Of a DNA stretch of 64,000 nucleotides, positions 1-64,000 are shown one piece after another; within the stretch, counting starts at the first letter, position 1, and every line of letters starts with the position of its first letter. The notes under the pieces were generated by a model. The model did no database searches and was not told where the DNA came from. It saw nothing but the letters and a program-made list of their open reading frames with translations. The DNA is from Nitrososphaeria archaeon (GTDB lineage Archaea > Thermoproteota > Nitrososphaeria > JACIWG01): positions 448,001 through 512,000 of the forward strand of contig CAVVXT010000019.1 in the NCBI GenBank assembly GCA_963752255.1, read 5' to 3'. Position numbers and translations under genes: made by a program.

Positions 1-234
1 TCGTACATTCTTATAACAACAGAGGATGGGGGCGAAAAGGCTCCCTGGATATATCAATTTGCTGGCTTTAACCAAACCCAATATGTTCAGCCTTCATCGT
101 TAACATTTAATCCACAAGACTACACGGATTTAGGACAGCAGACGATGATTTTTAGGCTCTTAAACGGTACAAGTATAGGAGGCTTTACTCAAGTGTATTC
201 TGACGACAATGTTAAAATCTTCAAACTAAATTAA
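1..234 (+). CDS. 3' end of a CDS truncated by the window edge; possibly the C-terminal soluble domain of an AglB/STT3-like glycosyltransferase
   Basis: Frame 1 is open from base 1 to TAA at 232-234 (SYILITTEDGGEKAPWIYQFAG...FTQVYSDDNVKIFKLN). The resemblance to AglB C-termini is by eye only. Confidence 0.35.
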   Translation, partial: SYILITTEDGGEKAPWIYQFAGFNQTQYVQPSSLTFNPQDYTDLGQQTMIFRLLNGTSIGGFTQVYSDDNVKIFKLN

Positions 235-473
235 GTATCCAGTTTCTAATGTTAATTCAAAAATTTTTGCAAAACGTGAAAAGGACGATAATAATGTTAA
301 GTAAAATATGTATGATAAACCTGAAATCGAAAAAATATCAAAATCTCTCTTCGGACATTAAACCAATGTTTGCGCGTATTGCTGTTATCCAGATCTTCAT
401 CTTAAGATTAAGAACTTATATTCCATCTGGAAATACAGAAATGATAGGTTCGTAGAAGTTGCACTTCCTCGAA

Positions 474-2468
474 TTAATATTGATGCTGCCATAGTTTATG
501 GTAGGTTTCCGGTTCTTGCCAACTCATCAGAAACGTCTTTTGAGACCTATAAGACTCTAGTTTATCTTTGGTAGGCCATCCTTTTGCCTTGTCCCATCCT
601 CTCCTTTCATAGTAATTGTCCAGTAACGTACCGAATTTAGCTTGGTCGAGTGTTTGAATTTCATCGGCATGCACAGATTTTTGCTCCTTAAAGTATCTAA
701 TGACGCTTTCGTCGTCAGTTCTTGTCCTTCCTTGTCTGACATGGAGCGATCTCAGGACGTTTATGCATCTTTCCGCTGAATTTAGCATGTCATCGAGAGT
801 ATAATTTTGTCCTGTTACTGCGTTGAATAATCTTACTTCCGCTTCGTAGTCTCCTACTTTATCTGGTGTCGCTGTTGACCATGTCATGGGGAACATCCAG
901 TCACACACCGGAAGACTTGTCTTCATCATACTTCTGTGCTGGTGATATATTACAACAATTTCCTTGTCCTTATAACCTAGGTCAGCGTCATTCTTCCATC
1001 CTGTGAAAGCATCTTCCGTACCATATACCTTCTCACCTATCACCTTAAGCTGCTCATACGATATGGGTCCTCCACTCCATTCTCTGACTGCGTTGAAGTA
1101 GTTCTCGACACAGCAGTGTGTCGAATTGTTAGGATATCTCCCCCACGTACTCCATAGAAGAGCAGCTATCACCCAAAGTGGATAGTTGATCATATGCAGG
1201 TACCTTCCATCCCAGTGTGGACCGTAGCCGTGCTTGTGAGTCTTCCATGCTTCATCTTGGATACCTAGCTTTTCCTCTGCTCTAGGGGACCCTTCTGCAA
1301 ATATATCTCCATCTCCGTCTCTGTAGGCTATTGCCTTGATAAATTTGGCAGCTAGCTCCGGTGGAAGGCCCACTGAGAACGGATTTTTGTTCAAGCTCAG
1401 CTTTTCTCCCATTAATTCAGAAAGCTTACCATCGTTGTAGCAGTTCTGAATAAACCAGCCCATTCCTGCAAAGAGCTCCCAATGGTTTATCCCGAGATAT
1501 TCAGCTAATTTGTTGAATTCAAAAGCTTCTTCATTATCGTTCTGGATATTGCCAACAAGGTTAGACGCATTACGGCCAATACAGTGCATATCGCCGGATA
1601 TCATACCAGTGCCAGTCCAACGTTGCTGAACGTCTTCATAATAATCAGGAAAAGAATCAGTGACACTCATGCACTCACCACAGCCTGTACAACCACTGTG
1701 CTTCCTAACGGTATACGTAGAATTGGTTTCTGATAATGGTCTCCTCATGAATGTTCCTTTAGGAGTTCCGTTTGCAAATTCAGCGGTGATCTTCTTCACC
1801 TCGTCTATTAGGACGTCTGGTTCGGCCACTCCAATCCTCTGATTGCCTTTGACTACTATAGCCTTTAGTTTCTTTGATCCCATAACTGCTCCGAACCCAC
1901 CTTGTCCAGAAGCATTCTCTGTTTTAGTTGTTATTATAGAAATTCTTACAAGATTTTCGCCAGCAGGCCCAATCGTCGCTATAGCAGAATCGAGGCCGTG
2001 TTTTTGGAGAAGTAATTGCTCGGCTTTTATGGTGTATAGTCCCCATATATATGAGGCATCAATTATTTCTGCAGTACCATCTTCCACATAGATGTATTTT
2101 GGCGCATTCGACCTGCCAACTATTAGTATCGCGTCATACCCTGAAAACTTCAATTTTGTAGCAAAGTCGCCTCCAAAGCCTGAGTCAGTGACCCAAGCAA
2201 CAGGATAGCTCTGAGGGGCGAGTCCAGCAACCTCACTTCTTCCAGCGGCGGGCGAAGGAGTTCCCGCAAGGGGACCTGTAGCAAGAACTAACGGCGCTTC
2301 TGGATCAAATTCACTCGGGAACTGTTTACCTGCAGTTTCATCCCATATCAGCTTTAATGCAAGACCATACCCGCCAATAAAGTCAGGGACATATTTACCA
2401 GTGCTGATTTCGCTTATGTCCCCGGAAGACAGGTCTATCCTCAGAACTTTGCCCATCCAGCCGTACAT
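474..2468 (-). CDS. Aldehyde:ferredoxin oxidoreductase (tungsten AOR/WOR family)
   Basis: N-terminal GWMGKVLRIDLS, TGPLAGT, SGFGG..KLKFSGYD, IGPAGEN, GGFGAVMGSKKLKAI, C-terminal YYERRGWD..GWPT. The last ~25 residues look frameshifted; an alternative frame reads KDVSDELARTGNLP*. Confidence 0.92.
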   Translation of the reverse strand: MYGWMGKVLRIDLSSGDISEISTGKYVPDFIGGYGLALKLIWDETAGKQFPSEFDPEAPLVLATGPLAGTPSPAAGRSEVAGLAPQSYPVAWVTDSGFGGDFATKLKFSGYDAILIVGRSNAPKYIYVEDGTAEIIDASYIWGLYTIKAEQLLLQKHGLDSAIATIGPAGENLVRISIITTKTENASGQGGFGAVMGSKKLKAIVVKGNQRIGVAEPDVLIDEVKKITAEFANGTPKGTFMRRPLSETNSTYTVRKHSGCTGCGECMSVTDSFPDYYEDVQQRWTGTGMISGDMHCIGRNASNLVGNIQNDNEEAFEFNKLAEYLGINHWELFAGMGWFIQNCYNDGKLSELMGEKLSLNKNPFSVGLPPELAAKFIKAIAYRDGDGDIFAEGSPRAEEKLGIQDEAWKTHKHGYGPHWDGRYLHMINYPLWVIAALLWSTWGRYPNNSTHCCVENYFNAVREWSGGPISYEQLKVIGEKVYGTEDAFTGWKNDADLGYKDKEIVVIYHQHRSMMKTSLPVCDWMFPMTWSTATPDKVGDYEAEVRLFNAVTGQNYTLDDMLNSAERCINVLRSLHVRQGRTRTDDESVIRYFKEQKSVHADEIQTLDQAKFGTLLDNYYERRGWDKAKGWPTKDKLESYRSQKTFLMSWQEPETYHKLWQHQY

Positions 2469-2470
2469 TT

Positions 2471-3145
2471 CTACTGTCTATCCTCCTTCTTCACAAAACT
2501 GATAGCTTTGTCACCGCTTACATTTGAGCATACTTCTACGCAGGCTGGCCCGTTCGGCCTATCCATGCAAAGATCACATTTGATAGAAACCTTTCTTTCT
2601 GTATCAAAATTTATTCTCGGATGAGTATAGGGGCACGCTCTGATACATGATTGGCATCCAATGCAGTTATCATCGTTAATATACCTAGCGCCTGTTACCT
2701 CATCGATTGAAAGAGCTAGGTCTTTTTTTGGGCAAGCCCAGTAACATAGAGGGCTGTCACACTGCTTGCAGAACATTGGTTCGAATGTTTCCTCCCCCAC
2801 GAACTCTTCTGTCCACATTATTCCAGAGAGTTGAAACGATATGGCGCCACCGTGGACTGATGCGCATGCGAGCACACACCTTTGGCAGCCAACACATCTT
2901 TCGGGTGAATATTCTATCACCCCGGCCTTTAAGAACTTCTGTGAGGGAACTGTCGAAGTTTCCGTGCTAATTGTTGTAGCAGTTACCGTCGTCGTAGCCA
3001 TCGCAGTTGTTGTGGTTGTAGATGCTGGAGGAGTCATGACTTTGGCTACACCAGCTGTAGCAGCGATACCAACAGCCGCTCCGACACCAAGACTTTTGAT
3101 AAAATTTCTTCTAGATGGTTTCTTTCCCTCCTCTTGCTCAGTCAT
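2471..3145 (-). CDS. Tat-signal 4Fe-4S polyferredoxin (DmsB/HybA-like), partner of the AOR
   Basis: SRRNFIK twin-arginine motif, hydrophobic helix, Thr-rich linker, then CVGCQRCVLAC, CKQCDSPLCYWAC, CIGCQSCIRAC and KCDLC..PACVEVC. Ends 2 nt before the AOR start. Confidence 0.88.
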   Translation of the reverse strand: MTEQEEGKKPSRRNFIKSLGVGAAVGIAATAGVAKVMTPPASTTTTTAMATTTVTATTISTETSTVPSQKFLKAGVIEYSPERCVGCQRCVLACASVHGGAISFQLSGIMWTEEFVGEETFEPMFCKQCDSPLCYWACPKKDLALSIDEVTGARYINDDNCIGCQSCIRACPYTHPRINFDTERKVSIKCDLCMDRPNGPACVEVCSNVSGDKAISFVKKEDRQ

Positions 3146-3232
3146 GCCAATATCTTGTTTAGGTTTCAGACATACCTCTTAAAAGTATATCGGAAGGCCT
3201 ATCTTTAAACGAATGCGAGTTAAAGGATTAAA

Positions 3233-3883
3233 TCAGAAATCTGTACGAATTCTCGAAGGATGGGTATAGACACTCAGATATTGTCGTTTAACACAGACTA
3301 GTGTTATATGCATTTCTTTCGCCGAATCTATACCGGATTGAAGTGGAGCGACAAGCGAAACAACGATGACTACACCCACTTTTGATGCCTTCGATATTGT
3401 ACTCCTCTGTTGCCTACAAGAGGCGAACAGGATACATGTGGATAAGTCGACTTTTTTCAGTAACCCTTCACCTAAAGCCTTGTCTATTGCATTATGCCTG
3501 CCAACGTCTTCCACAAATGATACGATTTCGCCGTCGATCTTAACCAGAGCTGCAAAATGAGTGCCATGAGTTGCCTGGTAAACTTTTCCTTTTTTACTGA
3601 GCTCATTCGCAATTCTAGCTATTTCTTTAGCTTCAACCATCATCATCGAATCCGTAGATGCACTCGAAGAATATCTGGTTCGCTCAGTACGAACTTTAAT
3701 CAGTCTGACATCAGCTCGAGATCTGTTCACCAAAACTTTTTTTATTTCGTCAATCTTTTCAATCATGCCTTCAGCCATAATATGACCAAAAACAAACGCC
3801 TTCTTCTTCCCAGGGGTGATCATTGTAGAAAAAATGTGTTTGCCATTTACATAGATTGAAAAGGGTTTTTCAACGGCTATCAT
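3233..3883 (-). CDS. fdhD: FdhD/NarQ family sulfurtransferase (Mo/W-enzyme accessory protein)
   Basis: IAVEKP.SIYVNG, THGTHFAA, EDVGRHNAIDKALG. The frame stays open ~26 codons upstream without a start codon, so the true start may be lost to an indel. Confidence 0.8.
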   Translation of the reverse strand: MIAVEKPFSIYVNGKHIFSTMITPGKKKAFVFGHIMAEGMIEKIDEIKKVLVNRSRADVRLIKVRTERTRYSSSASTDSMMMVEAKEIARIANELSKKGKVYQATHGTHFAALVKIDGEIVSFVEDVGRHNAIDKALGEGLLKKVDLSTCILFASCRQQRSTISKASKVGVVIVVSLVAPLQSGIDSAKEMHITLVCVKRQYLSVYTHPSRIRTDF

Positions 3884-3967
3884 TTCATATGTAGTACGAA
3901 CTTTCTTCTTTTTAAGGTCAATTCTTAGAACCTGTTTCTTGAAAGTTGTTGATGACGTAAAACATCA

Positions 3968-4006
3968 CATGCCTTTTAATGTTGAAGGCATGCTACTATA
4001 ATTAAA
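3968..4006 (-). promoter_or_regulatory. TATA box plus downstream inverted repeat (putative operator) for the fdhD-FeS-AOR operon
   Basis: Minus-strand TTTAATTA at 4006-3999, followed by CATGCCTT-N9-AAGGCATG at 3968-3992. Confidence 0.45.
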
Positions 4007-4208
4007 CCTTTAATTGGATTAACCGAACATAGTTTATCGAATAACTAGAGAACAAATGAAATTTTGATATTAATTTAATGGCTTGGTATACTTTCCAGTA
4101 TTATTAATACTGGTCCTACCTAAAATTCTATATCTATATATTACATTATGTAACTTAAAATAAAAGTGTAGGATAGATAGCTTCTAGTCTAGCCTTATGT
4201 TGCGTGTT

Positions 4209-5420
4209 CTATTTTGGTACATCGGAGTTTTCGGGTCCGAAGTGTTTGAGGATAACAAGATTCTCCTTACTGCTTTTGTTCTCTATCTTGATGCCATCCT
4301 TTGCGGCTCCGATTGTAACAAACAGTTCATCGTTTGTCATTTCTCCATATCTTATCATTGTGGGAGACTCTACTTCAAAACCCCCAAATGTTCCATGCCC
4401 CTGCACGACGATCAGTCCATAGGCTGCGCTGTCCTTGATCTTAACGGACTTCATCGGTAGAACGGTGAGTTCCTTTGCAGAAAAAAGCTCTGTGCCGTAT
4501 GTAACCCAATTTTCTAAATAGCCTTCTTCCTGCATTTCCCTTGTATTTCTAACCGGTTTTGGCTCTACATAGTGATGTTCCTTGAAATTCTGATCGAGGT
4601 TGACCTCCCAGTCGATCAAGTCTATGACATAATCTAGATCCTTCTGATGATCTATTGGCACATCCTTTATCACATTGTTCCATGGAACCAGCATGTCTTC
4701 AACCTTCGACTGATACATGGAAGCCACATCTGACCCCCACTGAGGCTCATAGGTCACCAAGGTTCCTGGCGCGTGCAGTATGCCTGCTGGAATCACCCAT
4801 CCAGTTCCCGGAGTTATCGTATAAGCTCTCGAATAATTTAGTACACCATTGTCACCCTTATTCCACCTCTGAAGACATCTTTTAATGTCCGCTTTTGTCG
4901 TGCCAGGATTTAGTCCGAAGAACGTGTACGGAAAACGGCCGGGTATAGCATTCAACTGTGGTGGAAAGTAGTATGCTTCAGGTTTCGGCTGTCTACCCAC
5001 CTTTAGAGCATGCTCTTCTCTTAAATGTAAATGGAAAGGTATCGCGTACAGGTAGTCGTAGAACTTTGAAAAGATAGGCCAGCCCTTATACTTCCTAAAC
5101 ATCGCTTTTCCAATGAAAGTCTCGCCATCGAAGCCGACGGCGTCCTTAAACAGAATCTTATTAAACGCTGATCCTTCTTTAATTACGATGTAGCTCATGC
5201 CTTCGTCTTCAGGCGTTCCAGGCCCATTGTCTGCCCTTGCTGCGGAAGCGAACCATCTTTCACAGAAGCCGCCTCTTCCAACGCCTAAGGCGAAGAGGTC
5301 TTGGGGCGCAAGCTTCATTCTTCCTCCTGGTGGTGATGTTCTGGGGACCCACGCCGGCGCCAACCTTACAATTCCTGCTCCTTCTTCAAGAGCCTTTTTG
5401 ACAAATTTTTCTTTGCTCAT
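4209..5420 (-). CDS. Cupin-fold mannose-6-phosphate isomerase-like protein
   Basis: PFHLH, KPEAYYF and PAGILHAPG..TYEPQ metal-binding motifs of the class I PMI-like cupin type. Confidence 0.6.
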   Translation of the reverse strand: MSKEKFVKKALEEGAGIVRLAPAWVPRTSPPGGRMKLAPQDLFALGVGRGGFCERWFASAARADNGPGTPEDEGMSYIVIKEGSAFNKILFKDAVGFDGETFIGKAMFRKYKGWPIFSKFYDYLYAIPFHLHLREEHALKVGRQPKPEAYYFPPQLNAIPGRFPYTFFGLNPGTTKADIKRCLQRWNKGDNGVLNYSRAYTITPGTGWVIPAGILHAPGTLVTYEPQWGSDVASMYQSKVEDMLVPWNNVIKDVPIDHQKDLDYVIDLIDWEVNLDQNFKEHHYVEPKPVRNTREMQEEGYLENWVTYGTELFSAKELTVLPMKSVKIKDSAAYGLIVVQGHGTFGGFEVESPTMIRYGEMTNDELFVTIGAAKDGIKIENKSSKENLVILKHFGPENSDVPK

Positions 5421-5645
5421 AATCGTCTCAATATCTTTGGAGCCATGAAGAATATAAGGATTTATCTTATTACGCAGGCTTCTACGATGTAGAATGTTTG
5501 CATAAACGATGACGGAACATTTTGAAGCCGTTTTAACAGATCGAAATAGAAAGCGCTTAAACTTCTCAGTCCTTACTATTTTTTAATGTCAATCTCTCAG
5601 TTATCAAGGTAAAACTTTTTAGAAGTAAAACCCGAGCTTTTCTCC

Positions 5646-6395
5646 ATGGCGTACCATAGAACCAACTATCAGAAAATTGAATCAAAAGCTTCCAAAAATG
5701 GTATCGTTATATTTATAGATCTTGATGGCACCCTAATGAAATTCCCTTTCAAACGCAAGGTCTTACCCTTTGTACTTCAAGAGTTTTCTAAAAGGACTAA
5801 GACAAGTTCAGAGAAAATAAGGAGCATTATGATTAAGGAAGAAATTATGAGGGAAAGAAACCTGAGCGACAAACGGTACGATTGGGATGATATAGTTAAA
5901 AAGGTCGCCCAAAGGCTTGGAACAAGCTGGAGTTTAGACTTAGGCAAGCTCGCAGAGGAGTTGACTCTATCAAACGGCTTTTTATTTCCCCGTGCAAAAC
6001 AGACGCTTAGGACACTCAAGAAGATGGGATATGTTCTATGCGCGGCAACAAACGGCTTCTTCAAGTACCAGAATCCCATTATGGAGAAACTCGATTTAAA
6101 AAAGTATTTTGACTATATATTAACACCCGAGCCGACTTGTTATTATAAGAATGAGATTGAATATTTCAGACCCTTCATTTCCAAGGGAATGCAGTCGGTC
6201 ATGGTTGGAGACGAGTATGTCTACGATGTTTATTATCCCAAGAGATTCGGCCTAAAAGCTATACTGCTGCGGAATCCTCAGAATTATAAATGGAATACTG
6301 AAGCAGCTGCTCCGGCAGACAGTGATAAAGTAAAACCGGATGCAGTAATCAATGATATCTCCGAACTACCTGCAGCATTAGAATCAATAGTGTAA
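5646..6395 (+). CDS. HAD-superfamily hydrolase
   Basis: IDLDGTL motif I, ATNG motif II, MVGD...D motif IV. Confidence 0.85.
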   Translation: MAYHRTNYQKIESKASKNGIVIFIDLDGTLMKFPFKRKVLPFVLQEFSKRTKTSSEKIRSIMIKEEIMRERNLSDKRYDWDDIVKKVAQRLGTSWSLDLGKLAEELTLSNGFLFPRAKQTLRTLKKMGYVLCAATNGFFKYQNPIMEKLDLKKYFDYILTPEPTCYYKNEIEYFRPFISKGMQSVMVGDEYVYDVYYPKRFGLKAILLRNPQNYKWNTEAAAPADSDKVKPDAVINDISELPAALESIV

Positions 6396-6530
6396 CGCTC
6401 AGCTCCATATGGCGACTTGCAGAAATCTTTGACTAGGGTATCAAATTTCGCATCTTTAGAATCTGATTATATACAGAAAGTTTTAATTATCTTTGTGAAT
6501 ATGATACTTGATATAAGGTAAGGTTCGAAA

Positions 6531-7422
6531 ATGGAAACTAAAATTGGATTCATAGGTTTAGGGTTAATGGGAAAACCAATGGCAACAAACTTGATCAAAG
6601 CAGGCTACTCATTGACGGTTTGGAACAGAACTTTTCAAAAATGGATGAAATCTTAGCTCTAAATGCTAAGGGAGCAGGTTCCCCTAAAGAGGTGGCCGAA
6701 AAAACTGATGTTGTAATAACGATGTTAACAGACTCCCCTGACGTAGAAGAGGTCATACTCGGCCCAAGCGGTGTGATAAGGGGGGTCAGAAATGGGGTTG
6801 TTGTCATAGACATGAGCACAATTTCTCCAAAGGTCACAAAAAAGGTAGCGGAAAGGTTGTTAGAAAAAGGTGTGGAAATGCTCGATGCCCCAGTTACTGG
6901 CGGTCAAATCGGGGCGATAAATGCTACGCTTTCTATTATGGTTGGAGGAAACGAAAAGGTCTTCCAAAAATGTCTTCCAATCCTCCAGGCTCTGGGAAAA
7001 AAAGTAACTTACATGGGTGCACATGGAAACGGCCAAATAGCTAAGCTCTGCAACCAGATAATGTGTGTTCTAAACATCCAAGGCGTATGTGAAGGACTTA
7101 TGTTAGGCGCTAAGGCGGGAATAGACCTTAACAAGCTGATCGAAGTATTGACAGGTGGCGCGGCAAACTCTTGGCAACTTGCAAACCAAGGTCCAAAGAT
7201 CGTAAAAGGGGACCTAGAACTAGGATTTAAGATGAAAACCCAGCAAAAGGACCTAAGACTAGTGCTTGAAACAGCCTCTGAACTTGATCTTCCACTGCCT
7301 GGAACGGCTTTAGTGAACCAGATCTTTAGGATCGCTGAAGCTGAAGGTCTAGGGAAAAGGGTACACAGGCAGCGATCAAATCAATGGAAAAGATTTCAGG
7401 GTACAGGATAACACCATCGTAA
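6531..7422 (+). CDS. 2-hydroxy-3-oxopropionate reductase / 3-hydroxyisobutyrate dehydrogenase family (two apparent frameshifts)
   Basis: ATG at 6531 gives [25 protein letters not shown], which shifts near 6632 into ORF 6620-7411 ([13 protein letters not shown]). A second shift near 7355 restores [20 protein letters not shown]. Confidence 0.85.
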
Positions 7423-7558
7423 CCTGCAAACGGCATCCCATGATTCTGTGCAGAATGTTAACCTCCGCACTTACAAATTAATATCTGACCTTTTTCTAAA
7501 GGAGTGAAAAATATATATCTAAGTCACTTAGCGCTCTATTACTTGCGTGATAAATTTT

Positions 7559-8107
7559 ATGAGTGATGAAAAGCAGGTGCCAGAAGAAACGAGTCACGAG
7601 ACAGAAAAGATAATTCAAGAACTTGAAGAAGAAAAGAAACTCTGCGGAGAATATCTAACGCGCCTTAAATATCTGCAAGCTGATTTTGATAACTACAGAA
7701 AGAGGGTTGAAAGACAACTTGAGGATATTAAAAGATACTCCAACGAACGCTTTGTAATTGAGATGCTCGAAGTAGTCGATGAGTTAGAAATAGCCGTCAA
7801 AGCTGGCCAAGATTCGAACTCCACGAAAGTATTGATCGAAGGGGTTGAGATGACTCTTAAAAAAATACAGAAGATTTTAATAAATGAGAACGTTAGGCCC
7901 GTAGAGTGTCTCGGAAAGCCTTTTGATCCATCCAAGTGCAACGCAATCGCTACAGTTGAGAAGGAAGACGTAGAGGAAGGCGTTGTTGTGGAGGAAATCA
8001 GAAAAGGATATATCATGAACGATAAGATAATAAGGCCGAGTATTGTTAAGGTAACAATTAAGCCAGGTGTAAAAAAAGATGAAATTAAAGGTGATTTAAA
8101 TGAGTAA
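7559..8107 (+). CDS. grpE: Nucleotide exchange factor GrpE
   Basis: [29 protein letters not shown]; lies immediately before dnaK. Confidence 0.95.
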
Positions 8108-9965
8108 AGTTCAGACAAGCGAAAAAGTTATTGGAATAGATTTGGGAACAACAAATTCAGCGGCAGCGACCTTCGAAGGCGGCAGAGCAACGGTGATTCC
8201 AAGCGTTGAAGGCCCTTCAGCTTCAGGAAAGATGTTTCCGTCTGTTGTGGCATTCACAAAAGACGGGCAACTTCTTGTAGGAGAGTCAGCTAAAAGACAG
8301 GCCACTGCAAACCCTGAGGGAACGATATTTGAGATAAAGAGAAAAATGGGTACAGACTATAAGGTTAGAATTTACGGAAAAGAGTACACGCCTCAACAGA
8401 TTTCTGCTTTTATACTGCAGAAGATAAAGAGGGACACGGAAACATTCCTAGGAATGCCAGTAAAAAAGGCAGTCATCACAGTACCAGCCCACTTTAATGA
8501 CAACCAGAGACAGGCTACCAAAGATGCGGGGGAAATTGCAGGATTCGAAGTTCTCAGAATAATAAACGAGCCGACAGCAGCCTGCCTTGCATACGGTATC
8601 GACAAATTGGACAGAGATATGAAGATCTTAGTTTTTAGCTTCGGAGGCGGAACACACGATGTCACAGTAATGGACTTTGGAAAAGGCGTTTTCCAGGTTC
8701 TTTCCACAAGTGGGGATACTCAAACAGGCGGCACGGACATCGACCAGGCGTTGGTGGACTACGTAATTGAGGATTTCAAAAAACAGACGGGAGTCGATCT
8801 TAGATATGATAAAATGGCTGCTGCTCGACTTAAAGAAGCCTGTGAAAAGGCAAAGATAGAGCTGTCAACAATACTGAATACGGACATAGATCTGCCGTTT
8901 ATATATGCGGATTCATCAGGACCAAAGAACCTTCATATAACCATCTCAAGGGCCAAACTGGAGGAACTAGCCGATCCGATAGTCCAGAAGACAGGCCGAA
9001 CAATTACAAAGGCGCTTGACGACGCAAAATTAACATCGAAAGAAATAGACAAGATAATTCTCATAGGTGGAACTACCAGGATGCCGCTTGTGCAGAAATT
9101 TGTTGAAAAAGTGATCGGAAAAACTGTTGAGAGAGGCATTGACCCAATGGAGTGTGTAGCGGTTGGAGCAGCAATACAGGGCGCAGTGCTTTCAGGTGAA
9201 GTGAAAGATATCCTGCTTCTTGATGTCACCCCGCTTTCACTTGGTGTCGAAACCCTGGGAGGAGTTTTCAGCAAAATCATGGAAAAAAATACGACGATAC
9301 CTACCAAGAGAAGCCAGGTCTTTTCAACCGCTGCAGATTTCCAGACCGCTGTTACAATACATATCCTTCAGGGAGAAAGAGCGATGGCCGCCGATAATGT
9401 ATCTCTTGGAATGTTCAATCTTGAAGGAATAGCTCCTGCACCAAGGGGGGTGCCTCAGATAGAAGTAACATTTGACATAGATGCGAATGGGATACTCAAC
9501 GTTACCGCAAAGGACCTAGGAACTGGTAAAGAGGGGAAGATAACGATAACAGCTTCGACTAAACTTTCAAAGGAAACTAAGGAAAAGATGGTGAGAGAGG
9601 CTGAAGAGTTCGCCGAGCAGGACAAAAAGAAGAAGGAGGAAGTTGAAATAAGGAACGATTCCGAAGCTCTGATCTACACATCTGAAAAGACGAAGAAGGA
9701 TTTAGGGGAGAAGCTTAATCAACAGCAGAAGGATCAGATAGACAAAGCAGTTACCGAACTGAAAGAAGCTCTCGCAGGAAACGAAATTGATAAAATGAAA
9801 GAAAAGCAGGAGGGGCTAAGGAAGGTTCTGCAGGAAGTTGGGACAGTGATCTATCAACAGGCTGCTTCAGAATATGCAAAACAGCAGAAAGGACCTGAAG
9901 CGGGGACGCAAACTCAGGATAAAGATAAGGATAACACCGTTGACACAAGCTATACAGTAAAATAG
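8100..9965 (+). CDS. dnaK: Chaperone DnaK (Hsp70)
   Basis: [52 protein letters not shown]. Confidence 0.99.
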
Positions 9966-9997
9966 TTCTAGAACGTTAATAGTCCTAAGGCGGTGGC

Positions 9998-11128
9998 ATG
10001 TCCAACAAGAAAGACTACTATGAAGTACTCGGCGTGCAAAGGGGTACTACAAAGGACCAGATCAAAGATGCTTATAGAGAATTGGCCATGCAATACCATC
10101 CTGACAGGAACAAGTCACCTGGAGCAGAGGAAAAGTTCAAAGAAATTTCTGAAGCCTATGCTGTTCTATCAGACGATGAAAAACGCCAACAGTACGATAC
10201 GCTGGGCCACACCGGATTTGATCAAAGGTACAGCACGGAAGACATCTTCAGAGGAACGGATTTCGAATCGATCCTAAGAGACATGGGTTCTGGATTCGGA
10301 TTCGATAATATATTCGACATCTTCTTCGGAAGAGGAGGTGGTGGTTACGAAGGATCACCTATGAGAGGAAGAGACCTTTCAGTTGAACTCGAGGTAACAC
10401 TAGAGGAGACTGCAAAAGGTGTTGAAAAGGAGATAGAGATACCAAGAACTGAAAGGTGTGATGTATGCCGTGGTACGGGTGCAAGCCCAGGCACATCGCC
10501 GAAAACCTGTCCGACGTGCAGAGGGACCGGCCAAGTTCAGAAGGTGCGCTCAAGCGGCTTCGCTCGTTTTGTTCAGATATCGACATGCTCCACATGCAGG
10601 GGGGCAGGAAGAATAATCGAATCCCCTTGCAGGGAATGCAGAGGAACAGGCATGGTAAGGAAGATACGAAAGATTTCTGTAAGAGTACCTCCCGGAATAG
10701 ATGATGGCCAACAGCTGAGGCTCGAGGGCCAAGGAGATGTGTTACCCAACGGTGGAGCAGCAGGGGACTTATTTATACAGATTAAAATTGCGCCTCATAA
10801 ATACTTCCAAAGGGAAGGAGACAGCCTCTTATATGAGCTGTCAATCAGCTTTCCCCAAGCAGCGCTGGGAACAGAGGTATCAATTCCGACAATAGATGGG
10901 AGCATGTGGATAAAGATACCGGCTGGAACACAGCCTGGAACAGTAATGAAGCTGTCTGGAAAGGGCATGCCTAGATTGAATAGATACGGTCGAGGAGACC
11001 TGCTGGTTCACGTTGATGTATCTGTACCGAAGAGCCTTACTCAGCGTCAGAAAGAACTTCTACAGGAATTAAGCGGAGAATTCGGCCAAAATGTGGAAGA
11101 CAGGAGAAAAGGCTTTTTTAGATTCTAG
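9998..11128 (+). CDS. dnaJ: Chaperone DnaJ
   Basis: J domain with HPD, G/F-rich region, four CxxCxGxG repeats. Confidence 0.98.
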   Translation: MSNKKDYYEVLGVQRGTTKDQIKDAYRELAMQYHPDRNKSPGAEEKFKEISEAYAVLSDDEKRQQYDTLGHTGFDQRYSTEDIFRGTDFESILRDMGSGFGFDNIFDIFFGRGGGGYEGSPMRGRDLSVELEVTLEETAKGVEKEIEIPRTERCDVCRGTGASPGTSPKTCPTCRGTGQVQKVRSSGFARFVQISTCSTCRGAGRIIESPCRECRGTGMVRKIRKISVRVPPGIDDGQQLRLEGQGDVLPNGGAAGDLFIQIKIAPHKYFQREGDSLLYELSISFPQAALGTEVSIPTIDGSMWIKIPAGTQPGTVMKLSGKGMPRLNRYGRGDLLVHVDVSVPKSLTQRQKELLQELSGEFGQNVEDRRKGFFRF

Positions 11129-11228
11129 AGAGGCATCCTTATTCCCACAGCAAGAGTGACCTTTACCAATTTAAACTGACATTCCTAAAGCTTTAATATT
11201 GAAGAAATTTCAAAACGGTTGGGGCAAA

Positions 11229-12128
11229 ATGGTCAAAGTTGCATTGATCAAGGGGGAAAACAGATACGACAATATAAAGAAAGCGCTAGAAGTTATAAGG
11301 GAAGACATCTGCAAAGACATAGAAGGTAAGAAGTCTATATTATTAAAGCCGAATCTGGTTTCACCCTATAATCAGCTGTCAGCCACCCACGTTGATACGA
11401 TGAAGGCAATTCTTGATTTTATAGAGCCTTTAGCGGGTAAACAGATTACGATAGGAGAAGGTTCAGCATATGACACTCAAACTGCTTTTAAGAACTACGG
11501 ATTTAATCAGCTGCAAGGCAAGTATGACGTAAAACTTATCGATTTGAATAATGATAATTATAGAGAAATCTATGCATTTGACAGGGACTTTACCCCAATC
11601 CCATTTGAAGTCGCCCAGACAGTCTTAGACAGCGATTACATAATTTCAGCAGCTATGCTGAAAACTCATGATAACGTAATTGTGACAATGACCATCAAGA
11701 ACATGGTCGTCGGCAGCCTAGTAAGTGGCAACAAACATAAGATACATCAAGGCTACCCCGCCATCAACTTAAACCTCTATAAGCTTTCAAAGCACGTATG
11801 GCCAAAACTGTCGGTTATCGACGGCTTCACAGCCATGGAGGGAAATGGACCGGAATTCGGAGAGCAGGTTGACATGAAGATCGCTATAGCAAGCAGTGAT
11901 CCATTAGCAGCGGACACCATCGGCGCATACGTTATGGGATTTGATCCAAATGAGATAGGATACCTCCATTACTTGAAAACAACAGGATTTGGGGAAGGTA
12001 ACCTAGAAAGAATAGATGTCATAGGGGAAAACGTTGACAATATCAGAAGAAAGTTTAAACCCCATTCAAGCTATAGGGCACAAAGAGAGTGGAAAATAAG
12101 CGAAGACCTGTTAGCGAAACTCTTATAG
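11229..12128 (+). CDS. DUF362 domain protein
   Basis: LLKPNLV, LKTH..VTMTIKN, IDGF.AMEGNGP, DPLAAD. Confidence 0.85.
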   Translation: MVKVALIKGENRYDNIKKALEVIREDICKDIEGKKSILLKPNLVSPYNQLSATHVDTMKAILDFIEPLAGKQITIGEGSAYDTQTAFKNYGFNQLQGKYDVKLIDLNNDNYREIYAFDRDFTPIPFEVAQTVLDSDYIISAAMLKTHDNVIVTMTIKNMVVGSLVSGNKHKIHQGYPAINLNLYKLSKHVWPKLSVIDGFTAMEGNGPEFGEQVDMKIAIASSDPLAADTIGAYVMGFDPNEIGYLHYLKTTGFGEGNLERIDVIGENVDNIRRKFKPHSSYRAQREWKISEDLLAKLL

Positions 12129-12233
12129 CCCTGCTGTTATTCGATTAAAATAAGATCAGGAAATATTCTGTATGTAAATCAATCTTATGAGAAGATTTAT
12201 AAGAATATCCTATGGAGATGCGTCGTTAAAGTT

Positions 12234-14858
12234 ATGGGGGGGACAGAGGGGACCACTGATAAGGTTGATTCCGGACACCAACACGTAATCTTAAGCACGG
12301 AAGATTTCCTAAGTCAGCCGATCGAAGAGGTTTTCTCTAAACTTGGTACCTCAAAGTCAGGTCTTACATCAAAAGAGGCAGAAGATCGCATTAAGACCTA
12401 TGGACGAAACGAATTTGCCAAAAAAAGGAGGCGAAGCGCCCTCGAAAAATTTCTTCTGCAGTTGAAGAGCCCTCTAGTAATAATACTGCTTTTTGCGAGT
12501 CTCGTATCAGCCTTCTTTGGAGAAATAATAAATGCGGGCATAATATTCTTCATAATTTTCTTGAGTTTAATTCTTCTTTTCTATCAGGAATCTAAGGCAG
12601 AGAAAGCCGCGGAAACTCTGAAGGAAAAGGTAACCACTACAGCAACTGTGTTAAGGGATCAGATAAAACAGGAGGTGAAACTTTCTGACATCGTGCCTGG
12701 CGACATACTATTCCTTTCAGCAGGAGACATCGTACCAGCAGACGCAAGAGTATTCAGTGCAAAGGACCTATTCATTAACCAATCAGCACTGACTGGAGAG
12801 TCATTTCCTGTCGAAAAAGTAACAGCGCCCCTAGAAACAAAAAGTTCACAAATTACGGATTGGGATAATTTTCTCTTTTTAGGGACCTCGGTTGTCAGCG
12901 GGACAGCGAACGCCGTTGCAGTAAGAACCGGAAGCGCAACTGAATACGGAAAAATTTCCAAAAAGCTTGTTGAGAGAGCGCCAGAAACGGAGTTCGAGAG
13001 GGGGCTTAGAAGATTTGGTTTCTTAATAATGGAGGTAACGTTTATCCTCGTGATCTTTGTCTTTTTCATAAACGCCCTTCTTAGACAACATGTGCTTGAA
13101 GCGCTTCTTTTTTCCTTAGCCTTAGCGGTCGGTCTGACCCCTGAACTTTTACCGATGATCTTGTCAGTGAACCTTTCGAACGGTGCGATTTCGATGTCTA
13201 AGAAGGGGGTTATTGTAAAACGGTTGGCTTCTATCCAAAACTTTGGAAGCATGGATGTTTTATGCACGGATAAAACCGGTACTCTAACAGAAAACAAGAT
13301 TACACTCATAAAACATATAGATGTAGATGGAAAAGATGACGAAAAGGTACTTTTATATTCTTTTTTAAATAGCTCCTTTCAAACTGGGCTTAGAAGTCCT
13401 CTTGATGATGCAATTCTGGTATACAAAGGGATAGACATTAAAGACTACCAGAAGATTGATGAAGTTCCATTCGATTTTACAAGAAGACGTGTTTCAGTGG
13501 TTGTCGAAAATAGAAATGAGAGAATCTTGATTTCCAAAGGAGCTCCAGAAGAGATCTTCCAAGTGTGCACCTTCTGTGAAATTGAAGAAGTTAATTACGA
13601 CATGACATCTGAGTTAACAAAAGAGTTTGAGGAAAAATATTATGAACTTAGCACTCAAGGGTTCAGGGTTTTAGGGGTTTCATACAAGAGGGTAAAAGAG
13701 GAAAAAAAGGTTTACTGCGTCGATGACGAGGTTGATATGGTTTTTTTGGGTTTCATAGCTTTCATTGATCCCCCAAAAGAGACTGTGATGAAATCTTTAC
13801 AACAATTGCGCCAAGCTTCTATCGAACTTAAAATTCTAACAGGCGACAACGAAATTGTAACAAGAAAGGTCTGCGAACAATTAGGCTTCGACATTAAACG
13901 CATCGTACTCGGAAAAGAGATTTCACAGCTAACAGATGAAGCATTAGCGAGAGTCGTTGAGCAGGCAAATATCTTTGCCAGAGTGACGCCGGCTCAGAAG
14001 GGCAGAATAATTTCTGCTTTAAGAAATAACGGCCATGTTGTCGGCTTCCTAGGCGACGGTATAAATGACGCACCTTCCATGAAAATATCGGACGTCGGGA
14101 TATCCGTGGATAACGCTGTAGATGTCGCAAAAGAGTCTGCGGACATCATATTATTGCATAAAGACCTTACTGTGCTAGCGGATGGAGTTCTAGAGGGAAG
14201 GAAAACTTTCGGAAACACGATGAAGTACATCATGATGGGGACCAGTTCGAACTTTGGCAACATGTTCAGTGTCGCAGGAGCGTCAATCTTTTTACCGTTT
14301 CTGCCAATGCTTCCAATACAGATACTCCTTAACAATCTGCTGTACGATTTTTCAGAGCTTACAATACCCACGGATAATGTCGATCAAGAATACTTGAGCA
14401 CGCCAAAAAGATGGGATATCTCTTTCATACGGAGGTTCATGATAACTTTGGGTCCCATCAGCTCAATTTTCGATTTCCTGACGTTTTTCATAATGTGGTT
14501 CGTTTTTCATGCTTCTGCACCACTTTTCCAGACAGCATGGTTCCTCGAATCTTTGGCATCACAGTCTTTGGTCGTATTCGTTATAAGAACAAGGGAGACG
14601 CCGTTCTATAAAAGCAGACCTAGTAAATTTCTACTGATTAGCACTTTAGGAGTTGTTGCATTTGCACTGATACTACCGTTAACGCCTATAGGCAGGTTGT
14701 TCAAGTTCGAAGTACCACCCTTTACATTCTTCATAATATTAGCAGGCCTCCTTATCGTTTACTTAGCACTTGTTGATCTTGTTAAAAGATGGTTCTACCG
14801 ACACTACTCATATGGTCTCGAAGTAATCTCTAAGCCCAATAATGACATATATACATAG
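12234..14858 (+). CDS. mgtA: Magnesium-translocating P-type ATPase
   Basis: LTGES, AVGLTPELLP, DKTGTLT, GDGINDAP, SSNFGNMFS, NLLYD. Confidence 0.93.
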   Translation: MGGTEGTTDKVDSGHQHVILSTEDFLSQPIEEVFSKLGTSKSGLTSKEAEDRIKTYGRNEFAKKRRRSALEKFLLQLKSPLVIILLFASLVSAFFGEIINAGIIFFIIFLSLILLFYQESKAEKAAETLKEKVTTTATVLRDQIKQEVKLSDIVPGDILFLSAGDIVPADARVFSAKDLFINQSALTGESFPVEKVTAPLETKSSQITDWDNFLFLGTSVVSGTANAVAVRTGSATEYGKISKKLVERAPETEFERGLRRFGFLIMEVTFILVIFVFFINALLRQHVLEALLFSLALAVGLTPELLPMILSVNLSNGAISMSKKGVIVKRLASIQNFGSMDVLCTDKTGTLTENKITLIKHIDVDGKDDEKVLLYSFLNSSFQTGLRSPLDDAILVYKGIDIKDYQKIDEVPFDFTRRRVSVVVENRNERILISKGAPEEIFQVCTFCEIEEVNYDMTSELTKEFEEKYYELSTQGFRVLGVSYKRVKEEKKVYCVDDEVDMVFLGFIAFIDPPKETVMKSLQQLRQASIELKILTGDNEIVTRKVCEQLGFDIKRIVLGKEISQLTDEALARVVEQANIFARVTPAQKGRIISALRNNGHVVGFLGDGINDAPSMKISDVGISVDNAVDVAKESADIILLHKDLTVLADGVLEGRKTFGNTMKYIMMGTSSNFGNMFSVAGASIFLPFLPMLPIQILLNNLLYDFSELTIPTDNVDQEYLSTPKRWDISFIRRFMITLGPISSIFDFLTFFIMWFVFHASAPLFQTAWFLESLASQSLVVFVIRTRETPFYKSRPSKFLLISTLGVVAFALILPLTPIGRLFKFEVPPFTFFIILAGLLIVYLALVDLVKRWFYRHYSYGLEVISKPNNDIYT

Positions 14859-14905
14859 ATGTCCCTCAGATAAACGGGTTTCATTCAAAATCGTACGTAG
14901 GCTGG

Positions 14906-16525
14906 TTAGTGTCCTCCCCCTCCAGCACAGGCGCAAGCACAGCTTACACAAGCGCAGGCACATGCGCAGGCATGACAAGCGCATACACAGTTAGAATTAT
15001 GCTGCACTGGAGCTCGGGATTGAGCCTGTTGGGCTGGAGGTGGAAGAATATTTTTAGTAAATTGCTCTATATTAGAAACAAATTTTGAAGACGTCTGTTC
15101 AAACGACTTTGCAATAGAATCAGCGAAATCCGCACCGGGGATGCTAATTTTGCCGGCAGGTTGAGCGGTCTTCAAGTCGCTTTGTGAAGGAGCAACGTTA
15201 GGTAGATATCTGCTATTATAGTTGTACCAGCCCCATTCAGGTCCTGGAATAAAGATGATTGGAGTGAACTTCTGCTTAGTCCTATTTACATATCCATCAT
15301 CTAGCATGAGCCAAAGAAGTTGTTCGTTGAAAAGATTTGAAGCAAGCTCTGGCGTCTGCGCTTTTTCAACTTGACTCCATGCCTGCTCAACCACTGACCT
15401 ATAATGGTTCACAGTATCTTCTCTACAATAGCCCCTGACTTTATTGTCAACAGTATCTCTTAGGTTCATTATCGTCTTTGCTAGTTTTTCCTCGCTCAAG
15501 TAGCCATCAGGCTTTATCGCGTCGAGAAAACCTATTTCGTAGTACATAAGATCAGGTGGACGAGACTGAACTTTTAAATTAATACTAGGTTCAACGCCTT
15601 CGACATAGACCACTTTCTTCAAAAGTAGACCGTACAATATGGCTGTAACGACCTTAGGTGGGGGCAGCCCAAGGAGTTGAGCTGCTTCCACAGCTGTTAA
15701 ACCGGCTTTTACGCCTAGGGCTTCAATATTCATCTGGGGAGCTAAATAATTTCTCTTTCTGAGAGCGCCAAAAGCTCCGACCATAGCCAAAATAATGAAT
15801 AAAACGATGAAAGCTACGAACGCCAAGGGAATCAGGAGGGTAAAAAGATCTGATGTTCCACTATTCGCCTTATAGTTAGGCATCAAAGAAGAAGGAAAGG
15901 AGACGCCAACTTCAAACTTCTGTCCTTTTGTAAGATTATTTCTTTCCCAATACATCACAAGCCTTCCCCCTTCTTCGGTTGGAACCTGATCCCAGTTAGG
16001 AGTGTTCTTAACGTCCCCTGCTTTTGTGCCAGAAGGAAAGACGATCATTGCTCTTAGGTCAGACACTTCTGCGTCGTCGAACCAGCATGCGATAAATTTC
16101 ATACCATAGTTTCCCTTATTGTCGGCATCGTTGTAGATCATCTGCCCGACGTTTGTAAGCAGGGTGAATTCCGAAGATTCACCGACATTTATCGGCTTGG
16201 GAAGAGTCACATCCACCCGATAATTGCTACCACTACTAGCGTCTACAGCTTTCAATACTGCACCTCCTATATCCTTTGCTTCGCCAATCTTGAAGTCTCC
16301 GTTGGGTTGACCGACATAGAAACCGCTCATAACGCCTGAAGTACATGTCACCGTCATGTTGTAGAGCAGGTCGATTGTGCCGTCGCCATTAATCCAGATC
16401 TTTATGTATTCACGATCCACCTGATAAGTTAAGGGCTCGGCTGCTAGTGCAGCATTCCAAGACAGAGACACCGCTAGAAAAATTAGTGCTAAAACGGTAA
16501 ATGTGCAAATGGTTTTGTTTACCAT
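14906..16525 (-). CDS. Membrane protein with extracellular domain and a C-terminal Cys-rich (CA)n-GGGGH tail
   Basis: N-terminal signal peptide, ~190-aa beta-rich domain, TM helix (~aa 228-252), C-terminus CVCACHACACACACVSCACACAGGGGH. Confidence 0.8.
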   Translation of the reverse strand: MVNKTICTFTVLALIFLAVSLSWNAALAAEPLTYQVDREYIKIWINGDGTIDLLYNMTVTCTSGVMSGFYVGQPNGDFKIGEAKDIGGAVLKAVDASSGSNYRVDVTLPKPINVGESSEFTLLTNVGQMIYNDADNKGNYGMKFIACWFDDAEVSDLRAMIVFPSGTKAGDVKNTPNWDQVPTEEGGRLVMYWERNNLTKGQKFEVGVSFPSSLMPNYKANSGTSDLFTLLIPLAFVAFIVLFIILAMVGAFGALRKRNYLAPQMNIEALGVKAGLTAVEAAQLLGLPPPKVVTAILYGLLLKKVVYVEGVEPSINLKVQSRPPDLMYYEIGFLDAIKPDGYLSEEKLAKTIMNLRDTVDNKVRGYCREDTVNHYRSVVEQAWSQVEKAQTPELASNLFNEQLLWLMLDDGYVNRTKQKFTPIIFIPGPEWGWYNYNSRYLPNVAPSQSDLKTAQPAGKISIPGADFADSIAKSFEQTSSKFVSNIEQFTKNILPPPAQQAQSRAPVQHNSNCVCACHACACACACVSCACACAGGGGH

Positions 16526-16863
16526 TTAGGTTCCTCTGACAGTTGAGAGCTAGATCCACAGTAGGGACAGCTGATGTAAGTAATTCCCGAGACGATTTTG
16601 ATGTTCCCAATCGGAACCGGTGCAGAGCATTGAGGACATTTAACTACTTTAGTCTGTATATCGGCAGGAAGGTCAACTTGATATCTTATAGGAGACCGCG
16701 GTCGAGTAATATAGATGTAGAAGGGTATTAATAGGCCTACTAGGACGAGAACGGATCCAGGTATTATCCTAGAAGATTCGTAAACCGATGCTATCAAGAA
16801 TATTATGCCAAAGAATATCAGCACTGCAGCCAGGATAACTGCAAGAACTACCACGACCCTCAA
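16519..16863 (-). CDS. Small two-TM membrane protein with C-terminal zinc ribbon
   Basis: Two hydrophobic helices, CPQC...CPYC; its stop overlaps the start of the next gene. Confidence 0.8.
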   Translation of the reverse strand: MRVVVVLAVILAAVLIFFGIIFLIASVYESSRIIPGSVLVLVGLLIPFYIYITRPRSPIRYQVDLPADIQTKVVKCPQCSAPVPIGNIKIVSGITYISCPYCGSSSQLSEEPKW

Positions 16864-16876
16864 ATTTTTTCACCTA

Positions 16877-18220
16877 TCAAGACTGACCGCAAACATAATG
16901 GCCAGCACCATATTCGAGTGGACAGCCTGAGCCACAAGTCTTAAAGTCCGCACAGTCAACGCATTCGGAAGGAGCATACTTTCTAGTTCTCAATTCCACC
17001 GATAAAGGGTTGTTCCAGATGTCAGCCCACCTGTCGCTCAGAATATTGCCTAAGGATTTAAAGTAGCTCTGGCATGGGTAAACATCACCGTTAGGACCAA
17101 CGCACATATTCATCAGAGCCGCGCTGCAAGATTTTATGCCTAATCCCATGTTTACTGGGTCAAGTTCACAGTATCTAGTCGGAGTAAACCATGAGAAAGT
17201 CAGCCCCAACTCTTCGGCCTTGGCCTCCAGTTTAGTCAAAACTTCTTTAAGCCTTTCAATTGGAAGAGCCAACTCTTTAGATGAGGACTCTCCTCTACCA
17301 CTATAGATCAGACTGTTACAGCAAAAGCTCTTTACGCCGAGGTTCTTCAAGAATTCCATGGTCTCTAAAGCGCCATCGACGTTTAATCGCGTGAGAGTAG
17401 TATTTGTTGAGACATATATCTTAGATTCGAGAGCGTTCCTTAATCCTTCTACAGTCTCATTCCAGCTTCCAGGTGAACAAGTCATTTTATCATGTATTTC
17501 AGGGATATGAGATTCGACGGTGATCTGAACAAAATCTAAACCTGCATCGGCTAAGGACTTGACGTAGCTTTTATCTGAAAGTCTGCGACCATTTGTAATA
17601 AGACCGCTGACAAGACCCGAGTTCTGGGCGTACTGTAATAGTGTAGGCAAATCATCCCTCAAAGTGGGCTCTCCACCTGTAAAGGTAACGATAAAGATGG
17701 CTGCATCCTTAACCCTGTTAATTACCTGCATCCAATCAGAAGTTGAAAGCTCAATACCTTCTTTTGGTCCTCCAACGTAACAGTGTATGCAATCATTTTG
17801 GCATCTGAACGTCAGGGCCAGATCCATCCTAACAGGAGCCGTTGAAGGGGCACTAAATGGCTCCAAACGCCCAACACCAAGATAGGATATAGGACACACC
17901 TTCCCAGTCTTAGCTAACGTGTTAACGGTGTACAGAAAACGTTCGTGATCCTTTTTAGCTTCTTTTTTTGACACCTTGTAAACTCTTGTAATATCTTTAA
18001 CAGCATTTTCTACGGTCAGACCATTGACAAACAAGTAGGCGTGAAAAGTTGCGGTTTCATTCATGTAAAACACTGCGTTAGCGTTAACTGCAAGAACACC
18101 CTTGCCATCAGGCTCAACCCTTAGCTGAACGGACAGCCCTTTGTAGTCTCCTTTCCCCCTAAACGTGTATAGTCCAGGTTTAGCTGCTAAAGGGGACCTG
18201 CCAAAGATCCTCGAAAACAT
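16877..18220 (-). CDS. Radical SAM/SPASM protein with N-terminal PqqD/RRE-like domain
   Basis: CQNDCIHC (CxxxCxxC), FTGGEP, SPASM cysteines CSAA..GDVYPC..CVDC..CGSGC. The N-terminal segment MNETATF..AVKDITRVYKVSKKEAKKD is RRE-like. Confidence 0.9.
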   Translation of the reverse strand: MFSRIFGRSPLAAKPGLYTFRGKGDYKGLSVQLRVEPDGKGVLAVNANAVFYMNETATFHAYLFVNGLTVENAVKDITRVYKVSKKEAKKDHERFLYTVNTLAKTGKVCPISYLGVGRLEPFSAPSTAPVRMDLALTFRCQNDCIHCYVGGPKEGIELSTSDWMQVINRVKDAAIFIVTFTGGEPTLRDDLPTLLQYAQNSGLVSGLITNGRRLSDKSYVKSLADAGLDFVQITVESHIPEIHDKMTCSPGSWNETVEGLRNALESKIYVSTNTTLTRLNVDGALETMEFLKNLGVKSFCCNSLIYSGRGESSSKELALPIERLKEVLTKLEAKAEELGLTFSWFTPTRYCELDPVNMGLGIKSCSAALMNMCVGPNGDVYPCQSYFKSLGNILSDRWADIWNNPLSVELRTRKYAPSECVDCADFKTCGSGCPLEYGAGHYVCGQS

Positions 18221-18290
18221 ACAAATCTAGTTGACATAATATCATATATTTGAACTTTGTATTTAGAAGAAATACTATTTGTTGGGATAT

Positions 18291-18755
18291 TTATGACCTT
18301 GTCAGGTCAAATAGAATTTTTGAAGCTCCTTCAACGTACTTAGTACACTTATTTTCCTTTAACCCGAGTTTTTTGAAAAGAGCTCTTCCTTCTGATGTGG
18401 AAAGGTCACATTTTATTAGATTACGACATCGAACATCACCGAACTCTTTCTTGAACCTTTCATAGCATTCCGAACTCTTTGCTAAACAAAGATCATATGC
18501 GTCTTGGTCAAGCCTATCCCTCCCATACATAAGACCTATTGCCATAATTGCACCCGTCAAGGCACCGCAGACAGACCCCTTTCTGGCGATTCCTCCTCCG
18601 AAACCGGTCGCGATTCTTGGTACGATATTGCTGCTTATTTTATTAGCTTCCGTGTATCCCATCAAAACAGATTCGCAGCAGTTATAGCCTTCCCTAAAAT
18701 GTGAACTTGCCCTCTCAGAAATGTCCTCCATTCCAATCATTTTTAAGAATTTCAA
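18291..18755 (-). CDS. C_GCAxxG_C_C family putative redox protein
   Basis: GYNCCESV, GFGGG, VCGALTG, RC..L, C.KYV. Confidence 0.88.
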   Translation of the reverse strand: MKFLKMIGMEDISERASSHFREGYNCCESVLMGYTEANKISSNIVPRIATGFGGGIARKGSVCGALTGAIMAIGLMYGRDRLDQDAYDLCLAKSSECYERFKKEFGDVRCRNLIKCDLSTSEGRALFKKLGLKENKCTKYVEGASKILFDLTRS

Positions 18756-18855
18756 GTTATATATAAAAATATATATGAAATTCCAAGCATAGAAAAAATG
18801 TCTTTTCCACAGATTTTGTAAAACTTTAATATCCTAAAAGACAAAATCAGATGAT

Positions 18856-19434
18856 ATGACAGATGAAGAGCTACCTCCAGACCAGTATGAAATCCCAAAC
18901 CTCCTCAGGTGGAACATTGATCACCCCGGAATAATTTCATCGAATCCGAGGATCGATCTTGAAAAATGGATTCTAACTGTCGATGGGGAAGTCGAAAAAC
19001 CAATTAAGCTTCGATGGGGAGACTTCCTAAAACTTACATCAATAGAATCAAAAAGCGACTTTCACTGCGTGGAAGGATGGAGTGTCAGAAACTGTAGATG
19101 GTACGGCGTTAACTTCAAAACATTAGTCGAACTTGTTAAACCAGCTAAGGAAGCTAAATACGTGTTCTTCAAATGCTCAGATGGTTATACGACTTCTTTA
19201 AACCTGGAGGAGCTGCTTAAAGACGATGTTCTCCTAGCCTACAGGCTAAATGATAAGCCTCTAGACGAACCCTTTGGGGGTCCACTTAGGCTTGTAGTTC
19301 CGGACAAATACGCCTACAAGAGTGCGATGTGGGTGGAGAAGATAACCTTCACGAAAAAGAAGGAACTAGGATTTTGGGAGAAAAGAGGTTACAGCGACGA
19401 CGCCGATGTCTGGAGCAACTCACGTCTAAGATGA
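18856..19434 (+). CDS. Sulfite oxidase-like molybdopterin-binding oxidoreductase
   Basis: DFHCVEGWS, DGYTTSL, GGPLRLVVPDKYAYKSAMWV, GFWE.RGY. Confidence 0.9.
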   Translation: MTDEELPPDQYEIPNLLRWNIDHPGIISSNPRIDLEKWILTVDGEVEKPIKLRWGDFLKLTSIESKSDFHCVEGWSVRNCRWYGVNFKTLVELVKPAKEAKYVFFKCSDGYTTSLNLEELLKDDVLLAYRLNDKPLDEPFGGPLRLVVPDKYAYKSAMWVEKITFTKKKELGFWEKRGYSDDADVWSNSRLR

Positions 19435-19523
19435 ATAACGTTCTAGAATCAAAAATTTAATAACGCAATAAATGTAATCTTGCTGCAGGTATAACCCTAA
19501 CTTGCTTGTGGTGAATCATATAT

Positions 19524-20366
19524 TTGTCGTTTGAGATACAGGAGCTACTTGACATAATAAAGATAATTACGCTTGTTAGACTCGCTGATGAAGAAAATTT
19601 AGATAAGAACATCCTGAAAAATCAGTTAGATAATTATTGCTCAGGCTACATCTGTGTCGAAACAAAAGACGTTGATGAAGCGTTAAATGAATTAGGTAGG
19701 GAAGGTCTTGTTATCGAACAAAATAATGTGCTCAAACCGACGGAAAAAGGTGTCCAGCTGGGCAAAGAATGGCAAAACCTGCTTCTGAAAAAAGAGCCGA
19801 TTTTGGAGGTTGTAGCAGGTCTAACCGATGGTTCAATTGCGAGCTTAGTGGTCATACTTTCTACACTTCTTGCAGGACTGACGACTGGTACAGCAGCGTT
19901 TGCGGCAGTCCTGAGTTTAACGTCAGTAGCGGTAACGAACTTTTCAAGCTTTCTTCTAGGTGGTAGAACAGAGGATATCGCAGACCTTTTAACTCTCAAG
20001 AATCTGATGGACTACAGCCTCAGCGACATACCAGACAAGATCGAGAGAGAAAAATCGCTTAAATTGCTCGAACATATGTTCAAATTGCTGAACAAAGAGA
20101 GGAGAAGGACGAACCTGTTCGCCGCCATAATTTCAGGAGTAACCACCTTTGTTGCTGGCCTAGTACCGATAGTCACTTTTCTCACACTGCCTAAGCCATT
20201 CAACCTGATCACATCGCTGGGAGTTGTTGTTGGGATAGCGGGCTTCTTCCTAGTCAGATATAGATCCAAGAGGGCTAAGATTCACTGGGGGATAACACTG
20301 ATCGAGACAATAGTTATAATTGCAGTCGCAGTTGTTGTATCACTGCTTATAGGACACGGGTTCTAA
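19524..20366 (+). CDS. VIT1/CCC1-like membrane protein with N-terminal winged-helix-like domain
   Basis: GLTDG motif at the first TM helix, multiple TM helices, N-terminal ALNELGREGLV..LKPTEKG wing. Confidence 0.55.
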   Translation: MSFEIQELLDIIKIITLVRLADEENLDKNILKNQLDNYCSGYICVETKDVDEALNELGREGLVIEQNNVLKPTEKGVQLGKEWQNLLLKKEPILEVVAGLTDGSIASLVVILSTLLAGLTTGTAAFAAVLSLTSVAVTNFSSFLLGGRTEDIADLLTLKNLMDYSLSDIPDKIEREKSLKLLEHMFKLLNKERRRTNLFAAIISGVTTFVAGLVPIVTFLTLPKPFNLITSLGVVVGIAGFFLVRYRSKRAKIHWGITLIETIVIIAVAVVVSLLIGHGF

Positions 20367-20418
20367 AGACAAAATAAATAGATAAATATTGGTAAATTTT
20401 TCAAAAATCAATGATAGC

Positions 20419-21219
20419 ATGATAGAAGTCAAGGAGCTAAACGCAAATCTGGAGCCCCTTTTCTACGAACATATTTCGAATGATGTACCTAACTATTATT
20501 TTTTCATACTAGATTGGAAGTATAACCGGCAAGATACAAAAATATTGATAGCACAGGAAAATGGAAAAATCAGGGGAACGATGATAGTTTTTAAGAATCA
20601 AATCATCTCAATAAGGGGGAGTTTAAACGCAGCCGAATCATTATTGGACAGAATTGACTTGGATGATGTTGAAGCAAATTGCTACGAAGAACACAAATCG
20701 ATACTGCTTAAGAAATACGAACCTATGATGGAGCATAAGTTGACGTTGATGAAACTTGAAAATGTAGCCGACAGTGTCCACCCAAAATACCCTTTAACAA
20801 AGCTGGTCACAGATGATTCAGAAGAAACATCAAAAATTATAATGGAATCTTTGCCAATTCATTGGGGCCAGGTTACAGCAGAGGAAATATATTCAAGAAT
20901 AAATGAAGGTGACCCATGTTATTGCATTAAAGAAGACGACAGAATAGTTTCTGTCGCGTTGGCAAAAGAAAAGGACTTCGGGGAAACGATCGGCATAGTA
21001 GGTTACATAAATGCAGTTGCAACAGTCAAGGACTACAGGAACAGAGGATATGCTACATCGATGGTTTACTAGTTATCAAGGAAGCTCCTTGAAAGATCAA
21101 AATACGTGCTACTATCCGTATTAAGCGATAACATTCCAGCTTTTACAGCATATTCTAGAGTCGGGTTTAAACCCGTAAGAAGCTATTATTTTATGAGGGG
21201 ACATAAGATAATGGGCTAA
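20419..21219 (+). CDS. GNAT acetyltransferase interrupted by one in-frame TAG (21070-21072)
   Basis: Motif A VATVKDYRNRGYAT; after the TAG the same frame continues LSRKLL..LSVLSDNIPAFTAYSRVGF to TAA at 21217-21219. Confidence 0.75.
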
Positions 21220-22775
21220 GACGAACTTGGGACTCTTAGGTCTATTTCCTTTCCGCTTCTACCATCAACCCAGACTAACCTTTTTTTATCTTCCAAAACC
21301 AATTCAACTCTGTATACTGGATAGAGGAAAGGCTTGAACTCTAGAAGATCGGAGCCTGGAAAAAGACCTTTGATAGCTTCACGAACTTCAGCTTCTTTTA
21401 ATTTAACGCTTACAACTTCAGCTTTCTGTGTGCTAATGTTTTCTAGAATCAACGTTTTCTCTTCTAAGTCGATCTTAGGTAATTCTACTATACGATGGTA
21501 CCGTCTTAATCTACCATCCTTGTAGGAGCTGATGAGCCTCTTCTTTTCTAAGGACTTTAGCAGACTACGCATTATGGGCTCTGAAACTTTCAATTCACCT
21601 GATATATCAATCAACGTGGAATCTTTATCTGGACTAAGCAACTTCAAAACCTCGATATGTTGTCGGCTCAAACCGATGAGCTGTTCAATTCCCTCCTTGG
21701 AAACTAATCCATCCTCGAGCATGACATATCTTCCGGTTACACCATCTGATATAAAGAACCTGTTCTCGAACCTTTTCCTAAGCAACCCAGTTCTAATGCT
21801 AACAGTTAGCTGAATCAAAGGGTTAAAGATCAGCTGAACACTGGAAACCTCTTCATGTTCTCCGAAAAAGATAAACCGCTTTTCCTTCTTGACAATAGAT
21901 GGCACATCGTTTAAGCCTATCAGTGGAGGAAGCCCAAGAAAGTTCTTCTCTGTTTTTAGGCTGCGAAGTTTTTTGAGAACTTCCTCAGAGTGTTGGATGA
22001 CACGATCCTTAAGTTTAGGGGTTATTCCCTCATGCCGTGTTTCCCTTAACCTGATCCTGACAGAAACGGGAGTGAGTGAAAAACCTCCAAGTGCATAGAA
22101 AACGCCTGGGGGAAGGGTTGTTAGCTGTTTTGGCAGACTATATCCAAGGAAAAACTGGGCGACCGACTCTAAATCGTTCTTTATATTTAGCTTTCCTATT
22201 AGCTGATTTGAGCACTGACTCAAGACATTTTTGTCTACAAGAGAGGGCCTCTGTGTGCAGAGCATTAGGCCAAGGCCACGCTTTCGTCCCCTCCTAGCCA
22301 CTTCTTCAATAATTTTGAGCCGTTCTCCTGCCTGCGGAATAAACTTGTCCGCTTCTTCAAGAACTATAAGATAGGGTGTCCTTCTGACAGAAACCTCTTT
22401 AAACATTTCAGAAAGAAACTCGCCCACCTTTCCTTTGGGATCTTCTGCCTCTGATACATCGAGGATTAAGGGGGAAATGTCGAGAGCCTGTCCAGCCAGT
22501 TCTTTGATGTTTAAGGCGCTCCAATTTAAATCGCATTTTTCGTCCTCTCCAACCCATATCATCTCATACTTTTCTTTCAGCCCAGAATACTCTCCTTCGA
22601 TATCTATGAGAGCAAATGGAACTCCAGCCTTACAGAGCTCCTCACAGAAGACGCCGACGGCATAACTCTTGCCACTTCCACTGGAGCCTATTATACAAGT
22701 CCTGCCAGTTACTATTAGATCAGCGTCGACTTGGAATATTTTCTCTCCATGAAAGCCCACATTTAGTAATGGCAC
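21216..22775 (-). CDS. HerA/DUF87-family P-loop ATPase with C-terminal winged HTH
   Basis: GSSGSGKS Walker A, LEEADKF Walker B, RGRKRG, TQRP; C-terminal DISGELKVSEPIMRSLLKSLEKKRLI. Confidence 0.8.
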   Translation of the reverse strand: MPLLNVGFHGEKIFQVDADLIVTGRTCIIGSSGSGKSYAVGVFCEELCKAGVPFALIDIEGEYSGLKEKYEMIWVGEDEKCDLNWSALNIKELAGQALDISPLILDVSEAEDPKGKVGEFLSEMFKEVSVRRTPYLIVLEEADKFIPQAGERLKIIEEVARRGRKRGLGLMLCTQRPSLVDKNVLSQCSNQLIGKLNIKNDLESVAQFFLGYSLPKQLTTLPPGVFYALGGFSLTPVSVRIRLRETRHEGITPKLKDRVIQHSEEVLKKLRSLKTEKNFLGLPPLIGLNDVPSIVKKEKRFIFFGEHEEVSSVQLIFNPLIQLTVSIRTGLLRKRFENRFFISDGVTGRYVMLEDGLVSKEGIEQLIGLSRQHIEVLKLLSPDKDSTLIDISGELKVSEPIMRSLLKSLEKKRLISSYKDGRLRRYHRIVELPKIDLEEKTLILENISTQKAEVVSVKLKEAEVREAIKGLFPGSDLLEFKPFLYPVYRVELVLEDKKRLVWVDGRSGKEIDLRVPSSS

Positions 22776-22880
22776 ACGAGAGAATCACATAAAGTTGGTA
22801 ATAACTCTTTCTTCTCATAACCATCGGTAATTATTTTGTGAAAGGTAATAATTTTATACAGCTCAAACTATTACTCGTAT

Positions 22881-23453
22881 ATGATATATGTATTAGGCGT
22901 TTGCGGAAGCCCCAGAATTGGAGGGAACACTGAAAGACTTGTGCTGGAAGCTCTGAAAGCTGTAGAAGAGGAAGGAGCTCGGACAGAGCTGGTGAGGCTC
23001 GCTGACAAAGAAATCAAACCTTGTGATGACTGTAGGTCGTGCAAGACCACAGGACAATGTCGTATAAAGGACGATTTTACTGCCGTCTATAAGAAAATGA
23101 TTAAAGCAGACGGTATTATATTATCGTCTCCAGTTTATTTTGGGTCAGCTACCCCCCAGATAAAGGCTTTAATTGACCGAGCTGGCACACTATCGAACCG
23201 TACAGGAAGGGTTTTCGAAAACAAAGTTGGCGGTGCTTTGGTTGTCGCGAGGAGAGCGGGCCAAAACTTCACATTTGCCCAGCTCCTGTTCTTCTTTCTG
23301 CACCAAGGAATGATCGTACCCGGTTCTACATACTGGAACATCGCCTTCGGCAGGGAAAAAGGTGAAGTAGCCAAAGACGAGGAGGGAATTCAGACGGCGA
23401 GAAACTTTGGAAAAAGAATGGTCTGGCTAATTAAGAAGATCAAGACCGAATAG
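22881..23453 (+). CDS. Iron-sulfur flavoprotein (flavodoxin / NADPH-FMN reductase family)
   Basis: GSPR.GGNT, CDDCRSC...C, SPVYFG. Confidence 0.9.
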   Translation: MIYVLGVCGSPRIGGNTERLVLEALKAVEEEGARTELVRLADKEIKPCDDCRSCKTTGQCRIKDDFTAVYKKMIKADGIILSSPVYFGSATPQIKALIDRAGTLSNRTGRVFENKVGGALVVARRAGQNFTFAQLLFFFLHQGMIVPGSTYWNIAFGREKGEVAKDEEGIQTARNFGKRMVWLIKKIKTE

Positions 23454-23508
23454 TCGCTGTCGCTTTGCAGAGGTCACTATAGGGAAAAAGTTATACGCAA
23501 TATCATGG

Positions 23509-24081
23509 TTGATCAAAATCGACAGATATATGGAAGCAAAGATTATAGTGGATGCAGCCGAGATACTTAAGAACATGCCGAGGACTGGCTGGCTGCAGAA
23601 CGGTGTTCCATCCTACGAGGCGGAAACAGTCGCAGAACACACCTTCGAGGTCGTAACCATCTTGACCATCTTCTCATATGCATCGGAAGAGGCGTTCGAT
23701 AACGAGAAGATGCTGATCATGGGCATAATACATGACCTAAGCGAATCAGTGTCAGGCGATATGCCACGAGGGCTCACGCAAAGAATAGGTAAGGAGTCTA
23801 AGAGCAGGACGGAAAAGGAGATAATAAAAGAAATCGCGGTCGCTGGTGGACTAGCTGAATTGGAAAAAAATTTCAATGAATACGAGGAAGGTAAGAGTGT
23901 AGAAGCTATACTCGTGAAGATTGCTGATAGGGTGTCAACTATAAGACAGGCGAAAATATACTCTAAAAGAGGTTACAATGTAAGAAATATTGAGGAAGGA
24001 TACAAAGAGGAACTGAAGAGCTTACTGCAGAAGGTACCATATAAGAAGATTAGGAAAATCGTAACCGAACTCATAGAATAA
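23509..24081 (+). CDS. HD-domain phosphohydrolase (YfbR-like 5'-deoxynucleotidase)
   Basis: LK..PRTGW, ETVAEH, IIHDLSE..GD, KIAD. Confidence 0.87.
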   Translation: MIKIDRYMEAKIIVDAAEILKNMPRTGWLQNGVPSYEAETVAEHTFEVVTILTIFSYASEEAFDNEKMLIMGIIHDLSESVSGDMPRGLTQRIGKESKSRTEKEIIKEIAVAGGLAELEKNFNEYEEGKSVEAILVKIADRVSTIRQAKIYSKRGYNVRNIEEGYKEELKSLLQKVPYKKIRKIVTELIE

Positions 24082-24119
24082 ACGTATAATTCAAAAATTT
24101 TAAGAATAACGATTATCCT

Positions 24120-25217
24120 TCAGTAAATAAGCGAGCCAACTCTGTTCCCAGACAACGCTTCCTTAATGTCTAAGGAAATTCTCCTTCCGGTTGACATAGG
24201 TTCATTAAATATGTAAGGTGTATATGGGGAGCCTTCAGGATAAAGGTTAGTACCGGCAACGATGCGCGCAGAAACTTCAAAGACTATGAAACCTCTACTT
24301 GGATTATAGACTGTTTCTATGCAGAAGGGCCCAATAAGTCCAGGTGGAAACAGCTTGATGGAAGCCTCGATCAATCTAGCGCCTATAGCTAAGACGTCGG
24401 GTAGAAGACTCTCTCTGACGACAACAGGCTGGTTTCCTGACACCGTATAGTCAAGGTAATCGGGGATGATTTCAGGCAGCCCTCTATATATCTCATCTAT
24501 AGGCTCCAGTCGTCTATCCATGCTCATCAGCTCCAAGCCACCCGTAGACAGCTTTAGCCCCCTTGATCCTGCTAGGCTATAGAAGTAATGCGGGTAGTAA
24601 CGTGTTCCAGCTATGAACTCCTGGATAAACGTTTTATCTTCAGGTTTGATCACACCCTCGCGCACCTTTCCTGCAAGCTTTTCACGGAATTCATTAAAAT
24701 TCTTGACCCTAAAATAGCCCTTGCCACCCCTAGCACCATAGACCTTAACAAAGGCGTATGTGTCGATCTTCGAAGGGTCGTCGAAAACCTTCGGAAATTG
24801 CAGACTCGCTTCCCTGAACCATTCCAGCTGCTTCTCTCTATCGCTCTCCCACTCAAGGACTTTCCTGTTGCCGTACATTGGGACATAGAAAGAGTCTTGC
24901 AGGTTTTTAGCTCCGACATATTCTACAAATGAACCGTGAGCGATAATAATCGCATTGGAGCCAACAAGCCTCTCCTGGACTTCTGCTTCTAGAACATCCC
25001 GATAATTGTCCACGATAATAAACTCATCTGGGGAAGCTTCAGGGAACGCTTTATAGAACTGTACCCTATCCTTTAGACAGATTCCCAAGGTTCTGAACCC
25101 TTCTTTCTTCGCACCATGGAAGATCTGGAGAGCGGAATGAGAACATATTGTCGCTATAGAAATCTTCTTCTGATCGTACTTGGACAGCGTCTGAAGTATT
25201 TCTTTCCTATTTATCAT
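24120..25217 (-). CDS. purP: Formate--phosphoribosylaminoimidazolecarboxamide ligase PurP
   Basis: SHSALQIFHGAKKEGF, HGSFVEY, GARGGKGYF, FEVSARIVAGTN. Confidence 0.9.
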   Translation of the reverse strand: MINRKEILQTLSKYDQKKISIATICSHSALQIFHGAKKEGFRTLGICLKDRVQFYKAFPEASPDEFIIVDNYRDVLEAEVQERLVGSNAIIIAHGSFVEYVGAKNLQDSFYVPMYGNRKVLEWESDREKQLEWFREASLQFPKVFDDPSKIDTYAFVKVYGARGGKGYFRVKNFNEFREKLAGKVREGVIKPEDKTFIQEFIAGTRYYPHYFYSLAGSRGLKLSTGGLELMSMDRRLEPIDEIYRGLPEIIPDYLDYTVSGNQPVVVRESLLPDVLAIGARLIEASIKLFPPGLIGPFCIETVYNPSRGFIVFEVSARIVAGTNLYPEGSPYTPYIFNEPMSTGRRISLDIKEALSGNRVGSLIY

Positions 25218-26392
25218 GTAATTATCTCCTCCAACCTGTCCCTCTTAACAGCATAACTAATCTCCAACATGGAGAAGTCTAGCACGGACTCGAAATTCTG
25301 CACCTTCAACTTCAGATCAGCTATCTGAGACCTGTACTTGAGGAGTAATCTTCTCATTTCAGGAGATGTAGGCCCGATTCCAGGTGAGCCGGGTATGCGT
25401 GGACTAACGTCGAAGATAAAAAAATCTAACCTCTTACCCTCTGGATCTTCTGGATCATAGGCTATGGCGCCTTGGAGGGCAAACGGTCCAACAAGTCCTG
25501 GAGGATAGGCTTTTTTACAGACGGCAAGGAACTTCGACGCAGAATTATAGGCGAGAGGCTTCTGTGATTCGCGCATTGTTACACCGAAGTGGCCTATCTC
25601 CTCGTTCTTTACGTCAACCTCAAGCTCCAGTTGTTCCCGAGCGGTTAAATTCAGTATTCCCTGAAGGTTCACTTGCCTTCTGTCGTCAAATCCTAAAAAG
25701 TCAAAATCCCCGAAAACATCGTCCAGAGCCCAAGCTTGAAAGTTGGCGTTAAACCTCGGCCCCAGGACAAATTCCTCTATCACAGCATCCTTTAGGTCCC
25801 CAAGGTCTATTATATTCCTGGAAGAAAGTTCCTTAGCCTTCACCCAGTATTGATCAACGTTCTTAGCCGTAAAGAAGGCACGTTCAAGGGGCTTAGCCTT
25901 CTGACACACCTTCACTAAAACAAGCCTATCTATATCGTCAGGCTTGCTAAACCTCTTAGGCGTTCTTACGCCAGCTTCCTCTAGAAGCCAGTACTGGTTC
26001 TTTGACAACTTTCTATCTTCGGTCTTGAGCATGAACCTGTTGCCATAGATTGGAACTCGGAAATTGTCTTCAATATTCTTGCATCCTACGTAAACAGAAA
26101 ATGATCTGTTAGGCAGAAAGATTGTGTTCAGACGACGAAGCTCATCCTGAACCTCCCTATTTATGATATCTGAAAAGGAGTTTAAGACGATGCTATGGTC
26201 AAAGACGTGCCTGTTGAATTTTATGTAAAGGTCTTCTCTCCCTTTCTGACAGACTACTACCGTTGGAAAGCCAAAAATCTTTGCCGCAACACCGACTTCT
26301 TCTGCGGAATGTGATCCTAGAACGCCTATAGTAATCTTCTTGTTATCGTAGCTCTCTAAGGTTTTCTTTAGATCATCTATCTTTAGGACCAA
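25214..26392 (-). CDS. PurP-like ATP-grasp protein (second paralogue)
   Basis: GSHSAEE, PNRSFSVY, ERAFF, FDVSPRIPGSPG; 4-nt overlap with purP. Confidence 0.85.
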   Translation of the reverse strand: MVLKIDDLKKTLESYDNKKITIGVLGSHSAEEVGVAAKIFGFPTVVVCQKGREDLYIKFNRHVFDHSIVLNSFSDIINREVQDELRRLNTIFLPNRSFSVYVGCKNIEDNFRVPIYGNRFMLKTEDRKLSKNQYWLLEEAGVRTPKRFSKPDDIDRLVLVKVCQKAKPLERAFFTAKNVDQYWVKAKELSSRNIIDLGDLKDAVIEEFVLGPRFNANFQAWALDDVFGDFDFLGFDDRRQVNLQGILNLTAREQLELEVDVKNEEIGHFGVTMRESQKPLAYNSASKFLAVCKKAYPPGLVGPFALQGAIAYDPEDPEGKRLDFFIFDVSPRIPGSPGIGPTSPEMRRLLLKYRSQIADLKLKVQNFESVLDFSMLEISYAVKRDRLEEIIT

Positions 26393-26488
26393 GTTAACCT
26401 TCTCTTAACCGAAAATGGTTCCCTTAAGTACTATTAAGCGTTATTCCCAAACATGATTAGATATCAGCTGAGTAAAAGGTTAAAGGAA

Positions 26489-26980
26489 TCAGCTAAGGTC
26501 CTTTATCTTTTCTATCACGTCTACCCAATTTCTAACATCTTCACCATACTTTAGATAGTTGACATAACCTACAGCTTCCCTGATTTCAGTAAGATATGTA
26601 TCGTTATCATCTATGAACAAAATTTCTCTTGGCAGGATGCTGATCCCTTTCCGGCCTAAGTTCATAATTATCTTTTGCACCATAAGGTACTTGTTTGGAT
26701 GGGGCTCAGCAATAGGGCACACGAAATATTTATCCACATCATATAAAGAAAAAAGTTCAAAGACATTTTCTGGCTCGTTCCAACTTGCTAAAGATAAGAA
26801 AATTTTATTTTCGCTAACAAAGTCCAAGAAAGCCCTAAAACCTTGATGCAATTCAACCCTTGACCCATTCACATCTTGAGCGACATCTCGTGATATTAGC
26901 TTAATTGGGGCTATCAACGAGCTAACGCTATGATGAGTCCATATCGTCCTGTCGGCATCGATAATGACGAGCTTTATCAT
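26489..26980 (-). CDS. Magnesium-dependent phosphatase-1 (HAD IIIC)
   Basis: DADRTIW, LASWN, PHPNK, FIDD. Confidence 0.85.
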   Translation of the reverse strand: MIKLVIIDADRTIWTHHSVSSLIAPIKLISRDVAQDVNGSRVELHQGFRAFLDFVSENKIFLSLASWNEPENVFELFSLYDVDKYFVCPIAEPHPNKYLMVQKIIMNLGRKGISILPREILFIDDNDTYLTEIREAVGYVNYLKYGEDVRNWVDVIEKIKDLS

Positions 26981-27085
26981 TTCACACCCTTACGATTTTA
27001 TCTGACTTAAATCTTGTCAAAGATCCGATAAGAATTATATACACCCCATCTAGATGTAGATACTTTCATAAGAAAGGGACACAAA

Positions 27086-27793
27086 ATGAACGAGAACCAT
27101 ATAAAAGCTGTAATGTTCGACTTTGGTGATACTTTAGCATATGGACTAAAAGAAGACTATGTAACCTACCACCTTATCTTCGAAGAGCTTGGATATGTGA
27201 CTGAATTATCGGAGTTCAAAAAAAGATATGATGAAGCCTTGGAATGGATGCTGGTAGAAAGAAAAAAAGGCAGAATATGGACCGAAGAAACAAGAGCGGA
27301 CTTTGTCAACAGGATATTAACGAGCCTGAAGTTACCATCGCCAAGCAGAGTTATTTCAAAAATGATAGAAATATTTCCATACAGGGTCCAGTTAAAAGCA
27401 TTTGAAGATGTAGAACCAACTTTATCTCAACTAAGACATAGAAAATTTAAGCTCGTTATCTGTTCAAACGTATCATCGGAGAGAAATCTGAGAATTTTCC
27501 TTAAGTCAGTAAATTTGGAATCTTACTTTGACATAATTGTGGCCTCAGGAACAGTGGGGTACGAGAAGCCAGATCCAGAGATTTTCAAAATAGCCTCAAA
27601 ACTATCCAATACACGACCTGAAAAGATGATTCACATAGGAGACTTATATGAATACGATTACGTTGGTGCTGAATCCGCGGGGATGCAAGCCCTCCTGATA
27701 GATAGAAATGAAAAGTATAAAGGTAAAAAAATCAATGTGATCTATAAACTGGATGATGTATTCGATTACATTTCAAATGGACTAAAAGCCTAG
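27086..27793 (+). CDS. HAD-superfamily hydrolase (IA)
   Basis: FDFGDTL, EKPDPEIF, HIGD...D. Confidence 0.88.
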   Translation: MNENHIKAVMFDFGDTLAYGLKEDYVTYHLIFEELGYVTELSEFKKRYDEALEWMLVERKKGRIWTEETRADFVNRILTSLKLPSPSRVISKMIEIFPYRVQLKAFEDVEPTLSQLRHRKFKLVICSNVSSERNLRIFLKSVNLESYFDIIVASGTVGYEKPDPEIFKIASKLSNTRPEKMIHIGDLYEYDYVGAESAGMQALLIDRNEKYKGKKINVIYKLDDVFDYISNGLKA

Positions 27794-28420
27794 ACTTTCC
27801 CCTACGATCACAACATGATAGTCTGTAAAAGACGGCCTTCCTTCAAGTATTAAAGTAGCTTTACATATGCTTTTCTCCGGAGGACATTCGGAACAGAAAC
27901 CGTCAGTTACACAGGGAGTATCCCTGTTAAACCGCTTAGCATTCATGGGAGCGGCCACGTTCTTAATCCTCCAAATAGCCGCCTCTAAATCTTTCACTAT
28001 CTTGTTCACACCTACTACTATTATTGTCCTCTTAGGTCCGAAGCTCATCGCAGCAACCCTATTGCCACCGCCATCGATATTCACCAATTTACCATCTATT
28101 GTTACAGCATTAGCGCTGGCTAAGAGCACGTCAGAAGTTAGGGTTTCCCGTCTTGTTTCAAAGGTAGACTTGGAACTAGGTGCGTCATGAATGAGTACTG
28201 AGAATCCCTTTTTAGAGAGAAGCGCAGGTAGTTCGAGTTCACGGATTGTCAAGGAACCAGCAGTTGCAACCTTTGCGCCTTCAGGTATAAGCTCTAAAAC
28301 CTTCTTAATGGCTTCTTCCCTCGTCTTTGTGTAATATGCGTTGAAACCGTTATCCTTCAAAGAGCTGACAACCCTATTAGCAACAGCTTCTTTATGCCAT
28401 TCCTTTATGTTCTCTAACAT
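27782..28420 (-). CDS. LUD-domain (lactate utilization) protein
   Basis: GSLTI.E, SANAVT.DG.LVNIDG.GNRV, VGVNKIV, PC..G.C..C..IC, LGF C-terminus. Confidence 0.85.
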   Translation of the reverse strand: MLENIKEWHKEAVANRVVSSLKDNGFNAYYTKTREEAIKKVLELIPEGAKVATAGSLTIRELELPALLSKKGFSVLIHDAPSSKSTFETRRETLTSDVLLASANAVTIDGKLVNIDGGGNRVAAMSFGPKRTIIVVGVNKIVKDLEAAIWRIKNVAAPMNAKRFNRDTPCVTDGFCSECPPEKSICKATLILEGRPSFTDYHVVIVGESLGF

Positions 28421-28591
28421 ACATTTTGGGAGAATATCAGGATTTTTAAGTTTTTAGAAAAAAACATCTTCTTTTTTTACCATACCTAAAACCAATCGAC
28501 AGGTCATGTCAAATCAAATTGCAAAACTGAATATCTTTGTAATCGCGTTCCCTTCCGCTTTACATTCTTAAATATAATTGTAGAATTTAGT

Positions 28592-28737
28592 ATCAGAGAA
28601 GAAATCGACCATTTCTTAAACTGCATCGTAGAAGACAGACAACCTTCAGTTGCAGGTGAGCAAGCAATAGCTGCCTTGAAGTTACCCTAGCTGCAGATCT
28701 ATTGTAAGGTACAGGCAAACACGTTTTGATATCATGA
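28592..28737 (+). pseudogene. C-terminal remnant of a Gfo/Idh/MocA oxidoreductase
   Basis: Reads EEIDHFLNCIVEDRQPSVAGEQAIAA/LEVTLAADLL*GTGKHVLIS* with a frameshift and an internal stop; no upstream part. Confidence 0.5.
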
Positions 28738-28945
28738 GTGAGTTCTTTTCTATCATCAATTCTTTGAGGGATTGCAATGCAAATCATCTTAATATCTTTA
28801 AACATAAAGATACTTAAAAAAAGAATATGAAGCCAAGAAGTAGAATCTTTGAAGCACTAATGAGGGAGGACCTGACTGCGTAGATACCGACTAGATGTTG
28901 CGACATTGAACGGAGGTCTCCACCAATTGGATTAAAGAGTTAGAT

Positions 28946-29950
28946 TCATCTATTTCTTCTATTCTTAATCGCGTCAGGATTAAGAGTAAACTTTGGTATT
29001 TCCCCATTCAGCGCTTGTTCTATCTGTTCTTCCGTCAACACATCACTTCTGATGAAATTATCAATACTTGATGATGCAATATGTGGTGTGATTATGACAT
29101 TATCGAGTTTGAACAGTGGATTATCATCTTCGGGAGGCTCCTTTTCCAAGACATCTAATCCTGCAGCAGCTATCCATTTTTCCTTTAAGGCTTTGTAGAG
29201 TGCTAGTTCATCAATTATAGGTCCTCTTGCGGCGTTGATTAGAATAGCATTCTTCTTCATTTTTTTCAACTGTTTTTCCCCGATCATGTGCTTTGTTTCA
29301 TCATTGAGGAAAGTATGTATGGTGACTATGTCTGATGTCTTAAGCAGTTCCTCAAAACCTACCATTTCAACTCCAAGCTGTTTCATTTTTTCCTCCTTTA
29401 CATATGGATCATATGCGATAATCTTCATGTCGAGGCCTGAACATATTTTTGCGACCTTCGAGCCTATTGACCCTAGACCTATGATTCCAAGAGTTTTTCC
29501 ATGAAGTTCGAAGGTATTTTTATCTGAGACATACTTTAACGCTATCTTTGACCATGTTTTCGGCTTTGTGGATCTTACAGCGTCTACAAGCCCTCTGGCA
29601 AGTGCGAAGATCAAGGCCACCGTATGTTCTGCTACCGTTTCCGAATTCAAACCAGTTTGATTAGTAACAAAGATACCAAACTTTGTGGCCTCAGCCATAT
29701 CTACCATATCGTAGCCAACACCATATCTTGCTATTATCTTAAGATTCTTTGCAGCCACAAAGATTTCTTTTGTATAACGTTCTCCACCTGCTATTACGGC
29801 ATCTACATCTTTGATCTCTTTGATCAATTGATCTCTTGTCATATTACCTTTGTAAGGATTAGATCTTATCTCGTACTTCTTTCTGAACTTTTCTGAAAGA
29901 TGAGTACCAAGGATGCCAGTTAAAGCATTTAAAATGACAGGTTTAGTCAT
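28946..29950 (-). CDS. D-isomer-specific 2-hydroxyacid dehydrogenase (phosphoglycerate dehydrogenase-like)
   Basis: ARYGVGYD, GIIGLGSIG, INAARG, LDV..EP, TPHIA. Confidence 0.92.
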   Translation of the reverse strand: MTKPVILNALTGILGTHLSEKFRKKYEIRSNPYKGNMTRDQLIKEIKDVDAVIAGGERYTKEIFVAAKNLKIIARYGVGYDMVDMAEATKFGIFVTNQTGLNSETVAEHTVALIFALARGLVDAVRSTKPKTWSKIALKYVSDKNTFELHGKTLGIIGLGSIGSKVAKICSGLDMKIIAYDPYVKEEKMKQLGVEMVGFEELLKTSDIVTIHTFLNDETKHMIGEKQLKKMKKNAILINAARGPIIDELALYKALKEKWIAAAGLDVLEKEPPEDDNPLFKLDNVIITPHIASSSIDNFIRSDVLTEEQIEQALNGEIPKFTLNPDAIKNRRNR

Positions 29951-30223
29951 AACAATTAGTTGGATGAGACTTGATTTTAAGCCTTTCCAACTAATATACT
30001 TGTTAGGTTAAATATAAAAATTGGATAGTAAATCAAGCATACGCTTAAGGTGAGTCTAATTAATTCTTCTAGAGAGATTAGCTCGGCGTTTTATTAGAAA
30101 TCACTTGCCTAACCCAAAATGCCTCTAATTGCTGTTTCTCTTGAGTTCATTATACTATAGTATTCTTTCTATCATGTACATCCCCTTTTATATTAGTTCT
30201 GTAATCTGGGTAGATGGATAAGT

Positions 30224-30981
30224 ATGGTCAAGAAGAGAGTTTTGGTGACTGGCCTAAGTGGGGTTATCGGAGGCGCTGTACTCAAGCACCTAGGCGATAA
30301 GTACGACCTCTCAGCACTGAACCGCCGCGATGTCCCCGGAGTCCCATGCTCACAGAGCCGACATTGCGGACTTGAACGCCATTAGACCAGCATTTGAAGG
30401 TAAAGACGTGGTAGTGCACCTAGGCAGCAGTCTTAGGGGGCGCATCTTGGGAAGACATATTGCACACTAATATCGTCGGTTGCTATAACGTGTTCGAAGC
30501 ATCCCGATTGGCAGGTGTGAAACGCATCATCTTCGCATCCAGTGGTGCAGTAGTCATGGGATACGAGAAAGACTTCCCATACGACGCTATCATAAAGGGA
30601 GAATATGACAAGGTGCCGCCAGACTGGCCAATGTTGACCGCGGAATCGCAGGTACGTCCCAACGACCTATACGGTGCCAGCAAGGTATGGGGTGAAGCCA
30701 TCGGTCGCTACTACAGCGAAGTGTTCGGCATTTCGGTTATCTGCCTACGATTCGGTCGGGTCAAGGCGGATGACAAGCCTACAACTCCACGGGACTTCGT
30801 AGTATGGTGCAGTCTAAGGAATGCCGCCCAAATGGTGGACAAATGTATCGCCGCACCAGAAGACCTCCGCTTCGACATCCTTTATGTTGTTTCAAATAAT
30901 CGTTGGAGACACCGGGACATAGAACATGCCCGTAAGGTGGTGGGATACTACCCTCTGGACGGCGCCGGCTCTTACGGCTAG
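30224..30981 (+). CDS. NAD-dependent epimerase/dehydratase (uronate dehydrogenase-like), two apparent frameshifts
   Basis: ATG at 30224 gives MVKKRVLVTGLSGVIG. Shifts near 30349 and 30423 join ADIAD..VVHL to ORF 30460-30981 (FASS, YGASK, LRFG). Confidence 0.8.
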
Positions 30982-31095
30982 CGTCGTGTCGATCAATAGA
31001 TCCAGCGGGACACAGCAACCTCATGGAATATAAGGCTAAGATCAAAAAAAATTTAAGTCATACCTGAATAAAGTATTGTAGCGGTTTGATTTAAG

Positions 31096-31740
31096 ATGAA
31101 AATTTCTATTAAATATTTAGGGCATGCGAGCTTTGAAATAAAGGCCGGGGATAAGACGATCTACATCGATCCCTACGAAGGAGAATATAAGGATAAAGCG
31201 GACCTAATATTGATTTCTCACTCCCATGATGACCATTGCCAGCCATCGAAGATAAAGGATATCCGAAAAGAGGACACCTCAGTTATCGCCCCTGCCGATT
31301 GCGCCTTAAAGGTAGGTGGAAACGTAAAGTCCCTTAAAGCTGGAGAAAAGAGTTCTTTCGGAGATGTTACGGTGGAAGCCGTCGCAGCATACAACTACAA
31401 AAGGTTTAGGTCTCCTGGTAACCCATTCCATCCAAAAGGCTTCGGGGTAGGATATCTGGTAACAGTAGGGAACAAGACGATCTATCACGCGGGGGACACA
31501 GACTTCATTCCGGAGATGAAGAACCTTAGGAACATCTATCTAGCGCTACTTCCTAGCGGCGGAACCTACACCATGGACAACCCTGAGGCCGCAGAGGCTG
31601 CGTTGGCGATCAGACCAGAATTTGTCATCCCGATGCATAGGTGGAAGACGGATCCCAACGAGTTTAAGAAGGATGTAGAAGCAAAATCCAAAATCAAAGT
31701 AATTATACTTAAACCTGGAGAAGAATTTAAAGCTGAATGA
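31096..31740 (+). CDS. Metallo-beta-lactamase-fold hydrolase
   Basis: GHASF, SHSHDDH, YHAGDT, PMH. Confidence 0.9.
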   Translation: MKISIKYLGHASFEIKAGDKTIYIDPYEGEYKDKADLILISHSHDDHCQPSKIKDIRKEDTSVIAPADCALKVGGNVKSLKAGEKSSFGDVTVEAVAAYNYKRFRSPGNPFHPKGFGVGYLVTVGNKTIYHAGDTDFIPEMKNLRNIYLALLPSGGTYTMDNPEAAEAALAIRPEFVIPMHRWKTDPNEFKKDVEAKSKIKVIILKPGEEFKAE

Positions 31741-31790
31741 AACCTTTTTTCCCAGTAAGAATTTTGCGACAGCGGGAGTGTCTTTAGACT

Positions 31791-32945
31791 ATGACGCGTC
31801 GCAATTCATCCTTGCTGATCCTCTATGTAGCGAGTGGAGGGCTTCAGACATCATTGAACATAGCCTTCCTGACCCTACCGATTTACGCTTTGGCAGTTTC
31901 AGCCTCACCATTCGAGATTGGGCTGATGGGCGCTGTCGGGGGTTTGGCGTACTCACTTATGGCACGACTCACGGGTGTCCTCTCCAACAGATACTCGAAA
32001 AGGAACTTCATCACCATAGGTGCGGCTGTTCAAGCCGTTGTTTCATTGGCCTACCCGTTTTGCGGTAACATTTCGCAGCTAATTCCCCTTAGGATAGCCC
32101 AGAGTTTGGGTCTAGCTCTCTTCTGGCCTGCAATAGAGGCCATGATCGTTGAGAGCGCTCAGAAAAATAAGGTGGATCGGGCTTTGGTGGGATACAATGT
32201 CTCCTGGGGAGCAGCTAGTATGGTAGGCTCACCGTTTGCGGGTTTTCTGATAACCGCCTTCTTTCTGACCCTCCCCTTCTACGTCTCCTCAGCCCTCGCC
32301 CTTCTGGTCTCGGTGATGCTTTTGGTTCTACGGAAGAGAACTGGTGATGACCCGCCACCGATGCAGTCGAAGGTGGACGTCGCCACGGATAGGCCGAGTC
32401 GCTTTGTGCTGTTCCTGCCTATGGTCGCCGCCTTCGGCTACTCCTTCAACAGCGGAATCGTGAACACCCTCTTCCCAGTGTCCGCAACTCGTCTAAGTGT
32501 TCCCGCCTTCCAGATCGGCCTCCTATTCTTCCTCTCGAGCCTAGTTCAGACCCTTGTCTTCATCTTTTCGGGGAAACTGATCCGGAGATTCGGGAAGACG
32601 TCCTTCCTGATTGGCGCGGCAGCCTTCACCGTCTCCTTTGCCCTTATGGCGTTTGCTAAGGATGCCTTGGCCTTTGCACCATCTTTTATGGGATTGGGAC
32701 TGGGGCAGGGAATCCTCTACTCTTCATCACTCTATTACCTGATGACGGAGAGCGAGAAGAACAGGGGTCAGGTAACCGGAAACTTTGAAAGCACCCTCGG
32801 CTTGGCCTCTTTCCTAGGCCCTTTTGTGGGCGGAGTGGTCGCTCAGTTCGGCCCTTCATACCCTTATGTGGCTGGAGCCGTAGTGAGTTTTATTATCCTA
32901 GTTGTGCAGATATTCTTCAGGATGAGGCCCTTAGGAAAGGGTTAG
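31791..32945 (+). CDS. MFS transporter
   Basis: About 12 hydrophobic segments; GVLSNRYSKR and GKLIRRFGK loop motifs. Confidence 0.88.
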   Translation: MTRRNSSLLILYVASGGLQTSLNIAFLTLPIYALAVSASPFEIGLMGAVGGLAYSLMARLTGVLSNRYSKRNFITIGAAVQAVVSLAYPFCGNISQLIPLRIAQSLGLALFWPAIEAMIVESAQKNKVDRALVGYNVSWGAASMVGSPFAGFLITAFFLTLPFYVSSALALLVSVMLLVLRKRTGDDPPPMQSKVDVATDRPSRFVLFLPMVAAFGYSFNSGIVNTLFPVSATRLSVPAFQIGLLFFLSSLVQTLVFIFSGKLIRRFGKTSFLIGAAAFTVSFALMAFAKDALAFAPSFMGLGLGQGILYSSSLYYLMTESEKNRGQVTGNFESTLGLASFLGPFVGGVVAQFGPSYPYVAGAVVSFIILVVQIFFRMRPLGKG

Positions 32946-33027
32946 GATAAATGGAAAATATATTGTTGGCAAAGAAAATTCATATATGCTTACCAATATT
33001 AAGTAGATACAAGTTCAGGCAAGCAAA

Positions 33028-33066
33028 TGGACCTGGGGGGACTTATACCCAAAAGGGTTTAAGTCC
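33028..33066 (-). repeat. att-like site 1: degenerate tRNA(Ala)-like 3' end fused to an 11-6-11 inverted repeat
   Basis: Plus strand GGACTTATACC-CAAAAG-GGTTTAAGTCC at 33039-33066. The minus strand ends ...TATAAGT CCCCC CAGGTCC A, i.e. T-loop, T-stem, acceptor strand with U70, A73. Confidence 0.55.
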
Positions 33067-33121
33067 TATATTAAATTACATGCCCGCTGGTCAACGTGGA
33101 TTACACAATGCTGGCAACCTA

Positions 33122-33925
33122 CTATGTTCCTGACTTTTCCTTCTTCAGCCAAGACACTATTCTGTCTGCCAACTGATTTCTGACATTCTTAAATGAGTGG
33201 TCTGTGTCAAAGATTTCTATTTGAACTTGCTTAGCTCCATGCCTCTGCAAGGCTCTGAAGAGAGGCAATATGTGATGTTCTATGGTGTTCTCTTGGTCAC
33301 GCCACCCACCGATTATAAGAATATCCTTGCAAGATAGTGCCTGAGCATGTTTGACCAAATCGTATTTGTCCATGTCTGCAAATACTTCAGCAAACAATTC
33401 TTCAGCTTTCGAAGCTCTGAAACCTGAATCGGATATGCCTTGGTCTACCATCTTCAAAACCGCTCGCCTAAACTCATCACTCTCTTGCATCATCCTTCCC
33501 ACTTCGCTTAGGTTGCCTCCAGCAATGTAAACCACTCTTCTCACGGCGGCATCATTCAATGAGCCTAATAGAGCCATTCCGCCACCAAAACTATATCCAA
33601 TGATTGTAATACTTGAGGGGTCAACATCAAACTCTCGAACAGCAACGCTGGAAGTCGCATAGCATATAGCTGAGATTACATCCTCCAGGGAGTTAGCAGT
33701 TGTATGTAGTCCTTCGCTTCCCCACGTGCCTCGGTAGTTGAAGGCAAGAGCATTAAAACCTTTTTTCACCAATCTCTTGCCAAGTCCAAGCACGTCTGCG
33801 TTGTTTCCTGGAAAACCATGACAGAGGACAACTGTTGGCAACGGTCCTACTCCAGAGGCTTTGTAGAAGAACCCATAAATATTCGTGCCTTTACCCTCAA
33901 ATACAACTGGAACTGGCTTAATCAT
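33122..33925 (-). CDS. Alpha/beta-fold hydrolase
   Basis: HGFPG, NYRG.WGSEG, GYSFGG nucleophile elbow, TDHSF. Confidence 0.88.
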   Translation of the reverse strand: MIKPVPVVFEGKGTNIYGFFYKASGVGPLPTVVLCHGFPGNNADVLGLGKRLVKKGFNALAFNYRGTWGSEGLHTTANSLEDVISAICYATSSVAVREFDVDPSSITIIGYSFGGGMALLGSLNDAAVRRVVYIAGGNLSEVGRMMQESDEFRRAVLKMVDQGISDSGFRASKAEELFAEVFADMDKYDLVKHAQALSCKDILIIGGWRDQENTIEHHILPLFRALQRHGAKQVQIEIFDTDHSFKNVRNQLADRIVSWLKKEKSGT

Positions 33926-33998
33926 CTGCCATCACACAACTATATCCAACACAAAGAGATAAATACAGGGAGGTGACAATAATCACAAGTGAATTATA

Positions 33999-34274
33999 AT
34001 GCCTAAGTTCTTAGCCGTTCACCCGTTCCCAAAACCTGTACCCGTTAAAGAAGGCACTCCTTTAGCAAAGAAAGTTAAGGCCAACTCTACACTTGATGCC
34101 TACTGGGTAAGAAGCTGGGCCCAACTAAATGAAAAGGGCGATGTAGTCAAGCTATTCTGTGAATGGAACGCCAAAGATATGGCTGCTATCCACAAAGTGA
34201 TTGCCAAGATTCCAGAGCTGCCTACAGAAGGCGTCTATCCATTAGCGATATTAGACTGCGAAGATTACAGGTAA
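33999..34274 (+). CDS. DUF4242-like small protein
   Basis: MPKFLAVH..YWVRSW..KLFCEWNA pattern; GGAGGTG RBS upstream and T-tract downstream. Confidence 0.6.
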   Translation: MPKFLAVHPFPKPVPVKEGTPLAKKVKANSTLDAYWVRSWAQLNEKGDVVKLFCEWNAKDMAAIHKVIAKIPELPTEGVYPLAILDCEDYR

Positions 34275-34290
34275 ATTTAAAAACTCCCCC

Positions 34291-34303
34291 TCTTTTTTTT
34301 CTT
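34291..34303 (+). terminator. Archaeal oligo-T terminator
   Basis: TCTTTTTTTTCTT 17 nt after the stop of 33999-34274. Confidence 0.45.
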
Positions 34304-34638
34304 CGTATAAAGTTTTTGTGTCAATATATGTTTTTTTCTTTTTTTGAGTAGTGAGAGGGTATTAACACAAATATTTGGGCTCAAACACTACTTAAACAAA
34401 CATTAAATCTCTATTTAACTGGTGAATAAGGGCTCCTTTATATAGTAGGACTCCATCTTATATTCGATAGCGATGCGTCTTAGTAGATTTGTTACTAACA
34501 TGGAAGGATATCTGATTAAGAGCAAAGGCTATCAAAGCCGACTTCTAAATTTCAGAAACAGCTAACTAATCTTAATCTGGTCCACGATATTCATGTGAAT
34601 TAAAGTTGTTTTAACTAATATTTGTCATCTTTGGTACA

Positions 34639-34914
34639 ATGACCATCACTTTTTTAATTGGAGTAATTAATCCGGTAGCAAGCGTTTTTGCTGAGTTCGC
34701 CATTATGATGCTCTTATTTCCCTGCATATTTCGACGCAATGAATTAAGGGCAGATATGGAAGGAGCAAAAGCCTTTACTCCAGAGGCTCTAATCGCAGTC
34801 TTTGAAAGTCTAAAAAACATGTACAGAAAAGATGAAGGCTCAGACACTCATCCACCTCTACAAGAGAGAATCAACCGATTAATGCACCTTTTAGACTCAG
34901 ATAATCGAAGCTAA
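34639..34914 (+). pseudogene. C-terminal fragment of an M48 (HtpX-like) peptidase
   Basis: RRNELRAD, EALIAVF, THPPLQERI are present; the HExxH region is missing. Confidence 0.65.
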
Positions 34915-35176
34915 TATAATTATGTAACAATAACAGAAGGTGGGAATCCTGTTATAATAACTCCAACTCAGGCAGACAGGTGGTTTAAACCCTCTTTAAA
35001 CCCTTAACCAGCACTATTCTGCAGTTAACACCCTGGTGCCGAGGCCTTAAACTGGTTTAGGTAATACCAACAATCAAGCTGGCTCAGTTATTTAGATGTC
35101 TCACGACAAGTCTTGATTCATTCGAAATAGTTAACCTTTTAAATGCAAACAAAGTATTTACAAATAGGTAAGCGCT

Positions 35177-35731
35177 ATGGATTTATTCGAAGTCATTGAT
35201 AAAAGAAGGAGCATACGCAAGTTCAAGAATGAACCTGTAGCTACAGAGCATTTGAGAAAGATTTTGGAAGCTGGACGTTTAGCACCATCAGGTGGCAACC
35301 GTCAACCATGGTATTTCATAGCAGTCAGAGATTTAGAGACAAAGAAGGCGGTATCAGCTTCAAGCAAGTCGGAGAGGAATCAAAAGCTCCTTTCCAGTGC
35401 AGATACGATAATTGTATTGGTAAGTAACCCAGAATTGGAGAAAGAACATAGGTCTCCGTTTGTTTGCTCAGAAAGATCTTGGTACAAACAGGATCCGATG
35501 TTAGCTGGAGAACATATGGTTCTAGCTGCGACTGCACTTGGGTATGGGACGTGTTGGATCGCAGGTTTTAATGATTTTGAAGTTAAGAAGATTTTAAAGA
35601 TTCCTGAAAATCTAGCAGTTATCGCGCTAATTGCCATTGGTATCTCAAATGAGAGCCCACCCCCAAGAGCTTTAAAAGCATTCAAGGAAACTTTCTTTAA
35701 AGACTCCTTTGGAATCCCATTAGAACTATAA
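35177..35731 (+). CDS. Nitroreductase family protein
   Basis: RRSIRKF, APSGGNRQPW, LGYGTCWI. Confidence 0.92.
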   Translation: MDLFEVIDKRRSIRKFKNEPVATEHLRKILEAGRLAPSGGNRQPWYFIAVRDLETKKAVSASSKSERNQKLLSSADTIIVLVSNPELEKEHRSPFVCSERSWYKQDPMLAGEHMVLAATALGYGTCWIAGFNDFEVKKILKIPENLAVIALIAIGISNESPPPRALKAFKETFFKDSFGIPLEL

Positions 35732-35759
35732 TTGGAAAATTATCATAGGTTCTTTATTC

Positions 35760-35957
35760 TTAATGTGTTGGCAGCCTTATTATGGCTTCATCCGTTGGCA
35801 GTTCTCTCACGTATTCCCACCCCTGCAGTATCCAGTTTCTAACCTCATTAGTAGGAACAATTTTTTGACGAGAATTGCCATTTAGTCCGAGTGCCTGCAT
35901 TGATTTCTTGTTGAATAGTTCTTGTAACTGCTTTGGTGAAAACTTCCATATTCGCAC
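35760..35957 (-). pseudogene. C-terminal remnant of an archaeal tyrosine integrase
   Basis: QKIVPTNEVRNWILQGWEYVRELPTDEAIIRLP resembles, from memory, the C-terminal tail of archaeal site-specific integrases. No catalytic domain is present. Confidence 0.5.
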
Positions 35958-36062
35958 CCTTCAAAGTTCAAAGGAGAATTAACCTTGAGGACATAAATTC
36001 TGCTTTCAGGCATATTAACTCGTTTCAGTAATAACTTTTCCATATACCAAATTTAGGGTTTA

Positions 36063-37157
36063 TTAGACAGTCTGGAAGAGAAGTCTGTTAAAGATCCTTA
36101 AGATGTCTTCTTTGGGCGCCACCATATTCTGAAGCATAGTAACTATCTGGAGACCGTGGGGACATCTTTCCTCACACCTTCCGCAGCCGTCGCATGACCT
36201 TATTTGGGATATCTCTTCTTCAATTGTAGCTATAGAGTTGCTCATTCTTTCCCGAGACCATGGGAACTGCTCGAATGCTTGTGGCCCCATCGTTCGATAG
36301 TGATCGAATATTACATCTGAACCTAAGAGGCTGGCTATTGGAATCTTCTTGGGGCACGGTTCACATTCAGTGCACATTCGGCATCGCACTTGATCTAAAC
36401 TCTCAGCCAGCTGATCCACTTGCCTCTTCTCTTCTGTAGTAAGGGAAATGTCTTGCATACGATTTAACATAAAATCCTCCTCCGCCTCTTCCAACGTCGT
36501 TACACCAGGTACTACAGTGGATACTGGTTGGTTGATAAGCCACTTCAGCGCCAAACTCGCAGGAAGCAGACCTGTTGCCAGCGGCTTCATGATGGTCACC
36601 GCTATACCTCTGCTGTTGCAGAGTGGGATAAGCTCCTTCAGAGGTTCCCTCTCTACTACGTTCATGGGCACCAGAATTATGTCGAAATCAAAGCGGTTGA
36701 TCGCTTCTATGAGCACATCGCTTCTGTGGCTCGTGCACCCTATGTACCTTATCAGGCCCTTATCGCAAGCTTCTACAAGGGCTTCCAAAGCTCCACCTGA
36801 ACCAAGACGTTTCCCAAGATCTTCGATATTCCTTACACCGTGGAGGTGGTAGTTATCTATGTAGCCCGTATGCAGACGTTCGAGCGACTCCCTGATCTCC
36901 CTTCCAGCATCCTCCTTCGTCTTGGCTGTGGTCTTAGTTGAGAGGAACACTTTGTCACGGTTCCCTGCGAGGGCGATGCCTAACTTGATTTCACTATCCC
37001 AATAGGATCTCGCTACGTCGATGTAGTTTACGCCCAGTTCAAGGGCTCTGAGAATTATCCTGACCCCATAGCCTGTTTCAGACGAGCCTATCGGAACACA
37101 TCCAAGGCCTAAAGCTGAGACGTCAAACCCTGTTCTGCCTAACCTCCGATATTGCAT
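36063..37157 (-). CDS. Aldo/keto reductase with C-terminal 4Fe-4S domain
   Basis: YRRLGRTG..VSALGLG, D.ARSY..SE, LSTK; CRMCTECEPC and CDGCGRCEERC. Confidence 0.9.
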   Translation of the reverse strand: MQYRRLGRTGFDVSALGLGCVPIGSSETGYGVRIILRALELGVNYIDVARSYWDSEIKLGIALAGNRDKVFLSTKTTAKTKEDAGREIRESLERLHTGYIDNYHLHGVRNIEDLGKRLGSGGALEALVEACDKGLIRYIGCTSHRSDVLIEAINRFDFDIILVPMNVVEREPLKELIPLCNSRGIAVTIMKPLATGLLPASLALKWLINQPVSTVVPGVTTLEEAEEDFMLNRMQDISLTTEEKRQVDQLAESLDQVRCRMCTECEPCPKKIPIASLLGSDVIFDHYRTMGPQAFEQFPWSRERMSNSIATIEEEISQIRSCDGCGRCEERCPHGLQIVTMLQNMVAPKEDILRIFNRLLFQTV

Positions 37158-37352
37158 TATGGTCCTTATGACAGCGTTGCAGAAATATAAACACTTTGAA
37201 GACCAACTTTAAATTTGATACAAATGACTTCTTCAGAAAACGCCTACGATAGGTCAGCTTCTACAACATCTTTTCTCAGTTTTCGATCGACTTCAGTTAT
37301 AGAAAGACCTATATCCACACCCCTTCTTCGGACACCATTTGAGGTTACTTTT

Positions 37353-38312
37353 GTGGAACCTGCGATAGAAACTATCGGCCTCTCGAAAAATTACGGTTCT
37401 CTCACAGCCGTGAACAAGCTGAATTTGAAAGTCGAGAGAAACACGATTCATGGTTTCTTGGGCCCTAATGGTGCAGGGAAAACAACCACGATAAAGATGC
37501 TCGTTGGCCTCTTGAAGCCTGACGGAGGTACCGCCAAGGTGTTAGGGCAGGAGGTCCGAGGCGATAACCCTGCTGCAAGGATGAAGATGGGCTACATGCC
37601 AGAGCTACCCAGGTTCCCCAAACACCTGAAAGGATTTGAGCTCCTCGACATCTATGGTAGGATGTACGGAATGCCCGAGCATGAACGCAGGGAGCAGATA
37701 CCAAAGCTTTTGGATATGGTGGGCCTCAAGGGGAGAGAGAAAGACCTCATCGGAAAATACAGCAAGGGTATGCAGCAGCGCATAGGGATCGCGCAGGCGC
37801 TCCTTGGCCATCCTGAACTCGTGATTTTGGATGAGCCCAGCCTTGGTCTAGATCCTGTTGGCATGATCGAGGTAAGGGAGCTGATGAAGGAGATCGCAAG
37901 AGAGGGGAGGACAGTGTTCGTGTCATCGCATCTTTTATTTGAGGTCGAACAGATCTGCGATTATGTCACAATAATTCATCAAGGGAACCTTCTTGTTTCA
38001 GATTCTCTTCAAAACGTCTTGGGCATGCTTCACGGACGCACGGCATTGCAAATCGAGGTGGTCAACCTCACAGATGCTATGATCGAGGGTGTGAGGAGCC
38101 TTCCGTTTGTCTCCAATGTCACCAAGACAGAAAATGCTCTTACAATTGAATTGAGTACTGGTGATGATGTGCGGGCCCAAATTTCGCAGGAGGTCACCAA
38201 GCGCGGAGGAGTCATCGTCTCCATGAGCATGAAAGGGCACAACTTGGAAGATGTCTTTGTTCAGTTGGTTGCGAAATCTGATAGCAAAGCGGAAGGAGGG
38301 GTTGTAAAGTAA
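37353..38312 (+). CDS. ABC transporter ATP-binding protein
   Basis: GPNGAGKTT, YSKGMQQR, LDEP, SSH. The GTG start at 37353 is preferred over 37215. Confidence 0.93.
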   Translation: MEPAIETIGLSKNYGSLTAVNKLNLKVERNTIHGFLGPNGAGKTTTIKMLVGLLKPDGGTAKVLGQEVRGDNPAARMKMGYMPELPRFPKHLKGFELLDIYGRMYGMPEHERREQIPKLLDMVGLKGREKDLIGKYSKGMQQRIGIAQALLGHPELVILDEPSLGLDPVGMIEVRELMKEIAREGRTVFVSSHLLFEVEQICDYVTIIHQGNLLVSDSLQNVLGMLHGRTALQIEVVNLTDAMIEGVRSLPFVSNVTKTENALTIELSTGDDVRAQISQEVTKRGGVIVSMSMKGHNLEDVFVQLVAKSDSKAEGGVVK

Positions 38313-39281
38313 TTGAGCGCAGAAACTGAAACAAGAAAAATGAAGGCCAACAGTGCTTTGCGTTTCTGGGCAATCGTAAGGTACGAAATACTCTGGAACA
38401 TACGAAAGAAAAAAGTACTTGGTATGGTCTTGTTCGCGCTGGTTTTCTCGATTATTCCGCTCGCACTCGCTCCAGCTTTGATTAGCATCGTTGGTCAAAC
38501 TCTGACGAAGAACCCTGACTACGTTGCGACCTCCGGTGGAATCAGCGGGCTCATCATGTTCCTCTTTGGTCTGGTTGCTGTAATGAACAGCATTTCCGGG
38601 GAATTTGAGAGCGGGACGATAGTGCCTCTGTTGACCAAGCCTGTGTCAAGGACTATGGTGTTTCTGGGAAAGGTCTCGGCGGCGATCCTGACACTGATTC
38701 CTGTGTACATCCTGCTCTACGTCATACAAATCGTTGGAGGAATCATTGTTTATGGACCGCAGAACAATCTCTACCTCGCTTCTCTTTCCTTCCTCGGCAA
38801 CATCATCAGCACGCTGGTCTGGATGGCGATTGTGCTCGCGATAGGATCTGTCACAAAGAGTTCTCTTTTTGCTGCGCTAGGACCTTTTGTGATCTACATT
38901 GCCATATCCATCAGCGCGGGAATCTTCGCTGTTTTCTCAGGGCAGGCATGGGTTCTAACCTACATACCCGGGGGCGGGAATGCAGGATATGTTGCCAGCA
39001 CTGCGAATGCTTCCGTAAGTCTGTCAACGACATCTGCATCAACTGGGACAGATGGGATTGCCGCTGCTCTGGTGAAGTACGTGCTTCATCCTTCGTATTA
39101 CGTGCTATTTGTAAAGATTAGCGGTATTAGCAGTTCGGTAACGGCTCCCACCTTAACTGTCACTTCAACCGAACCGCTCTTGGAGGTGTTGCTCACAGCC
39201 ATAGGAGTCGCATTTGCTTACATCATTGCCTTTCTCCTCATCGCTTGGTTTGCATTCAGACGGGCTCAAATCTCTGAGTGA
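38313..39281 (+). CDS. ABC-2 type permease
   Basis: ISGEFESGT..LLTKPVSR...LGK motif, multiple TM helices, adjacent to the ATPase. Confidence 0.88.
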   Translation: MSAETETRKMKANSALRFWAIVRYEILWNIRKKKVLGMVLFALVFSIIPLALAPALISIVGQTLTKNPDYVATSGGISGLIMFLFGLVAVMNSISGEFESGTIVPLLTKPVSRTMVFLGKVSAAILTLIPVYILLYVIQIVGGIIVYGPQNNLYLASLSFLGNIISTLVWMAIVLAIGSVTKSSLFAALGPFVIYIAISISAGIFAVFSGQAWVLTYIPGGGNAGYVASTANASVSLSTTSASTGTDGIAAALVKYVLHPSYYVLFVKISGISSSVTAPTLTVTSTEPLLEVLLTAIGVAFAYIIAFLLIAWFAFRRAQISE

Positions 39282-39573
39282 AGTCGATAACTGCGATATC
39301 CGACGCCGAGGTCAGGCAGAAAATTAAAAAGGAACATGAATCTTAAGAATTGATAGAAGACATTTTAAAGAAGATGAAGATATAACACAGTATAATTGAT
39401 AGCAATCACGGCAAAATGCTCTTAGTTATATTGTTCTGTAGAATAAGCCTTGTAATTGTAGGATTAGGGTTAAGTTCTGGAGTTGAAAAGATATTAGCAA
39501 CATTTGAGAAGACCAATATTTGGCAGAAAAGTTATAGTAGAACCATTTCTATTATATTAGATGGGGACACTAA

Positions 39574-40110
39574 TTGCTTGAAGGAAAAAATGTGAATTTG
39601 AGGCTTATGGAGAAAGAGGATTTGCCACTATTTGCGGAATGGTTTAACAAGCCTGAAGTCTTTGGTGAATACAATCCTTTTCATCAGATATCCAGAACAG
39701 AAGCAGAGAAGATGCTCGATACCCCTCACGAACTGAAGCCTTTCATAATAGAAAAGAAAGATGGAAGCAAAATCGGTTTTATAGCTTATTTTTACGTCCT
39801 ACATCCTGCAGGCAGGCAACTGGAAATCGGCTATTCTTTGGTGCCGAGTGAGAGGGGAAAGGGCTACTGCACTGAAGCCTCAGAGATTATGGTGGATTTC
39901 CTGTTTCTCTCTAAAGACACAATGCGTATTCAAGCCTTAACTGATTTGAGAAACGTAGCCTCTCAGAAAGTCTTAGAAAAAGTTGGGTTTAAGAAGGAAG
40001 GAACACTTCGTAAAAACTTCTTCATGAGAGGAGAATGGAGAGATGCGTATCTCTATAGTATCCTTAAGGAAGAATGGAAAGAACCTAAGATACTGACAAA
40101 GACGACTTGA
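39574..40110 (+). CDS. GNAT acetyltransferase (RimJ/RimL family)
   Basis: EIGY..RGKGY.TEA, N.ASQKVLEKVGF.KEG.LR. Confidence 0.9.
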   Translation: MLEGKNVNLRLMEKEDLPLFAEWFNKPEVFGEYNPFHQISRTEAEKMLDTPHELKPFIIEKKDGSKIGFIAYFYVLHPAGRQLEIGYSLVPSERGKGYCTEASEIMVDFLFLSKDTMRIQALTDLRNVASQKVLEKVGFKKEGTLRKNFFMRGEWRDAYLYSILKEEWKEPKILTKTT

Positions 40111-40112
40111 AA

Positions 40113-40126
40113 ATATAAGATATGGG
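40113..40126. repeat. Left target-site duplication ATATAAGATATGGG (14 bp)
   Basis: Exact copy at 42065-42078. Confidence 0.85.
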
Positions 40127-40357
40127 GGGGTTATATACAGGTCTCTAAAATTTTGACCCTTTTACTCAGCATCTGGCCTGAAAAATGTTAGCTAACTTTG
40201 AAAATCTGATTCAAACCTAAGTAAATATATCTTTTTATATAAATGATACAGTATTTTTAAAGTAAAACTGCAATAACTATTTTCCTTGTTTGATTTTGAT
40301 TAGACATGAACAAATGTATATAACTGAAGTGTTTAATTATAAGAGGACAAGAGAATA

Positions 40358-41614
40358 TTGAGCAAGAAAAAACCTGTTAAGAAAAAGATTGAAAAGAAAG
40401 TAGAGAAAAAAGTAGTCGTTCCGAAGATTGCGGCGACGCGAAAAGATGCTATCATTGGCAGCGTTCACGAGAAAATAAAGGCGTTCAAAGCTGCTCCTGC
40501 TCCCGCTGTTAAAGAAGGCGTCAAGAACGTGAAGCACTGGTTAGAACAGCAGCCTGAGGTTGAGTCTGTGGCCCTGATAGGCGATTCAGATATGACGGTG
40601 AAGTTCAAGGACGGCACTCAAGTCGGCGTGATGATGAATCGCAAGAACCTTTTCGGCGGAGGTGGCGGAAGTGGAGCATCAAAGGTAGCCCCTTCAGCTG
40701 TTCATATGCGAACCTTGAGTACCCAGCTTGACCCGCACCCGATTTCCAACAAAGCATGCGTTATAGACACCTTGTACGATGATTGGCCGGGCACAGCCAC
40801 TCCAGACACCATTGTGAGCACACTAAAGAACGCGGGCTACGAAGTGGATTTGATTAAGAACAACAATGCGAACCTGAAGTTTTACTCAAACCTAGACGAG
40901 AAAGAATACGGCATAGTCTTCATAATGGCTCATGGCGGCATGATGAACGTCAGCGGAGACAGCAAACTGCACATAATGGCAAGGCCATTTTTCACGAGCT
41001 TCCCACCTTCATCAGGTTATACAGGCGTCGGAGTATTCACGGTTGACACAAACTGCACAGCGCAAGGCTGGGCCTACGTATATGCCTTCAACAACTTGTT
41101 TGTAAGCCAGTACATGAACAAGAGATACTTCCCGAACAGTCTCATTCACTTACTAGTTTGCGAAGGCGCAAATCCCGATGCTCAAAACGATATGATTCAA
41201 ACGTTTCTCGACCGAGGCGTTGGCTGCTACACTGGGTGGACCAAGGACGCAAGCGGCACGCATGGGAGTCCAGCGGCGGTTCAGTTTTTCCAGGTGCTGT
41301 GCGATTCCGTAGCTAGCCCAACCAACACGGTGACCGACGCGATTTCGAAGATCACCGCCTCAGGGCATTCTCCCGATCCAGGCACTGGCGCTTCGCTGGT
41401 CGCATATGGACTAAGCAACATGCAGATTATTCACTGCAGCATAGTGAAAGAAGCCTCGCACATTGTGATTCAGGATTCGAGCGGAAAAACCATCAAGAAA
41501 GGCTTCCATGACATACTGGACGCCATGGAGTACTCGGAAAACCAGATAAACGCGGGCAAACATGCTTCACTGAAGATAACTGAGACAGTTGGACTTAAGA
41601 AGATTCAGTGGTAA
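40358..41614 (+). CDS. Hypothetical protein; putative clan CD (caspase/gingipain/CHAT-fold) cysteine peptidase
   Basis: Lys-rich N-terminus; GIVFIMAHGG and SLIHLLVCEG match the hydrophobic-strand-His-Gly and hydrophobic-strand-Cys dyad pattern; followed by GCYTGW. Confidence 0.5.
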   Translation: MSKKKPVKKKIEKKVEKKVVVPKIAATRKDAIIGSVHEKIKAFKAAPAPAVKEGVKNVKHWLEQQPEVESVALIGDSDMTVKFKDGTQVGVMMNRKNLFGGGGGSGASKVAPSAVHMRTLSTQLDPHPISNKACVIDTLYDDWPGTATPDTIVSTLKNAGYEVDLIKNNNANLKFYSNLDEKEYGIVFIMAHGGMMNVSGDSKLHIMARPFFTSFPPSSGYTGVGVFTVDTNCTAQGWAYVYAFNNLFVSQYMNKRYFPNSLIHLLVCEGANPDAQNDMIQTFLDRGVGCYTGWTKDASGTHGSPAAVQFFQVLCDSVASPTNTVTDAISKITASGHSPDPGTGASLVAYGLSNMQIIHCSIVKEASHIVIQDSSGKTIKKGFHDILDAMEYSENQINAGKHASLKITETVGLKKIQW

Positions 41615-41687
41615 CCAGACAAGCTCTACTAAAAACTCATTTTTTTTCTATATTAAATTCAGGTAAAATGAAATTACTCTTTTGGAT

Positions 41688-41852
41688 ATGCTCCATTACG
41701 TCCTGAAACTAGTGTATCTGACAGGTCTAACGGGTGAGGAATACACCATTTATGAGGATATGAGAAAAATCGTTCAATGGATGTTCACACTTAAACCAAA
41801 GGATGTTAGAAAATATGGAATATCGAAGCAGACATTATCAAACACAAACTGA
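41688..41852 (+). pseudogene. Probable C-terminal remnant of a casposon family-B DNA polymerase
   Basis: LTGLTGEEYTIYEDMRKIVQWMFTLKPKDVRKYGISKQTLSN resembles, from memory, the HTH-like tail (L.PKDV..GIS..TL) of casposon PolB. It lies inside the TIRs. Confidence 0.5.
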
Positions 41853-42064
41853 ATTCTGAGTGCAAATATATTACAAGACCTCTCAAGATAATAAGGGATG
41901 TACATATTTCAAGCTCTGAAAGAAAAGGTCTTTCACAAACAAGTGACCAAAGTTAGAGACAATGAAAAGAGGTCAACTATAAGAAAATTTTTATTTTACA
42001 AAAAAGTTGCTTTCTGATGCCAGTATTTAAAAGGTCAAAATTTTCCAGCAATGTGTATAACCCC

Positions 42065-42078
42065 ATATAAGATATGGG
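42065..42078. repeat. Right target-site duplication ATATAAGATATGGG (14 bp)
   Basis: Exact copy at 40113-40126; includes the last 4 nt of the tRNA fragment. Confidence 0.85.
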
Positions 42079-42113
42079 CCCAATGGGATTTGAACCCATT
42101 TTGGTTTAAGTCC
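42075..42113 (-). repeat. att-like site 2: tRNA 3' fragment (T-arm plus acceptor strand, Ile/Val-like) fused to an 11-6-11 inverted repeat
   Basis: Minus strand ATGGG-TTCAAAT-CCCAT-TGGGCCC-A at 42099-42075. Plus strand GGATTTGAACC-CATTTT-GGTTTAAGTCC at 42086-42113. No 5' tRNA half. Confidence 0.75.
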
Positions 42114-42281
42114 CTTAATTAAGTATTGATTTTTACTTTATGTGGTATATTATTTAACGATAATTGTCTTTCTCTCAATCTCCTGTCGTTAACTAACTGA
42201 AAGAGCGCACATATTCTTTTAAGGCAGAACAGAATATGTAACTTTTTAAAGTAGAACAGAAGAAGAAACTTACTGATTAAC

Positions 42282-43277
42282 ATGAAATACGTCAGATTAG
42301 GCTGGTCAGGATTAAAGGTGTCTCCGATAGCAATCGGATGCATGTCGTTCGGAAACCTTGAACCGTGGATGATCGAAAAAGAGGAGGCACGAAAGGTTGT
42401 GAACAAAGCACTGGACTTGGGCGTCAACTTCTTTGATACCGCAAACCTCTACTCCTTAGGCAGGTCAGAGGAGATTGTAGGAGAGCTTCTAAAAGACGTC
42501 CGAGAAGATGTGATAATCGCTACAAAGGTCAACAGCAAGATGGGAGAAAAGCCGAACCAGAGAGGTCTCTCAAGAAAGCACATAATGTGGCAGGTTAAGG
42601 AGTCCCTAAGAAGGCTTGGAACAGGCTACATCGACCTCTACCAGATTCACAGGTGGGACTACGAAACGCTAATAGAGGATACGCTGTCAACGTTGAACGA
42701 CCTTGTAAGAGGTGGAGTAGTTAGATATATTGGAGCGTCCAGTATGTGGGCTTGGCAGTTTTCGAAGGCGCTGTACACAAGTGAAATCAAGGGCTTCGAG
42801 AAGTTTACGAGTATGCAGAACAAGTGGAACCTGCTCTACAGGGAGGAGGAGAGGGAGATGGTTCCTCTTTGCAAAGAACAGAACATTGGAATAATACCAT
42901 ACAACCCTGTTGCAGCCGGCCTGCTGTCTGCTCGTCATATGAAAGAAGGAAAGATTGAGATTGGTAGCAACGATATGATGAGGCTTCAACCAGACTATAG
43001 GCTTGCCCCAATCTATGGAAAGCTTTACGTTGACCCCCCTGAAAACGCTGAAATCGTTAGAAGGGTTGCGGAGGTAGCACAGGGCAAGGGTGTGAAACCG
43101 ACTCAGATCGCGTTAGCGTGGCTGTTTCATAAAGGTGCTACAGCACCCATCATAGGAACCACGAAGCCTGAGCACGTGCAGGAGGCGGTTGAATCGATAG
43201 AAATAGGTTTATCCGAAAAAGAAGTCGCGTATATAGAAGAACCATACTTGCCGAAGCCCGTCAATGGACACAAATGA
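42282..43277 (+). CDS. Aldo/keto reductase (aryl-alcohol dehydrogenase-like)
   Basis: LG.SGLKVS, FFDTANLYS.G.SE, ATKV, IDLYQIHRWD, YIGASSM. Confidence 0.93.
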   Translation: MKYVRLGWSGLKVSPIAIGCMSFGNLEPWMIEKEEARKVVNKALDLGVNFFDTANLYSLGRSEEIVGELLKDVREDVIIATKVNSKMGEKPNQRGLSRKHIMWQVKESLRRLGTGYIDLYQIHRWDYETLIEDTLSTLNDLVRGGVVRYIGASSMWAWQFSKALYTSEIKGFEKFTSMQNKWNLLYREEEREMVPLCKEQNIGIIPYNPVAAGLLSARHMKEGKIEIGSNDMMRLQPDYRLAPIYGKLYVDPPENAEIVRRVAEVAQGKGVKPTQIALAWLFHKGATAPIIGTTKPEHVQEAVESIEIGLSEKEVAYIEEPYLPKPVNGHK

Positions 43278-43349
43278 TAAACTTCAGCTGTCAAGACGGA
43301 AGGTCTCATATTCATGTTAAGCGTGTTGCAAGTTTAGTGTACACTTAAA

Positions 43350-43376
43350 GTACCTATCCCGTTTGGGTTTAAGTCC
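43350..43376. repeat. att-like site 3 (degenerate)
   Basis: GTACCTATCCC-GTTTG-GGTTTAAGTCC: identical right arm, left arm 8/11 identical to site 1, 5-nt spacer. Confidence 0.45.
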
Positions 43377-43379
43377 CCT

Positions 43380-43677
43380 CTTATTGATGTTGGTTGGTCT
43401 ATAGTATTGTAACTGTTTTAGAGATTTCCTCATATATAGAGTGAACTGTAACTTCGTGGCTAACTTTTGAAGTCAATGGGGTGCCCGTTATGAAGCTTTC
43501 AATGTCTTACTTATCACAGTTGTTCTTGCCTATGTAGGTATTAGTGTTCTAATTCCTTTGAGCAATGTATTTGTACCCCTCATAGGTGGTTATAGTATAG
43601 AAATTTTTGCCACAGCTGTCTCAGCTATAGTTCCCCATTTGGAAGACCATATAAAACAATATCTTAAAATTTGTTAA
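43380..43677 (+). pseudogene. Degraded small membrane-protein gene remnant
   Basis: Hydrophobic frame YEAFNVLLITVVLAYVGISVLIP...KQYLKIC* preceded by in-frame stops; begins right after site 3. Confidence 0.3.
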
Positions 43678-43825
43678 ACCAAATACTCCTCTTGACTTAC
43701 ATTAACAGATACAGGATTCATTCTTTTCGAAGAATAATATAAAGATTGAACTAATAAAAACTTCATTAGACTAATGCTAAAATATCATAACAAATGTTTA
43801 TTATAAAAAGGTCTTTTGCCTTATT

Positions 43826-44338
43826 TTACCTTATCCCAGTATCTATGGAAATATCTAGACCAGTCGTCTCGTCCACCAAAACGCTTACATTTTTTGGAAA
43901 AACACGGTTACAGCCGATCCATTGACAAGAAGGCTTCAGGGTCACAGCATAGGTTCCTGCCTCCAGCTTAATAGAAAAGTTTCCGCTGGCAGAAAGAGGA
44001 GCATAAAAATAGTCTACACTATTTCCAGTGAACGCTAGGCTGTAGCCTGTCAGATTTTGAACCTTATTGCAGGGTTCTGTTGGGCACAGGGGGCCGATAG
44101 TAACTTGTCCTCGGACTGTTCCATAGCTGCCTGTCGTGGTTGGGGTCGTTGTGGAAGTGCTTGTCTGGGTGGTTGTTGAAGTACTCGTGGGTAAAGTGCT
44201 TGTTGTAGTTGTGTTTGTCATGGTTGGTAGAACCAATGCGTTAGCTATCACAATCACCGTCAGAGTAATAACTGCAGCGAGGATTATTGTAATATACGAA
44301 ACTCTCCTGCTGTTTACATTAGAATCGTTAAAGTTCAT
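43826..44338 (-). CDS. Membrane-anchored Thr-rich protein with carboxypeptidase-regulatory-like beta domain
   Basis: N-terminal TM, Thr/Ser linker, GQVTIGPLCP..GNFSIKLEAGTY..IDTGIR. Confidence 0.7.
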   Translation of the reverse strand: MNFNDSNVNSRRVSYITIILAAVITLTVIVIANALVLPTMTNTTTTSTLPTSTSTTTQTSTSTTTPTTTGSYGTVRGQVTIGPLCPTEPCNKVQNLTGYSLAFTGNSVDYFYAPLSASGNFSIKLEAGTYAVTLKPSCQWIGCNRVFPKNVSVLVDETTGLDISIDTGIR

Positions 44339-44355
44339 CGTATCACCACACTCGG

Positions 44356-44988
44356 TCAGCCTGTTCTTGTGAGAACCGTTATAACATATGTTCCTGAGGG
44401 AAGAGGGGAACTGAAGTTTAGGACGATGACCTGTGAACCACCTGACGCTATTGTAATAGGAAGACTTGGGTTTGATATCCCTCCATTAACGCTTGACAGT
44501 GGATTTCCGTTTACTAATATATCTGTTAAGGTCTCGTCTACGTTTCCCACGTTTAAAGCGGTTATCGTTATCTTAGTTGAGTTGATAGCGTTTACATCAG
44601 TAATTTGAATCTGTTCTGTTATCACAGTTGTAGTTGATATGATCTGTCCCACGGTTACAGTCGCTGAGGCCTCCGTTTCAGTCATAGTTATCGTAACAGT
44701 GGTTCCGACTGGAGAGTTAGTAACTATGGTAGTAGAAGACCCGGTAAAAGTCGTGGTACCAGATTGTACAGAGGTGGTTCCACTCGAAGTCTTGGGAGAC
44801 CCAGATGTAATGTAACTTGTGGAGGCGGCTATTGCTGTGGTCGTAAATGCAGTTGGGTTGGCAGTGGACGGGAACGCGCCTCGGGTGGGTTGCAGTGGGA
44901 AAAGGTAGCTTGCTGAACCAGCAAGAACTAGCGCGATTATGACAGCTATCAAAGAACCAGCAACAATCTGCTTCCTATATTCTGACAT
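44356..44988 (-). CDS. Membrane-anchored Thr-rich surface protein with pilin/Ig-like C-terminal domain
   Basis: N-terminal TM, long S/T linker, EQIQITDV..NVGNVD..I.VNG..GTYVITVLT. Confidence 0.65.
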   Translation of the reverse strand: MSEYRKQIVAGSLIAVIIALVLAGSASYLFPLQPTRGAFPSTANPTAFTTTAIAASTSYITSGSPKTSSGTTSVQSGTTTFTGSSTTIVTNSPVGTTVTITMTETEASATVTVGQIISTTTVITEQIQITDVNAINSTKITITALNVGNVDETLTDILVNGNPLSSVNGGISNPSLPITIASGGSQVIVLNFSSPLPSGTYVITVLTRTG

Positions 44989-45143
44989 ACGCTTTCTACA
45001 CCTTTAGATAGAGGAGGCCATAGATATAGTACTAATTTTAGAATAGTAGAATCGGTTGCATTCTAACTTTGATTTGGATTATCGTGAGGTCAAAATTTTA
45101 GGAGATAGAATTATTTTTAACAAATAGATGTGGAATTTGCTAT

Positions 45144-46304
45144 TTAAAATATCGGCTTAAACATGTCATCTTTTCCGCTCTCTAGTGCAAAGTATGCAAG
45201 ATACGGTACGGCTATCCCCGTAATCTGTGTAAGAGTGGTGTTTGGAAGGTAGTCTACTGTGAAACCTAACCCATCAGATGTTAGAGGAGAAATGTTTGTG
45301 AGGTTGTTGTTTTGACTATCGTGCATTATAGTCACGTAGTACGGGAAACTTCCTATCGCTCCAACTTTGTTGCCAACTATGGCAGTGGCGTTCGAAAACG
45401 ATGCGCTCCCAAAGTTGGTCAGATTACTCAGCTGATTGCCGAATGTAGGTCTCTCGACAATCCATTCAGCTGAAAGCATACTTGATCGATAGAAGACGTT
45501 CTGATGAAACGCCTGTGTTGTAGTTGTATCATTCAGGTTTATTAGCCATAGATCCCTTGTTGGATCAACTAAGGTTATTGAAGCGACAATCTTATCCCCT
45601 GGCGAGACATTGAAATTCATTATGGTCCTTGAATACATTGGTAACAATTCGAACCAAGCGAAATATTGAGCTTGTCCGTTTACAGAGTCCTGTTCGGTAC
45701 CACATTGGATCAACGTTCTATCAGTAAAACCGCCGATACCTATCCATAAGGCGCTGTAGTAAGAGAGAGTATTATTCTGTGAAATTGACACGCTTGGAAC
45801 TATCCATGAACCGTTCACACCTGTTATAACGGATTGAGGGTTTTGATAATCTGAGACAACAACATAGCCTGCCCAATCTAAGCTTAAAACTTCATTTCCA
45901 GTAATGTTTGGGGATATTGTAGTTGTAGGCGTTACTGTAGTCGTTATTGTAGTTGTTACCAAAGAAGTTGTAGTAGTTACTGAGGTGGTTGTAACAGTTG
46001 AGGTAGCTGTAGCAGTGGACGTTGTCGGTGTTATAGTAGTTGTTGAAGTAACTGTCGCAGTAGTTGTAGTGAGATATGGTACCGTAGTTGTCTCAGTTGA
46101 TGTTGTAGTAGAAGTTGCAGTTACAGTTTTGGCCCCAACTAATCCAATAAACATGACGATGCTAACTCCCGTTATGACAATAATAACAGCTACAGCTATT
46201 GCGACAAACTTTACCGAAATTGCTCTCAATTTATTTTCCGCCGAAGATTTCAAAAGCCTACTAATAAATATTTTAAAAAGCATATTAAAAATATTGAAAA
46301 GCAT
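45144..46304 (-). CDS. Membrane-anchored family G1 glutamic peptidase with Thr-rich linker
   Basis: SLDWAGY, W.VP, WIGIGG, LIQCGT (catalytic Gln), AWFE, SAEWIVERP (catalytic Glu). Confidence 0.88.
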   Translation of the reverse strand: MLFNIFNMLFKIFISRLLKSSAENKLRAISVKFVAIAVAVIIVITGVSIVMFIGLVGAKTVTATSTTTSTETTTVPYLTTTTATVTSTTTITPTTSTATATSTVTTTSVTTTTSLVTTTITTTVTPTTTISPNITGNEVLSLDWAGYVVVSDYQNPQSVITGVNGSWIVPSVSISQNNTLSYYSALWIGIGGFTDRTLIQCGTEQDSVNGQAQYFAWFELLPMYSRTIMNFNVSPGDKIVASITLVDPTRDLWLINLNDTTTTQAFHQNVFYRSSMLSAEWIVERPTFGNQLSNLTNFGSASFSNATAIVGNKVGAIGSFPYYVTIMHDSQNNNLTNISPLTSDGLGFTVDYLPNTTLTQITGIAVPYLAYFALESGKDDMFKPIF

Positions 46305-46489
46305 AGAGAAAAGGTTCCCACAGGTCTTCCAACTTCGTTTGACAGATATGAGACACCATTTGCTATCTGAGTAGACTCCAGCCTACGGTTTACCATGATT
46401 TCGATGATTTCAGTTGAATAGATTTGCTTCTAAACCTAAACAATGGATATATATCGTGAGTATATGATAATTAAGGAAGGCGCATCACG

Positions 46490-47608
46490 ATGAACCAGAG
46501 AGAAAGAGTACTCACGTTATTGAATGGGGGTATGCCCGATAGGATACCGTTTGCGCATTGTGACAGGCATCTTCCTCGAGGGGAAAAAGAAAGAAAAGCA
46601 AGAAACATGGGCATGGCACTTCTAATCTACAGACCATGCTACAACGAATCCATATCAGATGTCGAGATTACAACAAAAAACGAACCCGGCTCAATCGTTA
46701 CAACATATAGGACACCCATAGGCAGTCTAACTGAAGTGATAAGAGTAGGTGCCGGCTACGGCCAAGCACTGTTTGGCAGGGATTGGAGGGGAATGCAGCC
46801 TATAAGGACACAGTATCTTGTGAAGAAACCTGAGGATTATAAAATTCTCAAGTTTATAATAGAACACACCAAATACGAGCCCTACTATTATCCTGTAGAA
46901 GATCAGCTTCAAAGGATAGGAGACGACGGCATAGTTATAACGACGATACCCTATGAGCCGATGCAGAGACTTCTCATAACATGGGTTGGATCAAGATTGT
47001 ATCTTGACCTCTTAAAAAATAGGGAGGAAGTCGAAGAAGTATGCAACGCTCTTGAACAGAAATATGAGGATGAGCTCTTTCCAATATCCGCGGACTCACC
47101 CTCCGAAGTAATAGCTTACGGGGGAAACATAGACAGTGTGCTAGTGAATCCGCAGATGTTTGAGAGATACTATCTGCCAACCTACGAGAAGTGTTGGAGG
47201 ACACTCCATTCTAAGGGTAAACTTTTGAACGTCCACATGGACGGAAAACTTAAAGCGCTTACAGGACTTGTCGCCAAATCCAAAGTGGATATCGTGGAGG
47301 CTGTTACTCCACCGCCGATGGGAGACCTGCCTCTGGACACGGCGTTATCGCTCTGGAAGGATAAGATCATTTGGATAAATTTCCCTTCAGCGATTTCAAC
47401 AGCTCTTGGACCAAGACCTTCCAAAGTAAAGGAGTATCTTTTGGAACAGTTAGAGAAGACCATTCCATCGGAAAGGATAATGCTTATCGCGTCAACAGAA
47501 AATTTTGTCCCCGAGGACAATATTATAGCAATGGCTGAAGTAATGGAGCAGGCTACGCTACCGTTGACGACTGGAACCATAGAAAGAATACGGGGTAATA
47601 GAACGTAG
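46490..47608 (+). CDS. Uroporphyrinogen decarboxylase superfamily protein (MtaA/CmuA-like)
   Basis: MNQRERVL..L.G..PDRIP, TPIGSL, PQMFERYYLP.Y, HMDG, TPPPMGD. Confidence 0.75.
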   Translation: MNQRERVLTLLNGGMPDRIPFAHCDRHLPRGEKERKARNMGMALLIYRPCYNESISDVEITTKNEPGSIVTTYRTPIGSLTEVIRVGAGYGQALFGRDWRGMQPIRTQYLVKKPEDYKILKFIIEHTKYEPYYYPVEDQLQRIGDDGIVITTIPYEPMQRLLITWVGSRLYLDLLKNREEVEEVCNALEQKYEDELFPISADSPSEVIAYGGNIDSVLVNPQMFERYYLPTYEKCWRTLHSKGKLLNVHMDGKLKALTGLVAKSKVDIVEAVTPPPMGDLPLDTALSLWKDKIIWINFPSAISTALGPRPSKVKEYLLEQLEKTIPSERIMLIASTENFVPEDNIIAMAEVMEQATLPLTTGTIERIRGNRT

Positions 47609-47636
47609 AGAGGAAATAATTTAGTGCAGTTCTATA

Positions 47637-48614
47637 TCAATATGGTAAAGCTACGCCGATTTTATTCTTCAGTGCTTTATCGTAGACCGCTTTAGAAACC
47701 GCCAGGTCAACAAGCGCTAGGCCCAAGTTCACTACAGTTATTCGCTCATTTTCATTCTTGCGCCCCTGCTTTACGCCAGCAATAAGCTCACAGAGTTCAC
47801 CATCAACCCTTTCAACAGACTGGAAGTGCCCTATTGTCTTGTAGTACTCGAACTGTTTTAAGTCATCGGTGTAAAGCCTATCAGGTTTGCGGAAGGTGTC
47901 TGAATCCCAGTAGCTATCAAATTCGATAGGACAGATGAGCGCACCTCTCTTCACCCAGCTGAGCTTGGCCACAGGATTAGGCTTCTTCGATATCGGTGTT
48001 GCAGTTACTATAATGTCCGAATCTTCCACAACCTCTCTGGGGCCTGCTGCCTTTATGACTTCGACGTTAAAATTTCTCTTAGCATATTCTACATACTGCT
48101 CTAGCTTCTCCTCTGAAGAGTCGAATGCTTTAGCATTTTTTATACTCTTGAACTCAGAGCACAAAGCTTCCAGGTGACTTTTTCCCTGAACGCCACACCC
48201 CACTATACCTATTACTTCTGGGTTCTCTCGTGCAAGATACTTCGCAGAAAGTGCGGTTACGGCACCTGTTCTCTTTGCAGTCACCCATGAGGCGTCCATT
48301 ATACAGACAGGCAGACCAGTACCTGGGTCATTTAATATAATCAACCCTGATATATACGGGAGATTCTTTGAAGGATTTTGTGGGTATCCGGCTATCCACT
48401 TTATGCCTGCGGCATCGATCTTCGGTATGTAGGCTGGCATGGCGTGGATGAAGGCATCTTCTATTGGATGAATGCCCGGTTTTGGCGGCATTTCAACCCT
48501 TTCGTGGTATTTTTCCTCGAACACGTCCTTGACAGTTGATATCATCTCTTTGAAATCCAACCCAGCAGCTTGAACATCCCCTTTAGATAGATAGAGTATT
48601 CCCTTTCCGAGCAT
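47637..48614 (-). CDS. Ornithine cyclodeaminase / mu-crystallin family (alanine dehydrogenase-like)
   Basis: HAMPA, KW..GYP.N, TA.RTGA, GCGVQG, GLA..D. Confidence 0.9.
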   Translation of the reverse strand: MLGKGILYLSKGDVQAAGLDFKEMISTVKDVFEEKYHERVEMPPKPGIHPIEDAFIHAMPAYIPKIDAAGIKWIAGYPQNPSKNLPYISGLIILNDPGTGLPVCIMDASWVTAKRTGAVTALSAKYLARENPEVIGIVGCGVQGKSHLEALCSEFKSIKNAKAFDSSEEKLEQYVEYAKRNFNVEVIKAAGPREVVEDSDIIVTATPISKKPNPVAKLSWVKRGALICPIEFDSYWDSDTFRKPDRLYTDDLKQFEYYKTIGHFQSVERVDGELCELIAGVKQGRKNENERITVVNLGLALVDLAVSKAVYDKALKNKIGVALPY

Positions 48615-48710
48615 TGCAGAAACTTTCAGATGAGTTGACTTAAGCTTTTCTAAAGCAATTTACTATAGAATGAAGACTACGTGAAAAATGCAAGACGATG
48701 GCAGGTTTAT

Positions 48711-49733
48711 TCAGACGCACAGCTTGAACTTTTTCGTGGCAAGTTCTACAGCCAACTTTATTGCCTCTAGGGTTGCTGTTTCATTGCCTGTGCCCTTTCC
48801 AGCTTTACCCCAGACCGTACCGTGGTCTGGTGAAGTTCTTATTATAGGCAGACCAAGGCTAAGGTTAACCCCTTCCATGAAACCGACCATCTTCATCGCT
48901 ATATGCCCTTGGTCGTGGTACATCGCTATTACAACATCGAATTGCTTGACGAAATATGCACGATAGAAGATCGTGTCAGGAGGGTATGGCCCTGTAACGT
49001 TTATGCCTTTGGCGGCTGCTTCTTTGATTGCGGGAGAGATCTCGTTTATTTCTTCGTCGCCGAAAAGACCGTTTTCCCCTGCGTGCGGATTTAAACCGGC
49101 GACAGCTATCCTTGCTTGAGGAGTCCCAAATAATTCAACTAAACTTCGCTGCGTCAACTCTAGAGTTTTCAGCACCCTCTCCTTCTTTATAAGATCTATA
49201 GCTTCGCGCATAGAAACATGTGTGGTTACATGAACTACTTTGAACGGCCCAGCAACCAGCATCATCTTAACATCTTTAGCACCCGTCAGGTCTGCCAAGA
49301 GCTCGGTGTGTCCAGGATAATTGTACCCAGCCGAGTTCAAGCTATCCTTGCTTATTGGAGCGGTAACCACCGCATGCACATCATTTGAGAGTGCATAGCG
49401 CACTGCCTGAACTATAGCATCGTAGGCCGACTTTCCTCCCAGTGAGGAGGATTTTCCGTAGACAAGTGCTGCCATGTCAACGTCATTAAGGTCGATGACG
49501 TTAACGGTCTGGGGTGCGTCTAAAGCTTCCGAGGGAGAAGATATCTTAACGAATTTCAGTTCCTTTGCTCCGATGGTCTCCGAAGCCTTTCTGAACACCT
49601 GGAGATCGCCTACTAGAACGTATCTGGCGTTTTGTGGAAGACTCTTGTTTTTCAAAGCCTTTAAGGTTATTTCAGGTCCGGATCCTGCTGGGTCACCCAT
49701 AGTTATTGCTATTAAGGGCTTGCTCGAATCCAA
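48711..49733 (-). CDS. pdxA: PdxA family dehydrogenase (PdxA2, D-threonate/erythronate 4-phosphate dehydrogenase by context)
   Basis: MGDPAG.GPE, GHTE, LNPHAGE, YHDQG, RTSPDHGT; directly follows the DUF1537 kinase. Confidence 0.92.
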   Translation of the reverse strand: MDSSKPLIAITMGDPAGSGPEITLKALKNKSLPQNARYVLVGDLQVFRKASETIGAKELKFVKISSPSEALDAPQTVNVIDLNDVDMAALVYGKSSSLGGKSAYDAIVQAVRYALSNDVHAVVTAPISKDSLNSAGYNYPGHTELLADLTGAKDVKMMLVAGPFKVVHVTTHVSMREAIDLIKKERVLKTLELTQRSLVELFGTPQARIAVAGLNPHAGENGLFGDEEINEISPAIKEAAAKGINVTGPYPPDTIFYRAYFVKQFDVVIAMYHDQGHIAMKMVGFMEGVNLSLGLPIIRTSPDHGTVWGKAGKGTGNETATLEAIKLAVELATKKFKLCV

Positions 49734-51005
49734 CTACATTCGCCTCATAACCTTCAACCTCGCCGCTATTTTAATAAGGGTTCCCTTGTTCCCGAAGCCG
49801 CCTGCTTTAGTTACAATATATTTTCCATTGTAGTTGAGAACCGGAAGACCGGGCTCGATTTCTCCCTTCAATTCCAACGCGTCAATGTTCAAGCTGCGTA
49901 TTACTGATACAGCGACGTCACCTCCTGTGATAAAAAGACCGCAAAATTGGCTCCATCCGAAACCTATAATGATAGCTGAAACAAGATTGCCGAATTTTTC
50001 AGCCAAAACAAGCCCAAAGTCAGACATGCTAACGCCCAATTTTTTTGCCATAGCTTCACCCTCAGAAATCTGAGAGGGACTGTAGGATATTGTTACAACT
50101 ATATCAGATAAGGAAGCTAATGCATCCGCCACTTCCTTCTTAACCCTCCTGCATTCGGATTCAAAATCGTTAACCAAGACGTCTATCTTTACAAGCACAA
50201 GCTTTGATGGAAACTCTTGAGTAAAGGTCTTGACCTGATCTTTGGCCAGATCATTAGGGGAGCCGACTGCCATCAGCACAGGCTTTCCCTTACGATTTCC
50301 TATGATAACGTTGTAGGCAATACTTTCAGCTAATCCAGCTGAACCCACCCATATTATGTTCCCTTTATCTGATTCATATACCTCTTGAACTATGATCTTC
50401 AAGTCTTCATCGTTTTCAGCATCGGAAGAAATCACTCTACTGCTAGATATGAGTTCTCTGATTCTTCCGCTTCTCAATTCCTTTAACGATATATGGTGGT
50501 AGACTTCTTTGAATGCAACATTAAAGTAATCAGGGATACTAGAAGATTTGACAGGCGTCCTAATGTCTTTACCAAAATAGGTTTGGTTAACAGGAATGCC
50601 TTTAACCATGAGAATACCATTTCTAATGATACGCTCCTGTTTAGGAAAAGCAGGCGCAAAAACTACGAGATCAGGTTCGAGGGCATCGTATAGCCCCCTT
50701 ATTTCTGGAACTATGTTTCCCCTCATAGTTGAGTCGATCTTCTTATAGACGAGTGTGTTGCCGAAACCTTTTCTTATTCTAATTCCCAATGATTGCAGCT
50801 TATCTTTAGCTTTTTGGACGTCGAGAGCTCTACTTTCGGTATCAACTGCAACGACATCATATTTCTTCATCAGAATCGGAACGGTATCAATATCCAACGT
50901 TGTTATTGTCGAAAAGCCGAGCTTGGCAAACTGAGCGGTTGTATCATTAGCGCCAGTAAAATCATCAGCGACTATTAGGACTGATCTGAATATCTTTAAA
51001 GTCAT
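49734..51005 (-). CDS. Four-carbon acid sugar kinase (DUF1537 / DtnK-DenK family)
   Basis: ADDFTGAND, YKKIDSTMRGN, PAFP, TGGDVA, TKAGGFG. Confidence 0.9.
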   Translation of the reverse strand: MTLKIFRSVLIVADDFTGANDTTAQFAKLGFSTITTLDIDTVPILMKKYDVVAVDTESRALDVQKAKDKLQSLGIRIRKGFGNTLVYKKIDSTMRGNIVPEIRGLYDALEPDLVVFAPAFPKQERIIRNGILMVKGIPVNQTYFGKDIRTPVKSSSIPDYFNVAFKEVYHHISLKELRSGRIRELISSSRVISSDAENDEDLKIIVQEVYESDKGNIIWVGSAGLAESIAYNVIIGNRKGKPVLMAVGSPNDLAKDQVKTFTQEFPSKLVLVKIDVLVNDFESECRRVKKEVADALASLSDIVVTISYSPSQISEGEAMAKKLGVSMSDFGLVLAEKFGNLVSAIIIGFGWSQFCGLFITGGDVAVSVIRSLNIDALELKGEIEPGLPVLNYNGKYIVTKAGGFGNKGTLIKIAARLKVMRRM

Positions 51006-51419
51006 ATGTTACACCATTATTACAGCTTTCCATGCTCTAAACAGGAATAAATAAATTTAACGTGAACAGTTATCAAACCTGTCAAGACCAATTATGATTA
51101 ACGGCCCACGAACTACCCTAAAAAGAATAGAAACTAAAGACTATAGGGAAACTATGTTACATCTTATTAGATTCTTCTCCACATATAATGTAGATAAGAT
51201 TTTCATCTAAAGGCGCAACGATATCTGTTTACAATGATGTAAAAGTAATTTACAAGGATTACGAAGTCTGACTTAATATATAACACAAACAATATTGATT
51301 TGGTAATCCAAGTTACGATGGTTAAATTTATGATTTAACTCAAAAAAAAACTTTAGCCAATATTTTTAAAAGGGTTATGGTCGGAAAGCAAAGGATATAT
51401 TGACTAATTAATCTTTAAC

Positions 51420-52112
51420 TTAACTGTTTGAGCGAGTTCCATTTGAATTGTCAGTTGATGAAGACATCCAAGGAGTCCTCTTTTTGAATAAGTTTCTTTT
51501 GTAGAAGATAATTTTAACAATACTATAGGAAGGAATCACTGACACCAAAGTTTGAATAATGTTGAATACAGCAGTAAAGACCATAATCACTATCAAAGCG
51601 TCCATATTGCTTTGGAACTGTAACCCTAGTGTAGCGCCTAAGCTTTTGACTGCCAAAACAAAGAAACTTGGCATTAATATCCAGATTATAACGTAATTCA
51701 ATACTGACATCAGAATTATGCGAATCAAAGCGCCAAAAGTCAGTATTAAGCCAATTCCAAAGATTCCAGAAGATTTTAAGCCGATTTTTTTTGCTATATA
51801 TAGCCCGATCCATGCACCTATAATGAGGCCCATTACGGCCAAAAATGCCATAAAAGGACCTATTGGTTGAAATGTTCCAACAAAATTGAGTATTAACCAA
51901 TAAGCGAAAGCCGAGATCACACCAGCTATTGGACCATAAATAAGTGCCCCTATCATAATTGGCAGCTCAGCAATTTGAAATTGTAGATAAGGAAGAAACA
52001 TAAAGTTAAGAGTTGGAAGAAAGGTTAGTATAGCCGATAATGCAGCAAAAATGGCTGACGCAGATAAAGTTTGAACATCAATCCTGGTTACACGGTTAGG
52101 GTGTTCTTTCAC
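51420..52112 (-). CDS. ECF transporter S component
   Basis: AIFAALS, PYLQFQIAELP..G.L.YGP.AG; five to six TM helices. Confidence 0.75.
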   Translation of the reverse strand: MKEHPNRVTRIDVQTLSASAIFAALSAILTFLPTLNFMFLPYLQFQIAELPIMIGALIYGPIAGVISAFAYWLILNFVGTFQPIGPFMAFLAVMGLIIGAWIGLYIAKKIGLKSSGIFGIGLILTFGALIRIILMSVLNYVIIWILMPSFFVLAVKSLGATLGLQFQSNMDALIVIMVFTAVFNIIQTLVSVIPSYSIVKIIFYKRNLFKKRTPWMSSSTDNSNGTRSNS

Positions 52113-52785
52113 GTATCATGTCATTATTTTAGAGTTTATATAATTTTTGTAATTACTAAATTTATGGTATAATTCTAATCACAATTTAACGTATAGTCTA
52201 GCCCAAGAAGCAAATGCACTTTAACTCTTAGTTAAGTTGAATCAAAAATATGTTAAGGGGCTGCCCGTCATATTTGATTAAGAGAGGTTGTAAAGTGTGG
52301 GGAAGAATTTGTTAGGATTTCTCTGGATAAATGGCCTATTTTCTAAATGGCTGCACAGTTTTGAGGAATGCTCCAATAATTATCATTGTGACGAAACAAT
52401 TTTCCAGTTTGCCGGTTGAGAAGGCTAGTCGATAGCAAGGTGCCAGTTTAAGATTCACCTCATATGCTAGGCTTCCACTTTTTTCATCGTTATGACATAG
52501 TTCTAAGCATTTTAAATGCATATTACCCTGAGAATCCCCTATAAACTTAAATAATGCTCAATATGAGTCATTGAATATGACAAGATGGGAGAACGACTCC
52601 GTTCAAGAGAGCAGAGAATATATGCATGGAGTTCGTGAACTCTCATTTCTCAGATTCAATTATGCAATAGGATGGCAAGGAGTTAGATGGAATACGAAAT
52701 ACAACTATCAGCGTGATCACATAAACATGAATCCTACCCACACTTCACTTTCTAGTAGCCTTCTGCAATATGGAGTTGATATTAA

Positions 52786-53349
52786 ATGACTATTCCTATT
52801 AGAGTAACATGTGCACTTGATGAAGACACAGCTAGACTACTTGAAGAGATGAAAGACGAACTTAAAATCTCCCAAAGCGAACTAGTGAGAAAAGCGATCA
52901 GGTTCTTAAAAGAGTACAGAGAAATGGCAGGGGATAAGACACTCAAAAAACTGGGCATTTACCTAGATATGCTTTCCAGCGGGGAACATGTAATTCTTGA
53001 TATGGACCACTGGCTGCTCTTTCTTAAACTGATCGAAACTTCCTCTCAAAAGGACGTTTTCTGGCAAAATAATGAGGAAATCGCGAAATCCCACGCAGAA
53101 CAGTTTACTGCAAAAGGGAACTCCTTGGAAAACGTCCTCGAGCGTTTAGAGGCTTGCAATTTCTTCAAGGTAATTAAACTCTCGGATAGGGAGTTCACCC
53201 TCGTTCTGCTGTCGGAATCTTCGAAAGAGTTCGTCAAGAGGTTCTTGCTGACACTCTTGAACTCAATGGGTTTTGATGTTAGGATCAGAGAAGACTTCGC
53301 TAAGCTTCGCGTGAGCGTAACAAGTAGGGGGCCGTGGAGAGTAAAATAA
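52786..53349 (+). CDS. CopG/ribbon-helix-helix transcriptional regulator with C-terminal domain
   Basis: RVTCALDE..SQSELVRKAI; GEHVILD. Confidence 0.75.
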   Translation: MTIPIRVTCALDEDTARLLEEMKDELKISQSELVRKAIRFLKEYREMAGDKTLKKLGIYLDMLSSGEHVILDMDHWLLFLKLIETSSQKDVFWQNNEEIAKSHAEQFTAKGNSLENVLERLEACNFFKVIKLSDREFTLVLLSESSKEFVKRFLLTLLNSMGFDVRIREDFAKLRVSVTSRGPWRVK

Positions 53350-53558
53350 CCTTCATTTGGAATGACATTGGAAGAACTCATTTACTGGTTTTAGAAGTAA
53401 TAATTGAGAAGACAGAAGGAGAAAGACTAAGGAAAGGTGCGTTTAAGCAATGTTATGGATATGCTCATTTCCTTAACGCTGACTATTTTGCTATCTGCAA
53501 TTCTCGAACTCTAAGCCTATTTAGAAATCCTAGAGACAAACGTTTGGTTCTTTATTAA
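53334..53558 (+). pseudogene. Fragment resembling the type I restriction enzyme HsdR N-terminal nuclease domain
   Basis: LVLEV...AFKQCYGYAHFLNADYFAICNSRTLSLF matches the QxxxYA..a.y...N pattern; only 74 aa. Confidence 0.4.
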
Positions 53559-53705
53559 GTAATAAGAAGCATAAATTGGCTAGTAAACAACTTACCTTCT
53601 TTCTAAAGAATTGCGTGATGTATTCGAATCTAGGCCTTGTTGAGTCTACACCAAAAAAGAAACGCATTGTAATGATGTTCTCGAACAAAAGAAGAAAGAG
53701 GATGT

Positions 53706-55280
53706 TTATCGAAGACTATCGAAATCCCCTTGATCTTTTCTTGTTGTGTATCTCGTTTTCTTGTTGTTTGTTGGCTCCATGCCTGGGAATGGGAACAATG
53801 AGGAGGACTGTGTTCTCGAGTTTGCCCGGAAGTATACCAAGCCTAGAAGTAACCAAATTACTGTGCCAGCCAGTGCAAATAATGCTTCCCAAGCTGAGTC
53901 TCCACCGCCGAGCAAACCGAGCCAAACGACAACTCCAAGCATCAGGACGTTTGCGCTAAGGCCAAGAAGGGGAACTATCCGGCGTTTTAGGATTGAACTG
54001 CGCTCTTTAGCAAAGGCAAGCATCGCCACGATGTTCGTCAACCCGTAGAGTATGAAAGTGCCAACGTTTGAAAGCAAACAAATCGCTGTTAAATTTGTGA
54101 CGGAAAGGACACCGAAGGCACCGATAATCGCTGAAATCAGAGTCATCACCCAGATCCCTATTCCTGGAGTGGCGTACTGTGGATTAATCTTGCTTAGCTG
54201 CTGAGGGACTTCTGTGTCGCTGCTAATGGCATAGGTAACTCGCACGCCTGTGTTCATGCAAGCGAGAGTGGTACCGAGAATTGCCGCAAGAACGACTACT
54301 GCGACTATCATCATGAGAATGAAACCGTTTCCGCCAAGGAATACGTTTCCAAGATTGCGGACCATGTCTCCATAAGGAGCACTTGATGCTGCAGCCGCCG
54401 CTAACCCATCTTTAGGAATCCATGCTAGGAATCCGAAGTATGCGAGTAGGTATACAAAGGCTCCTTGTATTGCGAGAGAGAGAACTACTGCTCTTGGAAC
54501 ATCCTTAGGTTTTTTTGCTTCTGCTGTCAAGGCTGTGGCTGTTTCGAATCCTACCAAGACAAGTATGGCGATAGTTGCTTGAAACAATACGTGGCTAGCG
54601 TTGTGAGGAATAACTATGCTGCCGATGTTGGAGAACTCGAAGCTTAAATTGGGGTTAAGGAAGCGATATGCTAATGCCATTATTGTAACCCCTACTACCA
54701 TAGTGAGCTGGACAATGTTGAGAAGTAGGTTTGTCTTCGTTGATCCCTGTATTCCGCGGTAGGCTATGTAACCGGTTACGGTTGCAAACGCAAATGCAAT
54801 CGCTATCTGGGCGAATGGAGAAACGGCTAAACCTAGTGTCTGTAAGACCCATGACAATAGGACAGCCATGAATGCCACCATCACGCCTGGGTAAACCCAG
54901 TAATAGAGGTGAGAAAGCCAGCCGACCGCGAATTTGGCGTTGCGCGCTGAACGGTTGCTGCTGCCTCGATCAAGCCAGGCTCTTTGAGCAAAATAATATG
55001 AACTTCCTGCGCCGGATTCTGGATAACGTTTGGCCAGCCAAGCATACGAGGCAGCGGTTAGAAATGATAGGATTAAAGCTACTAAGAGCCCGAACCATAT
55101 GTCGGACGCTGTTGGGAATCCAGCAGGGTCTTTCTGAGCTGCTTGAACCTGAATGGTGATCCACAAGAACGCGCCTGGAGCTATTAAAGCCATGGCATTA
55201 ATCGTTAAGCCTGCAAGGCTCAGAGTCTTCCTCATCTTAGGGGGCTGCTGGTTTTGAATACTTGTCGTGTCACTTGCCAT
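53706..55280 (-). CDS. APC family amino acid/cation permease
   Basis: About 12 TM helices, IAPGAF in TM1, AGSSY, LVGFET..EAK, YATP. Confidence 0.87.
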   Translation of the reverse strand: MASDTTSIQNQQPPKMRKTLSLAGLTINAMALIAPGAFLWITIQVQAAQKDPAGFPTASDIWFGLLVALILSFLTAASYAWLAKRYPESGAGSSYYFAQRAWLDRGSSNRSARNAKFAVGWLSHLYYWVYPGVMVAFMAVLLSWVLQTLGLAVSPFAQIAIAFAFATVTGYIAYRGIQGSTKTNLLLNIVQLTMVVGVTIMALAYRFLNPNLSFEFSNIGSIVIPHNASHVLFQATIAILVLVGFETATALTAEAKKPKDVPRAVVLSLAIQGAFVYLLAYFGFLAWIPKDGLAAAAASSAPYGDMVRNLGNVFLGGNGFILMMIVAVVVLAAILGTTLACMNTGVRVTYAISSDTEVPQQLSKINPQYATPGIGIWVMTLISAIIGAFGVLSVTNLTAICLLSNVGTFILYGLTNIVAMLAFAKERSSILKRRIVPLLGLSANVLMLGVVVWLGLLGGGDSAWEALFALAGTVIWLLLGLVYFRANSRTQSSSLFPFPGMEPTNNKKTRYTTRKDQGDFDSLR

Positions 55281-55448
55281 CTTTTTTAGCCTCTAAAATT
55301 TCCTCTTGAAAGAAAGCGCAGGGTATTCTTCCTGTTCATCTCGCAGCTAGCGCCTCGTCTGTCGTTATCTTTTCCAATGGGAAAATTACAATTCCTTCCA
55401 TTATGATGCTCACCAATTCAATAGTAAAAAATAAAAAATGTCGAGTGT

Positions 55449-55564
55449 AATATAAAGGTAGTTAAGATTTGTTCATAACTATTGTGAAATTATCTTATAA
55501 AAATATAAAAAGGATAAATATGGATATAATATGCCCATTATGGCAATGATAATGACCTAAAATG
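55449..55564 (+). repeat. 116-bp exact direct repeat, copy 1 (promoter region ending in ATG)
   Basis: Identical to 56439-56554. Confidence 0.92.
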
Positions 55565-55612
55565 CCCAAACAAACGAAAAGGGATGGAAAGTAAATCAAT
55601 GAGGAGAAAAGG

Positions 55613-55849
55613 ATGAAAGCATACATTCTAATAAGAACAAAACCTGGAACCTCGTTGGAAGTAGTCAAGAGAATAAAAGAGAAAACCAAAGAAATGATCG
55701 CAGCAGACGCCATATTTGGCCAATACGATGCAGTCATGATTATTGAGGCCTCAGCCCTTGAGAACATAAACCAAATAGTGTACAGGACAGTTGAAAAAGA
55801 CCCAGACGTTATTCGCACGGAAACATCTATTGTGCTAGCACCTGTTTAA
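55613..55849 (+). CDS. Lrp/AsnC ligand-binding (RAM) domain protein without HTH
   Basis: AYILI, FGQYD, V.RTETSIV; 78 aa. Confidence 0.85.
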   Translation: MKAYILIRTKPGTSLEVVKRIKEKTKEMIAADAIFGQYDAVMIIEASALENINQIVYRTVEKDPDVIRTETSIVLAPV

Positions 55850-56438
55850 CCTTCAAGCAGGGATCTGGGAGTAGCTTTCAAACAAGTCGCAAGCCAATTC
55901 AGCCAGTAGAATTAGGGTCTCTGGGAAAATTCTCAGACAATCCCTCTTCGATTTTTCTAAAATACGTGGGCTTCTAGCCTCTTACGTTTTTCAGAACTGG
56001 ACCATTCATAGTTGGTTGCTAGCCAAAGTATAAGGAAATCTTGGTGGCTAAGATTTTCCCAGAAATGCATGAGTTGAGGGTCATTGCGGTACTGTCATGG
56101 AAACACATCATCATTAAAAATTATTGGAGAAGACGTTTTTCAAAGAAGAATGCCAAAAGCATTCCCTATGCATCATTTGAGGAAAGACATACTGTGGGAA
56201 AAAACTGAAAAGGGCATCTACCTTCACAGTTTTGTTCTTTAAAATCTACCAAGCGGTTTTTTAAAAAAACTGGTGTTAGCTAAAGGCCAACTCAGACAGA
56301 TGATGAGTTATCATGGTTAAATATCATTTTTGATTTCGGCACGCAGCTTTATTGTTATTACAGCTACAGAACCTATTATTACAAATGTCCAGAACAAATT
56401 TACCACGCCAAACATTATCTTATTCACCTTTAGTTTAG

Positions 56439-56554
56439 AATATAAAGGTAGTTAAGATTTGTTCATAACTATTGTGAAATTATCTTATAAAAATATAAAA
56501 AGGATAAATATGGATATAATATGCCCATTATGGCAATGATAATGACCTAAAATG
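56439..56554 (+). repeat. 116-bp exact direct repeat, copy 2 (supplies the ATG of the second AsnC gene)
   Basis: Identical to 55449-55564, 990 bp downstream. Confidence 0.92.
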
Positions 56555-56818
56555 ACAATCTTAGCTTTCGTTGATATCTTCGTGGAATCTACTGAAATGG
56601 ATGATGTCATATCATCTTTGAAGTTGCTTGAAAATCTCCTAGAGCTTTATGAGGTAACGGGTGAAGAAGATATTGTGACTTTGGTTTCCGCGGATGACAT
56701 AGAAGAGTTCAGGGAGGTTCTGAAGAACAAAATAATGAAGATCAAAGGTGTCAAAAGCACGGTTAGCTCGATTGTTCTCAAGGCTCACAAGGGGCCAAAA
56801 TGTGAAGAGGAAATGTAA
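56552..56818 (+). CDS. Lrp/AsnC ligand-binding (RAM) domain protein without HTH
   Basis: AFVDI, YEVTGEEDI, I.GVKST.S.IVL. Confidence 0.85.
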   Translation: MTILAFVDIFVESTEMDDVISSLKLLENLLELYEVTGEEDIVTLVSADDIEEFREVLKNKIMKIKGVKSTVSSIVLKAHKGPKCEEEM

Positions 56819-56946
56819 CGGTCAACGTTAGCTTGATTTCTTGATTAATAGGGTGGAAATCAAAATGCCAAAATCAATATCGCTGCTATAATGGAGGAAA
56901 GGAGTCACAGTGAACTGGTTTGTTGGCCTTTGGAGTTTCGGAATAA

Positions 56947-58605
56947 TTGATAGATGCAGTTCAAGCTCTGGCAGTAGTTTTAATACTTGGCGTGACAGTG
57001 GCTCTTGCGAAGCTGCTTGCGCCGTACATAACGCGAGTCTACACTCGAGCTCCAAGCCGTTTAGATAAGATACTGAGTCCTGTTGAGAACTTTATTTACA
57101 AACTGGGTGGTGTGAACCCTGACGAGGTGATGGGTTGGAAGCAGTACTTCCTTTCTGGCTTTCTGCTTAACGTCACCCAAATGGTAATTGGTTTTTTAAT
57201 TTTGGTTTTTCAAGGCCACTTGCCTCTTAATCCTCAAGGTTTTCCTGGCTTAAGTTGGGATTTAGCCCTTAACACGGTTGTTTCGTTTGCCACAAACACG
57301 AATCTCCAGCATTACAATGGTGAAGCCACGCTTTCTATTTTTAGTCAGATGACCGCCATTCAATTTCTTCAATGTATCTCTGCTGCGACTGGCATATGCA
57401 TGGGAATTGCCATGGTACGGGGTTTCATCGTAGGTTCCAGAGACATGGGGAACTTCTATGTTGACTTTGTTAGAACCATCACCAGAATCCTTTTGCCCCT
57501 TTGCATTATTGCTTCAGTTATTCTTGTCGCAATGGGTGTTCCTCAAAGTCTTAATGCCTCCTCTGCTGTGAAAACCGTTGAAGGAACCACACAATCGATC
57601 CTCATCGGGCCTGTTGCGAGCCTTACGTCAATTATGCAGTTGGGAACCAACGGCGGCGGGTACTATGGCGCGAACGCTGCCTATCCATTCATGAATCCGA
57701 GCCCTTACTCAGACATATTTGAGATTGCATTGATGATGCTACTTCCTTTTGCTTTGTGTTTTGTTTTCGGAGAGTTGCTTGGTAAGAGACGGGAATCTAG
57801 GCCTCTTTTGTGGGGTGCGTTAATTCTTATCGGAGTTAATTTGGCGATAGCCTCCTTTCCGAGCATTCCACTCGTTGCGCCTGGTATTGAAACGAGGTTT
57901 GGAGGTTTCATGTCCATTTTTTGGACTGTCATAACTACTGCCTTTACGACTGGGTCTGTAAACTCTTCGTTGTCGGCGATGCATCCGCTGGTGATAGTTT
58001 CGGCGTTCATGGGCATGTTCGTTCAGTCAATCCCTGGCGGAAAGGGTGTTGGCATGATGTACATGATAATGTTCATTATCATAACTGTCTTCATTGTGGG
58101 TCTCATGTCCGGTAGAACGCCTGAATACTTGGAAATTAAGATCACTGGGCAAGATGTGCTGCTTGTTATGATAACTTTTCTAATCCACCCAATTATTATC
58201 CTAATCCCTACTGTTGTCGCATATGCTTCAGGTGCGGCTTCGGCTATCGGCGTGAGCGGTAGCTCTACTGGATACACTCAGATTTTGTATGAATTTACAA
58301 CATCTGCTGCAAACAACGGTTCCGATTTCTTGGGGGCATCAGGAAACACTCTCTTCTTCAACCTGAGCACTGCCATAGTCATTTTCATTGGGCGTTATGC
58401 TCCCATCTCGATCCTTCTTGCGCTCTCGGGCTCAATGATTGGGAGAAAACGAGGCGGTACAACAGGTCTAAGGACTGACAGCCCAGTATTCACTATAGTC
58501 CTAGTCGCAAGCATCATCATACTAGTTGTTTTGACTTTCTTCCCATTCTTGGCATTAGGGCCGATTTCGTCATTCTTTAAAGGGTTGGTGAATGGTTATG
58601 GGTAA
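56947..58605 (+). CDS. kdpA: Potassium-transporting ATPase subunit A
   Basis: SFATNTNLQHY.GE, LGTNGGG, TTGSVNS, GRTPEY, SAANNGS. Confidence 0.96.
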   Translation: MIDAVQALAVVLILGVTVALAKLLAPYITRVYTRAPSRLDKILSPVENFIYKLGGVNPDEVMGWKQYFLSGFLLNVTQMVIGFLILVFQGHLPLNPQGFPGLSWDLALNTVVSFATNTNLQHYNGEATLSIFSQMTAIQFLQCISAATGICMGIAMVRGFIVGSRDMGNFYVDFVRTITRILLPLCIIASVILVAMGVPQSLNASSAVKTVEGTTQSILIGPVASLTSIMQLGTNGGGYYGANAAYPFMNPSPYSDIFEIALMMLLPFALCFVFGELLGKRRESRPLLWGALILIGVNLAIASFPSIPLVAPGIETRFGGFMSIFWTVITTAFTTGSVNSSLSAMHPLVIVSAFMGMFVQSIPGGKGVGMMYMIMFIIITVFIVGLMSGRTPEYLEIKITGQDVLLVMITFLIHPIIILIPTVVAYASGAASAIGVSGSSTGYTQILYEFTTSAANNGSDFLGASGNTLFFNLSTAIVIFIGRYAPISILLALSGSMIGRKRGGTTGLRTDSPVFTIVLVASIIILVVLTFFPFLALGPISSFFKGLVNGYG

Positions 58606-60772
58606 TGCACCTAAGATCGAACCACGGAAGAAAGATTCAGCTCCCGGAGGCGTGAAATCGGCTTTTTCAAGCAAGGTGCTGGTTGACTCAATAGTCAGAC
58701 TAAGTCCGAAGTCACTGGTCAAGAACCCTGTTATGCTGATCGTCGAAATAACATTCTTCATCGTGGCGGCAATGGCTATTGTTCCTAAGGCCTTTATACC
58801 CGTTGCGAGTCCGAGTCTGCAAATCTTCTACGTTGAAATAGCCTCCATCCTTCTTATTACGGTCTGGTTTAGTACCCTGTCGGATGCCCTTGCGGAGCAG
58901 CAGGCAAAACAAACGGCTGGAAGCTTGCGCAAGCTAGAAACAGAAGTGCTTAGCAAGAAAATCTTGACCGAGGAATGGACTAGAAAAGTTATCACGGTGA
59001 AATCAAATGAGCTCAGAAAGGACGATCTGATCCTTCTCGAGAAAGGTGACGTAGTTCCCTTGGATGCTCATGTTCTTGAGGGAATTGCTATGATAGATGA
59101 ATCTCTCGTCACGGGCGAATCCGCGCCGGTAAGGAAAGCGCCGGGGGACCCGTTGATTGGTGGTTCACGAGTGGTTAGTGATACTTTGACGGCGAAGGTT
59201 ACTACGAACCCTGGTGATACTTTCATCGATCAGATGATAAAGATGGTCGAGTCTTCGAAGAGACCGAAAACGCCCAACGAAATAGCAATTACTATCGTTC
59301 TAATTGGTCTTACTGCGATTTTCACTATAATAATAGTGGCGTTGCTTGGAATGTCTGTTACGCTTCGTCTTAATGCTGATCTTTCGGTTCTCATAGCGCT
59401 TTACGTTTGCCTTCTGCCGACAACAATAGGTGCATTATTGCCTGCAATTGGGTTATCAGGAATGTCACGATTGTACAAGCACAAGATTATTGCAAAGTCG
59501 GGCAAAGCTATTGAGACTGCAGGTGATACGGATGTTGTACTTCTGGATAAAACCGGCACAATTACTGTAGGGAACCGGCTGGCAATCGAATTTATACCGC
59601 TTGAAGGATTTACCGAACGTGATGTGGGTGAAGCAGCCTTCCTCTCGTCTTGGCACGATGATACGCCTGAGGGGCGAAGTATCCTTAGACTCGCGTACGA
59701 AAGAGGGTGGGTGCCCAACGAAATAAATGCTCTGTCAACGTCGAGAGTTCAACCATTCTCAGCTAGTACGCGGACCAGCGGAGTGCAGATAACTCAACAC
59801 TTGGGTATGAAGCTGCTGAAGGGTGGCAGATCTATCGACGAAAGGCTTCGAATCAGGAGAAAATCTTCCTCAGCCACCAAAGCAACTGTTTCTATGCCAG
59901 AACCTGAAATCGAAATAATAAAGGGTGCCCCGGAATCGATAAAGAAACTTGTGCCTTCCGTTCCTACTAATTATGACACATTAGTGGAGAAGATTTCGAT
60001 GGCTGGGGAAACACCGATAGCCATCGCACGGAACGGCAAAGCCATCGGAGTCATTCGCTTGAAGGATGTTCTCAAGGAAGGCATTAGGGGGAAAATAGAA
60101 GCTCTCAAAACCATGGGGATACGTCCGGTTATGATTACCGGAGATCAGCCTTTGACCGCAAAGAGCATTGCGCATGAGGTCGGAATCTATGAACACGTGG
60201 CCCAAGCGAAGCCTGAGGACAAGTTCAGCATCGCCAAAAAGGAGCAAGCTGAAGGTCTTATTGTAGCTATGATAGGTGATGGTACTAATGACGCTCCAGC
60301 CCTTTCGGTTGCTGATGTAGGTCTGGCCATGAATTCTGGGACTGAGGCAGCGAAAGAAGCTGCGAACATGGTTGATTTGGAATCTAATCCTGCAAAAATA
60401 ATTGACGTCATCATGCTGGGGAAACAATTGCTTATGACCCGTGGGGCTGTTACTACTTTCAGCATTGCTAATGATGTTGCAAAATATTTCGCTATAATGC
60501 CTGTTCTGTTTGGTGCTGCCATTCCCCAACTTCAGGCGTTGAACATACTTCATCTGGGGCTAAAGAGCGCTGTCTTGTCTGCATTGATATTTAATGCGAT
60601 CATCATACCGTTGCTGATCCCTCTTGCGATGCGAGGCATCGAGTTTAAGCCTACCGATACCATGACTCTTTTCCTGAAGAATGCGTTGTTTTATGGTGTT
60701 GGCGGTGTCATCGTGCCTTTCGTAGGAATTAAGCTGATCGACCTGCTTCTCATAGGAGTTTTCCACGTTTAG
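58592..60772 (+). CDS. kdpB: Potassium-transporting ATPase subunit B
   Basis: NPVM, TGESAPV, CLLPTTIG, DKTGT, GDGTNDAP, TTFSIANDVAKYF. Confidence 0.97.
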   Translation: MVMGNAPKIEPRKKDSAPGGVKSAFSSKVLVDSIVRLSPKSLVKNPVMLIVEITFFIVAAMAIVPKAFIPVASPSLQIFYVEIASILLITVWFSTLSDALAEQQAKQTAGSLRKLETEVLSKKILTEEWTRKVITVKSNELRKDDLILLEKGDVVPLDAHVLEGIAMIDESLVTGESAPVRKAPGDPLIGGSRVVSDTLTAKVTTNPGDTFIDQMIKMVESSKRPKTPNEIAITIVLIGLTAIFTIIIVALLGMSVTLRLNADLSVLIALYVCLLPTTIGALLPAIGLSGMSRLYKHKIIAKSGKAIETAGDTDVVLLDKTGTITVGNRLAIEFIPLEGFTERDVGEAAFLSSWHDDTPEGRSILRLAYERGWVPNEINALSTSRVQPFSASTRTSGVQITQHLGMKLLKGGRSIDERLRIRRKSSSATKATVSMPEPEIEIIKGAPESIKKLVPSVPTNYDTLVEKISMAGETPIAIARNGKAIGVIRLKDVLKEGIRGKIEALKTMGIRPVMITGDQPLTAKSIAHEVGIYEHVAQAKPEDKFSIAKKEQAEGLIVAMIGDGTNDAPALSVADVGLAMNSGTEAAKEAANMVDLESNPAKIIDVIMLGKQLLMTRGAVTTFSIANDVAKYFAIMPVLFGAAIPQLQALNILHLGLKSAVLSALIFNAIIIPLLIPLAMRGIEFKPTDTMTLFLKNALFYGVGGVIVPFVGIKLIDLLLIGVFHV

Positions 60773-60784
60773 GGATGATTAAAA

Positions 60785-61252
60785 ATGGGTTTGGAAAAAA
60801 AGGAAAAATGGAGTTTCAGACCGATTGTTACTCTTGCAGTTGTTTCGCTGATAATTTGTGGTATGCTTTTCCCTCTTTTCATAACCGTGCTAGGTCAGGT
60901 GTTTTTTCCGTATCAGGCAAACGGCGAGATTGTGCAGTCCAATGGAGGGGCTGTAGGGTCAAACTTGATTTCCCAAAATTTTTCTTTGCCCATTTTCTTT
61001 CATGCACGGAATGATTCTGCTTCAGGAGTCGATCCGGATATCACGGTTCAAGATGCCTACTCGCAGATACCGAGAATAAGTAATGCAACCGGTATCTCAG
61101 CTGATTCCTTGATTGTCCTAGTTAACCAAAATAAAGAGGGTGCTTTGTGGATTTTCGGAAGCCCTTACGTGAATGTGCTCCGCATTAATCTTGTCCTCAT
61201 TAAATCGTATCCTTCCTTTTACAGCGGTTTCTCTGGAAAAAGGAACGGTTAG
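60785..61252 (+). CDS. kdpC: Potassium-transporting ATPase subunit C
   Basis: FPYQANG, GS.LI.Q.F, SASGVDPDI, VNVL.IN. Confidence 0.93.
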   Translation: MGLEKKEKWSFRPIVTLAVVSLIICGMLFPLFITVLGQVFFPYQANGEIVQSNGGAVGSNLISQNFSLPIFFHARNDSASGVDPDITVQDAYSQIPRISNATGISADSLIVLVNQNKEGALWIFGSPYVNVLRINLVLIKSYPSFYSGFSGKRNG

Positions 61253-62622
61253 TCTTTCCCCATCGTTTTTGATACAAGCTTTTGAATACCGGAGCTGTAT
61301 TGCATAGCTTTCTTAGGGTAGAGGTAGATTTCTTCGGACAGCCCCAGTTCCTTTGCTACAGATCTGAGAACCACTTTCCTTTCTTCACTTACCCTATTTA
61401 TCTTAAAATCCACTGGCAACGAAAACGCGGTTTCAGCTACCTTCTTGTTTATGAAAGGCATTATCGGTTCTGCGAACATCGAGACGGAAGCCTCGTCCCT
61501 AGATATTTTATGACAGTGTAGTTCTTCAAAATCGGTTTTTAAAGTGTCTTCCAGCGATGTTGCACCACAAGTTCTAAGTATGTTCAAGTACTTCTGATAT
61601 CCCCCAAGAAGTTCGTCTGCTCCCTGCCCGATTACAACGTGCTCTAATCCGACACGAGCTGCCTCCTCTGCAACAAGGTTCAAAACCAAGGATATAGAAA
61701 AATCCATTGCGCTCATCTTGCCGAATGTCCTAGAAATAGCCATTATTCTCTTTTCTACCGATTCACTATTTACATAAAGTATATTGTTATCTAAGGAAAG
61801 AAGATCGGCAACCTTCTTGGCACGAACTGAGTCATGAGAGTCTTTGGCACATACAGTAAACAGAATGGGTGTAACACCAAGTGATTCAATAAGTTTGGCT
61901 AGTACGGTGGAGTCAAGGCCTCCTGAAAAGGCGACTCCGACTCGTTTGATTCCCCTCAAATTTTCATGAACGGAGTACTCAAGCGATGATTTCAAGGTTC
62001 TTGCAGAATCTTCTAGCCCTTCATCCTTTTTGTCAGGTGTTTCCACATGATAGTATCTTATTGTGTGAATGTCAATTCCCTCGCCAAATCTTGCATGCAA
62101 TATCGAGCCTGAGGGAAGACAATCGCACTGTAACCCCAATAGGTGTAAAGGGTAGGGATCGCTTGTTAGTACAAAAAGTTCGTCCCCCTTAAAGAAGTAA
62201 AGGGGTTTGGAGGAAATTGGAGAACGTAAAGCAAGAAGCTGGCCTCCATCGACAATTGCGATTGAGAAATCTCCATCGATATCAAGAGAGAGACTTTGCT
62301 CGGCACAATTTTTAATGCCATTTTTTGTAATAAGGTGATGCATTTCTCTTATTCTTCTTTGGTTCCTCTCCTGATCAAATATTCTGCCATGAATCAAACC
62401 ACTTGATAAATTTGATTCGTTTAATGGAAAAAAACATGAGACAACTCCATTTGGTCTTACATCTTCCAGAGCTTCCTTGAAGCTCAAGCCATCGTAAAAG
62501 ACAATTTTTTCTTTTTTTCTATACTCCATCAGGTTTATTATTGGTCTAATAAAGCTGGCTAAAATTTTCCTTCCAAAGAATATGCAGTAGCCATTTGTTT
62601 TAGAGAAAACGTCACTTTCCAA
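61249..62622 (-). CDS. Asparagine synthase C-terminal domain protein (AsnB-like, degenerate glutaminase domain)
   Basis: AFSGGLDS, GQGADELLGGY, K.VLR, KKAMQYSSG; the true start may lie further downstream. Confidence 0.8.
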   Translation of the reverse strand: MESDVFSKTNGYCIFFGRKILASFIRPIINLMEYRKKEKIVFYDGLSFKEALEDVRPNGVVSCFFPLNESNLSSGLIHGRIFDQERNQRRIREMHHLITKNGIKNCAEQSLSLDIDGDFSIAIVDGGQLLALRSPISSKPLYFFKGDELFVLTSDPYPLHLLGLQCDCLPSGSILHARFGEGIDIHTIRYYHVETPDKKDEGLEDSARTLKSSLEYSVHENLRGIKRVGVAFSGGLDSTVLAKLIESLGVTPILFTVCAKDSHDSVRAKKVADLLSLDNNILYVNSESVEKRIMAISRTFGKMSAMDFSISLVLNLVAEEAARVGLEHVVIGQGADELLGGYQKYLNILRTCGATSLEDTLKTDFEELHCHKISRDEASVSMFAEPIMPFINKKVAETAFSLPVDFKINRVSEERKVVLRSVAKELGLSEEIYLYPKKAMQYSSGIQKLVSKTMGKD

Positions 62623-63977
62623 ATTTCTCCTTTATCCTTTTCAGGGTACCTTTAATTATCGCCTGAGAGCCTTCGATGTGGGCTTCCGGAATAAATATCC
62701 TATTAAGCTCGTCTTCACTTATTAGCCTGTTTATCTTTTCATCCTCCATAATCGCGTTTTTGAATTGTATCCCCTTAGATCTAGATTTGGATGAAACTTC
62801 TCTCAATATCTTGTGCGCTTCTGAACGTGATATTCCCTTTTTCAACAAGGCATCAAGGGCGAATTCGGAATAAACTTGGCCCATCGTAATCTCAATATTT
62901 GCTTTAACCATGTCTTCTCTTATAACCATCTTTGCAAGTACCTTAAGTAAGGTGTCTAAAACATCATCGAGCAAAATAGCTGACATGGGTATTATGAAAC
63001 GTTCGTTTGCAGAATTAGTCAAGTCCCGTTCATGCCATAGTGGGATGTTTTCTAGAGCAACAGTGGGTAGAGAGCGCAGAAGCCTAGCTCAGGCTAGAGA
63101 TTTTCTCACAGGAAATTGGGTTCCGCTTTGAAGGCACAGCAGAACTCCCTATCTGATCTTTGGAGAACTCTTCTTCAAATTCGCTAATTTCGGTTCTCGA
63201 AAGATTTCTGAATTCAGTGGCTATCTTGTCACATGTAGAAGCAACTAGAGCGCACCACCAGACGAATTCGGCATAGTTCTCCCTCGAAACGACCTGTGTT
63301 GCTGAGCTGACAGGGTACAGTCCAAGTTTAGATGCAGTAATCTCCATGACTTCTAATGCCTTAGAGCCGATAACTGAACCATTACCCACGACACCCAGGG
63401 TCTTGCACATCATTACTCTTGGTCTAATTTCAGAGAGCCTATTCATATGAAGCAAACAATCATCGGCCCAAACGGAAAATTTCTGACCGAAAGAGATTAT
63501 TGAAGCGTGTTGTCCATGCGTTCTTCCAACAGAGGGAAGCGACGAATACTTTTCAGCGTTTTTTCCAAGTAAAAGGATTAGATTCTTAAGTTTCCCTTCA
63601 ATTAGTTCGATATAATCCCTTAGTTGCAGAGAAAGAGAGGTGTCAAGAATATCTTGGCTCGTTAGACCATAATGAACCCAGGGTTTACTTTCGTCAGATA
63701 CAACGGAAACAAGTGCCTCCACTAGGGAAGCTGTCTCATGCTTTGTAGTCTTTTCAATCTCTTTCCATTTCTCATAGGAAACCAATTTTACATTAGATTT
63801 TAAAGCAATCTCTTTGGCTGCTTTCAATGGTATTAATCTCAAAGATGCCTCAGCGTTCGCGACAGCGGCTTCCACTTCGAGCATGTATTTGAGGCGAGAT
63901 TCTTCAGTGAAAATTGCTTTAGACTCAACTGAACCGTATCTTCCGGAGTCTATCGGCAGCACTGGAACGCTTGACAT
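62612..63977 (-). CDS. purB: Adenylosuccinate lyase (one apparent +1 frameshift near 63089)
   Basis: RYGS, HYGLTSQD, GRTHGQHA, GSSAVPSKRNP. Removing one base joins CEKISSL-ARLLR..WHERDLTNSANER with ORF 62612-63022. Confidence 0.92.
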
Positions 63978-64000
63978 ATATTACACGTTTGAGATTGAAA

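Follow-up and report, generated by a model that had tools for sequence, protein, structure and literature searches.

A conserved Cys-Ala tail on an archaeal membrane protein as the candidate substrate of an adjacent RRE-bearing radical SAM/SPASM enzyme

Radical SAM/SPASM enzymes include some which modify real proteins rather than natural-product precursors, such as QhpD, acting on QhpC, and the sulfatase-modifying anSME, and in these cases the modified Cys is retained in a functional protein. SkfB, CteB and SuiB are RiPP maturases that combine an RRE with a radical SAM domain and a SPASM or twitch domain, and they act on short peptides, either secreted or free; that of CteB, SCIFF, is small, rich in Cys and conserved widely, and has no known role. 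In the available part of its description, StsB of Streptomyces sparsogenes, together with the RRE protein StsC, converts the CxCxCx4GxGxG core of StsA into three hairpin Cys-to-Gly sactionines, with Cys donors and acceptors on separate strands, and the product is a thioether-stapled hairpin (PMC10288494). The Gms/Tes enzymes of anaerobic archaea are likewise SPASM-type radical SAM proteins, and the accessible portion of their description assigns them three [4Fe-4S] clusters (PMC11186832).

The locus described here lies in a window of 64,000 nucleotides (the whole stretch of DNA that was analysed) and is summarized in Table 1. It resembles the StsA system, as far as the available part of that report goes, in an apparently RRE-dependent radical SAM/SPASM enzyme, in Cys placed at every second position and in Gly-rich potential acceptors that follow (PMC10288494). 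It differs in that StsA is a short stand-alone precursor whereas here the presumed core is the C-terminus of a large membrane protein (MEM), in that StsC is a separate protein whereas here the enzyme itself carries a fused RRE, and in that the tails contain 3-10 Cys, which are separated by Ala and spread over both halves. The best explanation of our findings, to which we assign a probability of roughly 0.55, would be that the MEM tail is the substrate of the RRE-bearing enzyme, becoming thioether-stapled and being retained at the membrane.

Table 1. Features of the four-ORF cluster at positions 14906-18755 of the window
Feature	Position	Strand	Basis
C_GCAxxG_C_C gene, 154 aa, TTG start	18291..18755	-	PF09719, 92.6 bits vs cut-off 27
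Radical SAM/SPASM enzyme with fused N-terminal RRE, 447 aa	16877..18220	-	Pfam, NCBIfam, AlphaFold2, Foldseek
RRE (PqqD-like) domain of the enzyme, residues 16-105	17906..18175	-	AlphaFold2, PF05402
Radical-SAM core and SPASM domain of the enzyme	16922..17830	-	Radical_SAM, SPASM, invariant Cys
ZnR, 114 aa, two TM segments and cytoplasmic zinc ribbon	16519..16863	-	ORF, weak Pfam matches, hydropathy
MEM, 539-aa single-pass membrane protein	14906..16525	-	ORF, AlphaFold2, hydropathy
Pre-tail segment of MEM, residues 462-495, IPGADF...helix...P	15041..15142	-	Alignment A1 and model
Tail CVCACHACACACACVSCACACAGGGGH, MEM residues 513-539, proposed substrate ('core')	14909..14989	-	Sequence and conservation

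According to the ORF list, the genes follow one another in the order C_GCAxxG_C_C gene, radical SAM/SPASM gene, ZnR and MEM, with a 70-nt gap, a 13-nt gap and finally a 7-nt overlap of the 3' end of ZnR with the start of MEM, exactly as an earlier, sequence-only reading of this DNA had it. There is no space in the cluster for a separate precursor gene; the intergenic gaps at related loci were also too short for an extra gene, and all 120 short tail-bearing proteins among the matches listed proved to be fragments of the MEM family, in agreement with the earlier remark that no short precursor is evident.

The last 27 residues of MEM, CVCACHACACACACVSCACACAGGGGH, include 10 Cys, encoded in the window by six TGT and four TGC codons, while Ala is encoded by four GCT, three GCC and one GCA; this composition and codon variety had been stated before and were confirmed. 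Across loci the tail codons are scrambled, with TGT and TGC at about 50:50 and all four GCN codons in use, and Tandem Repeats Finder detected in the tail DNA just a 12-nt unit in 2.2 copies (score 45). The pattern TGYGCNTGYGCNTGYGC occurs three times in the window, each time within the MEM tail, against an expectation of 0.01 from shuffles. The tail was kept in all of the 120 best MEM homologues, at an overall identity of only about 45-83%, with 10 Cys in 117 of them and 9 in the other 3. When a profile of MEM was built without the tail, 1738 representatives were found, and among the best 150, which were inspected, a (Cys-Ala)n-GGG end is present in 126; 2 others have the tail at an internal position, and the remaining 22 are C-terminal fragments. 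The number of Cys in these tails ranges from 3 to 10, the spacer in C-x-C is Ala in 644 of 672 triplets (96%), 107 of the 126 tail-bearing representatives have AGGG right after their last Cys, and 93 of the 126 terminate in GGGR. As judged from such comparisons, the strongest constraint within MEM falls on the tail, which marks a large uncharacterised protein family. AlphaFold2 gave it a pLDDT below 50, predicting disorder, as would be expected of a peptide-like substrate.

Two other roles of the tail have to be weighed here. It might be a metal or Fe-S site, a thiolate carpet on a beta-hairpin, for which the enzyme builds or inserts a cluster or cofactor without cross-linking the peptide. Up to 10 Cys at i,i+2 positions, often flanked by His in the best homologues, would suit such a site, C-x-C motifs being found in metallothioneins and Cu(I) sites; the host lineages in the locus record titles are all groups that we take to be anaerobes, and two unrelated lineages, those of the window and of one Chloroflexia locus, have a putative redox protein of the C_GCAxxG_C_C type as a neighbour. 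We nevertheless hold this role to be improbable, as metal sites tolerate variable spacers whereas here Ala is nearly fixed, the variable number of Cys is more easily reconciled with modification repeat by repeat than with a fixed cluster geometry, and a fused RRE is a hallmark of peptide-binding maturases. That the tail is no enzyme substrate at all, serving as a C-terminal membrane anchor or sorting signal made of a hydrophobic stretch and a basic residue, seems the least credible of the explanations considered. Its hydrophobicity (Kyte-Doolittle about 2.0 over residues 512-537) and the frequent GGGR end would agree with this; however, such signals and TM helices vary in sequence while the tail is nearly invariant, hydrophobic residues number only about 15 in its bacterial form, NCBIfam models of C-terminal sorting domains gave zero matches, and a dedicated radical SAM enzyme would be left unexplained.

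MEM matched no Pfam or NCBIfam family in profile searches (no Pfam model at E<=0.1). The hydropathy scan indicated an N-terminal signal or anchor at residues 1-30 and a TM segment at 222-258 followed by RKRN; AlphaFold2 predicted a helix at 227-256, an extracellular beta-sandwich at 33-211 (pLDDT about 90) and a cytoplasmic winged-helix-like and helical region at 278-420. A single TM segment followed by RKRN, together with the modelled helix, fits a cytoplasmic location of the C-terminal half of MEM, tail included, and so supports the topology proposed earlier from the letters of the sequence. In classical DUF2207 proteins the TM segments are more numerous and the tails are Gly-rich rather than Cys-Ala. 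DUF2207 (PF09972, PF20990) is nonetheless similar to MEM in its succession of signal, extracellular beta-domain, TM segment, cytoplasmic region and low-complexity tail of small residues, and forms an Atlas neighbour cluster of MEM (score 0.93); weak similarity to PF09972 was present in 4 of 27 MEM relatives, and some precomputed labels of relatives point the same way, although the window protein itself has no such match. The only functional study of a DUF2207 protein that we found concerns SMU.243 of S. mutans and, in its available part, describes stress and biofilm phenotypes (PMC10457818).

Within the pre-tail segment of MEM, residues P463, G464, F467, A468, E476, V483, E487 and P495 were invariant (alignment A1), and AlphaFold2 placed a conserved helix at 465-493. 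Of the 126 tail-bearing representatives, 92 have a loose F-containing motif located 22-68 residues ahead of the tail. This segment is a candidate for a leader-like element recognized by the RRE.

The enzyme matched the Pfam models Radical_SAM (82.6 bits) and SPASM (42.6 bits), as did 28 of 28 sequences compared. Its CxxxCxxC residues (C140, C144, C147) and the SPASM Cys (C351, C365, C383, C420, C423, C429, C433), ten in all, are invariant in the 28 sequences (alignment A2), and the SPASM domain holds an exact CX2CX5CX3C. The PqqD match at residues 42-96 remained sub-threshold (21.8 bits vs 23.4), and PF05402 matched 17 of 28 orthologues at E<=0.01. In the AlphaFold2 model (pLDDT 85.3) this region folds into four strands (16-21, 30-35, 41-45, 49-53) followed by three helices (55-65, 70-81, 85-105). 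The best Foldseek matches were SkfB, SuiB (the second best) and CteB, aligned over 399-463 columns, most of the protein length (6efn, SkfB, E 3.5e-19, TMt 0.70; 5v1t, TM 0.65/0.66; 5why/5wgg also among the best); SkfB was also the best PDB sequence match (E 1.2e-16). Identity of the three to the window enzyme is 16-21%, and their peptide substrates are unlike MEM. On the strength of the model, the enzyme has a real fused RRE and the build of RRE-dependent peptide maturases; model, Foldseek and the orthologues' PF05402 matches thus agree with the PqqD/RRE-like domain originally suspected.

None of the NCBIfam equivalog models reached its cut-off. The best scores were those of GeoRSP (132 vs 400), NirJ2, MftC (119 vs 265) and StsB (87.4, far below 625); WgkB gave 93.5 bits against 650, and the SkfB and AlbA models scored far under their cut-offs. 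Thus, the catalytic domain, roughly equidistant from many SPASM families, points to no single reaction, and this equidistance would also suit another chemistry on the same tail, such as L-to-D epimerisation (PoyD or YydG/EpeE-type), C-beta oxidation of Cys (anSME-type) or a different Cys-centred radical reaction. The anSME (4k39, E 8.5e-13) and EpeE (8ai4, E 3.2e-10) structures were among the matches, and the perfect two-residue period with its near-constant Ala would be convenient for a processive enzyme acting on alternate residues. Such chemistry appears unlikely, however: over the full length, the structures that match best belong to cross-linking maturases with an RRE rather than to epimerases or anSME, and the substrate motif of anSME does not occur in the tail. 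QhpD and anSME lack an RRE and act, at other motifs, on soluble enzyme subunits, whereas here a membrane protein would be modified on its low-complexity tail. The only documented CxCxC core that we found described, that of StsA, is thioether-linked in the available part of its description (PMC10288494).

The similarity to Gms and Tes raises a further point, namely that the enzyme could act on a lipid or small molecule, its adjacency to MEM reflecting shared membrane biology. SPASM-type enzymes of anaerobic archaea do modify GDGT lipids, as stated in the accessible portion of PMC11186832, and GDGT-MAS was among the sequence and structure matches. We find this very hard to accept, since GDGT-MAS aligns poorly (TMq 0.42 vs 0.61-0.65 for SkfB and SuiB) and the cassette is present in Chloroflexota bacteria too; Gms, according to the same portion, combines an N-domain of six helices with a hydrophobic pocket for the lipid (PMC11186832), while the window enzyme shows an RRE and the fold of a peptide maturase.

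The association of enzyme and tail was followed through 80 loci of species-level genomes from Bathyarchaeia, Methanocella, Thermoproteota, Thermococci, Theionarchaea and Chloroflexota. An enzyme orthologue (41-58% identical) adjoins MEM in 76 of the 80, all gathered by tail-peptide patterns and hence tail-bearing by selection and silent on tail-less MEM relatives; tail-bearing homologues thus mostly have the enzyme beside them, which strengthens the link first drawn from the window. The orthologue is directly downstream of MEM in 74 loci, and in 71 of these its first aligned residue lies within 83 nt of the MEM stop codon. At least four gene orders occur, among them enzyme-ZnR-MEM in the window, enzyme-MEM in L063 and an enzyme gene on the opposite strand in L057, so that the adjacency survives rearrangement. 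At the remaining four loci no orthologue was found within the fetched DNA, one flank being shortened by a contig end in L051 and L077 and 8 kb having been at hand on each side in L079 and L080.

These results are consistent with the preferred reading of the MEM tail as enzyme substrate, in which MEM would play the role of a RiPP precursor, the whole protein serving as the 'leader'. The RRE would dock on the cytoplasmic C-terminal region, possibly on the conserved helix about 20 residues upstream of the tail, after which the invariant (Cys-Ala)n-GGG tail would be modified by the radical-SAM and SPASM domains. The chemistry would most likely be of the kind seen in the CxCxC sactipeptide StsA, with several thioether (sactionine-type) bridges from Cys sulfur to backbone carbons of neighbouring Ala or Gly that would give the tail a compact, stapled shape, a hairpin or a ladder. 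Two points speak against thioethers: the tail has Cys on both halves, while donors and acceptors are on separate strands in sactipeptides, as far as the available description shows, and metal-thiolate binding would also select strictly periodic Cys. No protease or exporter gene was present among the conserved neighbours of the cassette, so the modified tail probably stays on MEM, unreleased. Nothing in print was found on the MEM, enzyme and ZnR system, and the evidence suggests a protein-modification system that has not been described before, one that would be common in anaerobic archaea and occur in some bacteria.

A separate problem is the role of ZnR, which yielded only weak Zn-ribbon matches in Pfam and NCBIfam and has hydrophobic segments at 1-34 and 30-55, two CxxC pairs (CPQC and CPYC) and the C-terminus EEPKW, conserved in archaeal and Chloroflexota loci. 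This conserved end raises the possibility, in our opinion a highly doubtful one, that ZnR is the true substrate and acquires at this end a cross-link of the Lys-Trp type known from the streptide (SuiB) and WgkB systems, with MEM a mere partner. The high rank of SuiB among structural matches and the WgkB score could be cited in its favour; that score is far under the cut-off, the MEM tail is beside the enzyme in all 76 enzyme-holding loci, and ZnR was absent from 12 loci with at least 650 nt of upstream sequence in spite of the presence of enzyme and MEM. As 60 of the 80 loci (2 of them doubtful) have a homologue, in most cases immediately upstream of MEM, ZnR as proposed in the sequence-only reading is a frequent partner (about 58-60 loci), not a universal one.

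The four-gene operon of that reading did not hold as a conserved unit, as the C_GCAxxG_C_C gene accompanies the cassette in just 1 of the 80 related loci (L068, Chloroflexia); in the window, the 70-nt gap that separates it from the other genes is AT-rich. By gene order, what is conserved is a cassette of two to three genes, namely MEM, the radical SAM/SPASM gene and often ZnR, and the C_GCAxxG_C_C gene is a neighbour in the window genome, outside this cassette.

A pair of neighbouring genes, coding for the membrane protein that ends in a Cys-Ala repeat (MEM) and for a radical SAM/SPASM enzyme with a fused N-terminal RRE (rSAM), is the core of a conserved cassette, of which the two-TM zinc-ribbon protein (ZnR) is a frequent third member. 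This follows from a comparison, by tblastn, of the window's four proteins with 80 loci that carry a tail-bearing gene: rSAM was found in 76 of them, the C_GCAxxG_C_C protein in one (L068, Chloroflexia), and ZnR, by HMM, in 60, two of which are doubtful (the match in L073 is the MEM ORF, and that in L063 is weak and on the opposite strand). The sequence-only reading had described an operon of four co-directional genes, and the ORF listing confirms their order and spacing in the window, with gaps of 70 and 13 nt followed by a 7-nt overlap (see the table). Across the loci, that proposal holds for rSAM beside the tail gene; ZnR, however, is not universal, and the C_GCAxxG_C_C gene, identified by PF09719 (92.6 bits versus a cut-off of 27) and TIGR01909 (81.5 versus 47.4), has to be dropped as an operon partner.

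Features of the window and their positions
Feature	Position	Strand	Basis or remark
C_GCAxxG_C_C gene, 154 aa	18755..18291	-	Pfam and NCBIfam match
rSAM, 447 aa	18220..16877	-	Radical_SAM and SPASM matches; sub-threshold PqqD at residues 42-96
ZnR, 114 aa	16863..16519	-	zinc-ribbon matches, all weak
MEM, 539 aa	16525..14906	-	ORF; no Pfam or NCBIfam match
Cys-Ala tail of MEM, residues 512-537	14909-14989	-	hydropathy scan
Aromatic-rich segment of MEM, residues ~425-445	~15190-15250	-	MEM alignment columns 470-490
TATA-like stretch 5' of rSAM	18221-18290	-	read by eye
TATA-like stretch 5' of C_GCAxxG_C_C gene	18756-18810	-	read by eye
Mg-type P-type ATPase gene	12234-14858		convergent flank of the cluster
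MsrP-like gene	18856-19434		divergent flank of the cluster
DnaK and DnaJ genes	7547-11128		
Two tandem PurP genes	24120-26392		formate-dependent FAICAR synthetase paralogues
HerA-like ATPase gene	21216-22775		
KdpA and KdpB genes	56947-60772		

In 74 loci rSAM lies on the same strand as MEM and directly after it, and the distance from the MEM stop codon to the first aligned rSAM residue is at most 83 nt in 71 of these (205, 673 and 1798 nt in the others). Gene order varies: it is rSAM-MEM in L063 and rSAM-ZnR-MEM in the window, and in L057 rSAM occupies the opposite strand about 2.8 kb upstream. Some rSAM matches are partial, being cut by contig ends (L015, L040, L071), limited to the first 135-150 residues (L031, L061) or split (L020, L058); tblastn gave no match in L051, L077, L079 and L080, the first two of which reach a contig end on one side. 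Among the 20 loci lacking a ZnR match, MEM sits at the start of the DNA in seven and its gene is broken in L061; in the remaining 12 (Thermoproteota, Thermococci, Theionarchaea and related MAGs), the HMM found no ZnR although 650 nt or more of DNA lie upstream. Clustering of all ORFs of the loci revealed no further gene family common to more than about 25 of them, and the families that reach up to this number (a HAD-like hydrolase, a DNA-binding domain protein and an uncharacterised one) reflect lineage synteny within Bathyarchaeia. According to the record titles, the hosts are mostly Bathyarchaeia, the others being Methanocella, Thermoproteota, Thermococci, Theionarchaea, 'Methanomicrobia' and 'Halobacteria' MAGs, Promethearchaeota and Chloroflexota; a few bacterial loci are probably mis-binned.

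The enzyme has the architecture of the sactisynthase-like class, that is, a CxxxCxxC motif, SPASM cysteines, an RRE and, in 76 of the 80 loci, an adjacent candidate substrate containing Cys. In an alignment of 28 orthologues, which share 41-58% identity with that of the window (L026 was left out owing to a stop codon), C140, C144 and C147 of the CxxxCxxC motif are invariant, as are the SPASM cysteines C351, C365, C383, C420, C423, C429 and C433, residues 420-433 forming an exact CX2CX5CX3C; PF04055 and PF13186 match all 28 sequences. The AlphaFold2 model (pLDDT 85.3, pTM 0.85) places in residues 16-105 four strands (16-21, 30-35, 41-45, 49-53) followed by three helices (55-65, 70-81, 85-105), which is the RRE/PqqD arrangement as predicted by the model; PF05402 matches 17 of the 28 orthologues at E<=0.01, and for the window protein the score is 21.8 bits, just short of the 23.4 required. 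The best structural matches found by Foldseek in the PDB, aligned over 399-463 columns, are SkfB (6efn, E 3.5e-19, 399 columns, TMt 0.70), SuiB (5v1t and others, 436-463 columns, TM about 0.65) and then CteB (5why/5wgg), all three of them RRE-bearing RiPP maturases, and a sequence search of the PDB agrees (SkfB, E 1.2e-16); anSME, BlsE and PqqE align over the core alone, as does GDGT-MAS.

Although MEM and rSAM thus resemble an RRE-dependent sactisynthase and its precursor, the enzyme stands outside every named NCBIfam maturase family, and its candidate substrate is the tail of a protein instead of a short peptide. All equivalog models score below their cut-offs, including GeoRSP, which is the best (132.3 bits versus 400), MftC (118.8 versus 265), PqqE (99.4 versus 381), StsB (87.4 versus 625), SkfB (77.3 versus 300), ACGX (61.5 versus 400), AlbA (60.7 versus 850), ScmE and others, and rSAM forms a clade of its own within the SPASM group. 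[quoted passage not shown] The Gms/Tes class of GDGT-modifying enzymes, which is recognised by a lipid pocket, by a helical domain at the N-terminus or as a cap, and by the lack of an RRE, was considered as a home for rSAM and rejected; GDGT-MAS gave a TMq of 0.42.

The C-terminal end of MEM reads CVCACHACACACACVSCACACAGGGGH. Its Cys residues are encoded by six TGT and four TGC codons, and Ala by four GCT, three GCC and one GCA; Tandem Repeats Finder reports there a single 12-nt unit in 2.2 copies, and a degenerate Cys-Ala codon pattern has three overlapping matches in the 64-kb window, all in the tail, versus 0.01 expected. The codons are also mixed across the 74 loci that share an identical 18-residue core, in which amino-acid identity is by construction and codon scatter is not: the first Cys is TGT in 40 and TGC in 34, and all four GCN codons are found at every Ala position. 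Five of the six loci outside this set have a single Ala-to-Val change (CACVCAC), and the sixth, L058, is frameshifted within the tail (L058:8830-9642). This frameshift, like the partial rSAM matches in L031 and L061, may reflect assembly errors or decaying copies.

A word-indexed search yielded 928 MEM homologues among 8000 scored candidates, and the tail is present in each of the 120 listed best of these 928 (44-83% identical), with 10 Cys in 117 and 9 in three, counted over the last 45 residues; it is also the longest run of invariant columns in the MEM alignment. As the 80 loci had been retrieved by tail-peptide patterns, they are unable to prove that the tail is conserved, and we therefore built a profile that stops before it and searched 1.84 billion representatives, obtaining 1738 matches at E<=1e-3, 895 at E<=1e-10 and 373 at E<=1e-30. 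Among the best 150 of the 1738, CACACA occurs in the last 40 residues of 126, 22 are C-terminal fragments ending before profile position 482 of 513, and two have an internal tail followed by about 85-90 more residues; there was no full-length member without the tail motif among these 150. The number of Cys in the last 40 residues ranges from 3 to 10 and equals 7 in 58 of the 126, the common 7-Cys form, GGGG-CACACACAGCACACAGGGR, being of the same type as in the bacterial loci. Between the Cys residues of the 126 tails stands Ala in 644 of 672 triplets (Val in 25, Asp in 2, Ile in 1), and AGGG directly follows the last Cys in 107. The scatter of codons together with the conservation of both residues indicates that the repeat is maintained at the protein level, with Ala as constrained as Cys, and is not a DNA microsatellite, as had been proposed from the window by itself.

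These properties bear on what the tail may be for. A binding site for metal or an Fe-S cluster would account for the periodicity of Cys and for the flanking His, and would agree with the C_GCAxxG_C_C neighbour in two unrelated lineages and with the host lineages, which are known as anaerobes; yet the invariance of Ala, the variable number of Cys and the presence of an RRE on the enzyme speak against it, and we consider it unlikely. That Ala and the terminal GGG are almost absolutely conserved agrees with a role as acceptors or in fitting the active site, and less well with one as mere spacers in a metal site. As a C-terminal anchor or sorting signal the tail would be too invariant and, in bacteria, too short, and the enzyme would be left unexplained; this reading has hardly any chance of being correct.

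Several members of the family are longer, and the extra domains of 12 of them (596-838 aa) have no Pfam match. In P0270 and P0293 (659 and 675 aa), the extra domain comes after the internal Cys-Ala block, which means either that the tail can lie elsewhere than at the C-terminal end or that the two proteins are products of read-through fusion. Five representatives (P0249, P0257, P0259, P0271 and P0274; 766-838 aa) bear an N-terminal extension of about 240 residues with two matched stretches, possibly a duplicated extracellular domain.

The absence of a gene for a short precursor peptide, noted from the sequence, was borne out. When proteins of 30-295 aa were searched with scoring restricted to the tail region, 156 matches came up, and the 120 listed of them were all pieces of the MEM family, with no stand-alone short precursor; they start inside the conserved cytoplasmic region or the pre-tail helix, and every one fits a loose pre-tail motif. 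The intergenic space of the window is too small for another ORF, and so is the MEM-rSAM gap in the 71 loci with short spacing. No universal pre-tail 'leader' motif was found among the 126 representatives, of which 92 fit the loose, F-containing one, so that the docking site for the RRE remains inferred. Prediction of a complex between full-length rSAM, with three 4Fe-4S clusters and SAM, and MEM 458-539, each with its alignment and run without controls, gave a score of 0.02, against a mark of 0.32, and carries no weight for or against the pairing.

A hydropathy scan of MEM detects an N-terminal hydrophobic segment (1-30), a strong TM segment (222-258) followed by RKRN, and the tail itself. Given the N-terminal signal or anchor and only one TM segment, MEM should have its last 280 residues, and with them the tail, in the cytoplasm, within reach of rSAM, which has no hydrophobic segment. 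The Kyte-Doolittle value of the tail, about 2.0, is like that of a weak TM segment, and the unmodified tail might associate with the membrane. The AlphaFold2 model of MEM (28-row alignment, mean pLDDT 66.5) contains a confident beta-sandwich (33-211, pLDDT about 90), a TM helix (227-256), a winged-helix-like region of moderate confidence (278-388), a helix at 465-493 and a disordered tail (pLDDT <50). For the sandwich, Foldseek gave generic matches alone, to ribophorin I/Ost1 and the M1 aminopeptidase N-domain, without a functional lead. The relationship of MEM to DUF2207 (PF09972), a neighbouring cluster in the Atlas, is distant at best: at E<=0.1 no Pfam model matches the window protein, and four of 27 relatives match DUF2207 weakly (best E 2.6e-4). 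Between the cytoplasmic domain and the pre-tail helix lies an aromatic-rich segment, with the consensus W.WYWYGY..YHP.PTY in relatives and low model confidence.

MEM and rSAM are arranged like a RiPP system whose 'leader' is an entire membrane protein and whose 'core' is the last 15-27 residues of that protein. The fused RRE would first dock on the cytoplasmic C-terminal region of MEM, the candidate site being the conserved segment 462-495, a helix in the model with P463, G464, F467, A468, E476, V483, E487 and P495 invariant. The radical SAM and SPASM domains would then modify the (Cys-Ala)n-GGG tail, and the product would stay on MEM, because there is no protease or exporter gene among the conserved neighbours. 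The most likely chemistry, judged by analogy, is formation of thioether bridges of the sactionine type, since SkfB and CteB make thioethers and StsA provides a precedent. The CxCxCx4GxGxG core of StsA, to our knowledge the one documented core with Cys at every second position, acquires three hairpin Cys-to-Gly sactionines through StsB and StsC (PMC10288494). In the tail of MEM, a hairpin with an odd-length turn would set each Cys across from an Ala.

We regard it as doubtful that the tail undergoes some other radical chemistry, for example epimerisation of every second residue or C-beta oxidation. Somewhat more doubtful is that rSAM turns the tail into a permanent protein-derived cofactor at the cytoplasmic face of the membrane, in one form a multiply thioether-laddered or alternating D/L scaffold on which a linear metal-thiolate or Fe-S array would be mounted to handle electrons or metals at the membrane, with ZnR in the complex. 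If so, RiPP machinery would have been co-opted to give a housekeeping membrane protein a fixed, organelle-like feature, and this in a range spanning Bathyarchaeia, other anaerobic archaea and Chloroflexota.

What is new in the proposed system is that RiPP-type radical SAM maturation would act on the tail of a membrane protein of full size. As far as we know, nearly all examples of RRE-guided radical SAM/SPASM chemistry concern short peptides that end up as natural products or small cofactors; in the present case such machinery appears to be reserved for a protein tail. With 1738 representative clusters at E<=1e-3, the family is a large one; in this sample it is mostly archaeal, and among the 80 species-level genomes it is found mostly in Bathyarchaeia, which are abundant and largely uncultured. 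Should the tail be modified, it would represent a new substrate class for RiPP-type enzymes, its perfectly periodic Cys-Ala sequence might carry cross-links of a new topology, and an 80-residue tail with one enzyme would offer a tractable handle on a conserved function of anaerobic archaea and Chloroflexota. Systems of this kind could escape genome mining that is limited to short precursors. Full-text searches of the literature yielded no account of the family, of the tail or of the cassette; the compendium of about 15,000 radical SAM enzymes may list the group in its supplement (PMC10288494).

A separate problem is the C-terminus of ZnR, where a conserved EEPKW follows the CPxC...CPYCG ribbon (in the window protein, L001-L006, L074 and L078), with the variants EEQPIW in L051 and VEDVKW in L079. 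By analogy, its Lys-Trp pair beside a SuiB-like enzyme is a candidate second modification site worth a look. SuiB and WgkB-type enzymes are indeed among the matches of rSAM, but the enzyme and MEM occur without ZnR in 12 loci, which makes it very unlikely that EEPKW is the substrate, to be cross-linked between Lys and Trp.

In the Chloroflexota loci (L068:9985-13354, L074:9747-13389 and L078:8939-11076), extra genes follow rSAM and suggest further tailoring of the tail in bacteria: L068 and L074 carry a second paralogue with PqqD and a partial Radical_SAM match, whose ORF has no CxxC motif, and L074 and L078 have a gene for a class I SAM-dependent methyltransferase. In a subgroup of Thermoproteota (L056:10953-11723, L059:3221-3997, L060:10953-11726), a Sir2-family deacylase gene (PF02146, E 2.5e-53 in L056) overlaps the end of the rSAM gene, and may represent lineage synteny or an accessory function.

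In the window itself, one TATA-like AT-rich stretch (AAATATAT) lies about 30 nt 5' of the rSAM ATG and another (TTTTTATATATA) just 5' of the C_GCAxxG_C_C start; rSAM, ZnR and MEM may have a promoter of their own, distinct from that of the C_GCAxxG_C_C gene. A tRNA scan found no tRNA gene in the 64 kb. The window also contains an aldehyde:ferredoxin oxidoreductase gene, which looks archaeal, as do the PurP paralogues and the HerA-like ATPase, and a 186-aa ORF immediately upstream of the DnaK and DnaJ genes.

Follow-up and report, generated by a model that had tools for sequence, protein, structure and literature searches.

Research on casposons treats them as the origin of the machinery for CRISPR adaptation. 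Family-2 casposons, such as MetMaz-C1 of Methanosarcina mazei, AciBoo-C1 of Aciduliprofundum boonei and NitNCS1-C1 of Ca. Nitrosotalea okcheonensis, create a 14-bp target-site duplication of the 4+10 type (PMC10359463, PMC6563490, PMC6977970). In the M. mazei elements this duplication comprises the last 4 nt of a tRNA and the following 10 nt (PMC6977970, PMC4779613), and PMC4779613 describes a casposon target that is conserved at four positions on its 5' side and rich in AT on its 3' side. With NitNCS1-C1, targeting of tRNA ends has already been recorded in Thaumarchaeota (PMC6563490). Family-1 casposons duplicate 13 bp, have ends finishing in TTCTA, use a casposase lacking the HTH and usually target ef-2 (PMC8464041, PMC6563490). 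Engineered mini-casposons (TIR-marker-TIR) of 1-4 kb are integrated by casposases in vitro (PMC8464041, PMC5137440), and have been integrated in vivo in M. mazei (PMC10359463). Decay products at target sites include solo-TIRs in M. mazei and Methanococcoides burtonii elements that lack TIR and TSD (PMC4779613). In the open-access literature, all described natural casposons that we found are large and encode cas1 and polB, the decay products are solo repeats or scrambled copies, and the only mini-casposons are engineered ones; small natural elements might be among those in the TIR/TSD lists that supplement PMC4779613 and PMC6563490.

Here we describe a locus within a window of 64 kb, the whole stretch of DNA that was analysed, in a nitrososphaerial genome. 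Positions 40127-42064 very probably hold a non-autonomous element derived from a family-2-like casposon by internal deletion. The locus shares with family-2 casposons the 14-bp duplication, the ends with a run of G (3'-C on the transferred strand) and a related repeat sequence, and of their kind of polymerase it holds only the tail. Unlike them, it has no cas1, intact polB, HNH or HTH genes, measures 1.9 kb instead of about 8-20 kb, adjoins a tRNA fragment of 25 nt, not a complete tRNA gene, and carries one unrelated passenger gene. Family-1 casposons of Thaumarchaeota (Ca. Nitrosopumilus koreensis AR1) are Cas1-driven TIR transposons of the same host class. The engineered mini-casposons have the same plan of ends and cargo alone; whereas these are laboratory constructs, the element in the window is natural, and its mobility as a small form is hypothetical. 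Compared to solo-TIRs and decayed casposons, it retains both ends and an exact duplication around an apparently intact, conserved cargo. MITEs and other non-autonomous DDE derivatives follow the same logic, with ends kept, the transposase lost and an enzyme needed in trans. In contrast to MITEs, however, the parent here would be an element with a Cas1 casposase, and the duplication is much longer, targeting is specific for tRNA ends and the cargo gene is full-length. If the assignment is correct, mini-casposons exist outside the laboratory as well: in nature, casposons give rise to small derivatives with cargo, their ends can last as a minimal transposable cassette, and they can leave host-retained genes at tRNA-like sites.

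The element is bounded by an exact repeat of 14 bp at 40113-40126 and 42065-42078 (neither copy assigned to a strand). Within the window the 14-mer occurs only at these two places, even when one mismatch is allowed; the chance expectation is 0.03, and at least two matches were obtained in 0 of 100 shuffles. The left copy starts 2 nt past the stop codon of a GNAT gene. Inverted ends of 36 nt each follow without any spacer (40127-40162 on the plus strand, 42029-42064 on the minus strand) and pair at 29 of 36 positions (81%). The left end opens with GGGG, and hence the transferred strand finishes with 3'-CCCC. An AT-rich non-coding leader (40163-40357, plus strand, GC 0.30-0.37), in which no ORF with a family match was found, connects the left end with the cargo gene. 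This gene (40358-41614, plus strand, 418 aa) starts 231 nt from the end of the element and is the only long ORF of the interior; it is followed by a short ORF at 41682-41852 (plus strand; 41667-41849 from stop to stop). The first-pass annotation had proposed exactly this arrangement, with an exact target-site duplication, inverted repeats directly inside it, one cargo gene and a short remnant, and each of these parts was confirmed, the coordinates included.

When the 2.1-Mb host genome (G000) was searched with the 32-nt end, only these two places were found with up to 8 mismatches. Neither BLAST nor the mismatch search returned a second copy of the element or of its ends in this genome, where the element is thus single-copy. 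Contigs from three metagenome studies (runs X1, X2 and X6) span the left junction at the same site, and those of X1 span the right junction as well. No second insertion site was seen, and none of the 10 joints listed from the contigs corresponded to an empty site or a circle, forms whose absence contigs are unable to show. The host archaeon lives in soil and peat; the element is located within a 5.7-kb island (39360-45036).

On the minus strand, the right copy of the duplication reads as the 4 nt that close a tRNA 3' fragment followed by 10 AT-rich nt, as had been claimed from the window alone. The fragment (42075-42099, minus strand, 25 nt covering T arm and acceptor) overlaps the duplication by 4 nt, and from 42099 to 42075 it matches the 3' end of a tRNA-Met(CAT) gene at 24 of 25 positions. 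This gene is located on another contig (G000:C7:34526-34550) and contains a 32-nt intron (ARAGORN, intron mode). The similarity between the two loci runs about 10 nt past the tRNA end (94% over 34 nt by BLAST). A complete tRNA was not detected in the window by ARAGORN, run with and without introns, or by Rfam at the gathering threshold. The 25-nt fragment would be the recognition part of the insertion site. We propose that a casposase would have recognized the last ~25 nt of a tRNA-Met-like sequence together with the next 14 bp, and would have attached the 3'-C ends of the element to the two strands with a 14-bp stagger, at the tRNA base fourth from the end. Repair of the gaps would then give rise to the 14-bp duplication.

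Since tRNA 3' ends are classic att sites and 3' tRNA fragments the usual scars of integration, the locus could also be what is left of an integrative element of a tyrosine recombinase, whose att core at a tRNA gene would be the 14-bp repeat. Among the homologues of the cargo protein, the closest (L062, 86% identical) is indeed encoded between two degenerate tRNA-like fragments in direct orientation, and in M. mazei one casposon target overlaps the att site of such an element (PMC4779613). However, only 4 nt of the repeat belong to the tRNA, and inverted ends abutting the repeat are foreign to att sites. No integrase was found, and no ORF within 40127-42064 other than the cargo gene and the remnant has a family match. 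In addition, relatives repeat the same offset at different tRNAs with different 10-mers: it is also seen at a tRNA-Glu (G146) and at tRNAs in G082 and G092. A constant offset with varying tRNAs and 10-mers fits a transposase, not attP/attB identity. We therefore regard an att origin of the 14-bp repeat as highly improbable. Integration by a tyrosine recombinase may be the source of the tRNA fragment at 42075-42099.

Further support for a casposon origin is provided by the ends. Across 301 genomes of the class, we searched for a tRNA 3' end followed by N10 and GGGG, with no further similarity asked. Eight non-self loci with an exact GGGG were examined; four of them have clearly related ends (G092:C25, G082:C22, G082:C111 and G121:C15) and one a probably related end (G275:C16). 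An extra tRNA-adjacent copy was present in G082:C95, and other copies were found as well. The related ends are positioned exactly 10 nt past tRNA 3' ends in these other genomes. By ungapped alignment, the published MetMaz-C1 repeat (PMC10359463) agrees with the end in G082:C22 at 22 of 31 positions (counted manually) and with the left end in the window at 15 of 31. A position matrix was built from eight ends, leaving out the window's own ends and the GGGG. Among the 7,522 GGGG-starting 32-mers of the host genome, this matrix ranked the left end of the element first and the right end seventh, with scores of 8.5 and 3.1 compared to 26-36 for the members of the model. Judged by these comparisons, the terminal inverted repeats belong to the casposon repeat family, of which they are the most divergent members. 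The window's own end pattern (up to 3 mismatches) was found in no other of 401 class genomes and was absent from all 33 loci that hold a homologue of the cargo gene. Two end-pattern scans of viral contigs yielded 0 matches and 1 probable chance match, and a scan of viral contigs for relatives of P0078 yielded 0. The related ends are ready substrates for experiments on casposase specificity. An inverted match of 18 of 20 positions in G082:C95 lies within a TnpB-like ORF and was treated as unrelated. G121 and G275 also contain Cas1 genes adjacent to ef-2, as in family 1, coding for 357-379 aa.

A full element with related ends had been suggested as something to look for among relatives, and one was found: a complete casposon of 11.9 kb in Nitrosopumilus (G146:C4), which carries Cas1 and a family-B polymerase. 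There, a tRNA-Glu ends at position 1444, and the exact 14-bp duplication (1441-1454 and 13359-13372) again consists of 4 nt of tRNA plus 10 nt. Its Cas1 (413 aa, PF01867 at 1.2e-58) is a casposase with a C-terminal extension. The polymerase has 918 aa and contains motifs, detected by regular expression, which we take to be the exonuclease and polymerase marks of family B. It shares 49% identity with a Methanocella arvoryzae protein that goes by the name DNA polymerase B, and many of its homologues are annotated with PF00136. Searches of Pfam, PHROGs and PDB sequences did not recognize the 918-aa protein itself, and its identification is based on the motifs and on the named and annotated homologues. 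A candidate casposon of 19 kb in G092:C66, suggested by two end patterns with 2 mismatches around a Cas1 gene, proved on reading of its ORFs to be CRISPR-cas in kind, the locus encoding a Cas4-Cas1 fusion.

Terminal inverted repeats and a target-site duplication are generic to transposons, and a few IS families make duplications of more than 10 bp. The element could accordingly be a cargo-carrying, MITE-like derivative of an ordinary DDE insertion sequence that makes long duplications. In G092:C25, fragments of DDE transposases (PF01609, PF13546) are located just inside a related GGGG end. The DDE element there, however, has its own unrelated inverted repeats of 29 nt (2465-2493 and 3828-3856), which means that it is nested and not the owner of the GGGG end; an assignment of the GGGG ends to this insertion sequence was rejected. 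Moreover, the ends recur nowhere else in the host genome, which therefore lacks a partner insertion sequence, the end family is found together with genes for Cas1 and PolB and with the 4+10 geometry at tRNAs, and the element contains a casposon polymerase remnant. The first-pass annotation had named repeats shared with a DDE insertion sequence or MITE as one of the observations that would together speak against a casposon; no such family sharing them was found. The DDE reading is largely refuted, and we give it hardly any chance of being correct.

A link to PolB was found in the short ORF downstream of the cargo gene. The ORF points to the right end, is cut short and stops 215 nt before that end. 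In BLASTP searches it matched the terminal ORFs of G092:C34 (8e-10) and G082:C22 (3e-9). The terminal ORF of these relatives is equivalent to the last 250 aa of the casposon polymerase in G146 (residues 669-918, E 5e-28). When compared to a profile of 14 casposon polymerases, the short ORF reached an hhalign probability of 93.6% (E 2e-7). Direct BLASTP against the G146 polymerase was not significant (E 2.7), and it is the profile comparison together with the intermediate sequence that connects the remnant to the casposon polymerase. These similarities identify the ORF as a remnant of the C-terminal tail, the last ~60 codons, of a casposon polB, bearing out its early designation as a PolB remnant. 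An intact family-B DNA polymerase is absent from the element, which has this tail only. PF03175 had no match in the host genome, but a control search likewise matched nowhere, which makes this negative uninformative. In an all-against-all HMMER search, the 56-aa ORF hit five proteins and no polymerase, namely itself and four proteins of 1,751-2,669 aa over stretches of 20-27 residues; PKD domains were present in the three of these four that were scanned. The ESM Atlas returned only low scores (at most 0.78) for the terminal ORF of G092:C34.

An alternative assignment of the short ORF to the C-terminal HTH of a casposase was considered as well. An alignment of the terminal ORFs matched a casposase alignment with an hhalign E of 1.1e-4 (probability 57%), the L132 ORF matched P0078 by BLASTP (E 0.003), and weak tblastn matches were obtained. 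The window's short ORF had no significant BLASTP match to the casposase of G132 (E 19). This assignment was dropped for the far stronger match to the polymerase C-terminus.

We noticed that the host itself has no enzyme for such an element. Cas1 (PF01867) had no match in the host genome, which is 94.7% complete, or in a genome of the same genus (G001). None of the ORFs of the element matched Cas1, and no casposase of the extended type was found in the host genome. In the class, casposases with a C-terminal extension were found in 51 of 371 genomes, and the survey indicates that tRNA-end-targeting casposons with this casposase are much commoner in Nitrososphaeria than the single example of a 2019 survey. 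The expectation of a casposase in the lineage thus held for the class and failed closer to the host, as none of the type was found in the genus or in 9 genomes of the host's family. The Cas1 genes of the family that were inspected (in 4 of 5 positive genomes) adjoin apparent cas genes or repeats as judged by ORF content, and look CRISPR-type. Because Cas1 is missing, the element is single-copy and the site is the same in three studies, we conclude that it is non-autonomous and probably immobile today. Lacking a casposase in its host, it now sits as a fixed passenger locus, and since none was found in the genus or, of the type, in the family, mobilization of the small form in trans is no more than a possibility. 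The earlier proposal of a casposon derivative that had lost cas1 and most of polB and kept its ends and a cargo gene is supported by the ends, the site geometry and the remnant.

Today the element retains both ends, the final ~60 codons of polB and a single passenger gene, for a predicted clan-CD cysteine protease, preceded by a leader of its own. This state could have been reached in two orders: a full casposon entered the site and decayed there, or the casposase of another element inserted the small form. In the first case, a full casposon with the protease cargo would have lost cas1 and most of polB at this site, and the small form would never have been mobile. The single copy, the same junction in contigs of three studies and the lack of a casposase in the genome all favor decay in place. 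Full casposons also hold variable cargo; that of G092:C34, for example, comprises a restriction-modification pair, a ClpP-like protease and Fic. Relatives also show deleted genes. G082:C111 has a related end at tRNA+10 and, 220-440 nt inside it, a Cas1 fragment. Thirteen archaeal Cas1 proteins were recovered (391-408 aa where full-length), and to the closest of them the fragment is 83-90% identical over ~40 residues; Cas1 residues ~52-94 remain, and the polymerase tail comes directly thereafter. However, a 2,130-bp element in G146, in tandem with the full casposon, has the same clean architecture of end, leader, one gene, polymerase tail and end, and insertion of a small form would account for this just as well. 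We consider the chances of decay in place to be evenly balanced.

Small elements comparable to that of the window occur in relatives; one of 2.1 kb carries a TrkH transporter gene alone. In G082:C95, a gap of 235 nt separates the end from an MFS transporter gene, akin to the leader spacing in the window. Besides the caspase-like protease, the cargo seen in small units so far includes transporters of the TrkH and MFS types. Tentatively, and with more doubt than confidence, we suggest that nitrososphaerial casposons with an extended casposase sustain natural non-autonomous cargo shuttles. These units of 0.4-2 kb (end, leader, gene, end) might be integrated in trans at tRNA ends or tRNA-like pseudo-sites and move single host-useful genes between archaeal lineages. 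The element in the window would then have arrived small and become stranded when the helper casposon was lost.

The cargo protein has no match among Pfam, NCBIfam or PHROG families. Its 64 homologues make up a wide, conserved, unannotated family that merits a study of its own. In an alignment of 27 sequences, His192 (within H-G-G) and Cys268 are invariant. An AlphaFold2 model (pLDDT 82) was compared by Foldseek, and the best matches were gingipain R (5.8e-6), SAVED-CHAT, MALT1 and separase, with a probability of 1.00 but TM values of only ~0.3-0.37. On the basis of the model and the His...Cys pair after hydrophobic strands, which agree with a caspase-haemoglobinase fold, the cargo is predicted to be a clan-CD (gingipain/CHAT/caspase-like) cysteine protease. 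Members of the family were found in Nitrososphaeria, Bathyarchaeia, Methanothrix, Halobacteriota and Asgard MAGs.

The exact 14-bp target-site duplication claimed by the first-pass annotation was borne out at both positions. A scan of the window found the 14-mer in two exact copies, 40113-40126 and 42065-42078, with a chance expectation of 0.03 and no two matches in any of 100 shuffles. Directly inside the copies lie the left end (40127-40162) and the right end (42029-42064), which are, as also described there, inverted repeats starting with GGGG; each measures 36 nt, and 29 of the 36 positions agree. On the minus strand, 42099-42075 is identical at 24 of 25 positions to the 3' end of the tRNA-Met(CAT) gene on contig C7 of the same genome (G000), which ARAGORN called with introns allowed (intron 32 nt). 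In BLAST this similarity (94% over 34 nt) extends about 10 nt beyond the tRNA end. No complete tRNA was found in the window by ARAGORN, with or without introns, or by Rfam. Read on the tRNA strand, the 14-mer comprises the last 4 nt of the tRNA sequence and then 10 AT-rich nt, the geometry originally proposed.

Published casposons offer points of comparison. PMC6977970 describes a 3' C at the ends of the M. mazei casposons of family 2 and a target requirement of the duplicated segment plus ∼30 bp of tRNA. PMC4779613 reports conservation of the first four positions of the casposon duplication and an AT-rich stretch in its last five, and PMC10359463 prints the repeat sequence and 14-nt duplication of MetMaz-C1. 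In family-1 casposons, which usually target ef-2 (PMC6563490), the duplication is 13 bp, the ends finish in TTCTA and the casposase lacks an HTH (PMC8464041), whereas the element in the window has a 14-bp duplication, GGGG ends and a tRNA fragment. Casposons of the family-1 type were also seen in two Nitrososphaeria genomes (G121 and G275).

The first-pass annotation had suggested searching the own genome for a full element by means of the ends. In the 2.1-Mb G000 assembly (19 contigs, 94.7% complete) the ends occur nowhere else, even at 8 mismatches in 32 nt, and BLAST returned no second copy of the element. Fourteen nucleotides from the inner left end recur, identical and partnerless, 3 kb farther right (45088-45101, minus strand); the surrounding sequence is also present, with one base changed, in the same-genus genome G001, and the match was taken as chance.

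Related ends were found in other Nitrososphaeria. Across 301 genomes of the class we looked for a window-like tRNA 3' end followed by any 10 nt and GGGG. At ≤3 mismatches 40 genomes matched, mostly at plain tRNAs with the mismatches within GGGG. Eight non-self places with exact GGGG were examined: the end is clearly related beyond GGGG in four (G092:C25, G082:C22, G082:C111 and G121:C15) and probably so in a fifth (G275:C16), and no related sequence was found in the other three. Since nothing past GGGG had been demanded, this likeness is not built into the search. G082 carries the same 16-nt end in five copies, three of them exactly 10 nt past three different tRNA ends, with 10-mers that all differ. 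In an ungapped alignment, the relatives' ends, both window ends and the M. mazei repeat have G2-4, T6-A7-T8-A9, A13 and A23 in common, and A11, C17, A21-22, A24 and C32 are near-invariant. A weight matrix built from eight ends, leaving out those of the window and the GGGG itself, ranked the left end first and the right end seventh among the 7,522 GGGG-starting 32-mers of G000. In Nitrosopumilaceae (loci L154, L156 and L158 of G197, G135 and G122), several ends adjoin degenerate tRNA-like 3' fragments instead of tRNAs, parallel to the situation in the window. These fragments, not called as tRNA by ARAGORN, have a T-loop and an acceptor-like sequence ending in AGCA, and the pattern common to their 14-mers is AGCA plus 10 nt. 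At G092:C25 a frameshifted DDE transposase IS (L120 2465-3856; PF01609 and PF13546 fragments) with 29-nt inverted repeats of its own is nested immediately inside the casposon-type end at tRNA+10, and two ORFs of G082 that are TnpB-like by eye (zinc-finger and GIDLG motifs; L128 4474-4749 on C95, L131 33-755 on C22) lie 1-2 kb or less from such ends.

The same end family surrounds C-terminally extended Cas1 genes, often in tandem arrays with exactly 14 nt between elements. A complete relative, as the first-pass annotation had proposed to look for, was fully delimited in G146:C4; going by the name given to the identical protein P0083, G146 is a Nitrosopumilus sp., and Nitrosopumilus belongs to the class Nitrososphaeria. 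This 11.9-kb element has related ends, sits at a tRNA-Glu(CTC) end (1444) and is flanked by an exact 14-mer at 1441-1454 and 13359-13372. It codes for a 413-aa Cas1 (PF01867, 1.2e-58) and a 918-aa protein in which a regular expression found DxE, Nx3FD, Yx3D, DxxSMYP and YCDTD, which we take to be exonuclease and polymerase motifs. The 918-aa protein was not directly recognized by Pfam, PHROGs or PDB sequence searches; it has ∼2,000 homologues, many carrying PF00136, and one at 49% identity is named DNA polymerase B (Methanocella arvoryzae). At G082:C111 (L122 2390-2745), a Cas1 fragment corresponding to residues ∼52-94 of the casposase lies 220-440 nt inside the end. It scores E 0.0047 against Pfam Cas1 and is 83-90% identical over ∼40 residues to the closest of the recovered archaeal Cas1 proteins, the full-length ones of which measure 391-408 aa. 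Directly after it, in another frame, come the polymerase C-terminal tail and then the element end, an arrangement that is an internal deletion joining the two core genes.

The polymerase remnant postulated in the window was compared with these proteins. The short ORF (41667-41849, stop-to-stop) had no Pfam or PHROG match, and in an all-against-all search it hit only itself and, over short stretches, four large proteins, of which the three scanned carry PKD domains. Its homologues are the final ORFs ahead of the ends of related elements, which read outward as it does, with BLASTP values of 8e-10 (G092:C34) and 3e-9 (G082:C22). The 242-aa last ORF of G092:C34 in turn can be aligned over its whole length to residues 669-918 of the G146 polymerase (5e-28). 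Direct BLASTP of the short ORF against the single G146 polymerase was not significant; against a profile of 14 full-length polymerases, the short ORF alone aligned to positions 836-877 of 912 (probability 93.6%, E 2e-7). The homology to the last ORFs and the profile alignment therefore support the reading as a PolB remnant.

Cas1 (PF01867) had no match in G000 or G001. Counting the unpublished G131, G230 and G326, it is present in 150 of 401 genomes of the class and in five of nine of the window's family. At four of these five family loci a 335-aa Cas1 stands beside apparent cas genes, in one case with a 61-nt-period repeat alongside, and judged by this ORF content the four look CRISPR-type. 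Cas1 with the C-terminal extension of a casposase was detected at E≤1e-20 in 51 of 371 class genomes but in none of the nine family genomes. The absence of a casposase from the lineage, which had been named among the arguments against the casposon reading, applies to these nine family genomes and not to the class.

The element derives from a casposon whose enzymes, cas1 and most of polB, have been lost, as first proposed. From its ends, duplication, site geometry, polymerase remnant and lack of cas1, together with the published biochemistry, we infer insertion by a casposase. It may have been mobile as a small element or have decayed where it stands; a single copy at a single site fits both. 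In the main text of open-access papers, natural casposon derivatives of this small kind were not found described. Further small elements were seen in the class. In G146:C4 a 2,130-bp element with related ends (L159 13373-15502) stands in tandem with the 11.9-kb casposon at tRNA-Glu; its sole long ORF encodes a 612-aa CBS-TrkH cation transporter, and its outer 14-mer agrees with the shared one at just 9 of 14 positions. In G197:C1 a 372-nt element (L152 9371-9742) with a casposon-type end on each side and a ∼73-codon ORF lies between two larger elements, with a 14-nt spacer to each. As for cargo, an end and the start of an MFS transporter gene are 235 nt apart in G082:C95, and genes for an HpyAIV-type restriction enzyme, a methylase, a ClpP-like protease and Fic lie behind the polymerase tail in G092:C34.

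The element begins 2 nt downstream of a GNAT acetyltransferase stop codon and is followed by an aldo/keto reductase gene. Collinearity of G001 with the window stops after 39359 and resumes at 45037, the two sides being joined directly on contig C15 of G001; therefore a 5.7-kb island (39360-45036) that includes the element is missing there. Besides the element and the tRNA fragment, the island comprises the GNAT and aldo/keto reductase genes and those of two Thr/Ser-rich proteins, either membrane or secreted, and its junctions have an imperfect ∼17-20-nt direct repeat in common. With the whole island missing, G001 offers no empty site of the element, the state that the first-pass annotation had suggested seeking, and none occurs among the 10 metagenome joints listed. 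In public peat and soil metagenomes, contigs span the element junctions at the same place and differ little from the window; the left junction is spanned in runs X1, X2 and X6 (three studies) and the right one in X1. G001 also lacks ∼8.9 kb at 52328-61227, where its alignment skips from 52327 to 61228, the two parts overlapping by 10 nt. The aldo/keto reductase (42282-43277) has at least four paralogues in G000 (contigs including C6 and C3) and several in G001 (C13, C27, C14), at 70-81% DNA identity.

The cargo gene (40358-41614) encodes a 418-aa protein. Its 64 homologues are 39-97% identical to it, and the MAGs that carry them are labelled Bathyarchaeota, Methylarchaceae, Methanothrix, Halobacteriota, Promethearchaeota and others. 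An end-like motif (≤2 mismatches) flanks the homologue as in the window at none of 33 fetched loci, which makes the gene a passenger rather than transposition machinery. His192 and Cys268 are invariant across the aligned homologues. In Foldseek, the structural model (mean pLDDT 82) matched gingipain R (5.8e-6), SAVED-CHAT, Csx29, MALT1, separase and caspases with probability ∼1, yet with TM-scores of just 0.3-0.37, and we read the protein as a predicted clan-CD cysteine protease. The closest genomic homologue (86% identical; L062 5673-7360, on a 1.69-Mb contig of a MAG labelled Candidatus Bathyarchaeota) has no casposon-type ends. A degenerate tRNA-like 3' fragment lies on each side of it, the two in direct orientation; one of them scores 21.9 bits for tRNA in Rfam (threshold 29), and this locus may be the scar of a different integrative element with the same gene.
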